Source: Fibrobacterota bacterium
GTDB lineage: Bacteria; Fibrobacterota; Fibrobacteria; UBA11236
Direction of reading: 5' to 3'
Length of the DNA: 64,000 nt
NCBI GenBank assembly: GCA_043753995.1
Contig: JAYUVP010000077.1
Coordinates: forward strand, 55 to 64,054
Below, piece after piece: positions 1-64,000 of this stretch (its first letter is position 1; every line of letters starts with the position of its first letter). The position numbers were made by a program, and so were the translations under genes. The notes beneath the pieces were generated by a model. It worked only from the letters and a program-made list of their open reading frames with translations. It did not search any database and was not told the DNA's origin.

Positions 1-53
1 CACGAAAAGCGCAGTCGCTAATTGGCGCAAAGAAATTGAATCGACCAGAGTTT

Positions 54-590
54 TCACAGCGACTCCTTGAGATTTACCGGGGCAAAGAAGATTCGGTTAA
101 TCCAACCGCGATATGCGTCGGGCTGTTTTCGCGCGGCAGCAGTGTAATGCTGATGTGCGTATTTGAGAAAATGAAAAAGCAAGGCGGAAGAATCTCCGCA
201 AGCATCAATCCAGTTCGCCTGAAGCAAAGTCTTGGGCCCAAAGACACCATCGACTTTCACAACTGGGCGCGTCGAATTGAGATTGGCGGCAATCTCGTTA
301 ATGGCTTTTTGGAAATAAACATGCGCCTGCGTTGGCCCCATGTTCACCGCAAATGAAAAAACCTTATACGCTATCAAGGTATCCGACATGCTACCGTAAC
401 GCGCCCTTTTCCAAAAGTCGCGCTCGTAAATCTCCAAAGCGTTGGCTTTGGTCAGATTTTTGACATCTAAATCGGGGTAAGAGCGCTTCGAAATCCCGAA
501 ACGGGTTTCACCGCCGGGGTCCGAGGGGGAATTTTGGTATCCACCCTCCTCCAAAAGCAGATTTTCGGCGGCGGAGGCAAAATCAAGCAT
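54..590 (-). CDS. GH108-family lysozyme with C-terminal peptidoglycan-binding domain (phage endolysin-like)
   Basis: N-terminal EGGYQNSPSDPGGETRFGIS motif is characteristic of glycoside hydrolase family 108. The C-terminal part resembles the PG_binding_3 domain. Size 178 aa. Confidence 0.7.
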   Translation of the reverse strand: MLDFASAAENLLLEEGGYQNSPSDPGGETRFGISKRSYPDLDVKNLTKANALEIYERDFWKRARYGSMSDTLIAYKVFSFAVNMGPTQAHVYFQKAINEIAANLNSTRPVVKVDGVFGPKTLLQANWIDACGDSSALLFHFLKYAHQHYTAAARKQPDAYRGWINRIFFAPVNLKESL

Positions 591-749
591 GACCGCCCCC
601 CAAACCCCGTTTAAAAACGGACGTACCCCGTTTAAAAACGTTTAAACGGTTTTCCATCGGGCCGTTTTCCCCATTGACAGACAGCCTCGCTCCTAGGCCT
701 GTTTCCAGGGTTTTGGTGAGGGGTGCCGAAATTCGCAAAATCTGGGTAG

Positions 750-1205
750 TCATCGGACAGATGCTCCCGGACCAAAACCAGCCAAAGACCCTGGCCCGTA
801 GACCTGATCGCAAGCCGTTTTATTGCCCTTGTAAATCCCAGCAGCCGAAACGGGAGCCGAAGCGCCCAAACTGATGACGCCTTTCGCGATGTCGACGAGC
901 ATTTGGCGCGAACGTGATGCGCGTGACGCAACATTTTCCGGCACGCTTCCTTGTCCACGCCGAGAATAAAGTTCGTAGATGGCAATATTGCGCGAGATGT
1001 TAATCACGACTTGAGGCACAGGAGGAGGCAAAGGCAAGGTCGGATAACGCGATTGCAAGTAGCCGTCGATTTCCGCATCGGCGGAAAGAATGGCAGCATC
1101 GACCTTGGTTTCGTCCATCACGCCGGTATTCTCGTCATCGGTCAATTGAACGAGCGTCTGCACGGACTCTTGGTCGGTGATATTTGCGAGCGTGCAGTAA
1201 GCCAT
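750..1205 (-). CDS. Mu gp36-like protein (DUF1320 family, head-tail connector region)
   Basis: 151 aa. Positioned downstream of the major head gene as in Mu. Sequence is typical of the DUF1320/gp36 family (recall, not searched). Confidence 0.55.
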   Translation of the reverse strand: MAYCTLANITDQESVQTLVQLTDDENTGVMDETKVDAAILSADAEIDGYLQSRYPTLPLPPPVPQVVINISRNIAIYELYSRRGQGSVPENVASRASRSRQMLVDIAKGVISLGASAPVSAAGIYKGNKTACDQVYGPGSLAGFGPGASVR

Positions 1206-1301
1206 GGTAATGTGTCAGCTACGGTACCCCACGGCCCGCCTCAGCTTTGCAGCCAAGACGGGCCTTCTCTGGGGGGCGTTTGTTCGTGCTGGTAGTCTCC
1301 T

Positions 1302-1721
1302 TTAGGCCAGCTTGATGCGGATGATGTCGCCAGCAGCGGCGGCAGTGTCAATGGCGTAACCGTTGACGCCTTGGGGCAGGTAGCCGCCGGCAATGGTCAT
1401 GGCAGGTTGAGCCGAGGACGACGTCACCGTGGTGCCCGAGCCGGGTACGGTGGCTGACATGGCCGTGGCGGTCACTGCTCGACCGAGTGAGTCGGACGCG
1501 ATAGGCAAGCCGGGCGTGGCAATGGCCGCGCCTGCTTCGACGAGCATGATGCCGTCGGTCGTGACCGACGCAACTTCGTTGATGTCGGCGTTGAGTTGAG
1601 CGACGCCTAGAGCACGCGCATTGGCAGCACAAACGCCGCCATCATAGCCGACGAAGCGGTGCTTGGTGAGGGCTGCAATCGCAAGAATTGCGGTGGTCAA
1701 AAGAGGCTGCATAGTCTTCAT
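1302..1721 (-). CDS. hypothetical phage structural protein (possible head decoration/cement-like)
   Basis: 139 aa, Gly/Ala/Thr-rich. Lies between the major head and gp36-like genes. The N-terminus is probably over-extended. Confidence 0.35.
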   Translation of the reverse strand: MKTMQPLLTTAILAIAALTKHRFVGYDGGVCAANARALGVAQLNADINEVASVTTDGIMLVEAGAAIATPGLPIASDSLGRAVTATAMSATVPGSGTTVTSSSAQPAMTIAGGYLPQGVNGYAIDTAAAAGDIIRIKLA

Positions 1722-2095
1722 GTGGGCTCCAGAGGAAGGGCTTCGAGCAAGTGAGCGATGCCGCGAACTTCGGCATCAGTGAGGCGAATGAGGTCACCCG
1801 TGCGAGCCAGACCGCTTTCGCGTTTGATAGGGCCGAGCATCACCTTGTATAGGCGAGGCATGGGAGAGGCTACCGAAGACGAGGCGAGAACTTCGGGCGG
1901 ATGTCCAGCCGCCTGTTGCTCTCCGTCCTCGTCTGCGGTATTTTGGCCCGCCGCGTCTGGGGAGGGGGATGAGGACGGAGTTACAAGGTTTGCCCCACCC
2001 ACAGCCCCCACAGACGCAGCAGAGTTTGCCGCCAGGAAGGGAGCGGCTCCAGAGTCCGGCTCTTGGCCGGACGCCGGTTGGATTTTCTTGGCCAT
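1718..2095 (-). CDS. hypothetical phage protein (Ala/Ser/Pro-rich N-terminal half)
   Basis: 125 aa ORF translationally coupled (4-nt overlaps) between the major head gene and the downstream ORF. Confidence 0.4.
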   Translation of the reverse strand: MAKKIQPASGQEPDSGAAPFLAANSAASVGAVGGANLVTPSSSPSPDAAGQNTADEDGEQQAAGHPPEVLASSSVASPMPRLYKVMLGPIKRESGLARTGDLIRLTDAEVRGIAHLLEALPLEPT

Positions 2096-2098
2096 GGC

Positions 2099-3022
2099 TT
2101 AGGCAACCACGTTCGAGATGAGGAAGCCCGCGTCGGCGCCGAGGAGCTTGGGCACCGCGATTTCGGTATAGCGAACGATTTCGAGCTTGCCGTCTTCGGT
2201 GCGGAGGTCGACAAGATCGCTGTTGCGCTTGACAAGGGTGTATCCAAAGCTCGGCTCATATTCGTTACGTTCTTCTTGCGACGCCACGGATGGCACATAA
2301 GCCATGATGACATTATCGCCCCAGATATCTGAGAAGACATTTGCGTCAGAGCTCTTGATAGCTTCGCCCACCACAACCTTCATGCCAATGAGGGCGGAGA
2401 GAAGCTCTGCCGTGACAACGCCGGTTTGGGTGTACTTGATGCGATCCAGGACAGCAGGATGTTCGGAGATGGCCTCGAAGGCCGCTGCGCCAAAGGCGCA
2501 TAAATTGGGACGCTTACCGATGGCAGCGCGCACGGCGTTTCGGCCCGCACGGATATCCGCCAAGGGAGTGCTGGTGGAGGGGGCGGACCAGCACGTGGTG
2601 GTCGCAAGTGCGAGGCGATTGTTGGCAGAAAAGGTGGCGGTGTCCTGCAACAGGGTCGATACGATATTCTCAAGCTGAAGCTTGACCCCATCCTTGACCG
2701 TGCGGGCGGCGTACTTTTGCAGAGGCAGAGCCGCCTCCGCATCCTCGCGGTAGTCGATAGGATATTCGAGATCGTGCTCTTTGCAAACGAAAGAGACAGG
2801 GGTCATATCTTCGGGGTTGATGCGATTGCTCTTCCCACGCAGGGCTCGCTCGGTATTATAAAGCTTGAAAGCTTCCTTCCCGAAGCCGGGAATCGTACCT
2901 GCTTCTTTTTCCACGTACACGACGGGAAAGAGCGACTGGAAAATGGACTCAGCGTTGGTATAACCGCGAGTGAGTTGAGTGAGAACAGGGTCAGCGACCC
3001 GGAGATTGCTAAGACGACCCAT
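2099..3022 (-). CDS. Mu-like major head subunit (gpT family)
   Basis: 307 aa. Located immediately after the I-like protease/scaffold gene. Length and position match Mu T (recall). Confidence 0.7.
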   Translation of the reverse strand: MGRLSNLRVADPVLTQLTRGYTNAESIFQSLFPVVYVEKEAGTIPGFGKEAFKLYNTERALRGKSNRINPEDMTPVSFVCKEHDLEYPIDYREDAEAALPLQKYAARTVKDGVKLQLENIVSTLLQDTATFSANNRLALATTTCWSAPSTSTPLADIRAGRNAVRAAIGKRPNLCAFGAAAFEAISEHPAVLDRIKYTQTGVVTAELLSALIGMKVVVGEAIKSSDANVFSDIWGDNVIMAYVPSVASQEERNEYEPSFGYTLVKRNSDLVDLRTEDGKLEIVRYTEIAVPKLLGADAGFLISNVVA

Positions 3023-3025
3023 GGC

Positions 3026-4033
3026 TTATCCTTTGGAAGTGAGCTGCGCGGCGGCTTGCTCGTAGGTGATTTTTCGTTGAGCCGCAAAAGCGGTGATTTT
3101 ATTGTGGAGAGCCAAGCGTTCGGGATCGACATTCGCACCGAAGGTGTTGACTCCGCCGACAGGAAGGCCATCCAAAGCCGCAACGCGCGTCGCGATTTCT
3201 CCGCCAGGCGCAAACTTGGGAAGAGCGTTGATGAAAGCTTTGAGCACATCGACGGGCGATTCCCCTGTCGAAAACTTGGCGACGCCATCGAGAGCGGACA
3301 GAAGCTTTAGGCAGTGAGCCTTGCATTCATCATTGAGGCTGCCGTATTCGATACGTTCCGCGAGGAAGGTCTCAAAGGACAGCCTCCGCTGGGTAACGTC
3401 GTTGGATGAAATGCGCGCGCTCATCTCGGTCACTTGACTTGCGAAGGTGGCGACCTTGGTATTCGCCTCGACGAGCATTGCCTTGAGCTTCACAGGATCA
3501 TTCTCATCCGCGAAAGCGGCGACGGCAGGGATAACGGGTGCGGGGGTTTGCGGGGCTTCGCTCGTCGCAGGCGCTTGCACACCTCCAACATCGGAAGCCG
3601 CCGCCAGGGGCATGGGCACGAATTCAGCTTCAAACTTCACCACGGCCGTGCTGGCATTCGCAAAGGTGATAGGCTTGAGGCCAAGCACGGCGGGATGCTG
3701 TGCGCCGAGCAGCGATACGGCATAGAGATAGGGGCCTTTGCCGCCGAGGTCTTGCACGAACTCCGCTGACACCTTTTTGTATTCACCCTGCGCGATAGCC
3801 GCAACCATTGCGTCGCTGACTTGGCCGAAGGAAACTTTGAGAACGCCGTCATCGAACTTGCAGCCGTCGACCCAACCTAAGGCGGGGCCGCTTATCGCAT
3901 GGTCAGGAGTGACAGGCGCTTCGCTGAAGGTCGGATCGTAATTCGCGGCGACCTGTTCGCAGAAGCTGGCGGGGAAATCACCTTGAGGGTATATTCCCGG
4001 CTTGAAGATTTCGTAAAAAAGCTTTTGTGACAT
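3026..4033 (-). CDS. Mu I-like prohead protease/scaffold protein
   Basis: Track ORF 3026-4087. Probable ATG at 4033 (MSQKLFYEIFKPG). Size about 335 aa and an Ala-rich C-terminal scaffold-like region, as in Mu I/Z. Confidence 0.65.
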   Translation of the reverse strand: MSQKLFYEIFKPGIYPQGDFPASFCEQVAANYDPTFSEAPVTPDHAISGPALGWVDGCKFDDGVLKVSFGQVSDAMVAAIAQGEYKKVSAEFVQDLGGKGPYLYAVSLLGAQHPAVLGLKPITFANASTAVVKFEAEFVPMPLAAASDVGGVQAPATSEAPQTPAPVIPAVAAFADENDPVKLKAMLVEANTKVATFASQVTEMSARISSNDVTQRRLSFETFLAERIEYGSLNDECKAHCLKLLSALDGVAKFSTGESPVDVLKAFINALPKFAPGGEIATRVAALDGLPVGGVNTFGANVDPERLALHNKITAFAAQRKITYEQAAAQLTSKG

Positions 4034-4207
4034 TCGTTTCCGCTTTAGGTTGAAGACGCTGAAAGCGCATCGCCATCGTACGTGCAATAACCTAGCGGCC
4101 TAATCGTTCCGGGCGCAAAACCATTGGCCGCGCTCGTGGCTAAGGTTTGGCGCTATCCTATTAGGCGGCCATTTGGCCGCCTCTATCCCTAGTGCCGAAA
4201 GGGCTTT

Positions 4208-4645
4208 ATGCTCCCCTTAATTCCGTCAGGTCCTGAAAGCGCGTTTCTCCTTGCTGCGGCAAAAGCTGGCGGCATCGCGGGCATGTGTTTCGTGATGTTC
4301 TTTATCTCCATGAAGGTCTGGGTGAGGGTCCAAAAGCAGGACAGTGATCGCATCGACGTCCTGGTGAAAATGGCTGACGAAAGGTGGAATCAGAAATTCA
4401 TAGAGGACGCGCGAGAGCGAGAGCGGCAATACGGATTATTCAAGGGCCTGCTCGATAACGTCTCAGCCCACACGGGCGAACTCGCAAGCATCAATGCCAA
4501 ACTCGACAGCCAATCCCGCGACATCAACGACATCAACCGGGGAATGGGCGTCCTACACGGGCGAATCGATAAAGCGCTTGATAATCGCAGTTATAACGGC
4601 GTTCAAAGCGGCAGCCAACACGCCAGACAGCAGGAGAGAGCATGA
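4208..4645 (+). CDS. membrane-anchored coiled-coil protein (possible i-spanin/lysis accessory)
   Basis: N-terminal TM helix (AGGIAGMCFVMFFISMKVWV) followed by a coiled-coil-like region. Lies upstream of the TerS-like gene, as lysis genes do in Mu-like phages. Confidence 0.4.
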   Translation: MLPLIPSGPESAFLLAAAKAGGIAGMCFVMFFISMKVWVRVQKQDSDRIDVLVKMADERWNQKFIEDARERERQYGLFKGLLDNVSAHTGELASINAKLDSQSRDINDINRGMGVLHGRIDKALDNRSYNGVQSGSQHARQQERA

Positions 4646-4887
4646 GCCACGAAGGCACCATGCTGCGGGGCCGTATCGCGCAGACCGAACAAAAGCAGCG
4701 CATGCTTCGGGTCGAAGCAAAGTCTCTGATCGTCTCCATGCGACAAGACCTTGACCCTTACCAACCCAATCCCGCGAATCTCGCCACCGAGAGAATCATG
4801 ACGGCCGGAGTGCGCCTGCATGAGATCGCCACCGAACTGCGCGAAGTTGACGCCACGCTCATCGATATGCGGCAAGACCTTGGCTAA
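4642..4887 (+). CDS. hypothetical phage protein
   Basis: 81 aa ORF with 4-nt overlap to the upstream gene. No recognisable motif. Confidence 0.3.
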   Translation: MSHEGTMLRGRIAQTEQKQRMLRVEAKSLIVSMRQDLDPYQPNPANLATERIMTAGVRLHEIATELREVDATLIDMRQDLG

Positions 4888-5317
4888 GAAGCTTGCGTTT
4901 ATCGAAGAGGTTGAGCGGCGCTATGTGGTGATGAACCAGACCGCCGCAGCCATAGGCGCTGCGCTCAACATTTCCGAGCGCACCATCACCACATGGAAGG
5001 GTGAACAAAAGCAAGCCGGGAATGACTGGGACATTAAGCGAGCGAATCGGCTCGCCGCCATCGCATCTTTCCCGGACGAGTTAAATGAGCTTGCTCGCGA
5101 GCTTTGCCGCAGCATCAAAGAAGATCTCATGGAAGGCAAGCCCATTGACCAGAGTCGTGCGATTTTGTTTCGCGGCATACTCGGCAAAGCCAACAAAGAA
5201 AAAGAATTTGCTGACGCGGTGAAAAAGGAAGCTGCGGCGGAAGCCCCCAAGAAGCAAGAGATAAGCACCGACACCATCAAGCGCGTGCAAAGGGACATCC
5301 TTGGCATCCCTGGTTGA
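4820..5317 (+). CDS. Mu gp27-like small terminase/DNA-binding protein (DUF1804-like)
   Basis: Helix-turn-helix-like segment (AAAIGAALNISERTITTWKG) and position directly upstream of TerL. The true start may be TTG near 4882. Confidence 0.5.
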   Translation: MRSPPNCAKLTPRSSICGKTLAKKLAFIEEVERRYVVMNQTAAAIGAALNISERTITTWKGEQKQAGNDWDIKRANRLAAIASFPDELNELARELCRSIKEDLMEGKPIDQSRAILFRGILGKANKEKEFADAVKKEAAAEAPKKQEISTDTIKRVQRDILGIPG

Positions 5318-6701
5318 TCCCGCCGCCACAAAGGCGAGTTATTTCCTCCAATATCAATTGGATTGGTTAGCCGATAAAAAGCTGATCAAGATGGCCAAGA
5401 AAAGCCGACGCACCGGCTTTTCCTATACGCAAGCGTTTGAAGATGTCACCGACATTCTAAACGAGACCGAATACACCCCCGGTCGTAAAACCAAAAACGT
5501 CTGGTTCTCTTCAGCCGATGAAAGCGCATCCAAGGAATACATCCTCTACTGTGCCATGTGGTTCGAGGTCTATGACGCGGGGGCGCGAGAGCTCGGCGAA
5601 GTCGTCATTGATAGCGACCACAGCATCAAAGCCCTTTGCATCGAGGCCCCAAATGGCGGCCGCATTCATGCGCTCACATCAAACCCCAATCGATTTCGCT
5701 CCAAGGGTGGCAAGGTGGTGCTCGATGAATTCGCGCATCATAAAGACCAGCAAGCCATGTGGAAAGCGGCTTATGCCTCGGCAAGCATTTGGGGTTACGC
5801 CATCCGCATCATCTCCAGCGACAAAGGCAAGGGTTTATTCTACGAGTTCTGTGAGGACACGAAGGCAGGCAAGACCGGCTGGTCCCTGCACATCGTCACC
5901 ATTCACAAGGCCGTAGAGCAGGGGCTACTCGATAAAATACGCGGACGCGTGACCACCGCCGAAGAGAGACAGAACTGGCTCGACGAGCAGCGCCGCAATT
6001 GCCGCCTCGAATACATTTGGCTGGAAGAGTTCTGCTGCATCGCCCAAGATTCGGAATCAGCCTTCTTCAATCATGAACTGATTTCAAATTGCTGCCGAGA
6101 CGGCATACGGCAAAACCTCGTCGACGTCGACGAGGATATGTATGCAGGCTGGGATATTGCGCGCGTGAAAGATTTCGCAGTGATATGGACGATTGGCAAG
6201 CGCGACCGCGAAATCACTAGGAACATTCAAGCCTATGAAGACACTCGCTTCAAAATCCAAAAGGATTTTTTGCGCACCCTATTATGCCTGTCGCGCTTCC
6301 GGCGGCTCTGCCTCGATTATACCGGCATGGGTATTCCATTGGGCGAAGAGTTGCAAGAAGAGTTCGGTAAATACAAAGTCGAATGCGTGGGCTTTACCAA
6401 TCCAGTGAAAGAAGAGCTGGCTGTCGACATGAAGAGGGCCATGGAGGATCGTGATTTCATAATGCCCGACGATCCCATTGTCCGGGCGTCATTTCATTCC
6501 ATCCAAAAACTGGTGACGACAGCGGGCAATGTCCGCTTCGACGCTGAGTCGACAGAACAAATTGGCCACGCAGATCACTTCTGGGCCGCAGCCCTCGCCC
6601 ACCACGCAGCCAAGACCGCGCGCTCCGGCCCTCTCACCATTCGCAGCGGCGTGCGCCGCAGCATCGGCCGCATACTCCACGGCTACGGCCTCACTCGATA
6701 G
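5301..6701 (+). CDS. terminase large subunit (Mu gp28-like)
   Basis: 466 aa. Deviant Walker-A-like KKSRRTGFS near the N-terminus. Acidic nuclease-type C-terminal half. Followed immediately by the portal gene. Confidence 0.7.
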   Translation: MASLVDPAATKASYFLQYQLDWLADKKLIKMAKKSRRTGFSYTQAFEDVTDILNETEYTPGRKTKNVWFSSADESASKEYILYCAMWFEVYDAGARELGEVVIDSDHSIKALCIEAPNGGRIHALTSNPNRFRSKGGKVVLDEFAHHKDQQAMWKAAYASASIWGYAIRIISSDKGKGLFYEFCEDTKAGKTGWSLHIVTIHKAVEQGLLDKIRGRVTTAEERQNWLDEQRRNCRLEYIWLEEFCCIAQDSESAFFNHELISNCCRDGIRQNLVDVDEDMYAGWDIARVKDFAVIWTIGKRDREITRNIQAYEDTRFKIQKDFLRTLLCLSRFRRLCLDYTGMGIPLGEELQEEFGKYKVECVGFTNPVKEELAVDMKRAMEDRDFIMPDDPIVRASFHSIQKLVTTAGNVRFDAESTEQIGHADHFWAAALAHHAAKTARSGPLTIRSGVRRSIGRILHGYGLTR

Positions 6702-6710
6702 GACACAGCC

Positions 6711-8288
6711 ATGACGCACTTTTTCACATCATCCACCAGCCCCGTCGCGCGCTTCGGCGCGGCTCCTGTGCCCGTGCAGGCGGTGCCGGTCATAGGCGGC
6801 GAAATCGCTACGCGCGCCCGAGCCATGGGCGAATATGCCGGGTGGATGAATCAGCTCCCCAATCCCGATCCCATACTCAAGGCGCGAGGCATCGACATCA
6901 GCAAATACCGCGAGCTGCTTTCCGATGGCTCGCTCTCGGGAGCGGTGAAATCACGCAAGTCGGCTTTGCAGAGTATGGAATGGGGCCTCAATCGCGCGAA
7001 GTCGAAGTCGCGCAAAGCTCGCCTCGTCGAGGACCATTTGAAAACGCTCGACCATCACCGCTTGCGATCGCAAATGTTCGAAGCCTCACTCTTCGGTTAC
7101 GTGCCCATTGAAATTTGCAAGTGGGAAGTCATCAACGGCGTGCGCTTACCCACACGCATCGAACAGAAGCCTCAAGAGTGGTTTGCCTTTGACAATCAGA
7201 ATCGCCTGCTATTCAAGAGCAAGGACAATTGGCAAGGCGAAGTCGTTCCCGATTATCAATTCCTTTGCCCAACCAATGACGCGAGCTATGCCAACCCTTA
7301 TGGCATCGGCGACCTGTCGCGCTGCTTCTGGCCGTCGATATTCAAGCGCAATGGATATTCCTTCTGGGTGACCTTCGGCGAACGCTACGGCATGCCATGG
7401 GTTATCGGCAAACTGCCGCGTGGTTTGGACCCCAAGGAATACGACGCGCTCAATGACAGACTCGCAAGCATGGTGCAAGATGCCGTCGCTGTCGTTCCGA
7501 CCGATGCCGACGTGAACCTATTAGAAGCCGGCGGCAAATCGGGATCGGTGGACGTGTATAGCCGCCTCGTTGAATTTTGCAAAGCGGAAATGTCGGTGGT
7601 CATGCGCGGGCATGAAGGCGCGACCAATAGCACCGCAGGTAAGCTAGGCGGCAGCGACACCGCAACCAAGGTCATGGATGAGATTCGTGACGGTGACGCG
7701 CGCATGTGCGAGGCTGCATACAATCAACTCGTTCGGTGGATTTACAAACTGAACTGGCCCAGCGAAACCGACATTCCCACCTTCGACATTTGGGAGAAGA
7801 AGGATGTCGACCAGGAGCTTGCCACGCGCGATGCTACTCTCACCGAAAAGCTCGGTGTGAAATTCAAGAAGGTCTATATCTCCGAGGCCTACGACCTGCC
7901 TCAAGACCAATTCGACATCGAGGAGCCCAAGCCTACGGCGCCGCCCGCCGAGAACCCTGCGGCTAAGCCCGAGCCCGGAGCGGCGGTACCGCCCAAGGTC
8001 GTCGTCAAAAAGAAATTCGCATTGCCCGTCACCTTCGCTCAGCAAAGCGATGCCGCCATGGCGCTGGAGGATGCAGTGAATAGCATTCCCGCCGAAGAAC
8101 TTCAAAGCATGATGGATAAGCTTTTAAAGCCGGTTTGGAAACTCTTGCAAAAAGGCACCACGGCCGAGGAAATCCAAAAAGCCCTCGTCGAGGCTTATCC
8201 CTTGATGGACGATGACCAGATTCTCACCTTGATGACCCAACCCATTTTCGTCGCTGACATTGTCGGCGGGCTCTCGGCGCAGAAATAG
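6711..8288 (+). CDS. portal protein (DUF935, Mu gp29 family)
   Basis: 525 aa. Clean ATG at 6711 with an upstream AGGA. Position between TerL and the Mu-F-like gene. Confidence 0.75.
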   Translation: MTHFFTSSTSPVARFGAAPVPVQAVPVIGGEIATRARAMGEYAGWMNQLPNPDPILKARGIDISKYRELLSDGSLSGAVKSRKSALQSMEWGLNRAKSKSRKARLVEDHLKTLDHHRLRSQMFEASLFGYVPIEICKWEVINGVRLPTRIEQKPQEWFAFDNQNRLLFKSKDNWQGEVVPDYQFLCPTNDASYANPYGIGDLSRCFWPSIFKRNGYSFWVTFGERYGMPWVIGKLPRGLDPKEYDALNDRLASMVQDAVAVVPTDADVNLLEAGGKSGSVDVYSRLVEFCKAEMSVVMRGHEGATNSTAGKLGGSDTATKVMDEIRDGDARMCEAAYNQLVRWIYKLNWPSETDIPTFDIWEKKDVDQELATRDATLTEKLGVKFKKVYISEAYDLPQDQFDIEEPKPTAPPAENPAAKPEPGAAVPPKVVVKKKFALPVTFAQQSDAAMALEDAVNSIPAEELQSMMDKLLKPVWKLLQKGTTAEEIQKALVEAYPLMDDDQILTLMTQPIFVADIVGGLSAQK

Positions 8289-8290
8289 CC

Positions 8291-9829
8291 ATGGGCGTTA
8301 CCAAGCCCGACATTGCGGCCGCATTCAATATGCCGCCTCGCCGCGCTATCGAATTCTTCGAGAGCAAGGGCAATGTCATTAATTGGGATTGGTATGAGAC
8401 ATGGCAAACCGCGCATAGCAAAGCCTTCACCGTTGCCAAAGCGATGAAGGCTGAAATCCTTCAAGACTTTCACGACGGTGTGCGGGACATCTTCGTTAAG
8501 GGCGACACCTACGAAGAGTTTCGGCGTAAGCTTGAGCCCAAGCTAAAGGCTGCGGGATGGTGGGGAAAACAAAAGGTCCTTGGCCCACATGGTGAGGAAG
8601 ATGTACAACTCGGATCACCGTGGCGGCTAAAGCGCATTTATCAAACCAATGCTGCCACAAACTTTTCGGCGGGGCGATGGCGGCAGTTTGTTGAGAATGC
8701 GGATGCACGGCCCTACTTACAATACCTTGCCACCCTCGACGGTCGCACGCGTCCCACGCATCGTGCCATGCATGGCAAGGTGTTTCGCATTGACGATCCC
8801 ATTTGGAAATATCTCTTTCCGCCGAACGATTGGGGTTGCCGTTGCCGCGTGCGGGCCTTGAGCCAGGCCGATGTCGAGCGCATGGGATTGATCGTCGAGG
8901 ATGGCAGCAAAGCCATCACTCACGAAGAGCGCCTGGTCTCGGCCAAGACAGGTGAGGTGAAGCCCGTCGCTGTGTACACCGACCCAGCAACCGGCAAGCG
9001 CATGGCCACGGGTGTGGGCTGGTCCTATAACCCGGGCATGAAGGACTTCGAGCCCGACCTTTCGCGCATTACCCCGGCCATTGCGAAAGCATATCGCAAG
9101 GAGGTGGCTGCCGCCGGGCTGACCCAGCGTTATCCCGTGACCAGCTATGGCGACATCGAAACTCTTCTTAAGGCCTATGACAAAGAGACTCCCGGCATTT
9201 TTCAGTTGGGCTTTAAGTCGATTGAAATCACCAATGCCAAATACATTATGGCCACCAATGCCATCGGTGAAATCAAATTGTCGCGACGCATTTCAGCCAG
9301 CGGATTCAATGGCGCAGAAAATCTATTGCAAGCGCTTCGCAAAGTTTCGTTGCGAGAGGCTTTGAGCTTTGACGAGGAATACGCCATCGAAGCGCTATGG
9401 CATGAGATCGGGCATTGCCGCATGCAAGGCTGGATGAAAGTTGCGAAGGGCAGCGTGTCCCAAACCGTGATGGAGACACTCAATCAGTGGGTTGCTCGGC
9501 ACACCTATTCTGACTTCTTGGCTCAGCTGGGAGGCAAAGCTGCGCACCAAGAAAAGATTTTGGCCGAGGGTGTGGGCTATCAGCGGTGGGTGGCGAATCT
9601 GCGCACAGCCATCAGCGCTTTGGGGGTGAATGAGCAAACCGCGCTCGGTGTTATTAAGCCGCTGGTATTCAGGCTGCCTTGGACCAAGCTTCAAGGGGCC
9701 GTGGCTTACGCGTTGGCACGGTTGTCAAACAAAGATGAGGCGATGATTAAGGCCGTGCTGGGAGACCTGTCACAATACCCAGGAACCTATACCGCCTTGT
9801 TAAAGGCCCTATTTAAAACCGAGGGTTAA
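8291..9829 (+). CDS. Mu F-like head morphogenesis protein (gp30 family)
   Basis: Contains the Phage_Mu_F signature region ...LATLDGRTRPTHRAMHGKVFRIDDPIWKYLFPPNDWGCRCRVRAL. Confidence 0.8.
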   Translation: MGVTKPDIAAAFNMPPRRAIEFFESKGNVINWDWYETWQTAHSKAFTVAKAMKAEILQDFHDGVRDIFVKGDTYEEFRRKLEPKLKAAGWWGKQKVLGPHGEEDVQLGSPWRLKRIYQTNAATNFSAGRWRQFVENADARPYLQYLATLDGRTRPTHRAMHGKVFRIDDPIWKYLFPPNDWGCRCRVRALSQADVERMGLIVEDGSKAITHEERLVSAKTGEVKPVAVYTDPATGKRMATGVGWSYNPGMKDFEPDLSRITPAIAKAYRKEVAAAGLTQRYPVTSYGDIETLLKAYDKETPGIFQLGFKSIEITNAKYIMATNAIGEIKLSRRISASGFNGAENLLQALRKVSLREALSFDEEYAIEALWHEIGHCRMQGWMKVAKGSVSQTVMETLNQWVARHTYSDFLAQLGGKAAHQEKILAEGVGYQRWVANLRTAISALGVNEQTALGVIKPLVFRLPWTKLQGAVAYALARLSNKDEAMIKAVLGDLSQYPGTYTALLKALFKTEG

Positions 9830-10107
9830 TTGCTGCGATCGAAAAGCACATCATGCGAAAGCAAGCCTTCACGGAATAACGCGTCCTCAATGCGGGCCGC
9901 ATACTCTTCGGCCTTCGCATCTTCGCCTCTGACTTGGTATAGCCGGACAATGTCGCCTAGCGCCGTGTCTTCGTCCCGTGGGAATGAGCGAATGGTCTCT
10001 TCGGGCGCATCGCCAAAGAGTTCTTCCAGCTCGCTACGGGTGGGTTTGTGGTCCCAGAGGTTTTCCATTGCCCGAATAATGTACCCCTCGAATGGCGGAC
10101 GCGCCAA
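9826..10107 (-). CDS. small acidic hypothetical protein on the opposite strand of the late operon
   Basis: 93 aa, TTG start in track. Fits exactly between F and G on the antisense strand. Coding status unverified. Confidence 0.3.
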   Translation of the reverse strand: MARPPFEGYIIRAMENLWDHKPTRSELEELFGDAPEETIRSFPRDEDTALGDIVRLYQVRGEDAKAEEYAARIEDALFREGLLSHDVLFDRSN

Positions 10108-10721
10108 GGAGTTTCAGGGACAACCCTGAAACGGCCTTTAAACGCCACAAAAACCCCATGCTGAAAAACATCACCGACAAGGCCGTGCTCGACCATCTCG
10201 CCAAGGTGGCGGCCCAAGTGCAGGACACCGCCCCGCTCATGGTGGAGCTATCAGGCGACCTGCATGCAGCCGTCGAGGAGAATTTTGAGGCACAGGGCCC
10301 AGGTTGGGCTCCGCTTGCCAAGAGCACCATCGCTGAGCGGCAGCGCAAGGGATATTGGCCGGGCAAGATTCTAAACCGTCATGGCGGCGCGGGGCTGGTG
10401 GGCAGCATCACCGCCGACAGCGATGTCAACACGGCCACGGCGGGCACGAATAAGCGCTATGCCCAGGCCCTCAACGATGGTGCGGAAATACATCAGGCGG
10501 CGCGCTCGAATCTGTATTCGAGCAAGCGCAAGACCAAGGGGAAGGGCAAGGGGCAGTTTACTGCGGGGACGGGGACTGAGACTGCGGGGGGCAAGGGTAA
10601 GTCGAGCTTCGGGGAGCGGGTGATTAAAATCCCGGGGCGAGCCTTTATGCTGCTGCACCCTCAGCAATTGCAGAGGGTGATGGATACGGCTACGGCGTGG
10701 CTGAAAAAAACGGTGGGATGA
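10092..10721 (+). CDS. Mu G-like virion morphogenesis protein
   Basis: Gene order F then G as in Mu. Probable true start MLKNITDK at about 10158. Gly/Lys-rich C-terminal region. Confidence 0.6.
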   Translation: MADAPRSFRDNPETAFKRHKNPMLKNITDKAVLDHLAKVAAQVQDTAPLMVELSGDLHAAVEENFEAQGPGWAPLAKSTIAERQRKGYWPGKILNRHGGAGLVGSITADSDVNTATAGTNKRYAQALNDGAEIHQAARSNLYSSKRKTKGKGKGQFTAGTGTETAGGKGKSSFGERVIKIPGRAFMLLHPQQLQRVMDTATAWLKKTVG

Positions 10722-10798
10722 AGTCTTTAAACAAATGGGCTGAGTGACAAGAAAACCGACACTGCAAGACGCTGTCGCTACGTTACTTCCGTGACATT

Positions 10799-11677
10799 TT
10801 GGTTTTACCTTTTCGGCCAATGCTATCTGAAAAAGTGTATCGATTAGGCAGCCGAATCCTACGGAAGAAAATCTTTTATTTGGAATGGGCTGGGACCTCT
10901 ATCCTTGCTTTGCTTGGTTTTTATGCGGACGCTAATTCTGTTTTCGGCGGCATCAATGCAAAAAGTGATTGGCTTTCAGCGGGTGGTTTAATTGTCTTTG
11001 GAAGTTTGAATATTCTCCTTATTCAAGGCTTCACTGTATACCGTATTCGGTATAGACGAGCCCAGCGGGCATACGAATCGATACATCTCGTGGCGGAAGA
11101 GATTCGCAATTTGCGGGGAGATTCTCGCCTTAGTCGCGAGACATGCCTAAGGGCAATTCACAAAGTTTGCTTCCGGCACATTGACGCCATCATGACAGAT
11201 TTCGTTGGCTTTAAAACCTGCATTACCCTGAAGTACGTGAAATCTGGCCTATTGGTTGCCTTGCGTTCAGAAAATCAAGCTGGACGTTATTCCACTCCGG
11301 AGAATGCAGCCGACAACTTAATTTTTTCCAACTTCACCCTACACGACGGCAAATACAAGGTTATGCATGTTACGGACATCGAAAATCAACCTTGCATGGA
11401 AAAGCATTTTGGAGTTGCCTTTGATTCCGTGCTGACTCGGGCCAAGACGAAATATCGTTCTTTTTTAGCCCTGCCGATTCGAAAGAGCAACTATACTCAA
11501 GGCGAGTTGTCCATGAGGCAGACCATAGGTATCTTAGGAATCGATTCTAGCCGTCCTTGTGCATTTGAGGATCTAGAGCCAGGGGATTACCAAGCCCTTT
11601 ATTCTGTTGTCGACATTTTAGCTGAAGCAGTCCTATACTTGCAGGGCTGTCCGGAGGTCGAAAATGCCCCAAGTTAA
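10799..11677 (+). CDS. two-TM membrane protein with C-terminal GAF-like domain (prophage moron)
   Basis: Two hydrophobic helices (residues about 33-52 and 58-82), then an approximately 200-aa soluble domain. Its C-terminal signature ...SFLALPIRKSN..IGILGIDSSRP..F...D...L..V.DILAEAV is typical of GAF folds. The gene is markedly AT-richer than its flanks. Confidence 0.5.
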   Translation: MVLPFRPMLSEKVYRLGSRILRKKIFYLEWAGTSILALLGFYADANSVFGGINAKSDWLSAGGLIVFGSLNILLIQGFTVYRIRYRRAQRAYESIHLVAEEIRNLRGDSRLSRETCLRAIHKVCFRHIDAIMTDFVGFKTCITLKYVKSGLLVALRSENQAGRYSTPENAADNLIFSNFTLHDGKYKVMHVTDIENQPCMEKHFGVAFDSVLTRAKTKYRSFLALPIRKSNYTQGELSMRQTIGILGIDSSRPCAFEDLEPGDYQALYSVVDILAEAVLYLQGCPEVENAPS

Positions 11678-11873
11678 CGCTGGCTCGATTGTGCGCACCG
11701 ATTTTTCAGTTGAAGAAAAGCGTGCAATCCACAGGTTCGTTTCGGAACGGCTGGCTGAAATCAAAAGCACGATTGAATTTGGTCCCATTTCAATCAGTAT
11801 TAACGGCAAGACCGTAGTGATGTATAACTATGAAGACAGCTTGGACGTCGTCGCCGCAGCGAATCTAGACTAG
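11664..11873 (+). CDS. small hypothetical protein, translationally coupled partner of the TM-GAF gene
   Basis: 69 aa. Overlaps the upstream gene by 14 nt. Same low GC. Confidence 0.35.
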   Translation: MPQVNAGSIVRTDFSVEEKRAIHRFVSERLAEIKSTIEFGPISISINGKTVVMYNYEDSLDVVAAANLD

Positions 11874-11910
11874 ACCGGGCTTAGCCAGCGCTTCGAGCCG
11901 CAAGCTCTCC

Positions 11911-12309
11911 TTAATCCTTCAGAATCAAAACCGTGAAGAGCACTCCGCCCGCCGTCAAGGCCAAGGTGAGGACCTGAACAAAGGCCATAGTTTCAAGAGC
12001 CTTTGCCATCCTATCCAATTCCGGCTTTATTGATTCAGGCTGTGGGCAAACTACAGTCTGGTCGCGCAGAATCGTTTTACTGGTCTCAACCGGCCTTGTC
12101 GTCACTGTGTACTTATCGCCATTTTTGTCCACGCGCACATCAGTTTTTGCATTCAAGGTTTTCGCCGCACGCGCGCCATCTCCCGTCGTGTCCCCTTCAA
12201 GGCGCTCCACCGTCGAATCAGGTGCGCAGCACTTAACCACCTCGGCAGCCTGACAATACCCAGCCACCACAATCAAACCGGACGCAATGGCTAAGCCCTT
12301 TAAACGCAT
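11911..12309 (-). CDS. exported hypothetical protein with C-terminal membrane anchor
   Basis: Signal peptide MRLKGLAIASGLIVVAGYC and a C-terminal hydrophobic helix. Confidence 0.45.
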   Translation of the reverse strand: MRLKGLAIASGLIVVAGYCQAAEVVKCCAPDSTVERLEGDTTGDGARAAKTLNAKTDVRVDKNGDKYTVTTRPVETSKTILRDQTVVCPQPESIKPELDRMAKALETMAFVQVLTLALTAGGVLFTVLILKD

Positions 12310-12345
12310 TTCTATCCCTTTGAAATTGTTATACCGCCAACCACC

Positions 12346-12891
12346 TCACCAATTCGCCGTGTCCTTTTTGGCCTCGCCAATTGCCGCCCAAAGGGTCGCC
12401 TCCAGCAATCCCGATTCGGTCTTTGCTTTTTCCTGAAGGTCGGTCCAGGTCTTTTGGTTTTGTTGCTTCTTCAGCCCCTCGGGGATACTTGGCGCCGACG
12501 TCAGGAATCCAACACTCCCCCAAGCCGACTTGCCTTCGTGGCGAAAGTCCCGGAATTCATAACGGTATCTCCCGTCCTTCACATCCACGATGAACGTGTA
12601 GTTGACGTATCCCCTTATTCCATCTGAACCCATAAAAACCACGGGCTCATACTCGAAGTTTGCTTTGCCTATGATTCGGCCTCGCTGTGGATTCTTGTAC
12701 TTAATGACTTCATTCGAAGAACCAAAAGTCAGCGCAGCCCACTCTTCGATAACGCCAAACAAAGAATCCTTGCTCATTCCAGGAACTTGCGCGACACCGC
12801 GAAACTCTAGTGGTGGCGCAGAATCCTTCTCGCCGCCAAATGCAACAGCAGCAATGAACCCGCAAGCAATTACCAAGCCTTTTAAACGCAT
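12346..12891 (-). CDS. exported hypothetical protein (DUF4468-like?)
   Basis: Signal peptide MRLKGLVIACGFIAAVAF, nearly identical to that of the neighbouring gene. RBS AAAAGG 12 nt upstream. Confidence 0.45.
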   Translation of the reverse strand: MRLKGLVIACGFIAAVAFGGEKDSAPPLEFRGVAQVPGMSKDSLFGVIEEWAALTFGSSNEVIKYKNPQRGRIIGKANFEYEPVVFMGSDGIRGYVNYTFIVDVKDGRYRYEFRDFRHEGKSAWGSVGFLTSAPSIPEGLKKQQNQKTWTDLQEKAKTESGLLEATLWAAIGEAKKDTANW

Positions 12892-12902
12892 CCTAAAACC
12901 TT

Positions 12903-13190
12903 TTGATTGTGTTTTAACGCGACCGAACTCGTCCCGAAAATCCCCGCAGAGATTCAGGCTTCAGCGCCCAGAAGGACAGCCGTTGCCCCTGTGTTCTCCG
13001 TAAGTTACTCAGGGCATCCCTTACACCAAAAACATAGCCCCAAGGACGGGGCGCCAAGGAAAGAAACCCTCATGGCTTCCGCTTCTCAGAAGGCGCGCCA
13101 GCGGCGCGATCGTTTGGCACGTTCTGCGGCTTTACTTGTGAAATGTTTTGAGTTGCGATTGATTTTGTGTAATCCACCAAACGCGTCAGC
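12903..13190. repeat. two copies of a TTGATT(T)TGTGT..AACGCG motif flanking the 3' end of the repressor gene (operator/enhancer or alternative element-end candidate)
   Basis: Copy 1 at 12903-12928 (ttgattgtgttttaacgcgaccgaac). Copy 2 at 13159-13189 (ttgattttgtgtaatccaccaaacgcgtcag). A third site at 12933-12951 (cccgaaaatccccgcagag) is similar to the AAAAACGCGAAAG core. Confidence 0.35.
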
Positions 13191-13630
13191 CTCCGTCGAA
13201 ACTGCTCTTCCCGCCCCTCAGCTCGGAGCTCCCGCAACTCATCAATCGCCATCCCAATTAGCTCAGCTCGAACCGATTCAGAAAACCCAGGGCCATCTCC
13301 CAATAGTTCAAGAACCGTTTTTTGAGCCAAAAGCAGATCGTCGCCACGAGTCCTTTTTGACTTGAATACGACAGGCTGTTGAGGAGGGGGAGCTTCGCCC
13401 CCATGAAACCATTCGCTAAAAACACGAAATTGCTCAGGCGAAAGACTCTTATTTAGCGTTTGCCACTGAATTCCTCGCTTTCTCCAATTAACGATAGCGG
13501 AGTCTGTGACTCCCAAAGCTTGAGCCAGAGCTCGATTAGAGCCGTGGCCTTTCGTGATTTGCAGCGAATCTTTTAGCTGCTCAAGCGCTTCATCAATTGT
13601 TCTCAAAGTCAAAACCCAAAAAAAGTTCAA
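13070..13630 (-). CDS. Mu c-like repressor (HTH DNA-binding)
   Basis: HTH segment RALAQALGVTDSAIVNWRKRG. Divergent from ner/A/B, as the Mu c repressor is. TTG start in track, so the true start may be internal. Confidence 0.55.
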   Translation of the reverse strand: MNFFWVLTLRTIDEALEQLKDSLQITKGHGSNRALAQALGVTDSAIVNWRKRGIQWQTLNKSLSPEQFRVFSEWFHGGEAPPPQQPVVFKSKRTRGDDLLLAQKTVLELLGDGPGFSESVRAELIGMAIDELRELRAEGREEQFRRRLTRLVDYTKSIATQNISQVKPQNVPNDRAAGAPSEKRKP

Positions 13631-13631
13631 T

Positions 13632-13668
13632 TTTCACTTGTGAATGTTTCACAAGGTGTCTATTATGG
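13632..13668. promoter_or_regulatory. divergent c/ner promoter-operator region with TTCACTTGTGAA palindrome
   Basis: Perfect palindrome ttcacttgtgaa at about 13634-13645, followed by a related half-site tgtttcacaagg. It sits between the divergent repressor and ner-like genes. Confidence 0.45.
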
Positions 13669-13895
13669 TGGTCGTGAGACAACCTAAGACTAAACCTAAG
13701 AAAGCGCCGAGCACTCTCCAGCTTTTGATTGCAGCTCGGTCAATATCTGGAATTTCGGCGACCCAATTTGCCGAATCGCTTGGCGTAACTAGGCAAGCTG
13801 TCCTTGAGACCGCAAAAAATCCGCGGAAGTCCCAGCGAATCGCATCAGCAATCCGACGCTTCATTTCACTTCATGTCTCGGCAGAGGTAGCATGA
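13644..13895 (+). CDS. Ner-like small DNA-binding regulator
   Basis: 83 aa with HTH (ISATQFAESLGVTRQAVLET). Immediately upstream of the transposase and overlapping it by ATGA. The start may be the internal ATG at 13665. Confidence 0.55.
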   Translation: MFHKVSIMVVVRQPKTKPKKAPSTLQLLIAARSISGISATQFAESLGVTRQAVLETAKNPRKSQRIASAIRRFISLHVSAEVA

Positions 13896-15952
13896 CCCGC
13901 TCCACTGCCCTAAAAGTTTCCTCGGCATCACCAGCTGCCAAAACCTCGACCCCAACATCCTGTCCGATGCTGTCGACTCGCGAGGTCGCCGAATTGATTG
14001 GCGTAAGCGATGAGCGGAATCTGCGCCGCGACCTACGTCGAGGGCGCTTCGAGTTCACCTGTGAACCCACTTCAAACGGCCTTCAATACCGCATTGCGCT
14101 GACCTCGCTCCCGCTCGACGCCCAGCTCCGCTACTGGCAAGCCCGTGGCGTGGCCATGCCATCCACCGTCACGCCAGTCGCGCCCACGCTTTCGCCCAGC
14201 CAGGAAATTGAAGTCGAAATGAGCATTCTAGCCCGCGCGCCCATGCACGCGCGCAAAAAGGCCGACAAGTATCTCGCCATTCTCAATGCGGCCGAGGGCC
14301 TCAAGGGTCATGAGCTGCGCGGCTTCATCACCGCCTGGAACAAGAGCAACCCGACTTTCCAAACCAGCTATCAGCGCGTGCTGCAAGCTCGTAAGGATTA
14401 TAGCGAAGGCGGTGTCGCGTCCCTACTCGCTCGCTATGGCTGGCGTGCCGGTGAAACCGCCGTGCCCGACGCCCACTTTCAATTCTTCCTCACCCTCTAT
14501 CTCAAAGAGGGTGGCGCTCCGCTCTATACCTGCTGGGTCGCGACCATGGGGCATTTCGGCAAGACCGACGCCACCATCACCATCGACAATTATCCCAGCC
14601 ATTATGCCTTTCAACGCCGCTTGGAGCGGGAAGTCCCGCTCCCCGCCATCGTCAAGGCCCGCGAGGGTGAAGCCATCTATGCCCGCCGCTTCGGCAGTTT
14701 CATCGAACGCGACCTGAGCGCGATCGCCCCCGGCGATTGTTGGATTTCTGATCACGCTCAAATCGACGTGATGATGATTGCGCCCGATGGCAAATTCGTG
14801 CGCCCATGGATCACGGCATGGCGCGATTTTAAGTCGGGAGCTTGGCTCGGCTGGTATGTTCACGCGCAAGCGCCCAACTCCGATCACATTTTCCACGCCT
14901 TTCATTTAGCCGCCATCGAGCATGGCCTACCGACCGACATCCTGATTGATAATGGCAAGGACTATCGCTCGAAAGATTTCGCCGGCGGACGTAAGCCTAT
15001 AGACGAGGTGCAAGCCCGCTCCCTCGTCGGCGCTCTCGGTATCTCCGCGCATTTCGCACGGCCATACAATGCCCGCGCCAAGACCATCGAACGCGATTTC
15101 CACACGCAAAAACTTTGGTTCTCAAAATTCATGCGCGGCTATACCGGCGGCAGCGTCACCGAAAAGCCCGAAGCACTAGAGCGCGACAAGTCTTCGGGCT
15201 CATGCATGCGCCTCGGCGATTTCATTGCCTTGTTCGACACCTTCGTCAAAGACGTGCTCAATGCCATGCCCTCCTGGAGCAAGGTCAATCAAGGCTTACC
15301 GCGTCAGGCTTATTTCGATGCGCATTGCCCAGCCCGCCGCCGCGTCAGCCCCGAAGCTCTAGCCCTTTTCTGCATGCGTACCGACGGCAACTTCGCCATC
15401 GGTCGCAATGGCATCCACGACAGCAAGCACGGCGTGACTTATTGGGATGAGCGCCTAGTCGCCATGGCTGGCCGCACACGCTGCTATCTGCGCCGCGACC
15501 CGCGCAATCACTTAGAGGCATGGGTCTATAACGACGCCACCAACGAATTGATTTGCAAAGCCCACGCCATCGAATCACCTGCGGCCCTGGTGCGCACCGA
15601 AGCCGATCGCCACACCTTGCAGCGCGAAACCAAGCGGGCAGCAACGCAGACCAAGATCATCAACTCATTCACGAAGCAGGGTGTGCAGCCTCCACCCGCC
15701 GACATCATCGCGGCTATGGCTTCTGGCGCAAAAATTCTGACGGCGAAAAATGCGCCAGTGCCTGCGCGTGAAATTCCCGAGCAAATCAGCATCACCAAAA
15801 TGGATCACGCTATCGCAGCCGAGAAGCGCATGCAGCAAACCGGCAAGCATGACCCTGCGGCTGTTCGCCCGATGATGCAGCCCAAGAAAAAGAAAGAGTC
15901 GCTCTCGTTATTCGCCAGCGACTTGCCGCCGACAAAGCGCACGGCCAGCTAG
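13892..15952 (+). CDS. Mu-type DDE transposase (MuA family)
   Basis: 686 aa. N-terminal Mu DNA-binding-like domain. rve/DDE core region (...WISDHAQIDVMMIAPDG...). Followed by a MuB-like ATPase. Confidence 0.85.
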   Translation: MTRSTALKVSSASPAAKTSTPTSCPMLSTREVAELIGVSDERNLRRDLRRGRFEFTCEPTSNGLQYRIALTSLPLDAQLRYWQARGVAMPSTVTPVAPTLSPSQEIEVEMSILARAPMHARKKADKYLAILNAAEGLKGHELRGFITAWNKSNPTFQTSYQRVLQARKDYSEGGVASLLARYGWRAGETAVPDAHFQFFLTLYLKEGGAPLYTCWVATMGHFGKTDATITIDNYPSHYAFQRRLEREVPLPAIVKAREGEAIYARRFGSFIERDLSAIAPGDCWISDHAQIDVMMIAPDGKFVRPWITAWRDFKSGAWLGWYVHAQAPNSDHIFHAFHLAAIEHGLPTDILIDNGKDYRSKDFAGGRKPIDEVQARSLVGALGISAHFARPYNARAKTIERDFHTQKLWFSKFMRGYTGGSVTEKPEALERDKSSGSCMRLGDFIALFDTFVKDVLNAMPSWSKVNQGLPRQAYFDAHCPARRRVSPEALALFCMRTDGNFAIGRNGIHDSKHGVTYWDERLVAMAGRTRCYLRRDPRNHLEAWVYNDATNELICKAHAIESPAALVRTEADRHTLQRETKRAATQTKIINSFTKQGVQPPPADIIAAMASGAKILTAKNAPVPAREIPEQISITKMDHAIAAEKRMQQTGKHDPAAVRPMMQPKKKKESLSLFASDLPPTKRTAS

Positions 15953-15967
15953 CCCATAAAAAAACAA

Positions 15968-16960
15968 ATGCGGCAGCCACCCGAGGGCAACTGCCGCATC
16001 CCGTTGACCAAAGCCCCTCGATTAAAAGGAGCCAAGCCAGTGGCAAAAGTAGCAAGGAAGCAATACAACGACGAACTTCACGATAAGTTCATCGAATTCA
16101 TGAACGCACCGGGAGCCCCCTCCCAGTCCGACGTTGCCAAGGCGATGGGATGGTCGACGACCACCATCAGCCAATATCGAGGCCGAACCTATCAAGGGGA
16201 TGTCGATAAGCTTGAGCTTCAAATCACACAGTACATAGTTCGTGAGAAGGATCGCGCCGCTGCCCCAAAAATCAAAACAGATTTTGTCGAAACCTCTGTT
16301 GCCGCGCGAATTTGGGAGGTCGCCTACATCACCCACATGGACGGCGAGATCGGAGTATTGGTCGGCAAAGCTGGCATCGGCAAGACAAAAGGCTGCAAGC
16401 GTTACGCCGAACTCAATGATGACGCCTGCGTCTATTTGTGCGCTAACAAAAGCTGGACGGCTCGCGTGCTTTTCCGCAAAATCCTCGAATCGGTAGACGG
16501 GGCCATCACCGGGAACTTGTCACAGCTTTTCGACAATGCTGTGACCAAGCTAAAAGGCTCGGGTCGAATGTTCATCGTCGATCAGGCTGAATACTTGCCT
16601 CACACTGCGCTCGAAATGCTGCGCAGCCTGCATGACGACTCAGGAGTGAGTGTGTTGCTGGTTGGGTTGGTCAGCCTCTATCACAATTTGCGGCAAGAGG
16701 GTGGTAAGAACGAGCAAATCTATTCGCGTGTTGGCATCTACCACAACCTGGAAGCGCCGATGAGTGCTGAAGACGCCGCCATGCTCTTCTCGGCCATGAC
16801 TGGGCGCGTAGCTCCTGTCGGCGAACTCAATAAGCTGTGCCGCAATAATGCGCGCTCGCTGCAAAAACTCACTCGGCGAGGCACCGCTATCGCCGCCAAC
16901 AACAACCGCGAACTTGACGCCGAGTGCCTGACCGAGGCCGCCAAGTACGTGATGTTTTAA
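15968..16960 (+). CDS. MuB-like AAA+ transposition ATPase
   Basis: Walker A GKAGIGKT. Probable true start is GTG at 16040, preceded by AAAGGAG. Confidence 0.75.
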   Translation: MRQPPEGNCRIPLTKAPRLKGAKPVAKVARKQYNDELHDKFIEFMNAPGAPSQSDVAKAMGWSTTTISQYRGRTYQGDVDKLELQITQYIVREKDRAAAPKIKTDFVETSVAARIWEVAYITHMDGEIGVLVGKAGIGKTKGCKRYAELNDDACVYLCANKSWTARVLFRKILESVDGAITGNLSQLFDNAVTKLKGSGRMFIVDQAEYLPHTALEMLRSLHDDSGVSVLLVGLVSLYHNLRQEGGKNEQIYSRVGIYHNLEAPMSAEDAAMLFSAMTGRVAPVGELNKLCRNNARSLQKLTRRGTAIAANNNRELDAECLTEAAKYVMF

Positions 16961-16969
16961 GGGGGCTTT

Positions 16970-17203
16970 ATGGGATTCTCACAATCGATATCCGACAAGC
17001 CGAAATACTTTGCTGTCGAATACAAAAACAGCAAAGACCTTTTCTGCGTCACGCCTATGCAGGCGCACACGCAAGGCAATGCGCTCCGCAGCTTTAACAT
17101 CCTGGGCGTGGGGACTATGACATGCATTCGCGAAATCGACGAGCGCGAATACAATCAACTGCGCATGGAAAGCGAAGTGCGGGCCCAAGGGGGGAAAGGA
17201 TGA
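16970..17203 (+). CDS. hypothetical early protein
   Basis: 77 aa, first gene after MuB. No motif recognised. Confidence 0.35.
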   Translation: MGFSQSISDKPKYFAVEYKNSKDLFCVTPMQAHTQGNALRSFNILGVGTMTCIREIDEREYNQLRMESEVRAQGGKG

Positions 17204-17439
17204 AGGCGAAGACGATTCGTGCCACGCGGCTGGCGCTTGAAAAAGTGCACAGCACTGGCAAATATCCTTTCACTCCGCTGGGCGACATGCTGCTATTGCA
17301 TGGCCTTATTTGCCCGCCTTTCGGCGAGAAAAATTTGTCCAGACTGACGACGGATGGCGTCAAAATATTGGTCAAGCTGAATTTGCGTCTGCATGGTAGG
17401 GCTCGTTTCAGGTTTTGCCTGCAAGAGGCTTCAGCATGA
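17200..17439 (+). CDS. hypothetical early protein
   Basis: ATG at 17200 preceded by GGGGAAAGGA. 4-nt overlap with the upstream ORF. Chosen over the long antisense ORF 17115-18026. Confidence 0.3.
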   Translation: MKAKTIRATRLALEKVHSTGKYPFTPLGDMLLLHGLICPPFGEKNLSRLTTDGVKILVKLNLRLHGRARFRFCLQEASA

Positions 17440-17876
17440 GCAACGCCATCCAACTCAGAATCATTCACGCGGTGAAACGTGAGGCCGGAATCAAGGAAGG
17501 CGAATACCGCGACCTCTTGCGCGATATGTTCGATCGCGGTTCCAGCTCTGACCTTACTGAGAAGCAGGCAGATGAATTCATTACTCATCTGCGTGTGCTC
17601 GCTGGCCAACAAACCGGCGGCAAGGGCGTAAACCCGCACACGCATCTCGACAATCGACCGGGCTTTGCTTCTTCGAAGCAGCTCGGCATGCTCGAAGGAA
17701 TGTGGTCTGAGGTTTCCGTCGCAGAGAACAAACGCAAAGCCCTCGAATCCTTTTTGCGCGGGCGTTTCCGCATCAATGGCCTCGCTTGGATTCGCGAGCA
17801 TGAGGTGCGAAAGATTCACACGGCGATAAGCGCCATGCAGGCGCAGAAAAAGAAAGGAGTGGCCCATGTCGCATGA
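17436..17876 (+). CDS. GemA-like regulatory protein (Mu gp16, DUF1018 family)
   Basis: Probable start MSNAIQLRIIH. Size and sequence are typical of the GemA family (recall). Confidence 0.5.
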   Translation: MSNAIQLRIIHAVKREAGIKEGEYRDLLRDMFDRGSSSDLTEKQADEFITHLRVLAGQQTGGKGVNPHTHLDNRPGFASSKQLGMLEGMWSEVSVAENKRKALESFLRGRFRINGLAWIREHEVRKIHTAISAMQAQKKKGVAHVA

Positions 17877-18300
17877 AACACTTGAAGCTCTTATCGACGA
17901 AAAGCTCACCTTGAAGCGCAATCGCGCCATGCTCGACGAGCGCGAAGAAGAAGTCAATGCCAAGCTCGATCGCTTTTTCAAGCACGACGCGCCCGCCGAG
18001 CAGCTCAATACGCCTTTCGGATCCATCGTTCGGGTCGTGCATGAGGATCGGGTGCTTGCGAACGCGGCGTTTCCCCTTGCGGCTGAGGCCTTACATGATC
18101 AGTTCAATGAATACTTCAATATCGATGTGGTCATTGTTAGGCCCACGACCAAGTGCCTGCAAATGGCCGCCGATAAGCGCAACCCGATTTATCAGTTGAT
18201 GTATGACCATCTCATCGTAAAACGGACGGTCTTTTATACGGCCATGCCGGCGAGCCCGTTGCAATACACGGAAGGCCCTAGCCATGCGAGGCGGTCATGA
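17866..18300 (+). CDS. hypothetical early protein with N-terminal coiled coil
   Basis: 144 aa. Overlaps the neighbouring genes on both sides by a few nucleotides. Confidence 0.4.
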   Translation: MSHETLEALIDEKLTLKRNRAMLDEREEEVNAKLDRFFKHDAPAEQLNTPFGSIVRVVHEDRVLANAAFPLAAEALHDQFNEYFNIDVVIVRPTTKCLQMAADKRNPIYQLMYDHLIVKRTVFYTAMPASPLQYTEGPSHARRS

Positions 18301-18518
18301 TGCACGAATTGCCGCCTGTCTGGGCTCTATTCCTCTTCAATTGCATCGGCTTATTGCTCTCGCTTTTCACCTATCGCCGCTGTCGTGAGCATAACCGCCG
18401 CGTGTGGCATTCCATGCGCGTGGGCATTGCTGCGCCTGCGGTCATGGCTGCGCTTTGCGCCATCGCCGGTGCCGCGTCCTTTGTTTTGCTGCTCATCAAC
18501 CCCAACTTTCACCCGTAG
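18297..18518 (+). CDS. small two-TM membrane protein (kil-like position)
   Basis: 73 aa with two hydrophobic helices. Confidence 0.4.
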   Translation: MMHELPPVWALFLFNCIGLLLSLFTYRRCREHNRRVWHSMRVGIAAPAVMAALCAIAGAASFVLLLINPNFHP

Positions 18519-18526
18519 GAGTCGCA

Positions 18527-19054
18527 ATGTCCGTTTTAGTTGAAATCGAAGAGCTCACAAAAAAGTATTCCATCGACTATGCGACCCTGACCGAATACGT
18601 CGGCGATTTGAATGTTGAATTGGAAGCTTTAAAACGCACTCGTATCAAGCGGTTAAAAATCTTGGTGCAGCGTGCCGTCGAAAGTCGGGAGACATTGAAA
18701 GCTGGAATCAATGCGAATCGTGAAATTTTCAAAAGCCCTAAAACTCACGTTTTCCATGGCATAAAAGTGGGTCTGCAAAAGGCGAAGGGTAAGCTCGATT
18801 GGGAAGATGACGATAAGGTTGTCGAGCTCATCGAGAAAAAATTCGAAGACATCGCCGACACGCTTATCATCACCAAGAAAAAGCCCAACAGTAAAGCGCT
18901 CGAAGAACTTGACGTCAAGGAACTCAAGAGCATCGGCGTGAGCACTGTCGAGGGTAGCGACTACGCCTACATCAAACCTGTCGACAGCAATGTCGACAAG
19001 TTGGTAAAGGCTTTGCTCAAGGAGAACGATGATGGGGAAGACGATGACGGCTAA
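18527..19054 (+). CDS. Gam-like host-nuclease inhibitor (Mu Gam family)
   Basis: ATG at 18527 after TAGGAG. C-terminal half (KTHVFHGIKVGL..KGKLDWEDDDKVVELIEKKF..IITKKKPNSKALEEL..KSIGVSTVEGSDYAYIKP) parallels the Mu Gam pattern (KTANLVTGDVSWR..IRTKQEINKEA..GITVKSGIEDFSIIP). Lower GC than its neighbours. Confidence 0.5.
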   Translation: MSVLVEIEELTKKYSIDYATLTEYVGDLNVELEALKRTRIKRLKILVQRAVESRETLKAGINANREIFKSPKTHVFHGIKVGLQKAKGKLDWEDDDKVVELIEKKFEDIADTLIITKKKPNSKALEELDVKELKSIGVSTVEGSDYAYIKPVDSNVDKLVKALLKENDDGEDDDG

Positions 19055-19487
19055 AAAAACGCAGCCCGCTGCGCCCAAGCCGGAGAAAGATTTGTCACCG
19101 GCGGAATGGGACGAGGTGAAAAACGTTTTCTCTGGCTACTTCGGCAGCCTCGAGCTTTTGGTTGATGGCTATCAAATTTCTTTGCAGAGGTCACTTTACT
19201 CCAAGAACCGCCTATGCGTGATGACTTATGTCGATGGGGCGTGGAAAGGTATTTGGGATAAGAATTCGCCGCAGTGCATTAAATTCGCTCGGCGAAAATT
19301 TTTACCCCGTTATAGTAAGGCGGACATTCAGAAATTAAAACGATCGTATAGCAAGAAAGATTTTGTTGGCTATGAATTTGAGGCGAAAGGCTTCACGGTT
19401 TATCAGCCGACTTGGTTTTCATTCAATGAACTTCGGCGGCATTTCCGGGCCAATAACAAATCGCTGGAATTGGTCAAGAAGGATTGA
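19029..19487 (+). CDS. hypothetical early protein, paralog A
   Basis: 152 aa. Clearly related to the next gene (LSPAEWDEVKNVFSGYFGSLELLVDGY / ...KSLELVKKD). Confidence 0.45.
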   Translation: MMGKTMTAKKTQPAAPKPEKDLSPAEWDEVKNVFSGYFGSLELLVDGYQISLQRSLYSKNRLCVMTYVDGAWKGIWDKNSPQCIKFARRKFLPRYSKADIQKLKRSYSKKDFVGYEFEAKGFTVYQPTWFSFNELRRHFRANNKSLELVKKD

Positions 19488-19490
19488 ACC

Positions 19491-19895
19491 TTGCGCCTAT
19501 ATCGCAACCACATGGAGCGCGACTTAAGCGCGGGCGAATGGGCGAAAATCGAAACCCTATTCGTTCGCAATTTTGGCGAGGTCAAGCTTGTCGCCGATGG
19601 ATGCTTTGTGGTTTTTCGGCGCGAAATCAAAGGGCCAGACCACGGCAAGGTTATGGCTTATCCTGGTCGAATAATCCCAGGCGACCACTCCTCTTGCCCG
19701 TTGCCTTGGAAGTTTTTTCGGCAGCGATATACTCAGCGGGATCGCTTTTCGACTATTCGCATGTGGCGCGGACGATATCGCTCGTATGGGTCCATTTTTA
19801 CGCCCTGGTGGTGCTCCTATACCAGCCTCCGGGCGCACCTTAAGCGCCATTGCAAATCACTCGAATTGGTTTCAAGCTTCGACGTTGTGGTCTAA
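19491..19895 (+). CDS. hypothetical early protein, paralog B
   Basis: 134 aa. LSAGEWAKIETLFVRNFGEVKLVADGC / ...KSLELVSSFD aligns with the upstream gene. Confidence 0.45.
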   Translation: MRLYRNHMERDLSAGEWAKIETLFVRNFGEVKLVADGCFVVFRREIKGPDHGKVMAYPGRIIPGDHSSCPLPWKFFRQRYTQRDRFSTIRMWRGRYRSYGSIFTPWWCSYTSLRAHLKRHCKSLELVSSFDVVV

Positions 19896-20032
19896 ATGTC
19901 AAAGCATCGCGAGACCCGGGGCAACCCGAATCACGGCAGCAATACCCTCATCGTCAAGGTGCTTGAGGGTTCTTCGCTTGCTTTGGTTTCGCGCTATCAT
20001 GGGCAGGATGCAGTAGGTGCATTCACTTTTCT

Positions 20033-20239
20033 TTGTGTCGCCCGCTTAAAGGCCGCATCGACTACTCCAAGTATTGCCACGTCCTTTCTTTAGGTTGGGC
20101 CCCGCACAAACTTCAGCCCGCGCTTGACCGATTGGCGGAGCTTCGCGTGCGAGCGAAAGTGGCTGTGAATACGCCCGGAAAAATGGCGGAATTTCTGGCT
20201 ATCCACCGTGAAATAGCTGAGATGGCAAAGCAGGTTTAA
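20033..20239 (+). CDS. small hypothetical protein upstream of mor
   Basis: 68 aa. Ends 1 nt before the mor-like start. Confidence 0.25.
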   Translation: MCRPLKGRIDYSKYCHVLSLGWAPHKLQPALDRLAELRVRAKVAVNTPGKMAEFLAIHREIAEMAKQV

Positions 20240-20240
20240 A

Positions 20241-20570
20241 ATGCAAGAGACAAATTTCGATTGGCTCACCCCTGAAGACTTGCCCACCAAGCCCCTGCGT
20301 GACTTGGCTGAGGCTGTTGGTATTCCCGCCACGGTCAAGCTGCTTCAGAGCATGGGCGGTCAGTCGATTTACTTCCCACTGAATTGGCGTGTAAGTCTCG
20401 TCGAGGCTTACCTCGCGGCTGGGCGCTGGGATGGAGTGCGCGGTGCGGACCTGGCTGCGGCTCTCGGCATCTCTCGGACCTCGGCTTACCGCATTCTGAA
20501 CAGCAAGAGGACAAGGCCGGTGAAGCTGGCTAAAACCAAGGGTTTTGAACAGGTGAAAATGGACCTTTAG
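20241..20570 (+). CDS. Mor/C-family middle/late transcription activator
   Basis: 109 aa with C-terminal HTH (LAAALGISRTSAYRIL). Size and position match the Mor family. Confidence 0.6.
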   Translation: MQETNFDWLTPEDLPTKPLRDLAEAVGIPATVKLLQSMGGQSIYFPLNWRVSLVEAYLAAGRWDGVRGADLAAALGISRTSAYRILNSKRTRPVKLAKTKGFEQVKMDL

Positions 20571-20668
20571 AGTGTGTTTAAAGGCCTCTAAAATCGGCGT
20601 TTAATTTGGTGTGTTTTTCTTTAGGTTGAAATTGACCCCCCTCCCCCCGTCTTTTGTCTGTTACCTGT

Positions 20669-20924
20669 CTTTCGCTGGTTTTTGTCGTTTTCTTTTCAAT
20701 TTCGCTGGTTTCCGCGCTTTTTTTGCTTTTGAATTGTTGACCCCCTTCATGACCTCCCTCTCTGGATCATTTTCGGCAATTTTGCGCAGTTTTAGACGGT
20801 CAAATACCAAACTGTCCGCACTTTTCTGCGCTTTTTAGGAAATTCCGGCAAAAAGTCTCAAACTGATTTTGTCGTCGTAAGTCCTGATTTTACGGGCTCT
20901 TTCGCGTTTTTCCGGGGTGTGCCA
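20669..20924. mobile_element. Mu-type terminal region with five MuA-binding-site-like repeats, element end at about 20924 (..GTGTGCCA)
   Basis: Repeats YTTTCGC(N)GTTTTT at 20669, 20699, 20779, 20821 and 20897. The reverse complement of the outermost (TGGCACACCCCGGAAAAACGCGAAAG) closely matches the Mu right-end R1 site (TGAAGCGGCGCACGAAAAACGCGAAAG). Confidence 0.6.
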
Positions 20925-20990
20925 GAATTCTCAAACTGCGCGCTCCCCTACAGCCACCCCTCCCCACCTTCCTTCACCTTGATCCAGGGT

Positions 20991-22361
20991 TTAATCCACC
21001 GCAATCGCCTTTTCGATCAAATTGCCGATTTTGTCCCAGGTGATTTGAAATTTACGCGTGATGCCTTTTCGCGTTTCCCGGTATTTCACTTTGATGCTGT
21101 CCGCAACAAAGCGCCCATCCACTTCGCCGGTATTTCCATCGGCAAAGGTGACCGTCATTTGCACGTTACCCTGGGCACGCAATTCCAGGGGTGACGCCGG
21201 CGCATCGGCTTTAAAGGTGAACCGGCTGGAAGCCAATACTCCATTACGCCACTCCCAGGCTGCGGCATAGCTAAGCAGGCGATTGCCGGCATCATCGCGC
21301 GGCGTGGGCGATACGACGACGACAAAAGCATCGGCTCGGGAAATCCTATCGGATGTCGAATCAAAGACCACCATGCGATCGATATTCACGGTGTCTCCAG
21401 GGGAGAATAAGGAATCGCTTCCCCGCCCTCGCAATCGGAATGTCACGCTTTTGCCATCCTTCTCCAGACGATCTTCCTGATAAAAATGCGGCCTAAGGAC
21501 AAAGCCTTTGCGCAATAAAGTGGCTTTAAGCTTTCGCGTAGATTTCAGCACGGGCCCCAGCGGCAGATCATAGGTCACATGCACGAGCCTTATTTCACCC
21601 GAGTCCCCGCGCCACAGCAAACCATCCCCGTCAAGGTCGTGAATGGAAACGGCTTCCGAGGTGTCGTTCCCACGACCGCGCCAAAAACCATAGCTCGCAA
21701 ATCCGAATCCACCGATGTCATGGGGATTGGCCGCTGAATCGGGCACCACGTCCAGTACATGAAGACGAAAGGCTGAGCCGGGGCTATAAAGCAACCGAAT
21801 CACGCCTTTGTCGAGGAGGCCAACGCTATCGCTATTCACGAATTTCCATGTTTTGATAAAACCGGATCGCGACAACGTCCCCTTGCGAAGCAGGAGCAAA
21901 TTGCCGCTTTCTTCGCTTTGGCTGAAACCTGAATCAAAACGGTAGACCAAAGTGTCTTCTTCGCGCTGCAGTAAGCCGGGGCCGGTTTTCACTCGCACTT
22001 TTCGGGCTAGGCCACGTGCCGTGTCCGACAGGTCCCAAAGTAGGGTTTCCGCTTGGGATGCTGCAGCTTTCAGTAAGGCCGCCTGCTTAGGCGCCACTGG
22101 CTCGATAAAGCTTGATTCGGCTTCAGAAATTCCGGTTGGGGTGATAGGAATATTATCGAATTCATTCCAATCGCTTTGAGCCGCAACCTGGCTTGCTGCG
22201 GCCTTGCCCAAGGGTTCCAAAGTATTGGGGAAATCTTCAGCGCCCGCGCGCCTATCGTCTTCCTGCTGAAGGAAGCAGCCGGGCAAGGCAATACACAGAA
22301 ATGCCGCGGCGAAGGCCCAACCGGCCCAATTCAAACCTCGGCGAAGACCCACGGTATTCAT
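20991..22361 (-). CDS. hypothetical lipoprotein/exported protein
   Basis: 456 aa. Signal peptide with an LPGC lipobox-like sequence. Confidence 0.5.
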   Translation of the reverse strand: MNTVGLRRGLNWAGWAFAAAFLCIALPGCFLQQEDDRRAGAEDFPNTLEPLGKAAASQVAAQSDWNEFDNIPITPTGISEAESSFIEPVAPKQAALLKAAASQAETLLWDLSDTARGLARKVRVKTGPGLLQREEDTLVYRFDSGFSQSEESGNLLLLRKGTLSRSGFIKTWKFVNSDSVGLLDKGVIRLLYSPGSAFRLHVLDVVPDSAANPHDIGGFGFASYGFWRGRGNDTSEAVSIHDLDGDGLLWRGDSGEIRLVHVTYDLPLGPVLKSTRKLKATLLRKGFVLRPHFYQEDRLEKDGKSVTFRLRGRGSDSLFSPGDTVNIDRMVVFDSTSDRISRADAFVVVVSPTPRDDAGNRLLSYAAAWEWRNGVLASSRFTFKADAPASPLELRAQGNVQMTVTFADGNTGEVDGRFVADSIKVKYRETRKGITRKFQITWDKIGNLIEKAIAVD

Positions 22362-23281
22362 GAATGGCTCCCATTCGAGCGCGGAAAATACTGCATGGAA
22401 AACTGCATGACACCCGTCGGCTGTTTGTCTTTTTCAACCAAGTCCAAAATCTCTTTGCGGAAATCATCGATGCGTTTCTGAATGACTTGCCGCGTTTCTT
22501 CCCCGACCATGAGCAATAAAGTCGAAACATGGCGCTTGCCTGGCGGAAAACGGAATGGCGCCTCGGCGGCCTGCACTACCCATTCTCGATTGAGTCGCCT
22601 TACCATGGCTCCCAAGGTTTTAGGAGGCTCAACAAATTTACTGGTCACCTGAAAGCGCCCATCGGCTTCGCGCCGTATGAGCTTCCACTCTTCCAGTTCT
22701 TCTACGATTTTTCGCACCACGCCAGGAGGCAAGGGCGGATCTAGCCATTTGGCCAAAGCTTCCGAATCGCCCCTGAATTGCATGGCCTCAATGGCGCAAC
22801 GCACCAGGGGATAGCGATAGTCCTGGTAGTATTTGGTGAGGCTGGGACTGAGGCGGGCAAAGCCACTGCGATTGCGGCGGTAGACGATATCCTGGTAAAT
22901 CTTTTGCCGCTCCTCCTCTTTGCGGGCTTGGCCGAATTGGGTGATAAGCTGAAGGAATTCCGTGGCGGCATCATTCAACCCGAAAACCGGCGCCATTTTT
23001 TGCAACATCGCATCCGACAAGGTGCGCTTGCCTTGCACCACATCGAGCAAATAACCTTGATTTAAAATTCCAGCCTCTTTGGCAAATTTGCGATAGGAAT
23101 AAGCGCTATCGGCTTTCTTTTTGGCTGCAAAAGCTTCTCGCAAAAATGCGCGAAAGTCGTCAAAGGCATACACATCCGGCGCTTCATATGTCCCTTTTTT
23201 AGGTGGAACCGCAGCAGTCATGCTCCCCATCCGCTTTCCATTTGCCAGAAATCTCCCAGCATGAATCGAGTTTAACCCCAA
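22358..23281 (-). CDS. TIGR02147-like conserved hypothetical protein (HTH-containing)
   Basis: 307 aa. Family resemblance from memory only. AT-rich promoter region upstream at 23282-23435. Confidence 0.45.
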   Translation of the reverse strand: MGLNSIHAGRFLANGKRMGSMTAAVPPKKGTYEAPDVYAFDDFRAFLREAFAAKKKADSAYSYRKFAKEAGILNQGYLLDVVQGKRTLSDAMLQKMAPVFGLNDAATEFLQLITQFGQARKEEERQKIYQDIVYRRNRSGFARLSPSLTKYYQDYRYPLVRCAIEAMQFRGDSEALAKWLDPPLPPGVVRKIVEELEEWKLIRREADGRFQVTSKFVEPPKTLGAMVRRLNREWVVQAAEAPFRFPPGKRHVSTLLLMVGEETRQVIQKRIDDFRKEILDLVEKDKQPTGVMQFSMQYFPRSNGSHS

Positions 23282-23435
23282 GGCTGGGGTTTTCCACCAT
23301 AAAATATCATTCAGATAACGTTTTTTCCAATTTTATTTAATAATTAAAGGTTTTTAAGCCATTTTCTGGTGTTCAGTTTATCAGTTTTTGATAACACTTT
23401 CGGCCCTGGTATGGGGCCGCAGAGAGAGGAGGAGT

Positions 23436-24596
23436 TTACGAGTCGAGCAGCCGTCGTAGGGCGTGCAGCAAGTCCGCCGACCCATAGGGTTTGGGCAAAA
23501 TTTCGAGCTTTGCGGGAAGCTGGGAGGCTTCGGCTTCGCTCATGGATCCGCCTAGGAGAATGATGGCGCGCGCATGACCACTATCCAATAATTCAGCCCC
23601 GACCTCCACGCCGTCCAAACCCCGTGGACGGCGCTCCAAGATGGCCGCATCGAAATCCGATGCCGCTGCGATGGAACGCGAGTCGGTGAATTCAGCGACG
23701 ATATAACCGCCTTGCTGCATAATCCGGCGAGTGAGCCGGCGTACGGCATCATCACTTTCAACCAAGGCTATTTTCTCGCCTTTCCCGCGCGGGGCGGCTA
23801 GCGATTCAGCAGCTTCGGATACGTGGGCCGCAATGGGACTGGCAGGAAAGTAAAGCGCGAAAATACTGCCTCGACCCGCCTCGCTGGTGACGCGCAATCC
23901 CCCATCCAATTGCTGCATGATGCCAAAAACCGTCGAAAGCCCGAGGCCGGTGCCACGGCCCTTGGCCTTGGTCGTAAAGAAAGGTTCGAAGAGATGAGCC
24001 ATCACTTCAAGGCTCATGCCCATGCCATTGTCTTCCACATTCACCACAATGAATTCGCCTGGTTGGGGCTTCAAGGGAGCGGAATCGGCCCAAGCCTCTA
24101 CGACTTCCCGTTTCAAGGTCAAGCGCACTTGGCCTCCCTTGGGCATTGCATCGCGAGCATTGACGACCAAGTTGATGATGGCTTGCTCAGCCAGGCTGCG
24201 ATCGAGGCGGGCAATCATGGCCTCTTCCGACGGTATGAGTTGCAAGCTGATTTGCTTGGGGAGTAGGCGTCCCAATAGTTTTTCCATGTCCGAAAGCATG
24301 GGACGGGTATCTTGGGCGCGAATATCGGCTATTTGCTTACGGCTGAAAGCCAGCAATTGCCGCGTGAGGGCGGTGCCCTTTTCCCCAGCCTTGCGAATTT
24401 CCTCAGCCATTTCGTGATTTGGATCACTTTTCGACATCACGCTCATGAGCAAATCGGCATAGCCATTGATGGCCGTCAGCAAATTATTGAAATCATGCGC
24501 CACTCCGCCGGCCAGACGACCCAAGGCTTCCATTTTCTGGCTTTGCCGCTTGGCCTCCTCGGCGTCCATGGCTGCGGGACTCGGAAAATCAGTCAT
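23436..24596 (-). CDS. hybrid sensor histidine kinase/response regulator
   Basis: HisKA H-box (GGVAHDFNNLL), HATPase_c motifs (DNGMGM, GTGLGL) and a C-terminal receiver domain. Probable ATG at 24596 (MTDFPSP), 13 nt after the OMF stop. Confidence 0.75.
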   Translation of the reverse strand: MTDFPSPAAMDAEEAKRQSQKMEALGRLAGGVAHDFNNLLTAINGYADLLMSVMSKSDPNHEMAEEIRKAGEKGTALTRQLLAFSRKQIADIRAQDTRPMLSDMEKLLGRLLPKQISLQLIPSEEAMIARLDRSLAEQAIINLVVNARDAMPKGGQVRLTLKREVVEAWADSAPLKPQPGEFIVVNVEDNGMGMSLEVMAHLFEPFFTTKAKGRGTGLGLSTVFGIMQQLDGGLRVTSEAGRGSIFALYFPASPIAAHVSEAAESLAAPRGKGEKIALVESDDAVRRLTRRIMQQGGYIVAEFTDSRSIAAASDFDAAILERRPRGLDGVEVGAELLDSGHARAIILLGGSMSEAEASQLPAKLEILPKPYGSADLLHALRRLLDS

Positions 24597-24609
24597 GCGG
24601 CAAAAGTAT

Positions 24610-25938
24610 TCAGGGGAATGCGGAAAAGGCACCGGCGGCCCGGAGAATTTGCAAATCGCGATCCCGGCAATCGAACAATTGCCCAACGGATTGTTTGACC
24701 GCCGAGAGATATCGCTCCTCATTCAAGTGCACTTCAACTTGCGAAACGCCACCGGCACGAAGGCGCTCCATCATGAGCCGTGCCGATTCGGCAGCCAAGG
24801 CGCGATTGCGACGCTCCAACCCCAAGGCTTCGCGACAGCCACCCATTTGCGATGCGGCCCGGTCTAAATCGACCTTGGCTTTTTCCAAGGCCCAGGCGCT
24901 TCGCCATACGGTTTCACGTGCCAAGGCACGTGCCTGACGCGCAGCTTCCGGCAAGGATCCGAAACTGATCAAGTTCAAGCGGACTTGCGCTCCCACCGAA
25001 GTGCCCAGGGCTTGATTGTAAGCTACCAGGCCTGCTTCAGCCTTGTTCAAGGAGTAGTTATAACCCGCCGTTAAGCTCAACTTGGGCCAAAGTTCAGACA
25101 GGGAATTTTTCCATCCCGCTTGGGCTAAGCGCTCGCCTAAACGACTGCGACGCACCTCTATGGATTGCTCGCTGATTTGCTGATTCAGTTTTTGCGCGTC
25201 GCGACTGGGTGGATCGCCTGGATCACTCAAGGCCGCAGCCAAGGTGACCAGGGAACTTTCCGCCTCAGCGGTTTGAGGGGCTTGTAACCACTGGGCCAGA
25301 CCTCGCCAAGAATTCGACAAGGCCTGACGGGCGCGAATTCGCGCTGCCTGCTGGGCCAGCAAGTCTGCTTCAGCAGCTAATTCTTCTTGCCTTGAAATAC
25401 CACCCGCCGCTCGCATGGCGCGCACCAACCTTAATCTTTCTTCGGTGAGCATCACCAAGGTGTCGGCGGCTAAACTCAATTCCCGATCGCGCAAGACGCC
25501 GTAATAGGCTCCGGCAGCTTGCAAAGCCACTTCCAATTTGACTTCATCCAGGCGCAAGGCGGCCAGGTCGCGTTGCAAGCCCAATTGCGAGCGAAGCGCC
25601 GGCGTCTTTAAGCCTTCAAATACCGTCCAGCTTCCATTGATGCCCGCCGTATAAGCCGTGGAAACGGCACCGTTTTTCACCGAATCGGCGGTCGAGCCTA
25701 GGCGGCGCACACGCGTGTCCTGCAGGTTTTGATTGACTCCCGCGGTGGCGTCGATTCTGGGCCAGGCTCCCGCCTGATTCCAGGTGACTGAAGCTTCCGC
25801 GCGCGCCAGGGCTTCGCGCTCGGCTAAAACCAGGGGGTTGCGCTCTTGTGCGGTTTGAATGGCCTCCTCCAGCTTAGTCGGCCATCGAAAAGGTCCTTCC
25901 TCAGCTATTCCCAAACGGACACCACCCAGCAAGACCAT
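24610..25938 (-). CDS. outer membrane efflux factor (TolC family); start uncertain, in-frame with the upstream RND gene
   Basis: About 443 aa C-terminal part of the 1506-aa track ORF. Has the paired coiled-coil/beta-barrel repeat character of OMF proteins. The first in-frame ATG gives MVLLGGVRLG. Confidence 0.6.
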   Translation of the reverse strand: MVLLGGVRLGIAEEGPFRWPTKLEEAIQTAQERNPLVLAEREALARAEASVTWNQAGAWPRIDATAGVNQNLQDTRVRRLGSTADSVKNGAVSTAYTAGINGSWTVFEGLKTPALRSQLGLQRDLAALRLDEVKLEVALQAAGAYYGVLRDRELSLAADTLVMLTEERLRLVRAMRAAGGISRQEELAAEADLLAQQAARIRARQALSNSWRGLAQWLQAPQTAEAESSLVTLAAALSDPGDPPSRDAQKLNQQISEQSIEVRRSRLGERLAQAGWKNSLSELWPKLSLTAGYNYSLNKAEAGLVAYNQALGTSVGAQVRLNLISFGSLPEAARQARALARETVWRSAWALEKAKVDLDRAASQMGGCREALGLERRNRALAAESARLMMERLRAGGVSQVEVHLNEERYLSAVKQSVGQLFDCRDRDLQILRAAGAFSAFP

Positions 25939-28900
25939 CAAGCCAACCAGGGTCGCCAGCTTACCCTGCCAGCCGGGTTTCGTCCCGGGACCGTTCCCTA
26001 CCGGTGACGTCTCAGGGCCGTGACCTGCATTCGGAGCCTTGCCGGCGAGATAGGTATACAGGGCCGGGATGATATAGAGGGTAAGCACCAAACTGAAAAG
26101 CAAGCCACCCACCACGGCCACGCCCATGGGAATGCGGCTTTGCGATCCCGCTCCCAAACCCAAAGCAATAGGCAAGGTGCCTAAGGCAGTGGTTAGGCTG
26201 GTCATCACAATGGGCCGAAAGCGCGAGGCCGATGCGGAAAGAATGGCCTCGCGCAAAGGCAGGCCTTGTTCACGTCGCTGATTGGCGAATTCGACAATGA
26301 GAATGCCGTTTTTCGTCACCAAGCCGATGAGCATGATGAGACCGATTTCACTAAAAATATTCAGTGTTTGGCCGGTGAGCCGAAGCGAAGCCAAGGCACC
26401 GAAAAGCGCCAAGGGTACGGTCAGCATGACCGTGAATGGATGCCGAAAGCTTTCGAACTGAGCGGCAAGGGTGAGGTAAACCATGATCAGAGCCATAAGA
26501 AAAGCAAAAAGCAAGCTGCTTTTGCTTTCGGCGAAATCACGCGAAGGACCGTTTAAAGCCGTGGTGAAGGACGGCCCTAAAACTTGGCCGCCGATGCGCT
26601 GCATGGCGGCTATGCCTTCGCCCATGGTCTTGCCGGGAGCCAAGCCTGCCGATACGGTCGCCGATACATAACGGTTGAAGCGATAACGCTGGGGCGGCCC
26701 GCTTTGCTCGTTCAGGCGAACCAAATTGGCAAGCGGCACCAAGTTACCGCTCTGGGTACGCACGGGAACCGCGAGCAAATCCGAAGGCTCATCGCGAAAT
26801 GGCGCATCCAATTGAGCCACTACATTGAATTGCCGGCTGTCCTTGATGAAATAATCGATGCGAGTTTCCCCATAGGCCGCCTGCAGGGACTGGGCTACAA
26901 CACCCACCGATGCCCCCAAGGATCGAGCCCGGTCGCGATCGACATTCACGCGCAATTGCGGACGGTTGAATTTGAGGTTTTCGTCGACCACGACAAAGGT
27001 GGGATCTTTACGCGCTTCCTCCAGGAATTTCGGTAATACGGACCGCAAGGATTCAAAGTCGGGCGCTTGAATCACAAGTTGTATGGGAAGACCGGCGCGC
27101 GTACCCACCTGAATGGTTTGATCCTGGCTGGCGAAGGCGCGCATGTCCGTCATGCCACGCAAGGCGCCCCCCAACAAATCGGCGATTTGCTGCTGACTGC
27201 GCTGGCGTTCCTCAGGATCGACCAGAATCAAACGCATGAAGGCGCCATTCGAACCGCCGCCGCCGACAAATCCAGGAGACGTGACGGAAAGAACATTCGC
27301 CTCCGGTACAATATTGGAAACCATATCCACTAACCGTACCACGGTGGCATCCATGGCGGCATAGGAGGTGCCTTCCGCCGTGGAAGCGGTGACATTGATA
27401 ATGCTTCGATCTTCTAGTGGGGCCAATTCACTCTTGATGGTGGTCATCAAGGCATAGGTGCCCACCATGGTCGCTACGAGTACAACCCAGGCGACGATGC
27501 GAATATTGAGAAAAGCCTGCAAGGACTTGCGATAACCGTTGATGAGTCCTTCGAAAAAAGGCTCGGTGCGATGATAAATCGAATTGACGCCGGGACGGCG
27601 TAAGAGCCGCGCGGATAGCATAGGCGTCAAAGTGAGTGAGACGAAGGCCGAGATCAAAACCGATCCCGCCAGCACGATGCCGAACTCACGAAAGAGCCGC
27701 CCGGTAAAGCCACCCAAAAACATGATAGGCAGGAAAATCACCACCAGAACCAAGGTCGTGGCCAAAACTGCGAAAAAAATCTCACGCGATCCGCGAAAGC
27801 CCGCTTGCATGGCCGGCTCGCCTTTTTCAACTCGAGCATAGATGGCCTCAAGCACCACGATGGCATCGTCCACGACAAGGCCAATGGCCAAAACCAAGGC
27901 CAAAAGGGTGAGCACATTGATGGTGAAGCCAGCCAAATACATGATGAAAAAACCACCGACCAAGGAAATGGGAATGGCCAAGGCGGGGATGATAGCGGTA
28001 CGCCAACTGCGCAAAAACAGGAATAAAACCAGCAAAACCAGAACAAAGGCGATGGCAATGGTTTCGCGCACTTCGAGTACCGACCTCTCAATGAAACGCG
28101 TATTGTCGAAAGCGATTTTGAGACGTATGTCCTCGGGAACCTCTTTCTTTAATTTCTCAAATCGCTGATAAAAATGATGGGCAATCTCCAGGGCATTGGC
28201 ATTGGGTTGGGTGATGAGGGCGAGACCCACCATGGGAATCCCATTCATGCGCAAAAGGGTACGCTCGTTTTCGGAACCAAGCACAACGCGACCAATATCG
28301 CTCACGCGCACGGCGCCTTCGGGTTTGGAACTGATGATGATATTGCCGAATTCTTCCGGAGTCGACAATTTTGCGGGAGCCACCACACTCAATTCGATTT
28401 GCGGTCCTTCCAGTCGCCCAGAAGGCAATTGCAAATTGTCCTGACGCAAGGCTTGGCGAACATCGTCCAGGGTAAGGCCCCGCGCTGATAGCTTGAAAGG
28501 ATCCAGTAATAATCTCATGGCATAGCGGCGCTCGCCCCAAATGCGCACTTCAGCTACGCCCGGAATGGTTTCCAGCTTTTCCTTGAGATGGGTGCCGACT
28601 TCATTCACTTCCAGCAAGGGCCGCTTGTCGCCTTGAACCGTCATCACCAAGATGGGAAAGGAATTGGCGTCGGCCTTGGCAACTGTCGGTGGATCCGCAT
28701 CCGCGGGCAAAGAGCGCAGCACACGGCTGACTCGATCGCGGACGTCATTGGCCGCTGCGTCGAGATCGGTGGCGATATCGAATTCCACCGTGATTTGACT
28801 ACGGCCCTCCTGACTGGTCGAACTCAAATTGCGAATGCCGTCTACGCCATTGATTGAGGCTTCGAGTGGCTCGGTGATTTGAGTTTCGATGACATCGGCA

Positions 28901-29130
28901 ACGGCACCGGCATAGGTGGTGGTGACCGTAATGGTGGGTGGATTGACGGCGGGAAATTCACGCACGCCCAAAAACCCGAAAGACACGGCACCAAGCACCA
29001 ATAAAAAAACGGACATGACCAGAGTGAGCACAGGCCGCCTTATGCACAAGGCACTCAAAGTGTTGCGCGAAGCTGCGTCTAGCTGGGCCTCTTTTTCAGG
29101 ATCCATCTGATTCAATGCGTCTTGCTGCAT
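25939..29130 (-). CDS. RND efflux permease (AcrB/HAE1-like)
   Basis: About 1060 aa with 12-TM RND architecture. No stop codon precedes the OMF-like region, so the boundary is inferred from typical RND length. Confidence 0.75.
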
Positions 29131-30224
29131 CAGTTCACCTGGGTCACGACAATGGAAGCATTGGGGCGCAGGGACATGGTCCCGGAAACGATGACGGTAT
29201 CCCCTGCGTTAACACCCGAAAGAATTTGCACGGCAACCGGAAGTCGGCCACCCAAGCGCACGGGACGAGGCACGGCCTTGCCGCCTTGGGCAAGAAAAAC
29301 CATGGCACCGGCTCCAGCCATGGAAATGGCGGAGGGTGGGACCACCAAGGCCGAATCCCCGTCCCCGCCTCCCAAAATGACTTCGCTAACGGCGCCAGGA
29401 ATCAAATTCATGCCTTGCTTCGGGGTTTTAACATAGGCGCGAACCACCAAGGCCCGTGTGCTTTCGTCTAGCCTGGGTTCCATGGCATAGATTTCGGCCG
29501 ACAGGGTATCGGTTCTTCCTGTCGCTAAAAAGTGGACGGGAAGCCCTTGCCGCACTCGCCAAGACTCCTGTTCGGGCACGGAAAATTCCAGCTTCATGCG
29601 AGACAGGTCTTGAATGGTGGTGATGCGCGTGCCGGGCTGAACAAAGGCACCGCGATACAGAGGTAACAGGCCAGCTACCCCAGGAAAGGGAGATTTGATT
29701 TGGGTTTTGGCCAATTGAGCTTTCAGCAAGGCGGCGTCGGCCTCAGCTTGGCTTTTTTCTGCGGAGGCTTGGTCAAAATCCTTAGCGCTGGCTGCGCCCG
29801 CGTCCAATTGCTGCTTGATACGCGCCTCTTGGGTGATGGCCAGCTTCAGGCGAGCTTGCGCCCTTTGGAAGTTCGCGCGCACTTCAGCATCGTCTATTTG
29901 AACCAGGACTTGCCCGGCGCGCACGGCCTTGCCTTCGGAAAAATCAATGCGCTCCACCCGTCCGGAAATTTCACTGCGTACTTCGACTTCTTGATTCGCA
30001 AGCAAGGTGCCATTCACCGAAAGCGGTGCCGAAAAAACTTGGCTACGCAAAACCAAGCCCGTCACCTTGGTCGGAGGCGCACCCGCTGGGCCACCGGGTT
30101 TCGCAGCAGGGGCGCCGGCAGGCGATCCACCCACGGCAGGACTCTCCGATTTTTTTTGGCAGGCATTCAGTCCAACCAGAAAAAGGCAGGACAAAATCAG
30201 GATTCGGTATTTGAATTTGGACAT
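29130..30224 (-). CDS. RND efflux periplasmic adaptor (membrane fusion protein)
   Basis: 364 aa. Lipoprotein signal (LVGLNAC). HlyD/biotinyl-like and beta-barrel regions. Overlaps the RND start (TGATG). Confidence 0.75.
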   Translation of the reverse strand: MSKFKYRILILSCLFLVGLNACQKKSESPAVGGSPAGAPAAKPGGPAGAPPTKVTGLVLRSQVFSAPLSVNGTLLANQEVEVRSEISGRVERIDFSEGKAVRAGQVLVQIDDAEVRANFQRAQARLKLAITQEARIKQQLDAGAASAKDFDQASAEKSQAEADAALLKAQLAKTQIKSPFPGVAGLLPLYRGAFVQPGTRITTIQDLSRMKLEFSVPEQESWRVRQGLPVHFLATGRTDTLSAEIYAMEPRLDESTRALVVRAYVKTPKQGMNLIPGAVSEVILGGGDGDSALVVPPSAISMAGAGAMVFLAQGGKAVPRPVRLGGRLPVAVQILSGVNAGDTVIVSGTMSLRPNASIVVTQVN

Positions 30225-30337
30225 ATAGGAAAGCTATTAAAGCCCCTTGTCCCATTCGACTCGCAAACCGGTTTTTGGTAGGTTAATCGGCCTAGACCCG
30301 CATTTGTAAATATTCAGACATTGGAGTTTGTCCTACC

Positions 30338-30718
30338 ATGAAATGTCACTTTAATTTCACTACCCAAAAATGTCGTTTATTTGTTTGCTTCATTTGCCTT
30401 GGCATGGCTTTTCTTGTAGGCTGCACCGAAGAGGCCGTGGATGATTCCACCTTGGCTTTATCGACTTTGCCCACCACTTTGAAAGTCGGCGACACAAGCC
30501 AATCCGCGACTTGCTCCAAATCCTCCCGGGATGCTGCGGGCCGCATGAAAACCACTGAGAATTATTTGCAATTCACTCTGGTCAGCGAAGACACGACCGT
30601 GCTGAAACCCGTCGCGGGTCGGCGATTGGTTGCCCTCAAATCCGGAACAACCAAGGTTCACGCCAAGGACGTGAACCGAAGCCTGAGCAGCGATGCGCAA
30701 ACCGTCAAGGTGGAATAG
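30338..30718 (+). CDS. small lipoprotein with Ig-like (Big_2-like) domain
   Basis: 126 aa. Lipobox LVGC. Confidence 0.4.
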   Translation: MKCHFNFTTQKCRLFVCFICLGMAFLVGCTEEAVDDSTLALSTLPTTLKVGDTSQSATCSKSSRDAAGRMKTTENYLQFTLVSEDTTVLKPVAGRRLVALKSGTTKVHAKDVNRSLSSDAQTVKVE

Positions 30719-30759
30719 AACCTTTTCTGATTTTCCTCAGGCTGGCAAAACCCGAACTC

Positions 30760-31854
30760 TTAGCCAGGCAAAGGTGGAGGAATATGGGTGAGTAAGGCCC
30801 CGAGTTCCGAAACGGTCTCGGCCTTGATCCATTCGGCGGTCCCAGGCTTCCAAACCAAGGTCTGGCGCTGAAGCTGGCCCTGGGCTAGCAATTGTCGCAA
30901 GCCAGCCTCATCGAATGGCCCTTGTGGTTTCCCCGCGACTGCGACATGATAGCACAGTCCAGGTAACGGAGGCGGGACGTGACTCATGGGAGACGTTCCT
31001 CCGGTGATTCCCTGGGCGACTTGTTGTCCCAAGGCCAAGCCAGCGCCTGCTCCGGCGAAAGTCCCTGCCAATCCACCGGGCTGGGCCAAAGCCTCGCCTG
31101 CTTTATCCGCGACATTGAATTGCAAATAGGCCGTGGTATTTCCGATGACGCCCATACCCGTTCGTTTGTCGATGAGGCGTTCAACTTCGGGTGGTAGCGA
31201 AATGTTCTCCACCACCAATTGCTGGCATTCCAAACCGAATTGCGAGAATTTAGGAGCCAGAACCCCGCGCACTTGCTCGCCGATTTCCAGGTATTTGGCG
31301 GCCAAATCGAAAGCTTGGATTTTGGCTTCTCCCAAGGCATCGGAAAGCGCGCTGACCACCAGGCCTTTCACCTGGGGGTCCAGATCCTCGCCATGCACCA
31401 CTTCCTTGGTGCCGACAAAGGTCTGGTAAAAGGTTTTGGCATCGGCGACTCGCCAGGACAGCATGCCGAAGGCGCGGATGCGCACCACGCCCAATTCCGC
31501 GTCTCGCAGCATCACAGGATTGCTAGTGCCCCATTTGCGGTTAGCGTGAACCACGCCATTGATGAAATAAACTTCAGCCTTGAAGGGCGAGTCGAACAGA
31601 TATTTCCAACCCTTGAGAGTGGAAAGGACAGGCAAGTTCTGGGTCGAAAGGGTATAGGTCCCGGGACCGAAGACATCCGCAATCTGGCCCTCGTTCACAA
31701 AAACCGCGCTTTGTCCCTCACGCACAATGAGCTTCGCACCCATTTTGATTTCATTGTCATGCCTAGCAAAGCGATGCGATAGCGTATCCCCTTGATCGAA
31801 GGTCCATTCGATGATGTCAATGAATTCGCCTTTAACGCTTTTCCACAAATCCAT
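30760..31854 (-). CDS. SPFH/Band-7 family protein (Band_7_1 type) with C-terminal DUF4339/GYF-like domain
   Basis: Probable start MDLWKSVKGEFIDIIEW (typical Band_7_1 N-terminus). C-terminal GPFDEAGLRQLLAQGQL..TLVWKPGTAEW motif. Confidence 0.6.
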   Translation of the reverse strand: MDLWKSVKGEFIDIIEWTFDQGDTLSHRFARHDNEIKMGAKLIVREGQSAVFVNEGQIADVFGPGTYTLSTQNLPVLSTLKGWKYLFDSPFKAEVYFINGVVHANRKWGTSNPVMLRDAELGVVRIRAFGMLSWRVADAKTFYQTFVGTKEVVHGEDLDPQVKGLVVSALSDALGEAKIQAFDLAAKYLEIGEQVRGVLAPKFSQFGLECQQLVVENISLPPEVERLIDKRTGMGVIGNTTAYLQFNVADKAGEALAQPGGLAGTFAGAGAGLALGQQVAQGITGGTSPMSHVPPPLPGLCYHVAVAGKPQGPFDEAGLRQLLAQGQLQRQTLVWKPGTAEWIKAETVSELGALLTHIPPPLPG

Positions 31855-31865
31855 GGCTATTCCTT

Positions 31866-33344
31866 TCAAGTCACGTGATCCAGCACCCAATGCAGGGCGG
31901 GATTATTCAGGGTTTCTCCGCAATATTGGCAACGAGCCTGTTCGGAACCGCCTACCGGGGCGCCGCATTGAGGGCAATTCAAAGAATTCAAAGGACTGCT
32001 CATGCCGGTGCCGACGCTTTTGGTAAAATGCAAATCCAAGTCTTGGGGCTGTAAATCCGGTAGCATGGTATTGCGACCCGATACAAAACGCACACGTATG
32101 CCTGCACGAATGAAGCCATCCTCCACGACCACGGACTGCATTTCAACTTTGCCAACCGCGAGACGCTGTAGTGACCGGGGAATCCAGGTTGCCGTGCCTT
32201 GTTGTAGCGCAGCAACCAGGGACTCGGTGGCATAAGGCCGTAAAAGTCCTGGCCGGTTTTGCAATAATGCTTGGATTAAGCGCACAAAAACCGTGGCGGC
32301 GCGATCTTCCAACTCTTGAGCGGAAAGGGGATCGCCTTGGGTTTGCGATTCGACCAAGGCCGCATCCCACGTTTGCGATGGTTCACGCCATTCATCGCTT
32401 TGGGTGATTTCGGCCAATACCCAATCGTAGGCACCGGAATTGAGCATGGATCCGCATTGATGGCATTTTACCCCTTGGCTCTCCCGCAAAGAAGCGCCGC
32501 AATGGAGACATTGCTCACCATATTCCGAAGATTCCGAATTCCCCCCTGTGGGTCGTATTTTGCGCGTGAAAGACCATACCTCAGAAAATTGCGAGGGCTC
32601 GGGCCAATGCTCCGGGGCAGCGTCGTTGGCCCGGGTTTCCATATCGCGAAGAGAAGCGTCGATGCGAATATTCACGGATTCATAAGCGCCAGCGCTTCGT
32701 TCACTAAGAACTTGGGCATTGTGGAGTTTGGGATCCCTCACCCAATTGCGTCGGTTTTCTCGGTGCATCAAATCCAACTGTATTTCCCAACGGGAATGAA
32801 CCCCATCGGAAACCAAGTGATGCACGCGTTCTAAATCGCGCACCGACCAAGCCATTTGTATATCGACGAAAATTTTTGGCAAGGCCCGCAATAATCTTTG
32901 GGTGGCTGGAGAAAGGGCCGCGGGCTTGACTTTGATTTCCTTTTCCCGAAAAATCGACTTGCCGGACATTGTCGAATTTAGGGCCGCCCAATTCACTTCT
33001 GAGTACCGCTTAGCTCCCCGCCGTCGTTGGATGCGAACGAAGATTATCCAAACGAATAGAAGCACCAGGGCAAATACAACCAAGGTCAGAACCGAACCGC
33101 CTCCGCCTCCACGATCGGCATAAGGAGAGGGGCCATAATCCCGGTGAGAAGGAGTGGAAAATTGAAAGCCATCACTGGATCCGGAGGATGAGCTGGAGCC
33201 ACCGCTGTGATAGCCATCCCCCCCACCAGCGCGCGCCCAAAGGGTGATTGCCGAAAGACCCAAAATAGCGGACGTAGCTTGCGCACCCCTCCCGATATTC
33301 CGGGCATTTGGATTCGATAATTCAGGCGGATGTCGGCGGGTCAT
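31866..33344 (-). CDS. membrane protein with Gly/Ser-rich N-terminal region, one TM, two CxxC..CxxC zinc ribbons and Tim44-like domains
   Basis: CLHCGAS..CHQCGS and CPQCGAP..CQYCGET ribbons. TM helix VLTLVVFALVLLFVWIIFV. Immediately upstream of the SPFH gene. Confidence 0.5.
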   Translation of the reverse strand: MTRRHPPELSNPNARNIGRGAQATSAILGLSAITLWARAGGGDGYHSGGSSSSSGSSDGFQFSTPSHRDYGPSPYADRGGGGGSVLTLVVFALVLLFVWIIFVRIQRRRGAKRYSEVNWAALNSTMSGKSIFREKEIKVKPAALSPATQRLLRALPKIFVDIQMAWSVRDLERVHHLVSDGVHSRWEIQLDLMHRENRRNWVRDPKLHNAQVLSERSAGAYESVNIRIDASLRDMETRANDAAPEHWPEPSQFSEVWSFTRKIRPTGGNSESSEYGEQCLHCGASLRESQGVKCHQCGSMLNSGAYDWVLAEITQSDEWREPSQTWDAALVESQTQGDPLSAQELEDRAATVFVRLIQALLQNRPGLLRPYATESLVAALQQGTATWIPRSLQRLAVGKVEMQSVVVEDGFIRAGIRVRFVSGRNTMLPDLQPQDLDLHFTKSVGTGMSSPLNSLNCPQCGAPVGGSEQARCQYCGETLNNPALHWVLDHVT

Positions 33345-33526
33345 GCAATCCTCTTTTTAGTCCTAGAAAATACAATGCGAGACAGCCAGTCATTTCCACC
33401 CTCACCCTGCCGGCTGAAAGCCAAACCCTGCCGTTACAATTCGTTACCCCCCTGGAAGGGTCTATTCACATGTCCAAGGTATTCTCATAGGCGTTGAATC
33501 CATATCCGTCTCGAAAGGACAATAGC

Positions 33527-33979
33527 ATGTTCAAATTCCGCCTACGCCGCGCCTTACCCCTCTTTTTCGCCGTTTCCGTTGCTTCGCTTCTGATGGCTTG
33601 CCACCGTCATCATCCCTCCTGGAAGGAGGCCTGCGCCGACACTTCGTCCAAGGCGGAAAAGGCCGCCAAGCATTTCACCCGCAAACTCGATTTAACCTCC
33701 GCCCAAGCCGAAGAAGTGAAAAAGATTTTCCATTCCATCCTAGCCGATGCCTGCCAAAGTGCGCCGGAAAGAAAAGCCCTAGGTCATGCCTTGATCGCTG
33801 ATTTGCGAAGTAACCAAGCCGATAGCGCTGGCCTCGCACTCAAACTCAATGATATGCAGGCCCAATTCGAAACCATGAAATCTTCCTTGCTCTCCGGTTA
33901 TGCCAAGCTTCATTCTGTCTTGACCATCGAGCAAAGGCAAAAATTGGCGGAAGCCTTGGAGAAGAGAATGGCCGAATAA
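33527..33979 (+). CDS. CpxP/Spy-family periplasmic stress protein (LTxxQ motifs)
   Basis: Signal peptide. LDLTSAQAEEV and LTIEQRQKLAEAL motifs. Confidence 0.55.
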   Translation: MFKFRLRRALPLFFAVSVASLLMACHRHHPSWKEACADTSSKAEKAAKHFTRKLDLTSAQAEEVKKIFHSILADACQSAPERKALGHALIADLRSNQADSAGLALKLNDMQAQFETMKSSLLSGYAKLHSVLTIEQRQKLAEALEKRMAE

Positions 33980-34029
33980 GTTGCCAAGGGGTCGCCAGCG
34001 CCTTTTCGCTTTTTACTCTTGAAACTACG

Positions 34030-34716
34030 ATGAAAGCCAAAATTCTTGTCATTGACGATGACCGCAAGCTCACCCGCTTGCTGGGGGAATATCTTGCGCG
34101 ATTCGAATGGCAGGTTTTGGCTGCCCATCATCCCGATGAAGGCTTGCGGCTTTTGCGCCAGCAAAATCCGGACGCCGTGGTTTTGGATGTGATGCTTCCC
34201 GACCGTGATGGCTTTGAGACCTGCCGCATGCTGAGGTCCGAATCCAATGTGCCCATACTCATGCTGACGGCGCGAGGCGAAGTGCATGATCGCATTTTGG
34301 GCCTGACCTTGGGAGCCGATGATTATTTGCCCAAGCCCTTTGAGCCACGAGAATTGGCCGCCCGTCTGCAAGCCCTGCTACGACGTCGCTCAACACCCGC
34401 GGGCGAAAATATCCTGCGATTCGGCCCTCTCCAAATAGACAACCATGCCCGTTGCGTTCGATTGGAGGATCAAGAAATACCCCTGACAACAGCCGAATTC
34501 GATATGCTTTGGGTGCTGGCTCAAAAGCCGGGCATGGTACAGGATCGCGATCGACTCTTTGATCGGCTGGCCGGAGGCGAACCCGATATTGACAGCCGTT
34601 CCATCGATGTCTTGGTGTCGCGCTTAAGGCAAAAATTGCGCGACGATCCCCGCGAACCCCATTGGATTCGAACCGTGCGAGGGATAGGCTATCTCTTTTT
34701 GGGTAAGCCGGGATGA
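34030..34716 (+). CDS. OmpR-family response regulator
   Basis: REC domain (VIDDD..D) plus winged-helix C-terminus. Confidence 0.85.
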   Translation: MKAKILVIDDDRKLTRLLGEYLARFEWQVLAAHHPDEGLRLLRQQNPDAVVLDVMLPDRDGFETCRMLRSESNVPILMLTARGEVHDRILGLTLGADDYLPKPFEPRELAARLQALLRRRSTPAGENILRFGPLQIDNHARCVRLEDQEIPLTTAEFDMLWVLAQKPGMVQDRDRLFDRLAGGEPDIDSRSIDVLVSRLRQKLRDDPREPHWIRTVRGIGYLFLGKPG

Positions 34717-36026
34717 AACAGAAATACAATCAAGGGCGTCGCCACTCCCTCTTTTTAAAATTGATAGGCGTAGCGATTTTAACATTAATTGCCGTCGATT
34801 TAGCCGTCGTTGGTTTTTGGCGTCATGCTTTTGGCGATCGCTTTCATGGACGGGCAGAAAAACATTTTTCGCAATATGCCGAATTGCTTTTGAGTAAAAT
34901 GGCTGAGGCAAAGGACACCTTGGAAGTTGCGGCCCTGGTAAGAAAATTGGATTTAGATGCCTCGGTACGAACGAGCCGGTTCAATTGGATTTCACCCGAC
35001 TTCACCCGGCAATGGACTCACCTTGCCGCCACGGGAAGTGATACCGTGGTACAGGATCGGATTCACTTGCGGTGGGCCAAGGGCCAGTTGGCTGCGGAGC
35101 TCCTGAATGGCGCCGATACTGTGGCTGTCATTGCTTCCATGCGACCTTTCGAATCGGCGGGAAAACCCCTGATCGCTTTGGCCTTGGCGCTTGGCGTCAT
35201 TCTCTTTGCGAATTGGTTCGGCCTCCGGCATATTCTACGCCCTGTGCGCGAACTCGAACGGGGAGTTCAAGCCATAGAGCAGGGGGACCTAAAGTATCGT
35301 CTTCCCGAAAAGGGAAAGGATGAATTGGCGCGCCTGGCCAAATCTTTCAATGCCATGACGGCCAGCGTCGATCAAAGACTGCAAGCGCGCGAGCAACTAT
35401 TGCGCGATGTTAGCCACGAATTGCGTTCGCCCCTGACGCGGCTGCGTCTAGCTGCGGAAATGCTTGCTTCCGGGAATTTGCGCGAAGATTTGCTCGAAGA
35501 CATCCACGTTTTGGAAAAAATGGTGCAAGAAATACTCGAAAGCGAAAGGCTCACTAGTTCCGCCGGCGCCTTGAAGCGCACACCTGTGGATTTTATTGCC
35601 TTATTGCGTGAGGAAATCGCCTCCCAATCTGGCCGTTTGCCGGGCATTCGGGAAAGCATTGATTTTTCCGAAGTCATTTGGAACGTCGACGCAGAACGCA
35701 TGCGCATTGTCCTACGAAATTTGCTCGACAATGCTTTGAAATACAGTCCCGCGGACGGCCAACCCGTGGATATTAGCCTGCAAGAAAAGGTTTCGACTTG
35801 GCTGCTTCGAATTCAGGATTATGGCAGCGGCATACCCGCCTCCGCCTTGCCCCATCTCTTCGAGCCTTTTTATCGCGTCGATAGCGCCAGGTCGGCCGGT
35901 AGCGGTTTCGGTTTAGGCCTTGCTTTGGTGAAACGAATTTGCGACGCCCACAGCATATCTATCCACGTCGATAGCCAAGTCGGGCAAGGCAGCTCCTTTC
36001 AATTAGAATTCCATAAACCTGGTTAG
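34713..36026 (+). CDS. sensor histidine kinase (HAMP-HisKA-HATPase)
   Basis: H-box LRDVSHELRSPLT, N-box/G-boxes. Two TM segments. 4-nt overlap with the regulator gene. Confidence 0.8.
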   Translation: MKQKYNQGRRHSLFLKLIGVAILTLIAVDLAVVGFWRHAFGDRFHGRAEKHFSQYAELLLSKMAEAKDTLEVAALVRKLDLDASVRTSRFNWISPDFTRQWTHLAATGSDTVVQDRIHLRWAKGQLAAELLNGADTVAVIASMRPFESAGKPLIALALALGVILFANWFGLRHILRPVRELERGVQAIEQGDLKYRLPEKGKDELARLAKSFNAMTASVDQRLQAREQLLRDVSHELRSPLTRLRLAAEMLASGNLREDLLEDIHVLEKMVQEILESERLTSSAGALKRTPVDFIALLREEIASQSGRLPGIRESIDFSEVIWNVDAERMRIVLRNLLDNALKYSPADGQPVDISLQEKVSTWLLRIQDYGSGIPASALPHLFEPFYRVDSARSAGSGFGLGLALVKRICDAHSISIHVDSQVGQGSSFQLEFHKPG

Positions 36027-36074
36027 CACTATTACCGCTGCTGGGAGACTCTTTTCAATCCCAGTTTTCCAAGG

Positions 36075-36728
36075 ATGCCTATGTCGCTCATTGACGCTTT
36101 ATCGACCTATCGCCTTTTACCTGCCCTCATACTCGACGATGTCGGGATGGCCAAGGATGTGGCGGGGGCGCTGAAGGCAGGCGACTTGCCTGTCTTGGAG
36201 GTCACCTTGCGGACCCCCAATGCATTACGTGTCTTGGCGGAATTGGCCCATGATTCCACGCTATGGCTTGGAGCAGGTACCGTTTTGAATATCGATCAAG
36301 CGAAGGCCGCTCGCGATGTTGGCGCGCGCTATTTGGTTTCCCCAGGCATGAACATGGAAGTTGCGGAATTCGCTCAGGCCGAGGACTTACCCTATATCCC
36401 TGGTGCCGTCACCGCCACGGAAATGATGTTAGCCATGGACTTGGGTTGTCCCGTCATTAAATTTTTTCCAGCCGAAGCCATGGGAGGCCTTAAAACCCTG
36501 CAAGCCTTGACTAGTCCTTTACCTGGTCTAGGTTTCATTCCTACCGGTGGAATCAATGCCGCCAATCTCACTACTTATTTGTCTTTTAATAAAGTGCTTG
36601 CCGTTGGGGGCAGTTGGATGGTAGCACCACACCTTTTAAAGGCACGTAATTTCGCGGAAATCACTCGGCTTTCAAAAGAAGCTCGGGCCCTCGCCAATAC
36701 CTCGCCGAAGGCCGATTTGCCCAATTAG
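36075..36728 (+). CDS. eda: KDPG/KHG aldolase
   Basis: GAGTVLN and FPAEAMGG..IPTGGI motifs of the Eda family. Confidence 0.75.
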   Translation: MPMSLIDALSTYRLLPALILDDVGMAKDVAGALKAGDLPVLEVTLRTPNALRVLAELAHDSTLWLGAGTVLNIDQAKAARDVGARYLVSPGMNMEVAEFAQAEDLPYIPGAVTATEMMLAMDLGCPVIKFFPAEAMGGLKTLQALTSPLPGLGFIPTGGINAANLTTYLSFNKVLAVGGSWMVAPHLLKARNFAEITRLSKEARALANTSPKADLPN

Positions 36729-36909
36729 GATCACGCTTATACCACCTTCCGGGCTATTTGCAAAGAGGAGATTTTTGCGCTTTCTTTGCAAAATTGTCCC
36801 GCCTGAGGCATTTCCGAATAAAGCGCGGGAGAAAGCCCCCCAAAAGGGGTAATTATCCCGTTGCGGGCAAATCAGATTCCCGTATCTTAGCATGTGACTG
36901 GGAGTCATC

Positions 36910-37404
36910 GTGCATTCATCGCCACTTCAAACCATGGTCGATCGAGGCCAAAATCAATTACGCGGATTCACTATCCCGAGCGTAGTGGCATTCGCAGTTT
37001 TTGTGATTCTGGCACCGACGGCTCAAGCTGGTTCCCCGTCACGAGTCACCTTGGCGACCGCGCCAGAGCCTTTTTCAACACCCATTCCGGGCGCTAGTGG
37101 CGAAGGCAATAGCAAGCCTGGTCCTGAAGACTTAAGCGCACGGGGCCAAGAATTGGAAAACACCTTTTACGAAATCGAAGACACCCCACCCTACGGTAAT
37201 TTGCCTCCGCCAAAACCCGGCAATAATTCAACGCCGGTAAAAGGTTTGGAGGGTTTGAACGAAGGTAAGACAGGAATGTCTTGGTCCATGTGGGCCGCTG
37301 GAGCCGCTGGTATAGTTGGCCTGGGTGCCCTCGGTTATTTAGTGCTTACCGACGATCCGAATAAGTCTGCCGAACAGCACGTGCGGACCATTTCCGATAA
37401 GTAA
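36910..37404 (+). CDS. exported hypothetical protein with C-terminal TM anchor
   Basis: 164 aa. N-terminal hydrophobic segment and a C-terminal TM helix. Confidence 0.4.
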   Translation: MHSSPLQTMVDRGQNQLRGFTIPSVVAFAVFVILAPTAQAGSPSRVTLATAPEPFSTPIPGASGEGNSKPGPEDLSARGQELENTFYEIEDTPPYGNLPPPKPGNNSTPVKGLEGLNEGKTGMSWSMWAAGAAGIVGLGALGYLVLTDDPNKSAEQHVRTISDK

Positions 37405-37418
37405 GGGGATTTATCCCC

Positions 37419-39764
37419 ATGCCCTATTTATCTACCCGTCAAGCCCTCTTTTGGCTGAGCCTATTTTGTGGATTTTTTTGCTTCTTGCATTGTTCTGATC
37501 AAGGGCCGGCCACCGAGGAATATCTCACCTTCGATCTCAAGGACTCCTTAACCCTTTTTGATAGTGTCCAAATTGAATTGGTGAATCCCGACAATCCCAA
37601 TCAGGTTTACCAAGTCATACACGCGGGAAAACTAACCGACCCCACTTTGAACCATGCCAAGATCAAGGTTGCAATTCCGGGAAGCCCCTCCTATGTGATT
37701 CGCGTGCGCGGATGGATCGAGCAGGAGCTGGGCTGGGACATGCTCATCGTGAATGTGAACGGAAAAAATGTGGTGGTTAGTACCGCCTTGCCTCCCGTTC
37801 GACCTTATTTGGTGGACTTGGCGCAAATCAATCCTTCGGCGGGAACCCTGGAACCCGAATTTCAACCAGGTCGTGTAACCTATAGCCTGCCCATAGAAAT
37901 GCTCACTGATAGCCTTAGCCTCAAGGCCATCCCTGCCGATAATCGTGCGACGGTCACTATACGGAAAGGGCTCACGAATTTAGGCGGCGATTCGATTCGC
38001 ATGGCGGTTCCGGAAGGCAGTACGGAATTGACCGTCGATGTTTCCAATAAAGGCGATAAAAAGTCCGCCTACCGCATCACGGTATTAAGGCCCAATATTC
38101 CCGAACCTCGTTTGCGTAACCTGAAGGTTTCGGTCGGAACCTTGATGCCCTCCTTCAATGCCGAGGGAAATTGGTATTCCATGACCTTGCCCGATTCGGT
38201 GACGCGCCTTTCTTTTCCCGAATTTGTGCTCGACACCTTTGTCACCGCCATTGTCGGAGGCGACACCTTACAAAGGGGACAAAAACCGAACTCGGTGAAT
38301 CTGGTAACCGGTCCGAATGACATCAAAATCCGCGTATTCACCGGTCACAAATTTATGGATTATGTGCTTTCCATAACCGTTTTGGATGCACCTAAAATCG
38401 ATACCGTTGATACAAATGCGCCCCCACCGGTAAAAAATACACCTCCTCCCCGCTTGCTGGATTTGGAAATTCGCGAAGGAGCCATTTTACCGCTATTCAA
38501 TGACTTGACCTATCAATATGCCCTCACGGTGGGAGACAGCATTGAGGAGCTTCATTTCAAATCGCTTAAAGCGGACAGCTTTCAAGCAATCGTAATCTTG
38601 GGCGACACACTCTATGAAGGTGATTTACCCGATCCAATACCCATTGCGGAGGGATCGAATACCTTACGCATTTCGGCTATCAATGCTAAGGGCAAGGACA
38701 CCACCTATGTTCTCCATGTCACCCGCAAAGCGAAGCTCAGCTTTATGGGTTATAAGTATTCGGCCCGCATTCAATTAAATACCACGGCCACCGGTGCCAA
38801 TATCGGCACTCGCATCCTAGGCTTTGCCGTACCCATTCGCCTTCACCGCAATAATTTCAATTTCGCAACCTCCATTGCCGAAGGGCAGGATTTGCGTGTT
38901 TTCACTCCCGAAGGGAAGCCCCTGCCATTTGAAATCGAAAACTGGGATTCCGCAGGCAAAGAGGCCGCTCTCTGGGTTCGCTTTGACACCCTAGCAGCCA
39001 ATACCCAAAAGGATATGGCTTATCTCTGCTGGGGCAGCGACACCGTGAATTCATTAAGCCAACCTGCCGCGGTCTTTCCTCCTTCCGATGAATTCGCTGC
39101 GGTTTGGCATATGGGGAATGGCTTTGTAGACGCAACGGGGAATGGCAATACCGGCGCGGCTCAAGGCGGGGCTACCGCTTCGAATTCCGGGCTTCTTGGC
39201 CAGGCCCTCTTTTGCGACAGCGCAAGCGCCTTGGCCCAAGGCGTGAATTTTGGAAATAGCGCTAGTTTGAGTTCACTTACCACGGCCATACAAGTCGAAG
39301 GCTGGGTGAAGAGTAAACAGTTCAATATCGCAGCCTCGGTATTTAGGCATGAGTGGCATTTTAATGCTTTACGTCTTTTACCTAATGGCGGAGCGGCGAG
39401 CAGCTTCTACAATCTTTTTACAGATACATCCCAAGCCATGGACAAGCAAAAAAAAACGGAGTTTCCTTGGCGCGGAACCTGGAATGATAATGCTTGGCAT
39501 TATTTTGTGGCCCAATACGATGCCAATATTGGACTTTTCCTTTACTGGGACGGCAAGCTTAGCGCTACCCTTGGCGGCCAAGGAGGCCTCTTGGCCGCCA
39601 CCACAAAACCCTTTATGGTTGGCCTATCCGAAAGCGGAGATCAGCCCTTTCACGGCACGGTGGACGAAATACGTGTGAGCAAGGTCGCCCGCTCGGCAGC
39701 CTGGATTCAGCTTAACTATGAATCGCAAAAGCCTGATTCAAAACTGGTCACCGTCATTCCCTAA
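37419..39764 (+). CDS. large exported protein with cadherin-like beta-sandwich repeats and C-terminal LamG-like (concanavalin-type) domain
   Basis: Repeated L.NL.VS.GTL.P.F....Y motifs. C-terminal FHGTVDEIRVSKVARSAAWI is typical of the Laminin_G_3 domain. Confidence 0.55.
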   Translation: MPYLSTRQALFWLSLFCGFFCFLHCSDQGPATEEYLTFDLKDSLTLFDSVQIELVNPDNPNQVYQVIHAGKLTDPTLNHAKIKVAIPGSPSYVIRVRGWIEQELGWDMLIVNVNGKNVVVSTALPPVRPYLVDLAQINPSAGTLEPEFQPGRVTYSLPIEMLTDSLSLKAIPADNRATVTIRKGLTNLGGDSIRMAVPEGSTELTVDVSNKGDKKSAYRITVLRPNIPEPRLRNLKVSVGTLMPSFNAEGNWYSMTLPDSVTRLSFPEFVLDTFVTAIVGGDTLQRGQKPNSVNLVTGPNDIKIRVFTGHKFMDYVLSITVLDAPKIDTVDTNAPPPVKNTPPPRLLDLEIREGAILPLFNDLTYQYALTVGDSIEELHFKSLKADSFQAIVILGDTLYEGDLPDPIPIAEGSNTLRISAINAKGKDTTYVLHVTRKAKLSFMGYKYSARIQLNTTATGANIGTRILGFAVPIRLHRNNFNFATSIAEGQDLRVFTPEGKPLPFEIENWDSAGKEAALWVRFDTLAANTQKDMAYLCWGSDTVNSLSQPAAVFPPSDEFAAVWHMGNGFVDATGNGNTGAAQGGATASNSGLLGQALFCDSASALAQGVNFGNSASLSSLTTAIQVEGWVKSKQFNIAASVFRHEWHFNALRLLPNGGAASSFYNLFTDTSQAMDKQKKTEFPWRGTWNDNAWHYFVAQYDANIGLFLYWDGKLSATLGGQGGLLAATTKPFMVGLSESGDQPFHGTVDEIRVSKVARSAAWIQLNYESQKPDSKLVTVIP

Positions 39765-40488
39765 AGGATTTGGATAGCAGGCGTCCATCGGGAAAGCGGC
39801 GCGGCTTGATAGTCCCTGCGGCTTTGGTAGCATGTTTCTGAACCCCTTTGCGCGCGAAACTTCGGCTGCGTATACCCGCGACATCGCACCAACCCTCGCT
39901 CGACAAGTCCGCGCCGCTTCCGCAAATATCTTCCGGGGCATGCCTGAAATATTGACTTATGAATTGACGAAAGGCCGCGCTATCGAGGCAATCGGAGCTC
40001 AGGGAATGCCCCCAGGCAAGAACGGCGAAGCGCGAGCGCAATAGGGTATCCGGCGCAAGGATGGCGCGTCGATCGGTGGGAGCGCAAGTCGCGCTCTCTG
40101 AAGGCAAAGTTTTAACCAAGGCGCGCAGCTGCTGCAATTCATCAGCGCATCCCTCGGGACAACGATAAAGCAAGACAATGGCGCCATGCTCCAAATTGTG
40201 TAGCCAAAAGCCGGCTGGCACCGGTTGCGAATATTCTTTGAGCGCCGCCCAAATCCCGTAGTGATTTCCCGAAACTGGGGGATATTCTGGCTGGGGAATT
40301 TGCGAGCAGGCGCTCAAATGAGCCGCCGTACGCTCCGGCGCATCAAAAACATTGAGCTTGCAAAGATTTGAGGTTTGACCCAAAACCGAAATCACTGGAG
40401 CCAGCATCAGGAATGGAAAAGTCAAGAAAATGGGGCGCAACATGTAGGACAAACCTAAGCAAAAAGAAGGGGCTCGACGCCCCTTCAC
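39754..40488 (-). CDS. exported DUF3105-like protein
   Basis: Probable start MLRPIFLTF at about 40443. LHNLEHGAIVLLY motif. Confidence 0.45.
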   Translation of the reverse strand: MKGRRAPSFCLGLSYMLRPIFLTFPFLMLAPVISVLGQTSNLCKLNVFDAPERTAAHLSACSQIPQPEYPPVSGNHYGIWAALKEYSQPVPAGFWLHNLEHGAIVLLYRCPEGCADELQQLRALVKTLPSESATCAPTDRRAILAPDTLLRSRFAVLAWGHSLSSDCLDSAAFRQFISQYFRHAPEDICGSGADLSSEGWCDVAGIRSRSFARKGVQKHATKAAGTIKPRRFPDGRLLSKSFRE

Positions 40489-40508
40489 TAACCAAAACTT
40501 GATGGTGA

Positions 40509-40907
40509 TTACTTCTTGGCCAAGGTGCGAATATAGGCCACGACGCCTTTGATTTCATCCGGTTTCAAAGTGGTACCCCAAGGGGACATCAGGGGGGACA
40601 AATTATTGGCGGCGCCACCTTCCACCACAACCTTGGTCAATACCGAATCCGTGCGGCCCGTCATATAGGCTGCATCGGTGAAATTACGCGGCTTGGGATT
40701 CAAGGCCGCTGCGGCCACACCGTCACCTGCTCCGCTGGCACCATGACAGCTGACACAATACATCTCATAGGCCTTTTTGCCTTTTTCTAATTCGGCCTTG
40801 GAAACCGCCGGCTTTGCGGCCTTGGCTTTTGCCGCCGGTTTCTTTTCCGAGGCAAAGGACAAGCCAATCGCCAAAGTGGCGATGATTGCAATCAGTTTTT
40901 TATTCAT
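40509..40907 (-). CDS. class I c-type cytochrome
   Basis: CVSCH heme motif. Signal peptide. ATG at 40907 preceded by AAAGGAG. Confidence 0.7.
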   Translation of the reverse strand: MNKKLIAIIATLAIGLSFASEKKPAAKAKAAKPAVSKAELEKGKKAYEMYCVSCHGASGAGDGVAAAALNPKPRNFTDAAYMTGRTDSVLTKVVVEGGAANNLSPLMSPWGTTLKPDEIKGVVAYIRTLAKK

Positions 40908-40969
40908 CCGAACTCCTTTTCGTCTTTGACGATTTTGCTTCACTCAGGACCCTTTGAAAACGTAGTCGC

Positions 40970-43900
40970 TTAACCCACATGGAAATTTCCGCTTTGCTGC
41001 CAATAATTCATGGCATCGGCAAGATTGTCGCCCTCAATTTGAGTTTGACCCAGGGATTTTGCGCGCTTTTCAATTTCCTTCATGACTATACCCCGAATAA
41101 AGGAAGGGATTTTCATGGCTCGTGCCATGGCCTCTTCACTCCAGGGCATGGTCACCACCTGCTTGGCGCTGCCATCTCCCCAACTTTCATATTTATCCCC
41201 CATCACGGAAAAATCCACATTCACTTGGCCATGGGCTCGCGCCCATTTTTCCACGCGAAGACGAGTCATTTCTCGCATAAATCCTTCGGGTACGCGCTGC
41301 AAGCGAGATAAAGCGTCTTCATTCCAATACAGCATTTGCGTAGCGGAGGCGGAAGCCGCGTGGCGTTTTTCTGGGGAGAGGGCCATGAAAACCGATTTAC
41401 CGCAATTGGGGCAAGCATGGGGTTTCTCACCATCGAGGACAAGGCCACAAAGATGGCATTCCCAATGCACCGAGGCCTCAGCAATCTTTTCGGTTTCGTG
41501 TGGCTTGGCTTCGCCTAGGCCCTTGGAGGCCATGGCCTCACGCATGATTTCTCGCGCCTGGCCTAAACCCGCCTCGATGATTTCGAGGGTCACCGTGCCA
41601 AGTCCGCCTTGACGAGCATGCTTTTCAATGGTGCTCTTGGCGGCATGACGCATGAAGCCAGCAGGGACTTTTTCCAAACGCTGTAGCGCGGTCTCGGTCC
41701 AAAGCAATTCACCGATCGTGGTGGCGGGAGCCGGGGCGGCAGTAGGTGCAGGGGCGGCCATTGCCGAGGTTGCGGAATTCGATCCGAAGTGAGACACACC
41801 CAGCGCGGCTTCAACTCTTTCCAAGGTGACGCTGGACTGATGGTCGGCCATGGCTCGCTTCTCGATGCGATTGCGCAATTGCTGACGCTCAAAGGCATCA
41901 CTGACTTGGTCCAGCCTCCCCAAGGCTTGAGGGTCCCAACGAAGCTGACGCTCGCCCAAGGTATTCTGGGTTTCGCCAGTAGCCCCCGGAGCATCGCCCA
42001 TCAATTTGAATAGTGTTCCATCACGCCCACAAACCGGGCAGCTTTGGGGACGCAGGTTTTGATGCACATAACCGCATATGGGACAGCGATAGCTGAGAGA
42101 AATGGTGTCGAGATTGGCAGACTCGGCTTTTTGCTTGGCTTCCAAATTGAGCCCCATGCGCGCCAAGGCTTCGGCGGGCAAAATGGCCTTGAGGGCGGCA
42201 TGCAATATCGCCTCACTGACCACGGTATGGCCTTCGGCAATGCAATAATTCGCGATGGCCTTCATAGCCATAGGCCTCGCCATGGCAGGAACACCCTCCA
42301 GTTTGGCCTTGGCCTCGACCGTCCAAGCCACGGTCTCTTCGGCTTGAAATTCCACTGGAGGCTTGGCCTTGGACTCGGTCACCAAAACATTGAAACCGCA
42401 TTGACGCAAAATATTTTCGGTATTGCTGCCTAGGTCCATGCCTTCTTCGCTATGAAATCCGGTTCGCCCAAGCACCACCAACCAAGGCTGTAGGCTCTCG
42501 GTGAATTGCAGGATTTTTTCGAAAGGCTTGCCGTCCAGCAGGCGAGTCTCCACGGTGAGGTTTTCGCGTTCGGCGAGCCGCGCTGCGATATTCAGATAGC
42601 TCTGATAAATTTTAGCGAGGCCCGAATCGATAATGTCCTCATGCAGCTTTTCCTGCTCTTCGAACTTGAAAACCTTTCGGGCTTTATCGGTTAACGCGGT
42701 ATTCAAGCTCTTGAACATGGCATAGTGAAAATAAGGATCGAATGCGGACACCGCAATAATGCGCTTGCCGAAAGCTTTGGCGAGGGCAAAGGCACGGTAC
42801 AATCCACCCCAACTGCGCTCGCTACCGTCTAAACAAACAACGATTGCGTCGCCATGATTTTCTTCCTCGGTCCGCTTGACCACGAGAAAATCGCGGGCCA
42901 CGCGGCGCAAGGTGCGCTCGGTCACGGATCCCAATTGCGAACGCCCCACGCGGCCAATGCCGAAGCCTCCGAAGGCGATTAAGTCATGCGAATGGCCATT
43001 GATGTCCTCGACCAGCTTTTGCCAGTTTTTTCCTTCAAGGGAAACGGGTACATAGCTCAGGCCTTCGCGCGCACAGGCTTTGGCCATGACTTCCAAATAG
43101 GAATCCGTGATGAGTTCCAACCCTTTAGTGATCAAGCTATCGTGAATTTTCCTTTGCTTCTCCAATTCCTGCTCTTGCTGATATTCTGGAGGCAAACCAC
43201 CTTCCATGGCACGGAAGCGATTGTCATGCATTTTCGCGGCATAGACATGGCTGCCATGCAATTTCGCGTCGAAGACCTGGCCCATTTTCACCGCGATTTC
43301 CGTTGCGGCATTTGCCAAGGGCGAGGAATCGAGCCCGACATAAACGCTACGATAGCGCGTCAAATCGACTGCTTCACCCTGTGAGTTCGAGGGCGAAGGG
43401 GATGGAGTAGGGGTCGCTGGCTTTGAAGAATGATCGGCCAAGGGAGTCGGCGCGCCTCCATGCTTCGCATCTTCATCAGGACCCTGGCGTTCCATCACTT
43501 CACGAGCTTCTCGCACCACTTGCTGGGTGATGCGTTTGAAGTCGCGACGGCGCGCATATTTTTCAATTTGCTCGGTGATGAATTGACGAATCATGCCGGG
43601 AGCGCGATTCACCGACTCCATGGCATCGGCATCCCATTCCAAACCGCCATGGCTGGGTAAATGCACGATATTGTTCGTTTTTTCAGGGACACGGAAAGGC
43701 GTTTTGTCCTGAACTTGATTTACCCAAAGGATATAGGCATGAGGAAATTCATGCTGCGCAATATGAAAGCTATCGAATTCGAACATGGTCCGCGCCAAAC
43801 GAATGAATTCATGGCGAGGATCTTCAGGGCCAATGACTTCCACGACGGTATCGACTTGAAAACTCATATAGTCCGGGGCATTCCCCGTATAATGTAAGGA

Positions 43901-44413
43901 CGCCACCGGATTGCGACGCAAATTCTGATAGGTGGTGCGCTCGAATATTTCCAAAGTCGTCAAGGCACGATAATCAATCACATCACGACGAAAATAAAAT
44001 TTGGAAACCGCCTGAATACGCTCAGCTAGCGATTCTTGCCAGGGGCGGCCCTTGGTTTTTTCCATGATGCCGCGAAAGAGGTGAATATAATGCTGCAAAT
44101 ATTGGGGCTTGGGAATGAGACCCACGCCTTTATTTGAACAGTTGAAAGGGAAATCCTTGCTTTCATTGAAGGTCACCATGACCGGTAAATGCGAGGCGTG
44201 GAAAAGGGGGGCGCCTTTCAGCAATAATTTATCGTAAACACCGCGACGCCCTTGCTCTAGCCAGGCAATGACATTTTCAGGCAAGGGCATCAAGGGCAAT
44301 TCACGCTCCCCCCCGAGTAATGGCGCGGTCACGGTATTCTCACCGACTCGAACTTGCGGCTGGGGCAAGGCCCCCCTTTCAGTATCCGTCCAAGGCAATT
44401 TCTGCGCGCTCAT
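40970..44413 (-). CDS. 1147-aa multidomain protein: N-terminal domain of unknown fold, tandem universal-stress-protein-like domains, two rubredoxin-like zinc ribbons and about five PCP_red-like repeats
   Basis: Zinc ribbons CPICGYV..CPVCG and CHLCGLV..CPNCG. Repeated W(T/N/S).EA..RL.R.P.F.R......E..A...G motif recurs at least four times. Confidence 0.5.
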   Translation of the reverse strand: MSAQKLPWTDTERGALPQPQVRVGENTVTAPLLGGERELPLMPLPENVIAWLEQGRRGVYDKLLLKGAPLFHASHLPVMVTFNESKDFPFNCSNKGVGLIPKPQYLQHYIHLFRGIMEKTKGRPWQESLAERIQAVSKFYFRRDVIDYRALTTLEIFERTTYQNLRRNPVASLHYTGNAPDYMSFQVDTVVEVIGPEDPRHEFIRLARTMFEFDSFHIAQHEFPHAYILWVNQVQDKTPFRVPEKTNNIVHLPSHGGLEWDADAMESVNRAPGMIRQFITEQIEKYARRRDFKRITQQVVREAREVMERQGPDEDAKHGGAPTPLADHSSKPATPTPSPSPSNSQGEAVDLTRYRSVYVGLDSSPLANAATEIAVKMGQVFDAKLHGSHVYAAKMHDNRFRAMEGGLPPEYQQEQELEKQRKIHDSLITKGLELITDSYLEVMAKACAREGLSYVPVSLEGKNWQKLVEDINGHSHDLIAFGGFGIGRVGRSQLGSVTERTLRRVARDFLVVKRTEEENHGDAIVVCLDGSERSWGGLYRAFALAKAFGKRIIAVSAFDPYFHYAMFKSLNTALTDKARKVFKFEEQEKLHEDIIDSGLAKIYQSYLNIAARLAERENLTVETRLLDGKPFEKILQFTESLQPWLVVLGRTGFHSEEGMDLGSNTENILRQCGFNVLVTESKAKPPVEFQAEETVAWTVEAKAKLEGVPAMARPMAMKAIANYCIAEGHTVVSEAILHAALKAILPAEALARMGLNLEAKQKAESANLDTISLSYRCPICGYVHQNLRPQSCPVCGRDGTLFKLMGDAPGATGETQNTLGERQLRWDPQALGRLDQVSDAFERQQLRNRIEKRAMADHQSSVTLERVEAALGVSHFGSNSATSAMAAPAPTAAPAPATTIGELLWTETALQRLEKVPAGFMRHAAKSTIEKHARQGGLGTVTLEIIEAGLGQAREIMREAMASKGLGEAKPHETEKIAEASVHWECHLCGLVLDGEKPHACPNCGKSVFMALSPEKRHAASASATQMLYWNEDALSRLQRVPEGFMREMTRLRVEKWARAHGQVNVDFSVMGDKYESWGDGSAKQVVTMPWSEEAMARAMKIPSFIRGIVMKEIEKRAKSLGQTQIEGDNLADAMNYWQQSGNFHVG

Positions 44414-45768
44414 GAAGCACTCCGATGAATTTGATTTTCCATATTGACTTTAGCGTTTGGCTTGGGCATGTCGGCGCGCAGCGAGCCGAGCATGGCGCGA
44501 ACAAAGGCGGGAGGTTCGGATCCGGCGTCAAAGCCCAGGCCGTATTTGGCTTGGGACTCAGCGCGATGCCTTTCCATCATAGCCACCGTGATGGGTGCTC
44601 TTTCCCGCTTGGACCTTTCTTCGAGGCGTTTTCTTACCAGTGATCGAATAAATAGAGGCAAGCGTTTGAGGCGTTCCTGCGCTTCCTGAGTCCACATCGC
44701 CTCGAATTCCCCTGCCTCTCGCAGCGGCTGAATCACAATTCCACCCTTAGGCTGATAATCGCAATTGGGATCTTCTCCCATCAGTACGCCGGTTTGCGCA
44801 AGCGCGCGGGCTCGACATCCCCCGCAAAGCAATTTGTATTCGCAGGCACCGCAACGTCCTTGCAATAGTTCCGGCTTGCGAAAGCTTTGGAACAAAACCG
44901 ATTCATCCCAGACTTTCCAAAAACCTTCGCGCAACAAATGCCCGCCGGATAATTCCATATACGGGCAGGGAGTGATATCCCCTTCCGGAGTGATGCGTGC
45001 ATAATGCGTCGCCGCGGGACAGCCGCCGCCATCATAACCTTCGGCGCGCGTGAAAGACGATTGCGCATCGGCTTCATAGAGTATGCGCTTGAAATGCGGA
45101 GTGCATCGGCTTTGCACCATGAGGCCAGGCATTTCCTTCTGAATGCGCACGATGCGCATCAAGGCTTGTTCGTACTCAGCTGGCTCCAAATCCAAGGCGG
45201 GATTGCCACGGCCCACACAAACCAAGAAAAAGAAATTCACCAAGGAAGCGCCGAGGTCTTTCGCCATCAAGGCGACATCTTCCATCTCGCCATGATTGTG
45301 GCGTGTGACCGTGAAATGCACTTGGGCATGCACGCCATGCTTGGCACAAAGACGAATCGACTCGCAAGTCTTTTCAAAAGCACCCGTGACGCCACGAAAG
45401 GCATCATGCCCCGCGGGATGGGAAGCATCCAGGGAAATTCCGGCGCCTTGCAAGCCGGCCTCTTTCAAAGCGAGCAAGCGTTCTTCATTCAGCAAAAGGC
45501 CATTGGTGCCGAGGACCATGCGCAAACCCGCTTGCGAACCCGCAGAGACAAGCCGAACAAGGTCATAGCGCAGCAAAGGCTCACCACCGGTGAGGACCAC
45601 CATGGTGCCTGGCGCCCTTTCGGCCAAGGAAAGGAAGAATCGCTCCCAATCCTCAGTCGATAATTCCCCGGATCGCGTCGCCATACGCGAATTCGCGTCG
45701 AGATAACAATGGTGGCATGCCAGATTGCATCGTCGCGTAAGGTTGGCCGCCACCAAATAAGGCAACAT
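44410..45768 (-). CDS. radical SAM enzyme with SPASM-type auxiliary cluster domain and C-terminal PCP_red-like tail
   Basis: CNLACHHC (CxxxCxxC). Additional Cys clusters (CGACEYKLLCGGC). C-terminal WTQEAQERLKRLPLFIRSLVRKRLEE matches the repeat of the downstream giant protein. Confidence 0.7.
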   Translation of the reverse strand: MLPYLVAANLTRRCNLACHHCYLDANSRMATRSGELSTEDWERFFLSLAERAPGTMVVLTGGEPLLRYDLVRLVSAGSQAGLRMVLGTNGLLLNEERLLALKEAGLQGAGISLDASHPAGHDAFRGVTGAFEKTCESIRLCAKHGVHAQVHFTVTRHNHGEMEDVALMAKDLGASLVNFFFLVCVGRGNPALDLEPAEYEQALMRIVRIQKEMPGLMVQSRCTPHFKRILYEADAQSSFTRAEGYDGGGCPAATHYARITPEGDITPCPYMELSGGHLLREGFWKVWDESVLFQSFRKPELLQGRCGACEYKLLCGGCRARALAQTGVLMGEDPNCDYQPKGGIVIQPLREAGEFEAMWTQEAQERLKRLPLFIRSLVRKRLEERSKRERAPITVAMMERHRAESQAKYGLGFDAGSEPPAFVRAMLGSLRADMPKPNAKVNMENQIHRSAS

Positions 45769-45770
45769 GT

Positions 45771-46919
45771 TTAGAAATACACCTGCACGCGTCCCACGAT
45801 TTGATCCTGGTTGTCGCCGCCGACTTGAGGCTCGAAATCGTTGATGCGGTAATACAAGCCTAGTTGCACAAATTGCACGGGATAAGGCTCGACTCCTACG
45901 GTGATACGTCGCCGCCCATTATGCTCTTGCGCCCTTTTGTCGGGGGTCATCCACTCGAATACCCCCTTGAAGTTGAGGCCGCGCATGGGCAGACAATCCA
46001 CCTCGGCATAGTCCGCGATCATGTTAACGCCTTTCTTTTGAATCAGGTCACGCTCCCCAAAGACGGTGAACATGCCCATGGCGAAACCGCCGAATACACC
46101 CATGCTTGTGTTTTTAGCTCGTCTCTCCTTTACCTTGACCGGCAAGCTATAAGATCCGCCAAGGCGGAAGGTCCGCAATGCTATGGGCATTTCGCTGAAG
46201 ATGACCGATCCCACCGAGGAAATCAAATTGTCATTGGCATTGACGATGAGGGAAAGCGGGCCGGGTTCGATGCCGACTTCATAACTCATTCCGGTAGTAT
46301 TATAGGTATAGCCTGTATACTTACGCACGAAGGCTTCATCGTCCATAAGGCGAATGCCATAAGGCAATAGCATTTTACCCGCTTTGGCATAGGAATTCCA
46401 AAAGGGACTTTGCACCATGCCCCACATTTCACGCATAGCACCCGATAAGGCGCCTTGATCATAATAGAAGGTGAGAAAATCCTTTACTAAATCCACCTGA
46501 AAATAAAAGTTGGATTCTTTCACCGGAGCGGAAACAAAATCCGAGGAATAGGTTTGGGCCGAATCACCCACATTCACTGGCTTGGTTGTATAGGCCTGAG
46601 TGAAAGTCGGTTCGACGCGAAAGTTTGCGCCTACGGAAACCGAATTGGATAAGTTGGGATCAAAGCTATAAGCCTGCTTCTGGCTCTGCGCTGATTTCAT
46701 GAGCAATTGATATTGGGAGTAAATGACTCCGTATTCCGTGCGCTTGCCGCCACCGGTGCGATTGACATGGCATTGACTGCATTTGAAGCCGGTGCGCATG
46801 GCGAAATAGGGTTCGGCACTGACATTCCACGCCGCCGCCAAAACCCATCCGACGAGCCAAAACCAAACAGGACGCATTTTTTTCCCTCTCGATTTATGAA
46901 TGCCCATGCCCATATTCAT
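45771..46919 (-). CDS. exported protein with single CxxCH heme motif and beta-barrel-like C-terminus (possible outer-membrane heme protein)
   Basis: Signal peptide. CSQCH about 25 residues after the signal. Alternating hydrophobic pattern. C-terminal ..RVQVYF. Confidence 0.4.
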   Translation of the reverse strand: MNMGMGIHKSRGKKMRPVWFWLVGWVLAAAWNVSAEPYFAMRTGFKCSQCHVNRTGGGKRTEYGVIYSQYQLLMKSAQSQKQAYSFDPNLSNSVSVGANFRVEPTFTQAYTTKPVNVGDSAQTYSSDFVSAPVKESNFYFQVDLVKDFLTFYYDQGALSGAMREMWGMVQSPFWNSYAKAGKMLLPYGIRLMDDEAFVRKYTGYTYNTTGMSYEVGIEPGPLSLIVNANDNLISSVGSVIFSEMPIALRTFRLGGSYSLPVKVKERRAKNTSMGVFGGFAMGMFTVFGERDLIQKKGVNMIADYAEVDCLPMRGLNFKGVFEWMTPDKRAQEHNGRRRITVGVEPYPVQFVQLGLYYRINDFEPQVGGDNQDQIVGRVQVYF

Positions 46920-47542
46920 GGCAAGGCTCCTGCATTGATCCAGTTCTTAATCAATTCAATCTTATCGGCTTTAAGTGGGGCCCGTAATTGCGGCATTCGA
47001 ACCCCATCACCCGGAGGTTCTGCCATAGAAATTTTCAAATACATAAAGCTACTGTCCGCCTTACCTGGGACCACTCGCATGTAATTGGCAGTCTTGCTTC
47101 CCGTGGACCGTACATTTACCAAGTTGACATAGGCGGAATCGGGTATCAAAAACAATTTTGTCGAGGCTGCCGTACCGGTTGACTTGTGACATTCTTCACA
47201 GCTCGTTGTTATAATAGGCAGTATGTCTTTCGCGAAACTCGGCCCGGTCGGTGGAGTGCACCGGGCTGGTTTCACCGGAAGGGTGCAGGAATCGACGGCC
47301 ACCGTTGTGCATCTCGCGGGTTTGGTGGCCAAGGTGCAGGAATCGACAAGAACAATGCAACGGGCTGGTTTCACAGGCAGGGTGCAAGAATCCACAGGTG
47401 TCACCACCACTATAAGTGGTGCGCCATATTCATCAACTCCTATGCCGTCGCCCACCTTCATGCAAGCTACAAGACCTACTCCAATGATGAAGGACAAGGC
47501 CATCAGGACAATGGGCAATGCGCTCGTAGTATTGTTTTTCAC
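46916..47542 (-). CDS. PSCyt1-type (planctomycete-type) c-type cytochrome with three internal 16-17-aa repeats
   Basis: ILPIITTSCEECHKS ... VVPGKADSSFMYLKI ... LIKNWINAGA matches the PSCyt1 pattern. Repeats DSCTL(P/A)(V/T)KPARC occur three times. Confidence 0.55.
   Translation of the reverse strand: MKNNTTSALPIVLMALSFIIGVGLVACMKVGDGIGVDEYGAPLIVVVTPVDSCTLPVKPARCIVLVDSCTLATKPARCTTVAVDSCTLPVKPARCTPPTGPSFAKDILPIITTSCEECHKSTGTAASTKLFLIPDSAYVNLVNVRSTGSKTANYMRVVPGKADSSFMYLKISMAEPPGDGVRMPQLRAPLKADKIELIKNWINAGALP
47259..47395. repeat. three imperfect in-frame tandem repeats of about 48-51 bp inside the PSCyt1 cytochrome gene
   Basis: Units at 47259-47297, 47298-47347 and 47348-47395 share ggctggtttcac(c/a)gg(a/c)agggtgca(g/a)gaatc(g/c)ac. 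Each encodes VDSCTLPVKPARC-like peptides on the minus strand. Confidence 0.6.
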
Positions 47543-48492
47543 GGCGTCACCTCGGTGTTTTCAATGAATAGCCTTACAAGGAGGCTTCTGGGCTTTACCA
47601 GAGAATGCACATAATGCGCGAGCGCCCATTTTCGGCGTTCGGCCACAGCATTTTGCTGTTCCTCCCGCATGCGTGCGATGTCGGCGGAAGTGGGCTGAGC
47701 TCTTAACCAGGAACGCAATCGTTCGATTTCTTTTTCGCCATAAACTTCTTTCAACTTCATCGGATCCACTACGGCATCGCTGCCAATCAGAAAATCAGCA
47801 TGGGCATAGGCAGCCATCGGAGTGCCATTGAGTCCCGTGCTGAAAGTTCGATAAATCGATTTGGCATCATTTCCCGCACGGTAGCGTGCCTGGGTCATAT
47901 CGCGAGGAAGAATGGGGTGCCCCCAATCGTCCGTTAATGTTTTAGCGGTTTTCCCGTCGCCTTTTCCGGTACCGCCATGGCAAGACCAGCATTCCAATTT
48001 CATATAAACCATATGACCCTCTTGAATGGAAAGAGCTGTCGCAGGGGGAGCTTCGGGTATCCCCAAGGGTACGGGTGTCTCTTCAGCAAAGTCAGGCGAC
48101 AAAGACTTTATATAAGCCACGACATCGACTTTTTCTTGTTCGCTCAGCAAGTTCGCCCAAGCTGGCATTTGGGTGCCGGGAATGCCGAGATTCACCATGG
48201 CGAGCAAGTCGGCATCGGTCGGTAATTCTCCGCTGGCCGTGGTACGGAATTTGTAGACACCGGTGGTGAAATCCCGCGGCAAGGGCTTGAGATTCACTCC
48301 TGCGCTTCCTTGGCCATTTCCGAGATTGCCATGGCAGGCAGCGCAAGCTTTCAGATAAACCGGCAAACCGCGCGTCGCGGAGGCCGGAGCCAGCGGCTTC
48401 TGGACCTTGGGCGCGTCGCCCGCGAATGCCGCTGCGCCTAAGAAACAACCCAGGGTTGTCCAGGAGGCGATTGGCGAAAGACGAAATATCAC
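47539..48492 (-). CDS. membrane-anchored diheme c-type cytochrome
   Basis: CAACH and CWSCH motifs. Paralogous to the N-terminal part of the 49202-50716 protein. Confidence 0.7.
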   Translation of the reverse strand: MIFRLSPIASWTTLGCFLGAAAFAGDAPKVQKPLAPASATRGLPVYLKACAACHGNLGNGQGSAGVNLKPLPRDFTTGVYKFRTTASGELPTDADLLAMVNLGIPGTQMPAWANLLSEQEKVDVVAYIKSLSPDFAEETPVPLGIPEAPPATALSIQEGHMVYMKLECWSCHGGTGKGDGKTAKTLTDDWGHPILPRDMTQARYRAGNDAKSIYRTFSTGLNGTPMAAYAHADFLIGSDAVVDPMKLKEVYGEKEIERLRSWLRAQPTSADIARMREEQQNAVAERRKWALAHYVHSLVKPRSLLVRLFIENTEVTP

Positions 48493-48703
48493 CGTTCACT
48501 CCAGATCTCCTTCACGGCTCATTCCGCAAAGGCTCTCTGAAATGGTTTCTCAAAGGTTGTGCCAATAAAAGACTGGCATTCTGAAAGAATTTCGCCATGC
48601 TTGCAGCCCGCATGGCGTTTTTTCAGACAAAACGTCTTGGTCTTTGCCAGGTTGTCAGACTGATTCACCCATTTCCCTAGCGGGGCATGCCAAGGGTGAC
48701 AAA

Positions 48704-48736
48704 CAAAAAACGCCGTCTCCTTTTCGGGCGGCGTCT
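48704..48736 (-). terminator. rho-independent terminator downstream of the 48794-49174 cytochrome gene
   Basis: Minus-strand hairpin ACGCCG-N13-CGGCGT followed by TTTTTT (plus-strand aaaaaacgccgtctccttttcgggcggcgt). Confidence 0.5.
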
Positions 48737-48793
48737 TTCTTTAACCGTTTAAAGGCAAAAGCCATCGTTTCGGCAAAATTCGAAATGACTTTC

Positions 48794-49174
48794 TTATTCC
48801 TTCATGCCTTTATGTCGAGGAGCCAGAGTCCCTACATAGGCGGCGACATCCTTGATTTGATCGGGTGTCAAGGTGGCAACCTTCTTTTGCATGTCTACCG
48901 AAGTTTCAGTAGCGCGCTTTTTACTCGCGATGGCGGCAATTTGCTCGGCAGCATAGGCCGGGTCCAAGCCCGCGATTTGGGGTCCCTTTTGTTTATCCAA
49001 GGCATCTGGCTTAGCCTTACCCATGGCATCGGGATTGTGACAGGCGGCACAACCGGTTTTTTTGTAAACCTTAGCACCCTTGGTGACATCGCCGTCCGCA
49101 TGAACCGAGGCAGTCCAAGCGCCGATAAGCATGATAGCTGTGACAATGATTCTCGTTTTCATAGGTTTTCTCAT
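48794..49174 (-). CDS. class I c-type cytochrome
   Basis: CAACH motif. Signal peptide from MKTRIIVTAIML. Confidence 0.7.
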   Translation of the reverse strand: MRKPMKTRIIVTAIMLIGAWTASVHADGDVTKGAKVYKKTGCAACHNPDAMGKAKPDALDKQKGPQIAGLDPAYAAEQIAAIASKKRATETSVDMQKKVATLTPDQIKDVAAYVGTLAPRHKGMKE

Positions 49175-49201
49175 AGGTAACCTTTCCGTTACAGTTTAGC
49201 T

Positions 49202-50716
49202 TTAAGAATTTCGGCGTAAGGTATGACGAAGGCCCCATACCACTAAAAGCTGAATCACCATGGCCAATGCTCCCGCCTTGGCGGTTGGCACCCATGGTGA
49301 TTCGGTGGCGGGAGCTTGTAGATAAAGATTATACCAGGACGTCACACCATGTTTGCGGCCCGTTTCTTTCAAGGAACCGTCCCATACCGAAAAGGCCATG
49401 GGAATAAAGGTTTCCCGCGCAAAACGCTCGCCGGTCTTTCCCTTGCGTGCATGCGTCAAAATCAAGGTCCATTCCCCTTGGTGATAGTTCGCGGCTATAG
49501 GCAAGGTATCGTCGCCTGCGCGAAAATCATTCGAGCCTTTCGCGATGAAATTACGAATGAAGCCCGAAGGCCCGCCACTCTGAGTTTGCGCCAAATCGAC
49601 AAACCACAAATCCGCAGCCAATTTTTTATCACCCATGAGGAAAAAAGGCTTGGCATTGCCCTCTATAGGCTTGGCTGCGAATTGCATGGCCACAGCATCA
49701 CTAATAGCTGTCGTGGTATCCACGGCAAGAGGAATGGGAGAATTGTTTCCCTGGGTTTCCGCCGTCATATCATGCCATTTCAGTTGAAAGGCAATGGTTA
49801 GACTGTCATAGACAGCCCGCACCTGAATGGCATTCACACCCGAAGCATAGCAGCGAGGATCTTCCAATACCTGGCCCACGACGGGGAATAAACTGGCGGT
49901 GGCTTCGACGAATAGAGAATCGCGCTGAGCCCAATCGATTTTGGCCACTGGCTTAGCAACAACGGTGATGGAATAGGGCGCCTGCGATCCCGTTGGGGAA
50001 AGCGACTGGAGGTAATCGATTAATTTCCAGCGATCCTCCACTGGAATATCTTTGGCGAAAGAAGCCATGGGGGTGCCATTGAGTCCAGTGGAAATAGTTC
50101 GGAAAAGATCTTCTCGCGAAGCGCCGCCGCGAAAAGCCCAGGGTTTATTGAGATTGGCCGGTCGAATGGGATATCCCCAATCGTCACTGAGGGTGGGAGC
50201 AGTTTCGCCATCCCCGCGCCCTTGTTGTCCATGGCAATCGAAGCATTTATTGGCCTCGAAAATTTTACGGCCCTCAGCCAAATTTGCGGAATTGAATTCA
50301 GGAATCTTGGGAATGACCAAGTGTTCGGCATGCACCGAAGTGTCGGCAAAATCCGAAGAGAAAGATTGTAAATAGGTCACAATATCTTCTACTTCATCGT
50401 CGGAAAATTGCGGCCAAGCCGGCATACCCGTATAAGGCATACCTTTCCGTATCACTCGCTTTAAATCTTCTCGCGTCGGCAATTCACCGCTGGGCGTGCT
50501 ATGAATCTTGTATATCCCCAGAGTGAAATCACGGGGCAAGGGCCGGAATCCGTCTGCGCCCACGCCTTTGCCGTCGCCGGTCTCACCATGGCATTGCGAG
50601 CACTTGCTATCATAAATCGCTTTGCCTCGATCCGATGGCGTGCCTTTCTGGGCTTGCACCAGTGACGTCGTGCCTACAATTCCAACGAAAAGCGAGAGGA
50701 AGGTTGCGATTTTCAT
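49202..50716 (-). CDS. diheme c-type cytochrome fused to a C-terminal EB_dh-like (heme-b-type) domain, with C-terminal TM anchor
   Basis: CSQCH and CFDCH motifs. About 250-aa C-terminal domain. Terminal hydrophobic helix. Confidence 0.55.
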   Translation of the reverse strand: MKIATFLSLFVGIVGTTSLVQAQKGTPSDRGKAIYDSKCSQCHGETGDGKGVGADGFRPLPRDFTLGIYKIHSTPSGELPTREDLKRVIRKGMPYTGMPAWPQFSDDEVEDIVTYLQSFSSDFADTSVHAEHLVIPKIPEFNSANLAEGRKIFEANKCFDCHGQQGRGDGETAPTLSDDWGYPIRPANLNKPWAFRGGASREDLFRTISTGLNGTPMASFAKDIPVEDRWKLIDYLQSLSPTGSQAPYSITVVAKPVAKIDWAQRDSLFVEATASLFPVVGQVLEDPRCYASGVNAIQVRAVYDSLTIAFQLKWHDMTAETQGNNSPIPLAVDTTTAISDAVAMQFAAKPIEGNAKPFFLMGDKKLAADLWFVDLAQTQSGGPSGFIRNFIAKGSNDFRAGDDTLPIAANYHQGEWTLILTHARKGKTGERFARETFIPMAFSVWDGSLKETGRKHGVTSWYNLYLQAPATESPWVPTAKAGALAMVIQLLVVWGLRHTLRRNS

Positions 50717-51525
50717 TCCACCTCCTCCATGGCACGCGGCTTTAAGCCGGTATAGTCATACAGAAAAAGAATGACATCCCACATTTCTCCTTCACTCAAT
50801 TTGTCTTCCCATGCCGGCATAGCGCTATTCCAAGGCGTGCTCTCATCGGGCAAGCCGGGACCTCCTTTGGCGATGCGCCAAAGCAAATAGGATTCCGTCA
50901 GCATGCCGATGGTGGCCGGATCATTCAAGTTAGCGGGAATGGGATCGAAACCATGGCCATGCAGACCATCGCCTCGTAAATCATCGCCGTGACAGAAAAC
51001 ACAATTGCGATAATAAACGCCACGGCCATTCTCCACATGCTTTGAGAAAGCGCCTTTGTCCTTGCTTTCCAATTCACGATAGGGATTGTGATCGCGCATA
51101 ATATCGATTTTATGTCCCCGCACTGTAATTTCTTGCGGTGGGGCAGGATGGATGGTGCGCCCGGCAGCAGGCGGTACAATTTCCGCCGTTTTTTGCTCAT
51201 ACACCGACCAAGCCTGAGAGGCAGGGAATAAAAGCAATAGGAAGACGAGAAGGGGAATCCACCGCTTTTCCAATAAAAGGGAAGCCATGCCTTGTTTGCT
51301 GCTTTGCGCCCGTGCTTTGTCCGAGGCGGCATAGAGCAATAAAGCGACCGTGAGAACGCCCATATACATGCCGCGTATCGAAGCCGGAATCGGAGGCACT
51401 ACGCCCCATTTGATCATCACCAAAAAGCCAATCCAGAAGGCCGCCAGCCATATCAAAATATTGGCACGGGTAAATCGCAATGCGAAGAGGCCAAGGCTTA
51501 CGCCTCCGATGACCCATAAATTCAT
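50713..51525 (-). CDS. polytopic membrane protein with C-terminal c-type cytochrome domain
   Basis: About 4 N-terminal TM helices, then CVFCH. Confidence 0.55.
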   Translation of the reverse strand: MNLWVIGGVSLGLFALRFTRANILIWLAAFWIGFLVMIKWGVVPPIPASIRGMYMGVLTVALLLYAASDKARAQSSKQGMASLLLEKRWIPLLVFLLLLFPASQAWSVYEQKTAEIVPPAAGRTIHPAPPQEITVRGHKIDIMRDHNPYRELESKDKGAFSKHVENGRGVYYRNCVFCHGDDLRGDGLHGHGFDPIPANLNDPATIGMLTESYLLWRIAKGGPGLPDESTPWNSAMPAWEDKLSEGEMWDVILFLYDYTGLKPRAMEEVE

Positions 51526-51532
51526 GCGTACC

Positions 51533-52033
51533 TCATGGCTTGGCCCCGCTCAAGGACGCGGTCTGGTATTTCAATTGGGTTTTCATATTGACGGTCGCAC
51601 TTCCACCCAAACTCTGCAAATAGGCGATGACGCAAAGAATTTCTGCATCGCTGAGCCCAACGGGTGGCTTATTGATGGTGGGCATACCTGCACTAAAGCC
51701 CGACACGAGAAAAATATTGGGCTCATAAAGGCTTTCCGCCAAATAATCCACATCACTATAACCCGGCTTGCGATGCTTGGCCGTCTCTCCCACACCCGCC
51801 AAATCTGGAAAACGTAAGGATCCGGAGGCGCCGAGAGTGTGGCATGCCATGCAGGTTCCCTTGCCTCCGACGATTTCTTGTCCGGCCGCCACCATTTCCT
51901 CAACACCCATGTCGGGATTCAGTACGCGCTCTTTAGGAGGATGCACTTCGGCTTGTGGCACCATATGCCCGACATAGGTGTAAAAAGCGGTGACCAGTAA
52001 GGTGAATAAAGCGAGTTGAATAGCGTTTTTCAT
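51533..52033 (-). CDS. membrane-anchored c-type cytochrome
   Basis: N-terminal TM. CMACH motif. Confidence 0.65.
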   Translation of the reverse strand: MKNAIQLALFTLLVTAFYTYVGHMVPQAEVHPPKERVLNPDMGVEEMVAAGQEIVGGKGTCMACHTLGASGSLRFPDLAGVGETAKHRKPGYSDVDYLAESLYEPNIFLVSGFSAGMPTINKPPVGLSDAEILCVIAYLQSLGGSATVNMKTQLKYQTASLSGAKP

Positions 52034-54069
52034 TTGTGGCCATGCTTGGGCGAATGCGAATGTTTACCGCTAAGGCTGGAAAGCCAGAACACGATGGCAA
52101 TGATGGCGAAAAAGATGAGCACGGTCACGGAAACAACATTGGCTGCATAGCCCAAAGTCGGGGTGAAGGCCTCGGGGGAGGTGTCCTTCATGACGCCGTA
52201 AACGTGCCAATGCTGACGAATGCCGGAGCGCACATAGCCCATCAAACCCATGAGCCATGTGAAACTGATGGCGATCAAGAAAAGGGCGTATTGTGCAATC
52301 GCCGGCATTTTCCCCCATCGTATTTCGCCGGTTACCTTGGCTCGCTTAAACATAAAGACATCAATTATCGTGACGGAAATCATGGCGAATAAAACCGCGA
52401 AGACCTGGGGCACGGAAAGCTTGATACGCACCGCGGCCTCGACGAAATAGCCATAGACACCGAGGGCGATAACCCAAAGCGTGGTGACAGAGAAAATCAG
52501 GAATTGAATGCGATCGCCGAGTTTCGCCCAGGAGACCGTAGCTTGAATATTACCTCGACGATAAAGCAGAAAGCTGATATAGGTGGTGAGGATGAGGATA
52601 TTCACCGCCGTGTTTTTGGCCGACATCACTCCTAATACGCCCAGCATGGGATGATGTGCGCCACCCATTTTACGGGCCTCTTCCACCGTGGCCACCAGGC
52701 TATGCGGAGTCGCCCAAACCAAAAAGCAAATTGTGATCACACCCAGCAAGTATTTAATGAAAGGCTGAAAACGCTCCGCTCCCTGGATGCGCCCCATACC
52801 CAGCCACAAATAAAAGTTGGCGCCGAGAAAAAGCACGCCGATGAGTATGGCTTGAATGATGAAGAGCCAGGAAAAGGCTCCGCCCATGAGGGTCATGCCC
52901 ATATTTTGGGAATAGGCATACATCTCCTTGCCAAGCCAATAGCCCGCAAAGGGAAGCGGTAGAAAGGAAGCGATGGCGACGAAATTGCCGATATAGCCCA
53001 TCCAATCGTAGTGAGCCTTTTCTGCTTCGGTTTTGGCGCCCAAAAATTTGAAGGCTGCATAGGCGGAGGCAATGGATCCACCGAAGGCGACATTGGCTAT
53101 CATGCGATGCACATTGATAGGCATCCAAATGAAGTTGTGAATGGCATCCCAACGGCTCACCAAGGCGCCGGATTCGGTAACGCCATTGGGTGACATCATA
53201 AAGGTGAGCCAGGCATCGGCGATGAACATGATGCCCAAACCGACGACATTCAGGCCGAGACCAAGCATCAAATGCACGCCTGGCCGAAATTTTCCCCAGC
53301 CATAGTAATAGCTGTAGAGAAAAATCGCTTCCAGGAAAAACAAACCGACATAAGGGAGAAAGGTCATATCGAAAATACCGACCAAATAATTCATGACCTT
53401 GGGATAAAGGAGAAAAAGCAGGAAGGTGAGGCCGGCGCCTAGTGAAGCGGTGAAGGAAAAACTTGTCGATAATAGCTTGGTGAATTCATAGGCGAGATCG
53501 TCGTAACGCGTGTCCTTGGTGCGATAGCCGATGAATTCAATGATCAGGGCAAATAGAGGTACGGCCAAAACAAAGGCGGCAAACATCAAATGCAATTGCG
53601 CGAATATCCATACGATGACGCGGCTATTGATTCCAGGTAGTTTCCGATATTCCGGCGTTTCTCCAGGTGCGGTGCCGGCGATGATCTTGGGTGGCTCTTC
53701 GCCCGGTTTAGGCTTATGCGCTTCCAGGATCCAAGTAACGATGACGCGAATATCTTCGTCCGAAAGGGTCGGATGGGGAATCATGGGCATGGAGCCCCAG
53801 GCCCCGCCACCCCCCTCTTTCACTTTTTTGCACAAGGCAGGAATATCCGCCGTGACGTATTTGCCCGCGATAGCTTTGAAGGAAGGACCTACGAGTTGCT
53901 TATCGGCGGTATGACAGGCAATGCAATCGCTTTTCTGCATAGCGGGTGGAGGAGGAAGCAACCCAGGCTCGGCAAAGCCCGGTCCCGCTAAGACCAGAAC
54001 AAGGAGCCAAAACAAGACACCGGCGTAAGCATGCACTCCAAAGCTGCGGCGAATAAAACTCATTGCCAA
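52030..54069 (-). CDS. c-type cytochrome domain fused to a cytochrome bd-type oxidase subunit I (CydA)-like membrane protein
   Basis: N-terminal CIACH. The membrane part aligns by eye with E. coli CydA at helix 1 (QLHLMF vs MYHF), FLEAIFLYSYYYGW vs FLESTFVGLFFFGW, and HLMLG..W..MMSPNG vs HMCV..W..MQNP. Confidence 0.6.
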   Translation of the reverse strand: MAMSFIRRSFGVHAYAGVLFWLLVLVLAGPGFAEPGLLPPPPAMQKSDCIACHTADKQLVGPSFKAIAGKYVTADIPALCKKVKEGGGGAWGSMPMIPHPTLSDEDIRVIVTWILEAHKPKPGEEPPKIIAGTAPGETPEYRKLPGINSRVIVWIFAQLHLMFAAFVLAVPLFALIIEFIGYRTKDTRYDDLAYEFTKLLSTSFSFTASLGAGLTFLLFLLYPKVMNYLVGIFDMTFLPYVGLFFLEAIFLYSYYYGWGKFRPGVHLMLGLGLNVVGLGIMFIADAWLTFMMSPNGVTESGALVSRWDAIHNFIWMPINVHRMIANVAFGGSIASAYAAFKFLGAKTEAEKAHYDWMGYIGNFVAIASFLPLPFAGYWLGKEMYAYSQNMGMTLMGGAFSWLFIIQAILIGVLFLGANFYLWLGMGRIQGAERFQPFIKYLLGVITICFLVWATPHSLVATVEEARKMGGAHHPMLGVLGVMSAKNTAVNILILTTYISFLLYRRGNIQATVSWAKLGDRIQFLIFSVTTLWVIALGVYGYFVEAAVRIKLSVPQVFAVLFAMISVTIIDVFMFKRAKVTGEIRWGKMPAIAQYALFLIAISFTWLMGLMGYVRSGIRQHWHVYGVMKDTSPEAFTPTLGYAANVVSVTVLIFFAIIAIVFWLSSLSGKHSHSPKHGHK

Positions 54070-54385
54070 TTTGTCCTCTCCCGCCCAGGGAAGTTGCGCC
54101 TTGCCCAGTGGCCAACAGCTTTATGACCTTAGCCATGGAATTTGATTTGCAAGAAGCGGGCCACGGACAAAAGAGGAAAGAAGGCAATGAGCCCATGACT
54201 AAAATTTCCCGTCAGCCCTATATTAGGGAGGGGATCGTAACGTTTATGTTACGATCGGCACTTAGCAATAGGCTCACGATCTTGATTTCGCATGCCGTCT
54301 TTTCTGCCAGGATGTCATCCCTTTATGCCATTACTGACAACGACTCCAGGGAATCCTGAGGGTAAGCCTACCCTAAGGGCAGCCT

Positions 54386-56167
54386 TTACCAGGGATAAAA
54401 TGACGCAAGCATGCCCATCGGGAATAAGTCATCCGGCTCTTCTCCGCTTTCCACGGATTCCAAGGCAATAAAACCGTCCGTGCCAGCCAAGGCCGAAAAA
54501 TCGCCCGAGCCCTGATTGGCCACTGGCGTCGCCCATAAGCGTCCATCGCTGTCACGGCGAATACGGCAAGGCAGCATGGTGGTGAAATTTTTAGGCCCTC
54601 GGTTCCAGGGAATTTCCAAAGCAGCCATTTCCGGGGTTTCGGGAGGCAGGCCTGCGCCGCGACGCAAAACCGGTAAGACGAAGCGACGAAAGCAAAACAA
54701 AACCGGCACGGGATTGCCAGGCAAGCCGAAAACCTGTCGCCCGGCCAGGCCAACCGACGTCGCATCGGTGATACCGTACCACAAAGGTTTACCTGGTTTC
54801 TGCTTCACCTTGTGAAAAACTTCGCGTACCCCGATGGCCGCCATGGCCTCAGGCACCAAATCCAGTTCGCCCATGGAAACCCCACCCGTGACGAGAAGCA
54901 CATCGCCCTCTTCCAAAGCCCGGCTTAGGCCTTCACGTAGCTTGTCAGGTTGATCGGGACAATGAATCCAGGCCACCGTTTCGGCTACCCCTTGCAAGGC
55001 CGCCATCAAGGCCGGGCCATTGCTCTGACGCACTTGATGCGATAAAGGCCGCTTGTCCACGGGCACGAGTTCATCGCCGGTGGTCACCACGGCCACGCGA
55101 GGGCGGCGAAAGACCTTGAGCTGGGTGCAACCCAAGGATGCCGCCACGCCGATTTCCGAGGCGCGCAAGAGAGTCCCCGCCTCCAGGACCCTATCCCCTT
55201 GGCGCTTGTCTTTGCCACGGGGATGAACATTTTTTCCGGCAGCGACCATTAGATCTTGCGGCAGAATAGCCAAGACGCGCCCGGGATGGGCTCCTGCCTC
55301 GGCTAAGTCTCCGCCCCGCAAATCGACATCTTCGATGCGTATCACTCGATCGCAACCCTCAGGAAGGATGGCCCCCGTCATCACGGTCATACACTCGTCG
55401 TCAGTGCTGAGGATTTTTTGCGGTTCGCCTGCGCGTTGGGCGCCCTGCACGCGAAAAGATCGCCTTCCGCTTTCCCAGGCTTGACCGGACACCGCAATGC
55501 CGTCCATGGACACCCGATCATAAGGTGGCCAATCGCGATCGGCATGCAAGTTGGCGGCCAAGACTCGACCCACGGCTTGATCCAGAGTCACATCCACGAT
55601 ACCGTAATGCCGCAGTGACCTGGCTATCAAGCCTTCCGCTTCACTAGCGGTGATAAAATGCGCGGGATTCCCTGGGGAGGCCTGACGCCAAGCCAGCCAA
55701 TCGCCGGAAGGTATAGGCACTAGGCCAGCCACCGGGCGCTGGTACAAATAGCAGAGAGCCCTTTGCATGATGCCGGGGCCCTGCCCCTCGGCTTCTCCGC
55801 CACCCATTACCCAGATTTCGACAGGAGCAAATTCGGCAGCCTGGGGACGGCGCGCATCAAAATCCTCATACGCATTCAAAACCGATAGGACCCGTTTCTC
55901 ATCGCTTAGCTCCAAAAGCCGTCCAAAGACCTGGGCATGGGCCTCAAATACAGGGGGTGCGCCCCCATGCAGCGATTGGGTCGTGGCCTGGGCCACGGCC
56001 GCAGGATAGGCTCCCAAACTGAAAAGCGAGCCTGCAAAGCTTGCTGGCCCCAAATCCCGCGTGTATTTGCACAGGACCTCGTCCACTTCGGGATTGCCGG
56101 TGCTATGTAATAAGGTGCCATAAACGAAAAGCCGGGGTGCTTGCATGCTGCTTCTCCTGGCTCTCAA
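54386..56167 (-). CDS. moeA: molybdopterin molybdotransferase MoeA with N-terminal gamma-glutamylcyclotransferase/AIG2-like domain
   Basis: C-terminal about 400 aa have MoeA motifs (VAVVTTGDEL, LVTGGVSMGE). N-terminal about 190 aa begin PRLFVYGTL (AIG2/GGCT signature). Confidence 0.65.
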   Translation of the reverse strand: MRARRSSMQAPRLFVYGTLLHSTGNPEVDEVLCKYTRDLGPASFAGSLFSLGAYPAAVAQATTQSLHGGAPPVFEAHAQVFGRLLELSDEKRVLSVLNAYEDFDARRPQAAEFAPVEIWVMGGGEAEGQGPGIMQRALCYLYQRPVAGLVPIPSGDWLAWRQASPGNPAHFITASEAEGLIARSLRHYGIVDVTLDQAVGRVLAANLHADRDWPPYDRVSMDGIAVSGQAWESGRRSFRVQGAQRAGEPQKILSTDDECMTVMTGAILPEGCDRVIRIEDVDLRGGDLAEAGAHPGRVLAILPQDLMVAAGKNVHPRGKDKRQGDRVLEAGTLLRASEIGVAASLGCTQLKVFRRPRVAVVTTGDELVPVDKRPLSHQVRQSNGPALMAALQGVAETVAWIHCPDQPDKLREGLSRALEEGDVLLVTGGVSMGELDLVPEAMAAIGVREVFHKVKQKPGKPLWYGITDATSVGLAGRQVFGLPGNPVPVLFCFRRFVLPVLRRGAGLPPETPEMAALEIPWNRGPKNFTTMLPCRIRRDSDGRLWATPVANQGSGDFSALAGTDGFIALESVESGEEPDDLFPMGMLASFYPW

Positions 56168-56199
56168 GTTAACTTTGAGCCCCTATCCCTAGGACACTT

Positions 56200-57648
56200 A
56201 TGGACGCCGCTGAATCGTATCAAAGCTATGACAATCCGCTCTTGCGCCGCTATGCCTCCAAGGCCATGAGCTTTTTGTTTTCCCCCCAATTCAAGCACCA
56301 GACTTGGCGCCGCCTCTGGATTGACTTGGCCGAAGTCGAAAAGGATTTGGGCCTTCCCATCTCCGCTGCGCAAATCGCCGAATTGAAGGCGCATGAAAAG
56401 GACATCGATTTTGCCGCTGCGGAAGCGCGCGAAAAGGTGGTACGCCACGATGTCATGGCCCATGTACATGCTTATGGCCTGCAATGCCCCGGTGCCGCTG
56501 GGATCATTCATCTGGGGGCGACCTCGGCCTATGTTGCCGACAATACCGACCTCATTCAAATGCGCGAAGGCCTGGAGCTTTTGCGCAAACGTCTTTTGCG
56601 CGTCGTCGACGGCCTCGCGGCCTTTGCCAAGCAATGGAAAGACGAACCGACTTTAGGCTTCACCCACTTTCAGCCCGCCCAGCTTGTGACCGTGGGCAAA
56701 CGCGCTTGCCTTTGGATACAAGATTTGCTTCTCGACCTCGAAGAAATAGACTGGCTCATTCAAGGCCTGCCCTTTCTCGGCGTCAAAGGAACCACGGGCA
56801 CCCAAGCTAGCTTCCTAGAACTTTTCGATGGCGATCATAGCAAGGTGGCCAAGCTCGAAGCCGAGGTCACGCGCCGATCCGGATTTTCACGTTGCCTGGC
56901 GGTTTCTGGCCAAACCTATACCCGCAAGCTCGATACGCGCGTACTCTATGCCCTCTCGGGACTTTCACAATCGCTCTCCAAATTCTCCACCGACTTGCGC
57001 CTCTTGCAGCATCTCAAGGAAGTCGAAGAGCCTTTCGAAAAAAACCAAATCGGTTCTTCGGCCATGGCCTATAAGCGCAATCCCATGCGCAGCGAACGCA
57101 TTGGATCGTTGGCGCGCTTTGTCGAATCGCTGGGCTCCAGCACGGCTTTTACCGCTTCAACCCAATGGTTCGAACGCACCCTGGACGACAGCGCCAATAA
57201 GCGCCTCAGCGTACCACAAGCCTTTTTGGCCTGCGATGCCATGCTCATCCTCGCCGAAAATGTGGCCTCGGGCCTGGTCGTTTATCCCAAGGTCATCGCC
57301 CAGCGCGTCATGTCCGAGTTACCCTTCATGGCCACCGAGAATATTCTCATGGCCGGCGTCAAGCGCGGCGGTGACCGCCAAGAATTGCATGAACGCATTC
57401 GCTCGCATAGCCTTGAAGCCGCCAAACAAGTCAAGCAAGAAGGCTTGGCCAATGATCTCATTGACCGCATCGCGGGTGACTCTGAATTCGCTATGGATAA
57501 GAACCAATTGCAAGGTGTGCTCGACGCTAAGCTTTATATCGGCCGCTCTCCCCAGCAAGTCGAAGAATTCCTGCGCGAATATGTTGAGCCTGCCCTTGCG
57601 GGTCACCAGGGATGGCGGGAGATGAGCGGCGAAGAGTTGCGGGTGTAG
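56200..57648 (+). CDS. purB: adenylosuccinate lyase
   Basis: Fumarate-lyase family signature [12 protein letters not shown]. Length 482 aa. Confidence 0.85.
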
Positions 57649-57678
57649 GGGGGCACCTAGGACAAGTAGAATGGTTCG

Positions 57679-59730
57679 GTGTCGCCTGAATTCCGAGCGA
57701 CAACGAGCCTAAAAAAATGGGTACAATCCGGCATGCCGACGGATTCCTCTCCTGCCCTCATTTCGGGCAAAACAAAAATCACGGCGCGACTCAGATTTTT
57801 CTTTCTCACTTCGACCTTACTACTGGGTTCGGCTTCCTTTCTTGGCTTCACCTTACATCGAATTCAAGAGCCCTATCGAAAAGCCCAACGCCAAATTTCG
57901 CATAGGCGCTATATGCCCTTTTATGCCGATCTTAAGTTCTTTCGACAAATTCGTGATGCCCAAGGTGGCGACCATAGCTTATTGGTTTATGCCGCCAAAG
58001 GTCACAGTCTCGATAGCGCCTTAAAACGCATTCCCCTTCGTCGCCTAGAATCCTGGAAATCCGAATCCGATGCCGCTTCGTGGGCGGCCTTGCGTTTCCT
58101 TGCAGGCAAATTGGACATGCCTTCGGGTTTTATGCCAAAGGCAGGAAGTAAATCCCTATTGTACTGCCACCCTCCCTTCGAATTACCGGGAGCTTCACGG
58201 CATTGGTCTTTTGCCATGGCCGACACCACGTCGGGAATGATTTGGATTGGAAAAAACCTGGATACTTCCTCAGCCAAGTATTTGGCTGAGGAAGCTTTTT
58301 ATCAGGCCGCCAATAATCAATACAATGTTTCGGAAAAAATGGAGGTGGATGAAAAATACCACTATTTAAAAATCTATGCTCCCAATGAACCCGGCCTAGC
58401 GACCTTATTAGCATTGCTTCATATTCAGGACCGTTCTCAAAGCGGCAATCCCTATTCGGCATCGTCTTTTGAGGATGGTGCGGTGGAGCAGGCCATTCAG
58501 CTTCAAGCCAAGGCCTTTGAAATCCATCCTGACTATTGTCTAGGCTTTGCCCGTCAAGCCCGTTACTATTCGATTCTTAATAATTTCCCTGCGGCCCGAT
58601 CCAATCTGGAAAAAGCTTCAAAATGCGAATCAAGTATTCAGTATTTAGCAGCGAAGGCGATTTTGCATTTAAATGCCGAGGAATTGGATTCCTGCCGAAG
58701 GGTGGTCACCCGATTAGAAGCGGACACCTCTCCCGAAAAATCTTTTTATCCCTATGAAGATATTCCACTCAATCTTGCGAAACGAGAGGGCAATTGGATT
58801 GAAGCGGATAAAAATTATGCCCGACTTGTTTTAAAGGATTCCCATTCGCCCCAGACCTATGGTAATTTTGCGAATTACTTGGTTAGTAAATTTCGTTTTG
58901 ATGAGGCTGCCGTTCTTTGCAAAAAAGCCGATGAATTGGGTCAATACCCCCTAGGCGAAAAAATTTGTCTCGAGGTGGAGCGTAAGCAAAAGCGCTATGG
59001 AGACAAACAAGAATTCAAACGGCAAACCCAGAAATGGGAGGATCGCTTTCATAAGGTAAACTCGCTCCAAGCCATTGAAAGCGAATTTGCTGGGGAATCC
59101 CTCGGCCTGGATTTCCTGGCCGCCTATGCACAAAACCTACAGGGACAAGGCAAGTCAGAGCCAGCTCTTGCCCAATTAAACCAGGCCTTGGAACGGAATA
59201 ACAGCCACACTCCTTCTTTGCGCACAAGACTTTCGCTCTTCCGATCCTGGGGAGCGCGTGGGTTAGCCTGGACCGATTTCCGAAATCTTGCCCGGCTTGA
59301 ATTTTCTACAAACCAAGATTCGATTGAAATGCAAGGTTGGTTGGATACGTCCAAGGTAGACACGGCGGCGCTATCGCGTGAACCGGCCTATTCCATGCGT
59401 TGCGGATTCACTCGAAACATACTGGAAGCCAAGGCCATTGATCGCCCGGAATGGATTTCCCTAAAAGCCATGGGCAAGCGTCGAATCTATTTGCGCATGG
59501 CTCTGTCTCAAGTCAAAGGCCGCACCTACAATTACACCTATACTATCAAGGATGGCCAAGGCAAGATCAAAGAAACCGGTGACCTTTCGGTTTCTCCCAA
59601 AACGGAATTCTATTCACAGTGGATATCCTATCGCTTCGGGCAGCCGCAGGAAGCTCCTGGATTTTGGTCATTTTACCTGTATCTCAATAAAGAATTGGTA
59701 GTGGCACAAACCTTACAGGTGAAACCATGA
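57679..59730 (+). CDS. TPR-repeat-containing hypothetical protein with N-terminal membrane anchor
   Basis: 683 aa with helical repeat character. The start is probably internal. Confidence 0.45.
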   Translation: MSPEFRATTSLKKWVQSGMPTDSSPALISGKTKITARLRFFFLTSTLLLGSASFLGFTLHRIQEPYRKAQRQISHRRYMPFYADLKFFRQIRDAQGGDHSLLVYAAKGHSLDSALKRIPLRRLESWKSESDAASWAALRFLAGKLDMPSGFMPKAGSKSLLYCHPPFELPGASRHWSFAMADTTSGMIWIGKNLDTSSAKYLAEEAFYQAANNQYNVSEKMEVDEKYHYLKIYAPNEPGLATLLALLHIQDRSQSGNPYSASSFEDGAVEQAIQLQAKAFEIHPDYCLGFARQARYYSILNNFPAARSNLEKASKCESSIQYLAAKAILHLNAEELDSCRRVVTRLEADTSPEKSFYPYEDIPLNLAKREGNWIEADKNYARLVLKDSHSPQTYGNFANYLVSKFRFDEAAVLCKKADELGQYPLGEKICLEVERKQKRYGDKQEFKRQTQKWEDRFHKVNSLQAIESEFAGESLGLDFLAAYAQNLQGQGKSEPALAQLNQALERNNSHTPSLRTRLSLFRSWGARGLAWTDFRNLARLEFSTNQDSIEMQGWLDTSKVDTAALSREPAYSMRCGFTRNILEAKAIDRPEWISLKAMGKRRIYLRMALSQVKGRTYNYTYTIKDGQGKIKETGDLSVSPKTEFYSQWISYRFGQPQEAPGFWSFYLYLNKELVVAQTLQVKP

Positions 59731-60602
59731 TGGCCAACTCCGCGTCCCAAGAAAACTCGGTCGCCGTCACTTATCCGGTGCGATTCTGGGTACGGATGTT
59801 GCCCGCTATTTGGGTCATGCTTGCCCTTTCCCGCATCCTGCCGTGGAATTGGCAACAACTCCGATTGATTTTTTCACTGGATTCTAAGCCAGCCCTGGTG
59901 GCGTCGTTGACCTTAGGCCTAGGTAATTTGATCGCCTTCTTTTTTGTTTTCACCGGTTGGTTTTTCCTGCGGCGCAATACTGATAAAGTCTTGACTCTGG
60001 ATCGCCATTCGCTGAGCTACGGTCGCAATGGCTTGGAGACGGCCTATGCATTGACTTCCCTCGCGGGTTTGCGCTTTCGAAACGGCCGTTTCAAACGCTG
60101 GTTTCTGATTCTCGAATTCAACCAAGGCAAAGTGAAAGTGGCTCCGGAATATGAAAACTCGAGTAGCCTACTTCAGACGCTTTTCAATCATCTCGGGGAG
60201 CCGCTTTTCAATCAAGACCCGCGTCGCTTGAATTTCTTGTGGCGAGTACTGCGTACCGAAATCAGTTGGGAAATGTTCAGGAAGAACTGGTGGAAAACCG
60301 CATTGGTTTCCAGCTTAGCTACAGGGTCAGGCAAATTATTGGCCGATGCGAGTCCGGCTACCGATATACGAATAGACCTGTGGCTTGCTTTCAATTTTCT
60401 TCTCCCCATTCTAGGGGAGGTTTTGATTCACGCCCTATTAATGCGGAAATGGGAAAAGTGTTTTAAGGAAAGTCCCAGCTTTACTATCGCTTTGCCGAAG
60501 GGCTATAGCGCTGCTGTCCACCGGAAAGTCTTATTACTCGGGCTATTGGTTTATCTCGTCGTGTATTTTCTGAACTTAAGCGACTTAATGCTGAATAGCT
60601 GA
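59727..60602 (+). CDS. polytopic membrane hypothetical protein
   Basis: 291 aa with multiple hydrophobic helices. 4-nt overlap with the upstream gene. Confidence 0.45.
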   Translation: MMANSASQENSVAVTYPVRFWVRMLPAIWVMLALSRILPWNWQQLRLIFSLDSKPALVASLTLGLGNLIAFFFVFTGWFFLRRNTDKVLTLDRHSLSYGRNGLETAYALTSLAGLRFRNGRFKRWFLILEFNQGKVKVAPEYENSSSLLQTLFNHLGEPLFNQDPRRLNFLWRVLRTEISWEMFRKNWWKTALVSSLATGSGKLLADASPATDIRIDLWLAFNFLLPILGEVLIHALLMRKWEKCFKESPSFTIALPKGYSAAVHRKVLLLGLLVYLVVYFLNLSDLMLNS

Positions 60603-60717
60603 CCCCGGTTCCGCACCCGAGTCAGCATCCCGACTATAACCGTAATATCATCGAGAAGCACTTCTGATTATTGCGAATGTCGTTTCCGCTTTGGGTCTTG
60701 GCCGGGGGCTTCGGTGA

Positions 60718-61983
60718 TCAGAACCGAAGGGTGATTCCTGAACCAAGCAGAAGTTTTATATCCGAGCCTAATAGGCAGGTGGCATCGAGGAAATTGAAGA
60801 AAACATGCTTGTAGCCGACTTCAAGCGAGAGCTTTGGGCCACCGAAGTATTCTTCATGAACGGTGTCGTAGTAATAATTTCTAGAGTAGTAATACTCATC
60901 TTCCCAGGTCTCCTCCCAAAAACCCGATGTGGCGCCGAAATTCGCTATGAAGACATTATGGACATTCAAGGAAATCAGGTAGACGAGTCCGCCGCCGATC
61001 ATTGTGCTATTGTCATCCCCTTCGAAGCCCGCATTGGCCATCACTCCCAGTATATGACGGCCCTTAAGTATCAGGCCCACTTCCAGAGTAGGGCCGAATA
61101 CGTAACGTTCACCAATCATATTGGTCCCCTGGGCCGAGAGTCGTAGTTTGGCAGCCCTCACAGGCTCTCGCATGTCGATCTCCGCATTCACTAAGCCATC
61201 CTTCGCCACTTCCACGGTGTCCATGCGGGTCATGCGTCCTGCGACGGCGGAAACGCGATGGCTTCCCACGGTGGTCTTGACGCGCGTGATGCCTTTGCTG
61301 AGTTGGTGATTGTCCAAAAAGAGATCGGAGCGTTTTCCGGTCACGAGAATATTCACCCAACCGCTGTCCTGCGTCATCGCCTGGGGCGCACTGGTTGCTA
61401 CCGCTGGAACTGGCGTCAAGGCCGCGGGCAGCGCCACTTGCGCTCCGGGTATGGGCCGTCCCATGATGCGCGCCGCGATGCGAACGATGGACGTGCGCAA
61501 GACATCGGATAGTTCCCCATCCACTTCTTCCTGGAATAGGGTGTATCGCTTCTCCGGGTTATTGGCATCGTATAGGTAGACCGACGTCATGTAGGTCTTT
61601 CCAATGCGGCCGACATTCCCCCAGAATATCAGGGGCGCGCCGGAAAGAAAGCCGGCCTTTTTAGCGGTTTCCGTGTTGTTGCATTCGGCGGGGAGCTTTG
61701 TCCCGCTTTCCGCGGCCCGGATAACATGCTTCCCCCAATCGGCCTCGAGCGCGTTCTTGAGCTTGAGGGTGAGCACCGAGGCATCTTCTTTAGATAGGCC
61801 GGTTCCCGAAAAATCGTACAGAACGACTTCGGGCAAGTTGCCCGCCCGGGCTACCGTGATCAGCAAGAATAAAGTCGTTAGGAAGGGAAAGAACGCTATT
61901 TGTCTCGGCATGCCCGCTCCGGAAGAAGGGAAAATCCGCTTCCTGCGGAAAGCTGCAAAAGTAAACATTCCTCGGCCTTTCAC
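60718..61983 (-). CDS. exported hypothetical protein, possible outer-membrane beta-barrel
   Basis: Signal peptide from MPRQIAFFPFLTT. C-terminus ..GSGITLRF. Confidence 0.4.
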   Translation of the reverse strand: MKGRGMFTFAAFRRKRIFPSSGAGMPRQIAFFPFLTTLFLLITVARAGNLPEVVLYDFSGTGLSKEDASVLTLKLKNALEADWGKHVIRAAESGTKLPAECNNTETAKKAGFLSGAPLIFWGNVGRIGKTYMTSVYLYDANNPEKRYTLFQEEVDGELSDVLRTSIVRIAARIMGRPIPGAQVALPAALTPVPAVATSAPQAMTQDSGWVNILVTGKRSDLFLDNHQLSKGITRVKTTVGSHRVSAVAGRMTRMDTVEVAKDGLVNAEIDMREPVRAAKLRLSAQGTNMIGERYVFGPTLEVGLILKGRHILGVMANAGFEGDDNSTMIGGGLVYLISLNVHNVFIANFGATSGFWEETWEDEYYYSRNYYYDTVHEEYFGGPKLSLEVGYKHVFFNFLDATCLLGSDIKLLLGSGITLRF

Positions 61984-62083
61984 TATTCGCCTTTCTCTAA
62001 TTTGCTATGCTTCGAAGTCGCAATATTATCACCTGTAATTTTAATGATCTATTCCGGTCGCTTGCGACGGCCGGGCCCTGGCC

Positions 62084-62791
62084 ATGGAGGATGCGATGTG
62101 CTTTTGGAAGTGGGTGTGGATGTCCGCCCTCTGCATTGTCGCGACAGCGCTTCCTGCTGCTGCGGTAACCGTTGACCAGGAATACATACACCGGATGTAT
62201 AACGATGGGGAATTCCGCGCCGTGCTCGATTCTTTAGAGCCCATCATGGCCCGCCCGCAGAAATTCGCCCATGAGGACAGCGTTTTCATCGCCAAGCATC
62301 TCGCTGTGATTTATTCCGCCGATCCAGCGCAGCGGGAAAAGGGACGCTATTACATGTACCGGTTGCTGGAGCTCGTGCCCTCGGCCAAGCTCTTGGACAT
62401 GTATGCCAGCGAAGAAATCAACCGTATTTTCGACAATACCAAAGAAGAATATTCGGCGCGCAAGTTGGCCGCTACCGGGGCTCCTGTCACGGCAAGCAAA
62501 AACGATTCTTCGGCGCATCTCACCGCCACCATTGCGCCTGCTCCGCCCAGGAATTCCCCGACGGTAGCGGCGACTCCAGTGAAGGAGGCTCCCGTTTCCG
62601 CACGGAGCACGCCCCCGGTAGCTCGAAGCGCAGCGCCGGAATCGGCTCAGCATTCTTCGTCAAAAGCATGGCTATGGGCTGGAGCGGGATTAGCCGTCGT
62701 TGCCGTGGGAGGTGCCGCCCTCTATGTCCTGGAGACACCCTCGAGCGGAGCAGTCGCTACACCCCTCCAAGTGGATGCGCGGACGCCATGA
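62084..62791 (+). CDS. exported hypothetical protein with Ala/Pro-rich linker and C-terminal TM anchor
   Basis: 235 aa. Signal peptide and a terminal hydrophobic helix. Confidence 0.4.
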   Translation: MEDAMCFWKWVWMSALCIVATALPAAAVTVDQEYIHRMYNDGEFRAVLDSLEPIMARPQKFAHEDSVFIAKHLAVIYSADPAQREKGRYYMYRLLELVPSAKLLDMYASEEINRIFDNTKEEYSARKLAATGAPVTASKNDSSAHLTATIAPAPPRNSPTVAATPVKEAPVSARSTPPVARSAAPESAQHSSSKAWLWAGAGLAVVAVGGAALYVLETPSSGAVATPLQVDARTP

Positions 62792-64000
62792 AGCGCCTAC
62801 TCTCCTGCTTCGCCCAAGCCGCTTCTGCCCTCGCATTGGGATTTCTGGTTTTTGGTTGTAACTCGGGAACATCGACCGAGGACCAGCGCGTCGACTTGCA
62901 AGTGGATCCCCTCCTCGTGTACTTGCACCGGGTCAAGGTGACCCAACTCGATGCGCAAGGCCAAGCCCTCTCGGTACTCTTCAACGATTCTCTGACCTCG
63001 GTGGAAAGGCTAAAGAATCTGCCGCTGGTCGGATATCAAGGTGGCACCGTCGGCTTCTTCGTTCAGGCCTATCTCCCAACGGGCGAATTGATTTACGACA
63101 TCACCGTCACCGTCGTGAATGGGGTCGCCTCGGTCAAGAAAAATCCCGGTGCATTCGCTTACGTTGCCGCACTCTCCTTGGAAAACAAAGTCGACAGTGA
63201 CGGGGACGGATACTTCAGCCGATTCACCTTGCGGGTGGACCCAGGAACCTTTTACACCAGCGAGCAAGCTTCGCTCAAAATTGACCGTCAAATTGGCGCC
63301 GGGCCGGATTGGGCGGCGGTGGGCTCCACGGCTCTCTTTACGATTCAAGGCGTGTCCTATTCCGACTCGCGTGCCTTTACCATTGATGGCGCCGGATTGG
63401 CGGGAGAAAACATGTTTCGTGTGCGCCTGCTGAGTGCCAGCGGAACCGTCCTGGCTCAGAATACCATCAAGGTTAGCACCGAAACCGCCTTGGACGATAC
63501 GCCGAAGCAGACCGCGTTCAAGTATACCCTGATCAATCAGACCGGGGCTTTTATGGTCTTGACCATTAAGGCCGGGGGAAACACCTATCTCGACACTCTC
63601 CAACCGGAAGCGCCGCTGAATCAGACGAGCTTGAACTTGAGCCTTCGCCCCGCGTCCATTATCGTGAGCGGATACAATCTCGGTCTGTATTCCGTCCTCA
63701 AGGATGAGGACAGGAAAATCATTTACAACGATACGGTGATACCGGTAGCGGCCACTTCCGCCAAGACGGACACTATTGTATTGCCTCAGGATTACCTGAT
63801 CCTCTCGATTGACAACAATTCGTCGCAGGCGACGTCTAAAATCGTTCTCAATCAAGGCAAGACCACCGAGTGGTCGGGGAATTATATCCTTTCGGCCGGG
63901 TCCAAGGTGAATTTCGGGATTTTCCTGAAGACGGATGTATTGACCGTGCACGCCTATTCGGCAGACGGAACCTATTGGGCCTACCCCAATCCCCCAACCA
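62788..64000 (+). CDS. lipoprotein, 3'-truncated by the window end
   Basis: ATG at 62788 overlaps the upstream stop (ATGA). Lipobox LVFGC. The frame stays open to position 64000 on manual translation. Preferred over the antisense ORF 63010-63951. Confidence 0.5.
   Translation, partial: MKRLLSCFAQAASALALGFLVFGCNSGTSTEDQRVDLQVDPLLVYLHRVKVTQLDAQGQALSVLFNDSLTSVERLKNLPLVGYQGGTVGFFVQAYLPTGELIYDITVTVVNGVASVKKNPGAFAYVAALSLENKVDSDGDGYFSRFTLRVDPGTFYTSEQASLKIDRQIGAGPDWAAVGSTALFTIQGVSYSDSRAFTIDGAGLAGENMFRVRLLSASGTVLAQNTIKVSTETALDDTPKQTAFKYTLINQTGAFMVLTIKAGGNTYLDTLQPEAPLNQTSLNLSLRPASIIVSGYNLGLYSVLKDEDRKIIYNDTVIPVAATSAKTDTIVLPQDYLILSIDNNSSQATSKIVLNQGKTTEWSGNYILSAGSKVNFGIFLKTDVLTVHAYSADGTYWAYPNPPT

Follow-up and report, generated by a model that had tools for sequence, protein, structure and literature searches.

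What does a radical SAM enzyme do beside a giant protein that public databases annotate only as "universal stress protein"? Two such genes overlap on the minus strand of the 64,000-nt stretch of Fibrobacterota DNA analyzed here (the window). The upstream partner (44410..45768, 452 aa) encodes a radical SAM/SPASM enzyme with a C-terminal PCP_red domain, referred to as rSAM, and the downstream gene (40970..44413, 1147 aa) a cytoplasmic multidomain protein. The 4-nt overlap described in the original prediction is seen directly in the sequence as ATGA, joining the end of the rSAM gene to the start of its partner. Both genes lie towards the distal (3′) end of an operon of 12 minus-strand genes that codes for 10 CxxCH sites and b-haem domains, and theirs are its only cytoplasmic products. 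Operon gene 1 (52030..54069, minus strand, 679 aa) encodes a cytochrome bd-like subunit I with an N-terminal cytochrome c fusion (Pfam Cytochrom_C and Cyt_bd_oxida_I, 71.7 bits); the Cyt_bd_oxida_I match is partial, covering profile positions 2-245 of 418, and this CydA homolog is both fused to and flanked by cytochromes c. A dihaem cytochrome c fused to a haem-b-binding EB_dh domain (49202..50716, minus strand) was identified by Pfam and synteny. In OR-N-type bd-like oxidase operons (Murali et al. preprint), the CydA homolog has no quinol site and is encoded together with alternative electron donors, cytochromes c. The pair had been placed at the head of a cytochrome-rich island; the cytochrome-rich operon is real, also in many other lineages, but the pair sits at its tail. 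A haem-biosynthesis gene was not found in the window.

The Pfam architecture of rSAM is Radical_SAM, SPASM and PCP_red. Its radical SAM core (residues 9-166, 45271..45744, minus strand; PF04055, 86.5 bits) contains CX3CX2C at C14/C18/C21, a motif kept in 117/120 relatives. The following 8-Cys SPASM region (C222, 250, 268, 306, 309, 315, 318 and 336; 44761..45105, minus strand) exactly matches the full SPASM motif specific to AhbD, CX20-33CX17CX36-37CX2CX5CX2CX17-35C (PMC10452713), as do all 79 of 79 locus orthologs and 100 of the 120 database relatives; two auxiliary [4Fe-4S] sites are predicted from it. AhbD (TIGR04545) and NirJ2 (TIGR04055) were the top two models for rSAM and for five distant members of its clade (256-330 bits), while AhbC, NirJ and NirJ1 models reached only 150-186 bits on the same enzymes, and rSAM aligns to both top models over their full length (1-339/339). 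Judged by motifs and profiles, rSAM is thus an AhbD/NirJ2-type haem side-chain enzyme with a predicted substrate. All AhbD/NirJ2 scores, those with TIGR04545 included (277.8 bits for rSAM, 270-317 bits for the five distant members), stay well under the equivalog cut-off of 500, so that rSAM is described as AhbD-like rather than filed as AhbD; they mark a distinct clade whose substrate could differ.

For organisms using the coproporphyrin pathway, AhbD is the accepted coproheme decarboxylase that works without O2 (PMC13564367, PMC7242693). AhbD/NirJ2 enzymes, which convert Fe-coproporphyrin III to haem b, have in common with rSAM the CX3CX2C motif, an identical 8-Cys spacing and a cytoplasmic location. 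Canonical AhbD, however, lacks PCP_red, whereas members of the rSAM clade always carry one to three C-terminal copies. They are also, unlike AhbD, always paired with a Usp-PCP_red protein and often with proteins that join the N-terminal domain of the giant protein to PCP_red or consist of PCP_red only, and their genes occur in bd-like oxidase operons, whereas AhbD genes occur in ahbABC clusters. In rSAM itself, the PCP_red domain (residues 358-402, 44563..44697, minus strand) scores 30.9 bits, just below the GA of 32.5. PF08369 is nevertheless present in 120/120 top family members, and the AF2 model folds residues 361-410 into three helices (pLDDT 86-95), the fold of the solved domain 2kru, between a linker (351-360, pLDDT ~69) and a less confident tail (411-452, pLDDT 47-68). 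The proposal that the C-terminal tail of the enzyme bears the motif repeated in its partner is thereby borne out.

The giant protein, whose features all lie on the minus strand, is built in the order N-domain, PCP_red, Usp, Usp, PCP_red, Cys4, PCP_red, PCP_red, Cys4, PCP_red, PCP_red, and has neither signal peptide, TM segment nor CxxCH. PCP_red matches six stretches (Pfam E 6.7e-52, 173.7 bits vs GA 32.5), which confirms the identity of the repeats, predicted to number at least four or five, fixes their count at six and rules out a low-complexity artefact. Repeat 1 comprises residues 258-305 (43499..43642), repeat 2 residues 695-741 (42191..42331), repeat 3 residues 824-871 (41801..41944), repeat 4 residues 903-950 (41564..41707), repeat 5 residues 1028-1075 (41189..41332) and repeat 6 residues 1089-1136 (41006..41149), with weak PDB matches of repeat 4 to BchB (2xdq, residues 458-504) and of repeat 6 to ChlB (2ynm, residues 478-526). 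Repeat 2 is the copy common to all family members, with W697, T698, E700 and P709 invariant in the A1 alignment.

Both the two Usp domains and the two rubredoxin-like ribbons had been predicted to intersperse the repeats, and Pfam and Cys positions agree, ribbon 2 being borderline. Usp domains 1 (residues 354-520, 42854..43354) and 2 (residues 524-679, 42377..42844) match Pfam Usp (two stretches, E 2.4e-30, 106.4 bits), and each retains G-x2-G-x9-G-[ST], as G-x2-G-x9-G-S starting at G482 and G649, respectively, from which ATP binding is predicted. Each ribbon has two CxxC knuckles. Ribbon 1 (residues 775-802, 42008..42091; C777, 780, 792 and 795) matches RUBY_RBDX (38.1 bits vs GA 26.5) and rubrerythrin structures in the PDB. 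Ribbon 2 (residues 984-1008, 41390..41464; C986, 989, 1001 and 1004) is recognized by its Cys positions and by sub-threshold profiles, namely DUF7130 (34.4 bits vs GA 35) and an RCKP-type rubredoxin-like model (32.4 bits vs 45).

Residues 1-255 (43649..44413) probably form an additional PNPOx-like split beta-barrel, assigned by fold, that the original prediction lacks. The assigned fold is that of the HupZ/HutZ/ChuZ/FMN-binding split barrel; identity to HupZ, HutZ, ChuZ and PNPOx-like FMN/F420 binders is only 8-17%, the domain is ~100 residues larger than the 125-aa split-barrel core, and it scores below threshold with Pfam PNPOx_N (13.8 bits here, 24-26 bits in relatives). It has joined Usp/PCP_red modules in independent fusions, with at least three different domain orders, and in other lineages it is encoded apart, by a gene of ~300 aa that also carries one PCP_red.

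To our knowledge, the only characterized instance of PCP_red is the C-terminus of BchB, which lies over the tetrapyrrole pocket of DPOR. In BchB/ChlB of dark-operative protochlorophyllide reductase (PF08369; PDB 2kru, 2xdq, 2ynm) the domain is C-terminal to a nitrogenase-like core, whereas here it is detached from such a core, occurs in up to six copies per protein on Usp, rSAM and split-barrel modules, and is found in non-phototrophs. According to PMC4071322, a helix at the BchB C-terminus covers the cavity that holds Pchlide. The giant protein itself is no DPOR subunit: NCBIfam BchB models match it with just their last ~70 positions (118 bits vs 509), and Pfam/NCBIfam profiles gave no Oxidored_nitro match in either protein of the pair. 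Tandem ATP-binding Usps of the UspFG/MJ0577 class likewise have two Usp domains, each with G-x2-G-x9-G-S; unlike in those, the Usps described here are fused to PCP_red, Cys4 and split-barrel domains and obligately linked to an rSAM gene. In NifB-NifX and NafY, a radical SAM cofactor-maker bears a small C-terminal carrier domain that is also present in separate trafficking proteins (PMC13474568). A similar synthesis-plus-carrier logic may apply to the present module, by analogy only, as there is no homology and the Nif cargo is an Fe-S cluster precursor instead of a tetrapyrrole. Literature searches on PCP_red, on bd-like oxidases with radical SAM enzymes, on Manganitrophus and on Nitrospira AhbD returned nothing relevant to this system, and no characterized system with this architecture was found, as had been supposed. 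The novelty, on our best reading, lies in the partner proteins, the enzyme being of the known AhbD/NirJ2 kind.

The association of the two genes is widely conserved. They share a locus in 75/76 informative species-level loci from about ten phylum-level lineages, which is far beyond chance and substantiates the expected co-occurrence of rSAM-PCP_red with multi-PCP_red proteins; at least 593 species carry the pair. No more than 300 nt separate the rSAM and Usp-PCP_red genes in 71/80 species-level loci; in four more, the rSAM gene lies elsewhere in the locus, and look-ups starting from rSAM found the Usp-PCP_red gene adjacent in 4/4 cases. Class II loci (Fibrobacteria, Latescibacterota, SAR324, 'Delta'/Thermodesulfobacteriota, Verrucomicrobiota, Gammaproteobacteria and others) share the synteny bd-like CydA, cytochrome c, EB_dh-cytochrome, rSAM-PCP, N-dom-PCP, Usp-PCP, with the EB_dh-cytochrome syntenic in all of them. 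In at least eight lineages, and likewise in the window, the module directly follows the operon of a putatively OR-N-type cytochrome bd-like oxidase, cytochrome c and EB_dh; bd-like subunit I homologs precede it at loci L004, L008, L012, L014, L016, L018, L028, L049 and L090-L092. In Nitrospirales and Manganitrophaceae (56/80 loci), the pair adjoins a small CopD-like membrane protein, not a bd-like oxidase. Late haem-synthesis genes at the loci examined were limited to a HemY-type proto/coproporphyrinogen oxidase at two gammaproteobacterial loci, where it overlaps the rSAM stop codon (Endoriftia, L008, 227 bits; a Piscirickettsiaceae MAG, L049, 245 bits; cut-off 97.85). An enzyme that decarboxylates coproheme without O2 would be expected to show such coupling.

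The same survey argues against treating the giant protein as an independent unit: it is a fusion specific to certain lineages (the Fibrobacterota/Latescibacterota type), with two separate genes in its place in SAR324, 'Deltaproteobacteria', Verrucomicrobiota and others. Two loci (L001 and L059) encode stand-alone PCP_red-only proteins, each with four copies. The minimal Nitrospirales version (680 aa) consists of Usp x2 and PCP_red x3 and lacks rubredoxin ribbons, so that electron relay via the ribbons cannot be universal. Likely orthologs in Nitrospira marina, assigned by length, annotation and gene order rather than by sequence, are a 699-aa 'UspA' and a 460-aa rSAM/SPASM protein encoded directly after MetK. 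Both reach high levels in the proteome irrespective of O2, the likely UspA with about 119 spectral counts, a SAM-synthetase-like level and about 3.6x that of its rSAM. Unlike stress proteins, it is not stress-induced, and its abundance and O2-independence are more in keeping with constitutive biosynthesis than with a response to stress.

We give an even chance to the reading that the gene pair works in the cytoplasm as a module that synthesizes haem and hands it on, serving the surrounding membrane and periplasmic cytochrome machinery. At its N-terminal [4Fe-4S]-SAM site (C14/C18/C21), rSAM would form a 5'-deoxyadenosyl radical to attack an iron tetrapyrrole at one of its propionate side chains, most probably converting Fe-coproporphyrin III to haem b; the electron left over would be carried off by the two auxiliary SPASM clusters. 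The giant protein may act as scaffold or carrier that docks on rSAM, possibly through PCP_red, and receives or presents the tetrapyrrole. Electron relay is a candidate role for the Cys4 centers and the split-barrel domain, and the Usp pair is a putative nucleotide-dependent gate. Weighing against this reading are the lack of haem-biosynthesis genes in the window and the Nitrospirales and Manganitrophaceae loci, where no bd-like oxidase adjoins the pair. A bolder form, which we regard as rather improbable, is that PCP_red is a general tetrapyrrole hand-off domain and that the module is an assembly line dedicated to making haem, possibly modified, and supplying it to the OR-N bd-like oxidase active site. 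If true, this would be the first known cofactor-maturation system for OR-N (Nitrospira-type) bd-like oxidases.

Unlikely, but the best placed of the alternatives, is that rSAM tailors a haem-type tetrapyrrole into a specialized cofactor for the OR-N bd-like oxidase or the EB_dh/cytochrome partners, with the PCP_red proteins as chaperones. The clade stands apart, scoring below threshold with every characterized equivalog, it sits in bd-like oxidase operons in many phyla, it has dedicated accessory proteins that are absent from canonical AhbD, and AhbC and NirJ of the same branch perform other side-chain chemistries (PMC7242693). In the Latescibacterota locus L028, moreover, a TIGR04053-family AhbD-like paralog adjoins the rSAM-PCP_red gene, and two haem-b synthases would be redundant. 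Proteobacteria on the classical pathway largely lack HemQ/AhbD (PMC5095920), so that a plain housekeeping role is improbable for the copies in Gammaproteobacteria. Similarity and Cys spacing are nevertheless specifically AhbD/NirJ2-like, not AhbC/NirJ-like, and the HemY adjacency suits the ordinary coproporphyrin route. Most carriers (Nitrospirales) have a single module far from several bd-like oxidase loci, and an unusual haem is not reported for these oxidases in the literature found.

Somewhat less probable still is that Usp-PCP_red is mainly a nucleotide- or redox-sensing regulator that switches rSAM via its PCP_red tail instead of carrying tetrapyrroles or electrons. Usp proteins as a rule bind nucleotides and act as regulators (PMC8115632), and the conservation of the ATP-binding motif in both domains, Cys4 centers that could sense redox state, a shared PCP_red as plausible homotypic interaction handle and the minimal Usp/PCP_red composition in Nitrospirales are all compatible with such a switch. 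Six to seven PCP_red copies and the four-copy PCP_red-only proteins, however, exceed what docking needs, the recurrent fusion to a flavin/haem-type split barrel points to ligand handling, and the abundance of the likely N. marina protein relative to its enzyme is unusual for a pure regulator.

The original prediction had named both cofactor and peptide maturation; the former is supported because rSAM is an AhbD/NirJ2-type tetrapyrrole enzyme, and we see little room for the latter. As a SPASM maturase, rSAM would act on a RiPP precursor or a neighboring cytochrome, with PCP_red recognizing the protein substrate. SPASM enzymes are often peptide maturases, the rSAM gene sits among secreted-protein genes, generic RiPP-maturase models match at lower scores, and SuiB, SkfB and PqqE are among its structural neighbors. 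Yet SuiB is also the nearest structure of the AhbD model itself (PMC10452713), tetrapyrrole-enzyme models score >100 bits above all peptide maturases, and the Cys spacing CX2CX5CX2C is AhbD-like. A search of the operon for the precursor ORF suggested to lie nearby yielded no plausible candidate: its genes overlap or lie 2-27 nt apart, leaving no room, and the single 301-nt gap contains random small ORFs only. Profile searches found no RRE-type domain in rSAM or the giant protein, and the gene upstream of rSAM varies by lineage, being Cyc2-like, a cytochrome or CarboxypepD_reg.

That a generic stress protein with low-complexity repeats neighbors an unrelated radical SAM enzyme by chance, as the public annotation might suggest, is refuted by synteny and can be virtually dismissed, given the Pfam E-value of the repeats, the translational coupling by the ATGA overlap and a shared locus across about ten phylum-level lineages, in which the gene set survives rearrangements and independent fusions.

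The radical-SAM/SPASM enzyme (rSAM; 45768..44410, minus strand, 452 aa) and the 1147-aa giant protein encoded behind it (44413..40970, minus strand) were delimited by ORF calling in the window, and the sequence places the rSAM stop and the giant-protein start codon in an ATGA overlap. Pfam confirmed the shared-repeat architecture of the original prediction, with PCP_red (PF08369) found in the giant protein and once in rSAM. Multiple copies in the giant protein were correctly anticipated, but their number was underestimated, as Pfam assigns six stretches (E 6.7e-52) instead of four or five. These repeats align solely to the last ~70 positions of the NCBIfam BchB models. They are accompanied by two Usp domains (E 2.4e-30), both with the ATP motif G-x2-G-x9-G-S, by a rubrerythrin-type rubredoxin-like domain at residues 775-802 and by a second, borderline zinc ribbon at residues ~984-1008, complete Cys4 knuckles being present in both ribbons. 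Residues 1-255 probably form a PNPOx-like split barrel (N-domain), a fold whose haem- or bilin-handling members include Rv2074 (9.8), KtzT-haem (9.3), HutZ (9.1), and ChuZ (8.0). Twelve N-domain relatives came from a word-indexed search, more requiring an exhaustive one.

The window rSAM combines Radical_SAM, SPASM, and a single PCP_red domain, the latter scoring 30.9 bits against a Pfam gathering score of 32.5. Its best NCBIfam models are the haem b synthase AhbD (277.8 bits, aligned over positions 1-339 of 339) and NirJ2 (256 bits); both scores lie below the respective 500-bit cut-off and well above those of AhbC, NirJ, NirJ1, and all peptide maturases. The same ranking recurs in five distant clade members (Nitrospirales, Manganitrophaceae, Gammaproteobacteria, Verrucomicrobiota, and Mariprofundaceae). 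Moreover, the full cysteine motif of Methanosarcina barkeri AhbD, CX20-33CX17CX36-37CX2CX5CX2CX17-35C (PMC10452713), is matched exactly by the window enzyme (C222...C336) and by 79/79 locus orthologs. In two gammaproteobacterial loci a gene for a HemY-type proto/coproporphyrinogen oxidase (227 and 245 bits; cut-off 97.85) overlaps the rSAM stop codon. AhbD also serves as O2-independent coproheme decarboxylase in coproporphyrin-pathway organisms devoid of AhbABC (reviewed in PMC13564367 and PMC7242693). The public gene call of the window rSAM comprises 397 aa (P0122, 100% identity, 88% coverage). Translation in this call probably begins at Met56, which would cost it the CX3CX2C cluster motif, and this start appears to be wrong, since homolog alignments of the 452-aa ORF already begin at residue 3; the dropped residues 1-55 correspond to window positions 45604-45768.

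Relatives of the giant protein number in the hundreds, every one named just “universal stress protein”, and occur in at least 593 genomes when each species is represented by a single genome. For a locus survey, ORFs were called in the best 80 loci and searched with the window proteins and the PCP_red profile. The suggested co-occurrence of rSAM-PCP_red enzymes with multi-PCP_red proteins was borne out: the rSAM-PCP_red gene lies within 300 nt of the Usp-PCP_red gene in 71/80 loci and elsewhere in the locus in four, whereas four loci are uninformative owing to nearby contig ends and only one (L046) lacks it despite sufficient flank. As Nitrospirales make up most of the 80 loci, these counts are not independent; lineages represented nonetheless include Fibrobacteria, Latescibacterota, Lentisphaeria, SAR324, “Deltaproteobacteria”, Manganitrophaceae, Mariprofundaceae, Piscirickettsiaceae, and Woeseiaceae. 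From the enzyme side, PF08369 is carried by 120/120 best rSAM relatives, and a Usp-PCP_red gene is adjacent in 4/4 look-ups (Endoriftia, Verrucomicrobiota, Thermodesulfobacteriota, and one further contig of 2.5 Mb). A chance neighbourhood of the pair is excluded. One survey contig labelled “uncultured Bifidobacteriales” (CAYNXV010000125.1, L011) harbors a Fibrobacteria-type operon with Cyc2-like, rSAM, and fused giant-protein genes, the latter product being 64% identical to the window protein; its bin assignment is probably wrong.

Two synteny types were distinguished. Class I (Nitrospirales and Manganitrophaceae, 56 of 80 loci) has the order Usp-PCP_red, rSAM-PCP_red, in some lineages a protein with four PCP_red copies, and a 150-175-aa CopD-like membrane protein, for which a HemJ-like identity was rejected, because its profile matches are confined to CopD and DUF4149. 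In Nitrospirales, a SAM synthetase gene lies directly upstream of the pair (L006/L007 5872-8455; N. marina genes 2597410679-81), with an S-adenosylhomocysteine hydrolase gene also upstream in L006; the synthetase may reflect a SAM-supply link. Class II comprises Fibrobacteria including the window, Latescibacterota, SAR324, “Delta”/Thermodesulfobacteriota, Verrucomicrobiota, and Gammaproteobacteria. Here, genes for a cytochrome bd-like subunit I, cytochromes c, and an EB_dh-cytochrome c fusion precede rSAM-PCP_red, N-domain-PCP_red, and Usp-PCP_red, often followed by a large protein with PBS-lyase-type HEAT repeats. The latter (730-835 aa) accompanies the module of rSAM and PCP_red partner genes in SAR324, “Delta”, Gammaproteobacteria, and L092 (L008 4311-6767; L004 12442-14640; also L013, L049, and L092). 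L008, L091, and L094 share a CarboxypepD_reg/fn3_3 protein. In L094, a ParA/MinD/CbiA-type P-loop ATPase with a faint NifH-family match and a 148-aa PCP_red-only protein (5615-6939) are encoded downstream of EB_dh/cytochrome c genes and ahead of a Usp-PCP_red-N-domain fusion, a pairing that, in this one locus, recalls the NifH-like BchL partner of BchB.

N-domain-PCP_red is encoded by a separate gene of ~300 aa in SAR324, “Delta”, Verrucomicrobiota, and L092, whereas in Fibrobacteria, Latescibacterota, and the Thermodesulfobacteriota locus L091 it forms one polypeptide with the Usp protein. The giant protein is thus a lineage-specific fusion of two genes conserved separately elsewhere. A 330-aa Manganitrophus neighbour was rejected as equivalent of its N-terminus, BLAST identifying it as the protein with four PCP_red copies; the true stand-alone N-domain gene was located in SAR324 and other lineages. 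A further stand-alone N-domain traced to its locus lies on a 1.2-kb contig devoid of neighbouring genes.

In the window, the pair belongs to a minus-strand operon of 12 genes running from 54069 to 39754, with intergenic distances of -4, 7, -4, 27, 301, -4, -4, 2, -4, 26, and 20 nt. Rather than heading this respiratory island, as initially proposed, rSAM and the giant protein are genes 9 and 10, in its distal part. They are preceded by a bd-like CydA fused to an N-terminal cytochrome c (52030-54069, minus strand), cytochromes c of 166 and 270 aa, an EB_dh-dihaem cytochrome c (49202-50716, minus strand), a 126-aa cytochrome c, a 317-aa dihaem cytochrome c, an SO2930-like cytochrome, and a 382-aa Cyc2-like cytochrome-porin (45771-46919, minus strand). 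A 144-aa cytochrome c follows and, 20 nt further, a DUF3105 protein with an N-terminal hydrophobic segment (39754-40488, minus strand, 94.5 bits) closes the operon; the remaining loci, many of them ending short of this position, did not show its gene. Ten CxxCH sites are distributed over nine operon products. Only rSAM and the giant protein are without signal peptide, transmembrane segment or haem-attachment site; they are the two predicted cytoplasmic products in a set that is otherwise exported and rich in haem. The profile match of the bd-like subunit I is limited to the first ~245 positions. Together with the EB_dh-dihaem cytochrome c and a membrane-anchored cytochrome c (50713-51525, minus strand) it forms a trio that is syntenic in at least eight lineages and is reminiscent of the OR-N family described by Murali et al. 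The Cyc2-like ORF, 2 nt from rSAM, begins with a signal-like N-terminus, carries its single CSQCH at residue 47, and ends in ...VQVYF; AEPYFAMRT, three residues ahead of CSQCH, deviates at two positions from the Cyc2 motif AXPXFAR[QK][TY], and the PXL motif was not found in this ORF. Its homologs among the compared loci are confined to the Fibrobacteria-type L010 and L011. Taken together with the cytochromes and bd-like oxidase, this ORF suggests that a Fibrobacterota-like organism has a chain for extracellular electron uptake or Fe(II) oxidation. A promoter and terminator scan performed no better than chance, and Rfam gave no match within 39-57 kb of the window. Just upstream of the operon, MoeA (molybdopterin molybdotransferase) is fused to a gamma-glutamyl cyclotransferase-like GGACT domain (54386-56167, minus strand), and MoaA (364 bits) follows the Usp gene in L091 (12021-13016), which may indicate a recurrent molybdenum-cofactor link or coincidence.

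To our knowledge, the BchB C-terminus is the only characterised PCP_red. It forms a lid over the protochlorophyllide-binding cavity and becomes partly unwound when the substrate binds (PMC4071322). Five tetrapyrrole signals converge on the module, namely the AhbD-type enzyme, BchB lid domain, HupZ/HutZ-type fold, HemY neighbour, and PBS-lyase-type HEAT proteins, and the module adjoins genes of proteins needing many haems. This convergence is suggestive of tetrapyrrole binding, and we give about even chances to the pair being a cytoplasmic module for haem synthesis and hand-off. The AhbD-like rSAM would most probably decarboxylate coproheme to haem b, and PCP_red-rich partners would bind to the enzyme and accept the tetrapyrrole or present it; Cys4 centres and split barrel could act as electron relays, and the Usp pair as a nucleotide gate.

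Alternatively, the enzyme might make a dedicated, perhaps modified, haem for OR-N-type oxidases. We consider this unlikely, but four points against a plain housekeeping AhbD keep it alive: the clade scores sub-threshold for AhbD/NirJ2; the module is persistently embedded in bd-like oxidase operons; it occurs in Gammaproteobacteria, as a rule without AhbD/HemQ (PMC5095920); and a TIGR04053-family AhbD-like paralog lies beside it in the Latescibacterota locus L028. This rSAM/SPASM protein (18459-19694, minus strand; 474 bits versus 395, AhbD model 343 bits) is encoded ~1 kb from the rSAM-PCP_red gene, placing two AhbD-related paralogs side by side. Two further readings are less well supported: a mainly regulatory Usp protein seems rather improbable, and a peptide or protein maturase, for which a precursor ORF was sought and found to be absent at the window locus, highly so. 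If haem synthesis and hand-off hold true, the module would fill a gap in how its carriers finish haem biosynthesis, provide the first PCP_red function outside chlorophyll synthesis and offer an experimental handle on the maturation of cytochrome bd-like oxidases. Among these carriers are Nitrospirales, with the nitrite oxidisers that dominate worldwide and comammox bacteria, the manganese-oxidising Manganitrophaceae, the iron-oxidising Mariprofundaceae, SAR324, and sulfur-oxidising symbionts of animals.

No mention of the domain combination or accessory genes was found in open-access papers and preprints, and the bd-superfamily preprint nowhere mentions radical SAM. The rSAM is a variant of the AhbD-type enzymes, and its partner proteins and bd-like oxidase link appear undescribed. 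The analysis further corrects the N-terminally truncated rSAM call and “USP” naming of the large protein in public annotation.

Expression is documented for N. marina, whose proteome supplement lists consecutive genes for methionine adenosyltransferase, a 699-aa “UspA family” protein, and a 460-aa rSAM/SPASM protein (PMC8115632). Order and sizes match the marine Nitrospirales loci L030/L031 and L006, the likely orthologs being assigned by gene order, length, and annotation, not by sequence. Average spectral counts are ~119 for “UspA” and ~33 for rSAM, with non-significant fold changes of 0.99 and 0.63 at low versus atmospheric O2 (PMC8115632). The strongly O2-induced N. marina Usps (288 and 293 aa; PMC8115632) are different proteins and were rejected as module members.

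Elsewhere in the window, a 1506-aa ORF (24610-29130, minus strand) combines an entire AcrB-type RND transporter (924 bits) with the domain of an outer-membrane efflux protein (OEP) and adjoins an HlyD-type adaptor gene; it is either an unusual fusion of inner- and outer-membrane components or results from an overlooked stop codon or a frameshift. Positions ~2100-16960 contain a Mu-like prophage or its remnant, encoding a major capsid E-like protein, large terminase, Mu portal (275 bits), Mu F, and virion morphogenesis protein, together with a Mu-type DDE transposase and a MuB-like AAA protein.

Follow-up and report, generated by a model that had tools for sequence, protein, structure and literature searches.

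A fused monohaem cytochrome-porin of a Fibrobacterota bacterium: a candidate outer-membrane electron conduit distantly related to Cyc2

The minus-strand gene at 45771..46919 of the analysed stretch of Fibrobacterota DNA (contig JAYUVP010000077.1; 64,000 nucleotides, hereafter the window) encodes a protein that we interpret, with moderate confidence, as an outer-membrane fused monohaem cytochrome-porin acting here as an electron conduit inward toward O2; electron transfer across the outer membrane is its probable role. It is best compared to fused monohaem cytochrome-porins of the Cyc2/Cyt572 kind and not to the MtrAB/PioAB type, in which a separate decahaem MtrA/PioA is threaded through a 26-strand porin (PMC8406198).

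The open reading frame coincides exactly with these coordinates (382 aa; stop codon at 45771-45773). Its first 35 residues (46815..46919, minus strand) form a strongly predicted Sec-type signal peptide: The N-terminus, MNMGMGIHKSRGKKMRPVWFWLVGWVLAAAWNVSA|EPY, shows a basic n-region and a hydrophobic core, with V-S-A at the predicted cleavage site (VSA|EPY), as judged by eye and from the homologue alignment, in which the sequences are variable before the conserved AEPY. The start codon and the stop codon of the preceding gene overlap (ATGA); a second candidate ATG lies at 46877 (Met15), with a Shine-Dalgarno-like GAGGG box 7 nt 5' of it, and may represent the true start, giving a product of 368 aa. 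The mature protein of approximately 347 residues is identical from either ATG. The export signal claimed in an earlier note on this DNA is thus found with all its parts in the 382-aa frame, and the single haem motif that the same note placed just behind it is present as well: C47, C50 and H51, beginning at position 12 of the mature chain.

This motif, CSQCH (residues 47-51; CxxCH at 46767-46781), is the only CxxCH of a protein with three cysteines in total, and belongs to an N-terminal haem peptide (residues 36-93; 46641..46814, minus strand) that bears the family signature EPYFAMRTGFKCSQCHVNRTGGGKRT. All 69 of 69 aligned homologues share C47, C50 and H51, and E36, P37, Y38, R42, G44, K46, G56, G57 and R60 are likewise invariant in the family alignment, resulting in the rigid signature AEPY.A.R.G.KCSQCHVN.TGGG.R. 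Practically all family ORFs, drawn from approximately 77 genomic loci of many phyla, contain the AEPY..KCSQCH block; together with the conservation of the haem site and of the C-terminal Phe, this recurrence shows that the observed features are not due to chance. In the AlphaFold2 model the haem segment has pLDDT values below 50, as expected for a segment modeled without its cofactor. The protein gave no Cytochrom_C match in Pfam, and the family alignment contains neither a conserved Met nor a second conserved His that could serve as distal haem ligand. A class I soluble c-type cytochrome (helical fold of approximately 80-100 residues, His/Met ligation) was rejected, as only 58 residues precede the barrel; a peptide of this length is too short for a free-standing cytochrome and would probably lie in or at the barrel's periplasmic opening.

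The remainder of the chain (residues 94-382; 45774..46640, minus strand) is predicted as a 16-strand beta-barrel porin domain: The DSSP-assigned strands have pLDDT values of 85-96 from residue ~94 onward, with 81.8 and a pTM of 0.78 for the whole model. The top matches in a Foldseek search against the PDB were 16-strand porins (OprP 2o4v, E 5.5e-11; OmpU; PorB; OprO, of which entry 4rjw ranked ninth) with E values of 1e-9 to 1e-11, TM scores of approximately 0.5-0.6 and sequence identities of 8-14%. The C-terminus, ...IVGRVQVYF*, is aromatic and resembles a beta-signal; Phe occupies positions 381-382 in at least 90% of the aligned homologues. The suggestion of the earlier note that the strand-like sequence ending in RVQVYF forms a barrel was therefore upheld by structure prediction and by the conserved terminal Phe, and the soluble periplasmic fold named there as the contrary outcome is not seen in the model; on the predicted barrel and the porin matches, a reading as soluble periplasmic cytochrome was likewise rejected. 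In common with OprP/OprO, OmpF, OmpU and PorB, the model possesses sixteen strands, short periplasmic turns and an L3-like loop with a short helix; the N-terminal haem peptide, in contrast, is without counterpart in these classical porins, and no Pfam porin family was matched at threshold. The L3-like loop between strands 5 and 6 (residues 185-208, LPYGIRLMDDEAFVRKYTGYTYNT; 46296..46367, minus strand; helix at 197-200) is more conserved than any other part of the barrel region (P186, G188 and R199 invariant; L185, R190, D193, A196, F197 and Y206 conserved in at least 90%), and many charged residues of the barrel are invariant in the family alignment. Sequence searches of the protein returned no match in Pfam (even at E <= 1), in NCBIfam or in the PDB (even at E <= 10); the silence of Pfam and NCBIfam is uninformative, since bona fide Cyc2-motif proteins likewise return nothing. 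One family member showed a sub-threshold Porin_O_P match and another a precomputed Porin_4 match.

The proximity of the fold to the anion-specific OprP/OprO and the invariant charged barrel residues, as found in specific channels, are also compatible with a substrate-specific porin whose haem acts as plug, sensor or catalytic group, e.g. in redox gating or envelope peroxide detoxification. As no distal ligand is conserved, a five-coordinate, ligand-binding haem is conceivable, and a CCP_MauG peroxidase is encoded near the module at one locus (L018). This reading is considered very improbable: The family is almost universally linked to soluble electron-carrier cytochromes rather than to transporters or regulators, MtrC-like partners occur at some loci, and the haem segment is homologous to that of Cyc2.

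The criteria for Cyc2 given by Keffer et al. 2021 (PMC8406198) comprise an N-terminal signal peptide, a single N-terminal CXXCH and a C-terminal 16-strand OprO/OprP-like porin; an upstream motif (A)xPxFAR[Q/K][T/Y] and a PxL motif 4 residues after the CXXCH; a length of at least 365 aa, detection by blastp (E <= 1e-5) or by the FeGenie Cyc2 HMMs, and Fe(II) oxidase activity. The protein investigated here possesses the signal peptide, the single N-terminal CXXCH, the OprO/OprP-like barrel of 16 strands and the required length (382 or 368 aa). With Cyc2 (Acidithiobacillus ferrooxidans Cyc2, Mariprofundus Cyc2PV-1) and Leptospirillum Cyt572 it shares, besides signal peptide and N-terminal CxxCH, a haem peptide of approximately 50-60 residues, an aromatic C-terminus, a dihaem c4-type neighbour and OprP/OprO as best barrel templates, the latter as reported for Cyc2 (PMC8406198; bioRxiv 10.1101/2021.03.22.436458). 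Assuming the predicted cleavage sites, the two families agree in having Pro at position 2 and the first Cys at position 12 of the mature chain. The PxFAR[QK][TY] motif is absent: The protein reads AEPYFAMRT and the family AEPY[LIMF]A[VLMI]R[TE], and 0 of ~77 family ORFs match, although both families have the A.P..A..[TY]G positions and the register in common. The PxL motif is missing as well (CH-VNRTGGGKR in the protein, N.TGGG.R in the family, with a 3-residue gap in the hhalign alignment at this point). The strict upstream motif is carried by the 78 metagenomic proteins used as Cyc2 references, a set biased to motif-bearing Cyc2 because it was gathered from metagenomes with the published motif.

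In a profile comparison of the porin family alignment with 42 Cyc2-motif proteins, hhalign gave a probability of 96% and an E value of 2.8e-9 with the haem motifs in register, the link being confined to the haem segment. This segment alone yielded E 5e-11 over 36 columns, whereas unrelated CxxCH segments used as control aligned over 8-10 columns with E >= 2.5e-6; E 7.5e-5 was left once the Cys, Cys and His positions were masked. The porin-cytochrome homology envisaged in the earlier note is thus supported at profile level with respect to Cyc2 and not with respect to MtrB-like families, for which no Pfam match was obtained at E <= 1. The barrel-only comparison with Cyc2 was not significant (E 0.006); accepted Cyc2 subgroups are equally non-significant among each other, and the result therefore speaks neither for nor against homology. 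A similarity resting on approximately 36 residues could in principle be convergent.

The shared architecture with its OprO/P-like barrel, the homologous haem segments that align in register, a partner cytochrome of c4 type like that in cyc2-cyc1 and an oxidase in the operon would all suit a true Cyc2 orthologue (e.g. of the heterogeneous 'Cluster 3') acting as Fe(II) oxidase on the cell surface; furthermore, the 'Cyc2 homologues' reported for Calditrichota, Gemmatimonadota and KSB1 in FeGenie-based surveys may include the present family (PMC9769843; PMC11316326). Such an orthology appears improbable, given that both Cyc2 motifs are replaced (by PY.A.R[TE] and N.TGGG), that blastp against the 78 Cyc2-motif proteins reached at best E 0.002 over 19-41 residues covering the haem motif only, and that HMMs built from five Cyc2 subgroups score the protein with 5-18 bits compared to medians of 23-102 bits between Cyc2 subgroups. 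The haem-segment E values against the Cyc2 subgroups (2e-10 to 7e-5) are weaker than those of any Cyc2-to-Cyc2 pair (at most 7e-13), and the upstream partner gene described below is absent from all of 120 Cyc2-motif loci. In distinction from Cyc2, the family has its own invariant signature (EPY..R.G.KCSQCH.N..GGG.R), a shorter mature chain (~347 residues here versus a median of ~428 in the Cyc2 set), the c4 gene upstream of the porin gene instead of downstream, and the family-specific upstream partner. Lacking the two motifs and any detection at BLAST or HMM level, the family is, as far as sequence profiles indicate, a distant sister of Cyc2/Cyt572 and separate from Cyc2 rather than a member of it.

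The partner gene, up208 (46916..47542, minus strand), encodes a monohaem c-type cytochrome predicted to be a lipoprotein (lipobox LVAC with Cys27; CxxCH at residues 115-119; invariant Met183-Pro184) that matches the C-terminal cytochrome domain of TIGR03806 (E 3.6e-9). Translationally coupled to the porin gene in the window, it lies directly upstream of it in at least 53 of ~77 loci, and its counterparts across phyla are small, usually monohaem and often lipoproteins, with a conserved motif following the lipobox Cys in the up208 alignment; the haem site is lost in the Gemmatimonadota homologues. A fold search with a model built from 8 homologues only gave a hydrazine synthase chain (5c2v_A) as sole and weak match (E 0.012), and Cys-rich repeats of up208 were not detected by Tandem Repeats Finder at the DNA level. 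Next upstream, c317 (47539..48492, minus strand) encodes a periplasmic dihaem c4-type cytochrome with two Cytochrome_CBB3/Cytochrom_C domains and two CxxCH sites; a gene of this type stands beside the module in 40 loci, and a dihaem c4-like neighbour is also found in canonical Cyc2 loci. The module of dihaem c4 cytochrome, up208 and porin is conserved in Fibrobacteria, KSB1, Calditrichota, Marinimicrobia, Latescibacterota, Gemmatimonadota and Steroidobacteraceae.

According to Pfam and NCBIfam matches, the upstream part of the operon (48794..54069, minus strand throughout) continues with a monohaem cytochrome (c126, 48794-49174), a protein with a dihaem c and an EB_dh haem-b domain (49202-50716), c270 (50713-51525), c166 (51533-52033) and a cytochrome-c-fused bd-like oxidase subunit I (52030-54069). 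The same block is present at four further loci (L082, L001, L003, L005) and, rearranged yet adjoining the porin gene, at three others (L011, L012, L048); it thus adjoins the porin gene in several phyla with differing gene orders, the oxidase linkage being limited to ~9/82 loci. An operon of 83% identity is present in SRR29333057. The downstream part (40466..45768, minus strand) comprises, by domain matches, an AhbD/NirJ-like radical SAM/SPASM protein with PCP_red domain (44410-45768), a 1147-aa protein with six PCP_red, two Usp and rubredoxin-like domains (40970-44413) and monohaem c144 (40509-40943), followed by a terminator-like hairpin with a T-run (40466-40486); these genes co-occur with the porin gene only in its closest relatives and a few other loci. 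Apart from this hairpin, which was the only convincing one, promoter and terminator scans performed overall no better than on shuffled sequence, and an Rfam scan of the window found nothing. In other lineages, cupredoxin and EB_dh proteins are neighbours of the module.

The porin-held haem would exchange electrons between the exterior and the periplasmic dihaem c4 cytochrome; the haem peptide would be kept in place by the conserved L3-like loop and by approximately 20 charged residues that are invariant or nearly so. Its partner on the outside would be up208, the lipoprotein cytochrome, or else a small redox substrate that enters the pore, Fe(II) being the obvious choice if Cyc2 is taken as a model. 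In this genome, electrons would pass on via several cytochromes c to the cytochrome-c-fused bd-like oxidase. As the chain ends at this oxidase, we infer an inward flow to O2 in a lithotrophic or auxiliary oxidation. Of the porin-cytochrome conduit to which the earlier note had likened the locus, a confidently predicted barrel and the cytochrome-rich context were found, the latter partly conserved across phyla; the conduit function itself is proposed from them.

Electrons might also flow in the opposite direction, from the periplasmic cytochromes via the barrel haem to a surface lipoprotein cytochrome (up208 or an MtrC/OmcA-like protein) and further to acceptors outside the cell, e.g. humics or Fe(III)/Mn(IV) oxides, in the manner of a minimal MtrCAB analogue. 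Two porin variants (L076, L079) have an additional CxxCH where their sequence aligns with loop L1, which is predicted to be extracellular, and are followed by decahaem, MtrC/OmcA-like lipoprotein cytochromes; partner cytochromes in other phyla carry the Ig-like domains Big_2 and Big_5, which are typical of surface proteins; an octahaem c7-type protein is encoded nearby at one locus (L055); and the lipobox of up208 together with its conserved post-Cys motif would fit a surface position. Many of the host phyla are anaerobic or facultative sediment bacteria. Nonetheless, the outward direction is regarded as unlikely: The module is linked, both here and in several other lineages, to the O2-reducing bd-like oxidase, c4 cytochromes and cupredoxins, i.e. 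high-potential carriers that fit an inward flow, up208 may face the periplasm, and its Gemmatimonadota homologues are devoid of a haem site.

Like the MtrCAB, MtoAB and PioAB systems, the family would combine a haem-housing outer-membrane barrel with periplasmic cytochromes, to which MtrCAB adds surface lipoprotein cytochromes. MtrC is a lipoprotein, and up208 carries a predicted lipoprotein signal; MtrC/OmcA-like decahaem lipoproteins are encoded beside some family members. Unlike MtrCAB, MtoAB and PioAB, the family has 16 strands and one covalently fused haem. Identity with an MtrB/PioB-type porin (~26 strands, ~650-700 aa) was rejected on account of the 16 strands, the length of 382 aa, the location of the haem on the same chain and the missing Pfam match; a gene for an MtrA-like decahaem protein is absent from the operon.

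The unannotated porin family comprises at least 1,690 representative clusters (at 50% identity; 276 word-index matches), and its hosts are mainly FCB-group phyla and Steroidobacteraceae instead of the classical iron oxidisers, most of them not being known to oxidise iron; its members occur chiefly in abundant phyla of sediment, soil and marine habitats. We tentatively propose, well short of even confidence, that porin-cytochrome, up208 and dihaem c4 cytochrome constitute an unrecognised, widespread three-component outer-membrane electron conduit. If so, this 'minimal MtrCAB' would carry its barrel and inner haem on a single polypeptide, while the outer haem would belong to a surface lipoprotein. 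Extracellular electron exchange would then extend to phyla in which it is not known (Fibrobacterota, Gemmatimonadota, Marinimicrobia, KSB1, Calditrichota and Latescibacterota), and the MtrC-coupled two-haem variants would represent evolutionary intermediates linking the Cyc2 type to the Mtr type. Inference of microbial iron oxidation from genomes and metagenomes relies mainly on Cyc2 as genetic marker; motif-filtered Cyc2 pipelines would miss the present family or lump it uncritically into 'Cluster 3'. As a distinct family it offers a clean target for testing electron transfer by a single porin-held haem, with natural variants informative about the mechanism (two-haem forms, haem-less partners, MtrC-linked forms), and its recognition adds to the lineages in which electron exchange with minerals or dissolved metals may take place.

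The porin-cytochrome gene occupies positions 45771-46919 of the minus strand, exactly the extent assigned to it in the earlier note, and encodes a protein of 382 aa, the N-terminus of which (MNMGMGIHKSRGKKMRPVWFWLVGWVLAAAWNVSA, followed by EPY at the predicted cleavage site) contains the elements of a Sec signal peptide. At its first ATG the gene overlaps the stop codon of its upstream neighbour (ATGA), and a second ATG preceded by GAGGG is located at 46877 (Met15); the mature protein is identical from either start. A single CxxCH site is present (CSQCH, residues 47-51, nt 46767-46781), and the C-terminal end reads RVQVYF. The signal peptide, the lone haem-binding site and the terminal RVQVYF that had been read from the sequence were thus borne out by translation and also by comparison of homologues: among 69 aligned sequences C47, C50 and H51 are invariant, a rigid family block (AEPY.A.R.G.KCSQCHVN.TGGG.R) begins at the predicted signal-peptidase site, and Phe is found at the last two positions in at least 90%. 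Since the haem site, the N-terminal block and the terminal Phe are retained across homologues, these features are conserved and not due to chance.

A search of 5.8 billion proteins yielded 276 homologues, all unannotated and of very uniform length (approximately 355-390 aa); when 1.84 billion representatives were searched exhaustively by profile, 1,690 clusters reached E ≤ 1e-3, and 288 of these E ≤ 1e-30. Among 185,579 species genomes scanned, the hosts are MAGs of Fibrobacteria, KSB1, Calditrichota, Marinimicrobia/Fidelibacterota, Latescibacterota, Gemmatimonadota, Steroidobacteraceae and a few other groups, with the closest homologues and syntenic operons originating from Fibrobacteria MAGs. 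To our knowledge, neither iron oxidation nor extracellular electron transfer is known from members of the Fibrobacterota. At two loci (L036, 7947-10787; L051, 7749-9591) two paralogous porin-cytochrome genes are arranged in tandem, each of those in L036 with its own copy of the small upstream partner gene.

The AlphaFold2 model built on the 69-sequence alignment (mean pLDDT 81.8, pTM 0.78) is all-beta from approximately residue 94 to 382 (pLDDT 85-96); across the haem segment (residues 32-79) pLDDT stays below 50, which is to be expected where a peptide requires its cofactor. By DSSP there are 16 main strands, connected by periplasmic turns of 2-5 residues and by longer outer loops, including L1 (~103-132). 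The loop of 24 residues between strands 5 and 6 (residues 185-208, LPYGIRLMDDEAFVRKYTGYTY), which includes a short helix, displays the highest conservation within the barrel region. In classical porins the constriction loop L3 sits between strands 5 and 6, and we read the modeled position of this loop as L3-like. Foldseek comparison with the PDB gave 203 matches at E ≤ 1e-3, the best being the 16-strand porins OprP (2o4v, E 5.5e-11), OmpU, PorB and OprO (4rjw); OprP and OprO are also the reported templates of the Cyc2 porin part (PMC8406198; bioRxiv 10.1101/2021.03.22.436458). The beta-barrel postulated in the earlier note was therefore supported by model and structural matches, and structure prediction gave this barrel, not the soluble fold named there as its refutation. 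It is strongly predicted that the product is exported and that its N-terminal peptide of 58 residues, which bears the conserved motif for c-type haem attachment, is fused to a 16-strand outer-membrane barrel.

Under the definition of Keffer et al. 2021 (PMC8406198), Cyc2, the iron-oxidising fused cytochrome-porin of bacteria, is at least 365 aa long and combines a signal peptide, one CXXCH preceded by AxPxFAR[Q/K][T/Y] and with PxL four residues after it, and a 16-strand porin. The architecture of the present family is that of Cyc2, and based on the predicted cleavage sites both have Pro as residue 2 and the first haem Cys as residue 12 of the mature chain; the two defining motifs, AxPxFAR[Q/K][T/Y] and PxL, were however both absent from our protein when tested. 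For reference, the published motif was back-translated and a metagenome collection scanned, which retrieved 78 ORFs (329-591 aa, a single one being shorter than 405 aa) that carry the motif A[IV]P[AS]FAR[KQ][YT]G..C..CH...P.L..FG..FK.NGY and in most cases an aromatic last residue. That our porin-cytochrome has no Pfam or NCBIfam match is uninformative, since proteins with the full Cyc2 motif give none either and neither database has a Cyc2 model.

In hhalign comparison of the family alignment with that of 42 of the 78 ORFs, the full profiles matched with a probability of 96% (E 2.8e-9, 318 columns), the haem motifs being in register with a 3-residue gap at the Cyc2 PxL. After splitting, the haem segment alone matched Cyc2 at E 5e-11 over 36 columns, and the similarity of the barrel-only profile to Cyc2 barrels was not significant (E 0.006); in a calibration, the barrels of accepted Cyc2 subgroups were often non-significant against each other too (E 0.03-0.16), in agreement with the reported restriction of homology among Cyc2, Cyc2PV-1 and Leptospirillum Cyt572 to the N-terminus (PMC5566968). 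With Cys, Cys and His masked, a 35-column match to Cyc2 persisted (E 7.5e-5); for unrelated CxxCH segments the match to the family spanned no more than 8-10 columns (E 4e-3 to 2.5e-6). The haem peptides of the two families are probably of common origin. Nevertheless, haem-segment E values were 7e-13 to 5e-28 among Cyc2 subgroups versus 2e-10 to 7e-5 for the present family, Cyc2-subgroup HMMs scored our protein at 5-18 bits versus between-subgroup medians of 23-102 bits, and its best blastp match to a Cyc2-motif protein reached E 0.002 over 19-41 residues. As its distance to Cyc2 exceeds that between any two Cyc2 subgroups sampled here and both defining motifs are missing, the family is a sister of Cyc2 and not a member. 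Some of the “Cyc2 homologues”, often “Cluster 3”, reported by FeGenie-based surveys from Calditrichota, Gemmatimonadota and KSB1 (PMC11316326; PMC9769843) may belong to it.

Only two neighbours of the porin-cytochrome are broadly conserved. The small protein immediately upstream, up208 (46916-47542, minus strand), recurs at no fewer than 53 loci, usually with a gap of less than 50 nt or an overlap; the dihaem cytochrome c317 (47539-48492, minus strand; two Cytochrome_CBB3 domains, i.e. c4 type) has counterparts of approximately 310-340 aa at 40 loci. In up208 a lipobox (LVAC) precedes a conserved C-MK.GDG.G motif; its C-terminal domain of ~105 residues contains CxxCH and an invariant Met183-Pro184, gives a cytochrome-domain match to TIGR03806 (E 3.6e-9) and was modeled as helical, with hydrazine synthase chain 5c2v_A as single, weak structural match. 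A dihaem c-type cytochrome directly downstream (cyc2-cyc1 order) was found at 16 of the 29 canonical Cyc2 loci with enough flank, and an up208 homologue at none of 120 Cyc2-motif loci; thus, the c4 partner is common to both families and the small upstream protein family-specific. Between lipobox and cytochrome domain (residues ~49-96; window ~47255-47398, minus strand) up208 contains three tandem Cys-pair peptides, (V)DSCTLPVKPARC, which vary in number among aligned homologues and were not detected as DNA-level repeat by Tandem Repeats Finder. In Gemmatimonadota (L033, L037-L040, L044-L046, L049, L050, L054) as well as in L023, L024 and L026 the partner, still encoded immediately upstream of the porin-cytochrome, has lost CxxCH and so cannot be a c-type cytochrome in these lineages.

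That the barrel lies beside several cytochromes was corroborated by the operon, which starts with a cytochrome-c-fused bd-like oxidase subunit I (52030-54069, minus strand; 679 aa, N-terminal c-type cytochrome domain), continues with five cytochromes c (one with an EB_dh haem-b domain), up208 and the porin-cytochrome, and then encodes an AhbD/NirJ-like radical SAM/SPASM protein, the PCP_red/Usp/rubredoxin protein of 1147 aa and a final cytochrome c; it is followed by a hairpin with T-run (40486-40466, minus strand). Three cytochromes c follow the oxidase subunit (51533-52033, 50713-51525, 49202-50716, minus strand), one being a dihaem cytochrome fused to the EB_dh (ethylbenzene-dehydrogenase gamma-like) domain. 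The same operon is present in SRR29333057 (L082) at 63-88% identity and in Fibrobacteria MAGs at ~30-75%. The oxidase block also adjoins the porin gene in L011, L012 and L048 in other order; this rearrangement with retained adjacency argues for a functional link. The block comprises four genes, kept there at 31-57% identity and always beside the porin-cytochrome gene. Neighbours in other lineages include cupredoxins (6 loci), EB_dh proteins (8 loci) and Big_2-domain dihaem proteins (7 loci).

The radical SAM/SPASM protein (44410-45768, minus strand), directly downstream of the porin-cytochrome, has a C-terminal PCP_red domain and is closest to haem b synthase AhbD (278 bits) and to NirJ2 (256 bits), both scores falling far short of the equivalog cut-offs (500); the 1147-aa protein (40970-44413, minus strand) combines six PCP_red and two Usp domains with rubredoxin-like zinc ribbons. 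Both neighbour types recur next to the module in L001, L003, L004 and L082, one of them in L002, L005, L018 (Rhodothermales), L024 (Bacteroidetes) and L048 (Deltaproteobacteria). It is conceivable that they help to tailor the haem or the protein; an unusual haem was noted for Leptospirillum Cyt572 by Keffer et al. (PMC8406198).

Elsewhere in the window, a large terminase subunit (5301-6701) and two long unannotated ORFs (within 5301-9829, plus strand), together with a Mu-type transposase (DDE_2, Mu-transpos_C, rve; 13892-15952) and a MuB-like AAA protein (15968-16960; all within 13892-16960, plus strand), probably represent a Mu-like prophage or transposable phage remnant. A 1506-aa ORF (24610-29130, minus strand), preceded by a membrane-fusion protein gene (29130-30224), joins a full AcrB-type RND transporter (residues 26-1028) to an OEP/TolC-like outer-membrane efflux domain (residues 1087-1282), in our view an unusual fusion of inner pump and outer channel, for which an artefact of assembly or a frameshift is an alternative explanation. 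A protein at 22358-23281 (minus strand) matches TIGR02147 “Fsuc_second” (DUF4423; 191 bits, cut-off 50), a paralogous family of Fibrobacter succinogenes; together with the Fibrobacteria homologues and operons it makes an environmental member of the Fibrobacterota the probable source of the window. The MoeA molybdopterin molybdotransferase at 54386-56167 (minus strand) bears an N-terminal gamma-glutamyl cyclotransferase-like (GGACT) domain, as in L082, and five consecutive ORFs (57679-63951; 235-683 aa) have no Pfam or NCBIfam match.

We propose that the haem peptide would reside in the barrel lumen or at its periplasmic mouth, held by the L3-like loop together with ~20 charged residues that are invariant or nearly so, and that the haem would relay electrons between the periplasmic c4 cytochrome and an outside partner, be it a lipoprotein cytochrome or a small substrate that enters the pore. 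As the family alignment contains no conserved Met or second His as distal ligand, haem ligation may be unusual. In L076 (5353-9336) and L079 (7413-12574) the segment of the porin-cytochrome that aligns with the predicted extracellular loop L1 possesses a second CxxCH, and the gene immediately precedes that of an MtrC/OmcA-like decahaem lipoprotein cytochrome (865 and 1044 aa; PF22113, E 1e-55 and 1e-49); these variants may link Cyc2-type and Mtr-type conduits. Because of the MtrC-linked variants and the Ig-domain partners, an outward, Mtr-like electron flow is kept open, as is the reading of up208 as surface component of a three-part conduit; in this genome, however, the context of oxidase, c4 cytochrome and EB_dh favours inward flow. 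The conduit envisaged in the earlier note is thus supported, its precise form being Cyc2-like: the protein is a monohaem cytochrome fused to a porin and belongs to a large, distinct and uncharacterised sister family that has a partner protein of its own; in this organism it would pass electrons inward to O2, with Fe(II), by analogy with Cyc2, as the obvious candidate donor.

What the first reader, a model, noticed from the sequence alone, without database searches (positions are those of the whole stretch)
52030..54069. Cytochrome c fused to a CydA-like bd-oxidase subunit, with no CydB gene adjacent
- An N-terminal periplasmic CIACH heme-c domain is fused to a membrane domain that aligns by eye with E. 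coli CydA landmarks.
- The downstream genes are c-type cytochromes, not cydB.
- The protein has an odd number of TM helices (CydA-like 9 plus the leader).
- Divergent bd-family members lacking CydB have been reported in the literature.
- This locus looks like such a cytochrome-c-oxidising bd-like enzyme with its own electron-donor cytochromes.
Basis: partly seen in the sequence, partly recalled or inferred. Interest (0 to 1): 0.6.

Follow-up and report, generated by a model that had tools for sequence, protein, structure and literature searches.

The report
Cytochrome-c-fused bd-like (OR-N2) oxidase operon
The gene is real and encodes a cytochrome c domain fused to a membrane protein related to subunit I of cytochrome bd oxidase, but it belongs to an already described, never purified family of "bd-like" oxidases (OR-N2) that work with c-type cytochromes instead of quinol and CydB.

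Summary
Window 52030-54069 (-) encodes a 677/679-aa protein. It has a signal peptide, a class-I c551/c552-type heme c domain (CIACH, Met96), a Pro-rich linker and a CydA-like membrane domain. No cydB lies in the 64-kb window or in 86 related loci.

Two details were wrong. The membrane domain has 13 helices, not 9. The Q-loop with its quinol-binding residues is replaced by extra helices.

The protein fits the published OR-N2 subfamily of "bd-like" oxidases (Murali et al. 2021; NIDE0901-like in Nitrospira). Every OR-N2 signature residue in that paper's table is present, apart from three minor columns that differ or went unchecked. The spacing downstream of the His186 equivalent is identical. It is 40% identical over its full length to a Nitrospirota OR-N2 protein. 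Its operon is the typical one: two membrane c-cytochromes plus a diheme-c/EbdC-like heme b subunit.

The most likely function is a cytochrome-c-fed terminal oxidase. The chemistry is untested for the whole family.

Three things are new:
- The N-terminal c551 fusion is so far seen mainly in Fibrobacterota.
- A Cyc2-like cytochrome-porin cassette is inserted in this operon.
- An AhbD/NirJ-like radical SAM gene and a PCP_red/USP gene are linked to these operons across phyla. I found no paper reporting this.

Verdict: a new variant of a known kind, of moderate interest.

The parts
52030..54069 (-). g1: fused cytochrome c551/c552 plus CydA-like (OR-N2-type) membrane subunit. It is 679 aa from the TTG, or 677 aa from the ATG at 54063, which is the start on record.
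53971..54069 (-). N-terminal signal peptide or membrane anchor (residues 1-33, ...AGPGFA/EP). Unfused homologues have an uncleaved-looking anchor helix here, which is the 14th TM.
   Evidence: cleavage is inferred
53719..53946 (-). Periplasmic class-I monoheme cytochrome c domain (residues 42-117). CIACH lies at 53911-53925; the axial ligand is Met96.
53626..53718 (-). Pro/Gly-rich linker (residues 118-148), low pLDDT.
52072..53625 (-). 13-helix CydA-like membrane domain (residues 149-666). Key residues with E. coli equivalents: His160 (His19), Tyr240 (Glu99 position), Glu247 (Glu107), Tyr254/Tyr256, His266 (His126), His321 (His186), Met482/Asn486, Ser615 (Glu445 position), and R618-Q-H-W621 (the GRQPW loop).
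51533..52033 (-). g2: membrane-anchored monoheme cytochrome c (166 aa). It overlaps the g1 stop by 4 nt. It is diheme (about 270 aa) in the unfused lineages.
50713..51525 (-). g3: about 4 TM helices plus a monoheme cytochrome c (270 aa).
49202..50716 (-). g4: signal peptide, diheme cytochrome c, an EbdC/NxrC-like (EB_dh) heme b domain and a C-terminal TM anchor (504 aa).
48794..49174 (-). g5: small soluble monoheme cytochrome c (126 aa). No homologue was found in the related loci.
47539..48492 (-). g6: periplasmic diheme cytochrome c (317 aa). It is the first gene of the g6-g7-g8 cassette that only the Fibrobacterota operons carry.
46916..47542 (-). g7: putative lipoprotein with three DSCTLxxKPARC repeats and one CxxCH (SO2930-like heme domain), 208 aa.
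45771..46919 (-). g8: Cyc2-like fused monoheme cytochrome-porin (382 aa). It has a signal peptide, then AEPYFAMRTGFKCSQCH, then an OprP/OprO-like beta-barrel.
44410..45768 (-). g9: AhbD/NirJ-family radical SAM/SPASM enzyme with a C-terminal PCP_red domain (452 aa). It scores below the equivalog cut-offs for AhbD and NirJ.
40970..44413 (-). g10: 1147-aa protein with six PCP_red repeats, two USP domains and rubredoxin-like zinc ribbons.
40509..40943 (-). g11: exported monoheme cytochrome c (144 aa), the last gene of the operon.
40466..40486 (-). Terminator-like GC hairpin followed by a T run. Probable end of the operon.
   Evidence: consensus match only

Best explanation
g1 is the catalytic subunit of an OR-N2-type 'cytochrome bd-like' terminal oxidase complex. 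The complex takes electrons from c-type cytochromes in the periplasm, not from quinol, and works without CydB.

Shown:
- A Sec-exported c551/c552-type heme c domain is tethered by a flexible linker to a 13-helix CydA-like domain.
- That domain keeps the His19 equivalent (axial ligand of the O2-reactive heme in bd oxidases), the Glu107 and His126 proton-path residues, and the His186 ligand of the low-spin heme b.
- It has lost the Q-loop quinol site and the Glu445 ligand.
- The gene is translationally coupled to two membrane-anchored cytochromes c (g2, g3) and a diheme-c/EbdC-like heme b subunit (g4). This four-gene core is conserved in 61 of 62 related loci.

Inferred:
- Electrons pass from periplasmic cytochromes through the c and b hemes of g4, g3, g2 and the fused c551 domain to the low-spin heme b at His321. 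They then reach the high-spin heme at His160, where O2 is reduced to water.
- Protons come from the cytoplasm via Glu247/His266, so a proton motive force arises by charge separation.
- In this Fibrobacterota-like genome the upstream donor is probably the co-transcribed Cyc2-like outer-membrane cytochrome-porin g8 with g5-g7 and g11 (extracellular Fe(II) or a similar donor). In about a third of other lineages Alternative Complex III sits directly upstream and would feed quinol electrons.
- g9 and g10 are probably cytoplasmic tetrapyrrole-handling or maturation factors for the complex.
For: CydA homology:
- Pfam PF01654 at E=5.7e-20.
- The ten best Foldseek PDB hits are all CydA chains at probability 1.0.
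- A family profile hits PDB CydA chains down to E=1e-18.
- hhalign places His160 on His19, Glu247 on Glu107 and His266 on His126. HMMER alignments place His321 on His186.

OR-N2 signature from Murali et al., Table S6:
- Tyr at the Glu99 position, Glu107 kept, Tyr/Tyr, His126, His186, and S/A at Glu445.
- These positions are invariant in 68 homologues, and position 615 is Ser 37 / Ala 31.
- Offsets from the His186 equivalent to Met, Asn, Ser and Trp (+161, +165, +294, +300) are identical to the reference.
- 40% identity over residues 147-661 to a Nitrospirota/Manganitrophaceae protein with the same offsets.

Operon:
[quoted passage not shown] That matches g2-g4.
- The core is conserved in 61 of 62 loci.
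- No CydB is found anywhere.

Respiratory context:
- ActB of ACIII (E=2.4e-265 to 6f0k_B) lies upstream on the same strand in about 25 of 80 loci.
- aa3-type COX genes lie upstream in about 10 loci.

Literature: the homologous cluster is among the 40 most highly transcribed genes in Nitrospira, and a sister TO_1 complex sits at the 98th expression percentile in Ca. Manganitrophus.
Against: - No OR-N enzyme has been purified or assayed. Oxygen reduction, heme types and subunit composition are all unproven.
- The Glu445 ligand is missing and the Met393 equivalent is uncertain, so the heme complement may differ from bd.
- Homologous clusters occur in strictly anaerobic anammox bacteria, and a role in reverse electron flow has been proposed for them.
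- In Nitrospira and Nitrospina a partner OR-N1 subunit is postulated. None is encoded here.
- In one related Fibrobacterota locus the neighbours are NnrS and nos genes.
- My model has moderate confidence (pLDDT 77.7). I could not read its coordinates to check heme-pocket geometry.
Confidence: 0.6

Rival explanations
1. The complex is not an O2 reductase. It is a nitrogen-oxide enzyme (NO reductase or detoxifier), or a cytochrome-c-linked module serving denitrification.
For: - In the Fibrobacteres MAG locus L001 the operon sits next to NnrS and a nosZ/nosD/nosF/nosY cluster.
- The diheme part of g4 is homologous (E=1.6e-48) to PDB 6h5l_B, annotated there only as a conserved hypothetical cytochrome protein. 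From memory, not checked here, this is a Kuenenia stuttgartiensis NO-binding cytochrome c complex.
- Canonical bd oxidases bind and turn over NO.
- Homologous clusters exist in anaerobic anammox bacteria.
Against: - The nos/NnrS adjacency was seen in one lineage only. Across 80 loci the recurrent upstream neighbours are ACIII and aa3-type oxidase genes.
- The window itself has no N-oxide genes near the operon.
- The retained His19, Glu107 and His126 set is the O2-site and proton-path set of bd oxidases.
Confidence: 0.12
2. The complex is an electron-transfer or 'alternative complex III-like' module. [quoted passage not shown]
For: - Lücker et al. 2013 and Mundinger et al. 2019 raise this for the homologous bd-like + alt-NxrC + two cytochrome c cluster.
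- Four extra helices with conserved polar residues could host a new quinone site.
- In some loci an aa3 oxidase is already encoded next door, which would make a second oxidase redundant.
Against: - All known quinol-binding residues and the Q-loop are absent.
- ACIII directly upstream in about 25 loci already supplies the quinol:cytochrome c link, and that arrangement classically precedes an oxidase.
- The active-site His and the proton-path residues are invariant.
Confidence: 0.15
3. It is a canonical quinol-oxidising cytochrome bd subunit I, as automatic annotation says ('cytochrome ubiquinol oxidase subunit I'), that merely acquired a cytochrome c domain. CydB would be encoded elsewhere.
For: Database names. 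Pfam PF01654 passes its gathering threshold.
Against: - Only profile positions 2-245 of 418 match.
- 13 helices, not 9.
- Glu99 and Glu445 are replaced, and there is no Lys252/Glu257 Q-loop.
- No CydB is found in 86 loci.
- The fixed partners are cytochromes c.
Confidence: 0.03
4. It is a member of the OR-C family, which is the bd-like family defined by heme c in subunit I.
For: [quoted passage not shown]
- Murali's phylum table lists OR-C, not OR-N, for Fibrobacterota, KSB1 and Calditrichota.
Against: - OR-C1a has 8 helices, a C-terminal heme c extension, Glu at both Glu99 and Glu107, Phe at His186, and an adjacent OR-C1b paralogue.
- Here the heme c domain is N-terminal, there are 13 helices, Tyr sits at Glu99, His186 is kept, and no paralogue is present.
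- Most close homologues (72-77% identity) lack the heme c domain entirely.
Confidence: 0.05

Closest known systems
OR-N2 subfamily of the cytochrome bd superfamily (Murali, Gennis & Hemp 2021). This equals the NIDE0901-like 'cytochrome bd-like oxidase' of Nitrospira, Nitrospina and anammox, and the bd-like clade I / TO_1 complex of Ca. Manganitrophus.
   Same: - 14-helix architecture (13 plus an N-terminal helix).
- His19, Glu107, His126 and His186 equivalents kept. Tyr at Glu99, S/A at Glu445.
- Identical spacing of the C-terminal signature residues.
- No Q-loop and no CydB.
- Operon with two membrane cytochromes c and an EbdC/NxrC-like heme b subunit.
- 40% full-length identity to a Nitrospirota member.
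   Different: - An N-terminal c551/c552 heme c domain is fused to subunit I, mainly in Fibrobacterota.
- No NXR genes and no OR-N1 partner are nearby.
- The heme b subunit carries two fused c-heme domains.
- The operon also holds a Cyc2-like cytochrome-porin cassette and radical SAM/PCP_red genes.
- The lineage is FCB-group, Acidobacteriota and others, not Nitrospirota.
Canonical cytochrome bd quinol oxidase CydAB(X) (E. coli bd-I, PDB 6RKO; Geobacillus, PDB 5DOQ)
   Same: - The fold of TM1-6 and of the last two helices.
- His19, His186, Glu107 and His126.
- The RQxW periplasmic loop.
- N-terminus in the periplasm.
   Different: - No CydB or CydX.
- No Q-loop or Lys252/Glu257.
- Glu99 and Glu445 are replaced.
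- Four extra helices.
- The electron donor is cytochrome c, not quinol.
OR-C1a/b bd-like oxidases (for example in Desulfovibrio and Calditrichota)
   Same: A bd-superfamily subunit I with covalent heme c and no quinol site. Cytochrome c is the presumed donor.
   Different: In OR-C the heme c domain(s) are C-terminal, and there can be up to 8 of them. OR-C has 8 helices, Phe at His186, both channel glutamates, and is paired with a paralogous 'b' subunit.
Cyc2 fused cytochrome-porin Fe(II) oxidase pathway (Keffer et al. 2021). This comparison applies to g8 only.
   Same: - Signal peptide and a single CXXCH near the N-terminus.
- An OprP/OprO-like 16-strand barrel.
- Length of at least 365 aa.
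- Motif AxPxFA..T upstream of the heme site.
- Co-encoded periplasmic cytochromes and a terminal oxidase.
   Different: - The diagnostic FAR[Q/K][T/Y] reads FAMRT (family consensus IAVRT).
- There is no PXL motif after CXXCH.
- It was not scored with the FeGenie HMMs.
- No iron-oxidation phenotype is known for Fibrobacterota.

Membership tests
Cytochrome bd superfamily, subunit I (CydA fold) | Sequence and fold homology to CydA, with the His19-equivalent heme ligand in TM1 | tested here: met
   Pfam PF01654 at E=5.7e-20. The ten best Foldseek hits are CydA chains at probability 1.0. hhalign places His160 on His19. The residue is invariant in 68 of 68 sequences.
Canonical quinol-oxidising cytochrome bd (qOR) | Q-loop with the quinol-binding residues Lys252 and Glu257 | tested here: not met
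   Only about 30 residues (368-397) separate TM6 from the next helix. No alignment to the Q-loop appears. By eye the positions fall on Gly391 and Gly396. The literature says the same for bd-like oxidases.
Canonical quinol-oxidising cytochrome bd (qOR) | Partner subunit CydB encoded with CydA | tested here: not met
   E. coli CydB gives no hit in the window (E<=10) or in 86 related loci. No PF02322 appears in the precomputed Pfam of neighbours. The rest of the genome could not be searched.
Canonical quinol-oxidising cytochrome bd (qOR) | Heme b595/d ligand Glu445 and channel residue Glu99 | tested here: not met
   The Glu445 position is Ser615 (S 37 / A 31). The Glu99 position is Pro239 or Tyr240, depending on register.
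Canonical quinol-oxidising cytochrome bd (qOR) | Heme b558 ligands His186 and Met393 | tested here: inconclusive
   His321 aligns with His186 and is invariant. For Met393, Met482 matches Murali's M430 by spacing, and Met395 sits at the periplasmic start of the helix after TM6. Both are invariant. No coordinates were available to decide between them.
OR-N2 (Murali et al. 2021) | Signature residues: His19 eq., Tyr at Glu99, Glu107, Tyr/Tyr at Phe114/116, His126, His186, M/N pair, S/A at Glu445, Trp +6 | tested here: met
   The residues are His160, Tyr240, Glu247, Tyr254/256, His266, His321, Met482/Asn486, Ser615 and Trp621. All except position 615 are invariant, or 67/68 for Trp621, in 68 sequences. 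Offsets from the His186 equivalent (+161, +165, +294, +300) equal those of the reference. Leu273 also matches the table's Leu at Ser140. The Asn148 column differs (Asp/Asn here, Ile in the reference), and the Leu71/Glu74 columns were not checked.
OR-N2 (Murali et al. 2021) | 14 transmembrane helices | tested here: met
   13 helices lie in the membrane domain, plus the N-terminal hydrophobic helix. Unfused homologues have an N-terminal anchor helix. Whether the helix is cleaved in the fused form is unknown.
OR-N2 (Murali et al. 2021) | Operon with multiple cytochromes c and an EbdC (EB_dh gamma) homologue. Often no second cydA-like gene. | tested here: met
   g2, g3 and g4. TIGR03477 at E=9.7e-13 and PF09459 at E=1.9e-9 on g4. 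Conserved in 61 of 62 loci. No second CydA-like ORF is present.
OR-N2 (Murali et al. 2021) | Close sequence relationship to Nitrospirota OR-N2 proteins | tested here: met
   40% identity and E=3e-140 over residues 147-661 to P0272 (Nitrospira sp. / Ca. Manganitrophaceae), which has the reference spacing.
OR-N2 (Murali et al. 2021) | Oxygen reductase activity with cytochrome c as donor | not testable with these tools
   Never measured for any OR-N enzyme.
OR-C (Murali et al. 2021) | 8 helices, a C-terminal heme c extension, Glu99 and Glu107 both kept, no His186, an adjacent OR-C1b paralogue | tested here: not met
   13 helices, an N-terminal heme c domain, Tyr240, His321 present, and no paralogue.
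Cyc2 fused cytochrome-porin (g8 only) | Signal peptide, single CXXCH, length of at least 365 aa, 16-strand porin resembling OprO/OprP | tested here: met
   382 aa with one CxxCH. The AF2 barrel spans 94-381 at pLDDT about 85-95. The top Foldseek hits are OprP 2o4v and OprO 4rjw, the same templates as in Keffer et al..
Cyc2 fused cytochrome-porin (g8 only) | AXPXFAR[Q/K][T/Y] motif upstream of CXXCH, and PXL downstream | tested here: inconclusive
   g8 reads AEPYFAMRT-GFK-CSQCH, and the family consensus is AEPYIAVRT. A, P, F/I, A and T match. The Arg is shifted by one position. No PXL follows. The FeGenie HMMs were not available.

The most novel reading that the evidence does not exclude
OR-N2-type bd-like oxidases depend on a dedicated cytoplasmic tetrapyrrole-modifying system. 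That system would be the AhbD/NirJ-family radical SAM enzyme with a PCP_red domain (g9) and the multi-PCP_red/USP/rubredoxin protein (g10). It would make or deliver a specialised heme for the active site.

The linkage holds in Fibrobacterota, KSB1, Calditrichia, Rhodothermales, Acidobacteriota, SAR324 and Endoriftia-like Gammaproteobacteria. When I searched from g9 instead of from the oxidase, both genomic contexts I sampled again contained a bd-like operon.

In this genome the whole operon would then form a self-contained route: an outer-membrane Cyc2-like cytochrome-porin, periplasmic cytochromes, a c551-fused bd-like oxidase, and that oxidase's own cofactor factory.
Probability: 0.3. Interest if true: 0.7.

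Novelty: new variant of a known kind. Interest (0 to 1): 0.42.

Why it matters
**A widespread, untested enzyme.** The bd-like (OR-N) oxidases are the presumed terminal oxidases of Nitrospira, Nitrospina and the manganese oxidiser Ca. Manganitrophus, yet none has been characterised biochemically. This locus shows that the OR-N2 four-gene core is far more widespread than those nitrifiers. At least 598 species genomes carry it, in Fibrobacterota, Calditrichia, Rhodothermales, Acidobacteriota, Myxococcota and others. It is also unusually conserved, at 63-77% identity across phyla.

**Support for the cytochrome c donor.** The Fibrobacterota form has a c551-type domain covalently tethered to the catalytic subunit. 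This is independent genetic support for the cytochrome-c-donor hypothesis. It may also be a convenient, self-contained construct for heterologous expression.

**A new lead on heme supply.** The recurrent radical SAM/PCP_red partners give a concrete, testable lead on how these enzymes get their heme cofactors. I found no paper mentioning this linkage.

**A possible iron-oxidation link.** The Cyc2-like cassette hints at extracellular electron uptake in a phylum not known for it.

Tried and rejected
- **Canonical CydAB.** Rejected: no Q-loop, no Glu445, no CydB.
- **OR-C membership.** Rejected on helix count, position of the heme c domain, and the residues at Glu99 and His186.
- **Simple domain swap.** I asked whether the fused c551 domain is a domain moved from g2. 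In the window and in L001, g2 has lost its second heme domain. But the fused homologue in L006 keeps a diheme g2, so the exchange is not strict.
- **g9 as the housekeeping heme synthase AhbD.** It scores 278 bits against a cut-off of 500 for TIGR04545 and 256 against 500 for NirJ2. It travels with the oxidase operon, so I treat it as a paralogue of unknown substrate.
- **E. coli CydA with phmmer.** It does not detect g1 at all (E=0.31). Profile methods are needed.
- **Source genome.** The contig look-up for the exact product returned no record name. The Fibrobacterota assignment rests on the nearest named homologues.
- **Crude gene calling.** The ORF calling used for neighbour clustering over-extends ORFs in high-GC loci, so cluster counts are approximate.
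- **Promoters.** The scan gave no more sites than in shuffled sequence.
Full report
**1. The observation**

The ORF at 52030..54069 on the minus strand is real. A gene product of exactly 677 aa, starting at the ATG at 54063, is on record in public assemblies. Residue numbers below use the 679-aa TTG version.

The N-terminus is a hydrophobic signal-like helix (residues 11-27 in the model, ...AGPGFA/EP). A class-I monoheme cytochrome c domain follows.
- PDB cytochrome c552 from Hydrogenophilus (2d0s) matches residues 47-116 at E=5.8e-23.
- Foldseek superposes this domain at TM 0.88 and 52% identity.
- CIACH is encoded at 53911-53925.
- Cys49, Cys52, His53 and the axial Met96 are conserved in all 26 homologues that carry the domain.

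A Pro/Gly-rich linker (residues 118-148) of low model confidence leads into the membrane domain.

**2. The membrane domain is CydA-like but not a canonical CydA**

Homology to CydA is well supported.
- Pfam Cyt_bd_oxida_I matches residues 149-392 at E=5.7e-20. It covers only profile positions 2-245 of 418.
- An AlphaFold2 model built on 68 homologues has pLDDT 77.7 and pTM 0.73. It shows 13 transmembrane helices between residues 149 and 666. A hydropathy scan is consistent with a many-helix domain of this size.
- The ten best Foldseek hits in the PDB are all CydA chains (E. coli bd-I and bd-II, Mycobacterium, Corynebacterium, Geobacillus) at probability 1.00. CydB chains score about five to six orders of magnitude worse.

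Residue equivalences come from the sequence alignments.
- His160 aligns with His19, Glu247 with Glu107 and His266 with His126 (hhalign against E. coli CydA).
- His321 aligns with His186.
- The Glu99 position is Pro239 in the E. coli register, or Tyr240 in the Geobacillus register.
- The C-terminal pair of helices carries R618-Q-H-W621. This aligns weakly with the GRQPW loop between CydA TM8 and TM9. That register places Ser615 at the Glu445 position.
- Between TM6 and the next helix lie only about 30 residues, so nothing aligns to the Q-loop or to Lys252/Glu257.

The architecture is 13 helices plus an N-terminal helix. Four extra helices are inserted between CydA-equivalent TM6 and TM8.

The Met393 equivalent is not settled. 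Met482 fits by spacing and Met395 fits by position, and both are invariant.

**3. No CydB**

- E. coli CydB finds nothing in the window, even at E<=10 with filters off.
- It finds nothing in any of 86 related loci.
- The precomputed Pfam lists for neighbours in five loci contain no CydB family.
- Apart from g1, only one other ORF in the 64-kb window has three or more strong hydrophobic segments. It is an AcrB-type pump.
- No second CydA-like gene is present.

**4. What surrounds it**

The genes from 54069 down to about 40466 lie on one strand. Several stop/start overlaps occur (g1/g2, g3/g4, g6/g7, g7/g8, g9/g10), and a terminator-like hairpin follows the last gene. In order:
- g2: anchored monoheme cytochrome c.
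- g3: about four helices plus a monoheme cytochrome c.
- g4: diheme cytochrome c fused to an EbdC/NxrC-like heme b domain, with a C-terminal anchor. PF09459 scores E=1.9e-9 and TIGR03477 scores E=9.7e-13.
- g5 and g6: soluble mono- and diheme cytochromes.
- g7: a lipoprotein-like protein with one CxxCH.
- g8: a 382-aa protein with no family hit.
- g9: a radical SAM/SPASM enzyme of the AhbD/NirJ family with a PCP_red domain.
- g10: 1147 aa, with six PCP_red repeats, two USP domains and rubredoxin-like ribbons.
- g11: another cytochrome c.

**5. Relatives**

The protein search returned more than 7000 homologues.
- Forms with the fused cytochrome c (70-88% identity) come from Fibrobacterota MAGs.
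- Unfused forms of 580-620 aa, at 72-77% identity, come from KSB1, Krumholzibacteria, Calditrichia and Rhodothermia.

A scan of one genome per species found at least 598 species with a relative. These also include Acidobacteriota (Thermoanaerobaculia, Vicinamibacterales, Holophagales) and Myxococcota, at 63-77% identity. In these loci:
- g2-g3-g4 follow g1 in 61 of 62 cases with enough downstream sequence.
- A g10-like gene follows in 48 of 51 cases, and a g9-like gene in 35 of 51.
- About 25 loci carry ActB of Alternative Complex III upstream on the same strand (E=2.4e-265 to Rhodothermus ACIII 6f0k_B), with a small cytochrome c.
- About 10 loci carry aa3-type COX1/COX2 upstream.

ACIII operons are classically followed by an oxygen reductase (stated).

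g5 has no homologue in the related loci. g6, g7 and g8 occur only in the Fibrobacterota operons.

In the window and in L001, g2 is monoheme. In unfused lineages it is diheme. One fused homologue (L006) keeps the diheme form, so the fusion does not simply replace a lost domain.

**6. Comparison with what is known**

Murali, Gennis and Hemp (bioRxiv 10.1101/2021.01.16.426971; ISME J 2021) divide the bd superfamily into qOR, OR-C and OR-N.
- They describe OR-N2 as having 14 helices and often no second cydA-like gene.
[quoted passage not shown] They suggest cytochrome c as the donor.
- Their Table S6 gives the OR-N2 signature: H99, Y183, E190, Y197, Y199, H213, H269, M430/N434, S563 (S/A) and W569.

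The window protein has His160, Tyr240, Glu247, Tyr254, Tyr256, His266, His321, Met482/Asn486, Ser615 and Trp621.
- These are invariant (Trp621 67 of 68) across 68 homologues, and position 615 is Ser 37 / Ala 31.
- Leu273 matches the table's Leu at Ser140. The Asn148 column differs (Asp/Asn here, Ile in the reference), and I did not check the Leu71/Glu74 columns.
- The offsets from the His186 equivalent (+161, +165, +294, +300) are identical to the reference.
- A Nitrospira / Ca. Manganitrophaceae protein found among the representatives (P0272) has the same offsets. It is 40% identical to the window protein over residues 147-661.

Earlier descriptions fit as well.
- Lücker et al. 2013 (PMC3578206) describe 14 helices, a well-aligning N-terminal part with conserved heme b ligands, membrane helices in place of the Q-loop, and no quinol residues.
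- The TO_1 complex of Ca. [quoted passage not shown] I therefore file the protein under OR-N2.

It is not OR-C. That family has 8 helices, C-terminal heme c, both channel glutamates, Phe at His186 and a paired paralogue.

The fused heme c does mean the protein meets the verbal definition of OR-C. Murali's phylum table also lists OR-C, not OR-N, for Fibrobacterota, KSB1 and Calditrichota. I could not resolve whether their classifier met this clade.

**7. Mechanism**

Shown: the domain architecture, the retained and lost residues, the absence of CydB, the fixed cytochrome partners, and the respiratory gene context.

Inferred:
- The electron path runs from periplasmic cytochromes, through the hemes of g4, g3, g2 and the tethered c551 domain, to the low-spin heme b at His321, and then to the high-spin heme at His160.
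- O2 is reduced there, and protons enter through Glu247/His266.

No OR-N enzyme has been assayed. Homologous clusters exist in anaerobic anammox bacteria. A reverse-electron-flow role and an NO-related role therefore remain open.

A cluster of nearly invariant periplasmic histidines (His456, 472, 473, 620, 622) may correspond to the putative copper site. attributes that proposal to Lücker et al. 2010, for one Nitrospira bd-like oxidase. This link is conjecture.

**8. Beyond the finding**

*g8.* Its model is a beta-barrel (residues 94-381, high confidence) behind a low-confidence heme-binding N-terminus. Its best structural matches are OprP (2o4v) and OprO (4rjw). Keffer et al. reported the same templates for the porin of the Fe(II) oxidase Cyc2.

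It meets the architectural criteria for Cyc2. Its motif AEPYFAMRT...CSQCH only partly matches AXPXFAR[Q/K][T/Y], and PXL is absent.

Its family has 276 proteins, all annotated 'hypothetical'. Elsewhere it occurs in a cassette of cytochrome c, diheme cytochrome c, a protein of about 160 aa, and the porin, with no bd-like gene within the 10 kb fetched on each side. In this lineage the cassette has apparently been inserted into the oxidase operon. That suggests an extracellular electron source.

*g9 and g10.* Searching from g9 rather than from the oxidase recovered the same linkage. A bd-like operon again lies beside the g9 and g10 homologues in a contig carrying a protein also found in Ca. Endoriftia (Gammaproteobacteria) and in SAR324.

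No paper in the searchable library contains both 'bd-like' and 'radical SAM'. PCP_red is the C-terminal domain of the DPOR BchB subunit. From general knowledge, not checked here, AhbD, AhbC and NirJ act on heme-type tetrapyrrole side chains. A cofactor-maturation role is thus a reasonable but untested idea.

**9. Verdict**

The finding is correct in substance, and the literature already explains it as a kind: an OR-N2 bd-like oxidase module. What is new is a variant, namely the N-terminal c551 fusion in Fibrobacterota. The operon context is also richer than previously described. Interest is moderate, at 0.42.

Noticed in passing
window 45771-46919 (-): g8 is a 382-aa protein with a signal peptide, AEPYFAMRTGFKCSQCH, and an OprP/OprO-like beta-barrel. 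This is the Cyc2-like fused cytochrome-porin architecture, but the motif match is only partial. Its family has 276 proteins, all annotated 'hypothetical', mostly from Fibrobacterota. It lies inside the oxidase operon.
   Followed up: partly
window 40970-45768 (-); also L003, L006, L011, L090, L091 and others: An AhbD/NirJ-family radical SAM enzyme with a PCP_red domain, and a large PCP_red/USP/rubredoxin protein, are linked to OR-N2-like operons across at least seven phyla. An Mrp/NUBPL P-loop ATPase (23 loci), a 131-aa unknown protein (21 loci) and a 156-aa PCP_red/zinc-ribbon protein (19 loci) recur downstream. I found no paper mentioning this.
   Followed up: partly
L032 1931-4948 and about 25 other loci; L005 4722-8739; L041 5866-7608: In many Acidobacteriota and Rhodothermales genomes, Alternative Complex III (ActB confirmed) or an aa3-type oxidase cluster sits directly upstream of the bd-like operon on the same strand.
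   Followed up: partly
L091 1-9955: A SAR324 contig carries two tandem copies of the four-gene bd-like module. They are followed by the radical SAM, PCP_red, USP/PCP_red and HEAT-repeat genes.
   Followed up: no
window 49202-50716 (-): g4 combines two Sec/Ccm-dependent c-heme domains with an EbdC-like heme b domain in one exported polypeptide. The heme b would have to be loaded in the periplasm. Its diheme part is homologous to PDB 6h5l_B (E=1.6e-48).
   Followed up: no
window 46916-47542 (-): g7 is a lipoprotein-like protein with three near-identical Cys-flanked repeats (DSCTLPVKPARC / DSCTLATKPARC) ahead of a single CxxCH domain. It has no Pfam match.
   Followed up: no
window about 1-20000: A Mu-like prophage. 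It includes a terminase large subunit (5301-6701), a Mu portal (6711-8288), a Mu F-like protein (8291-9829), a capsid E-like protein (2099-3022), a MuA-type transposase (13892-15952) and a MuB-like AAA protein (15968-16960).
   Followed up: partly
window 24610-29130 (-): A single 1506-aa ORF joins a complete AcrB-type RND pump (residues 26-1028) to an outer-membrane efflux protein (OEP/TolC-like) domain (residues 1087-1282). An inner-membrane/outer-membrane fusion is topologically odd. It could also be a missed stop or frameshift.
   Followed up: no
window 54386-56167 (-): The gene upstream of the operon encodes a MoeA-type molybdopterin molybdenumtransferase with an N-terminal GGACT (gamma-glutamyl cyclotransferase-like) domain, according to the precomputed Pfam list. 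No molybdoenzyme is encoded nearby.
   Followed up: no
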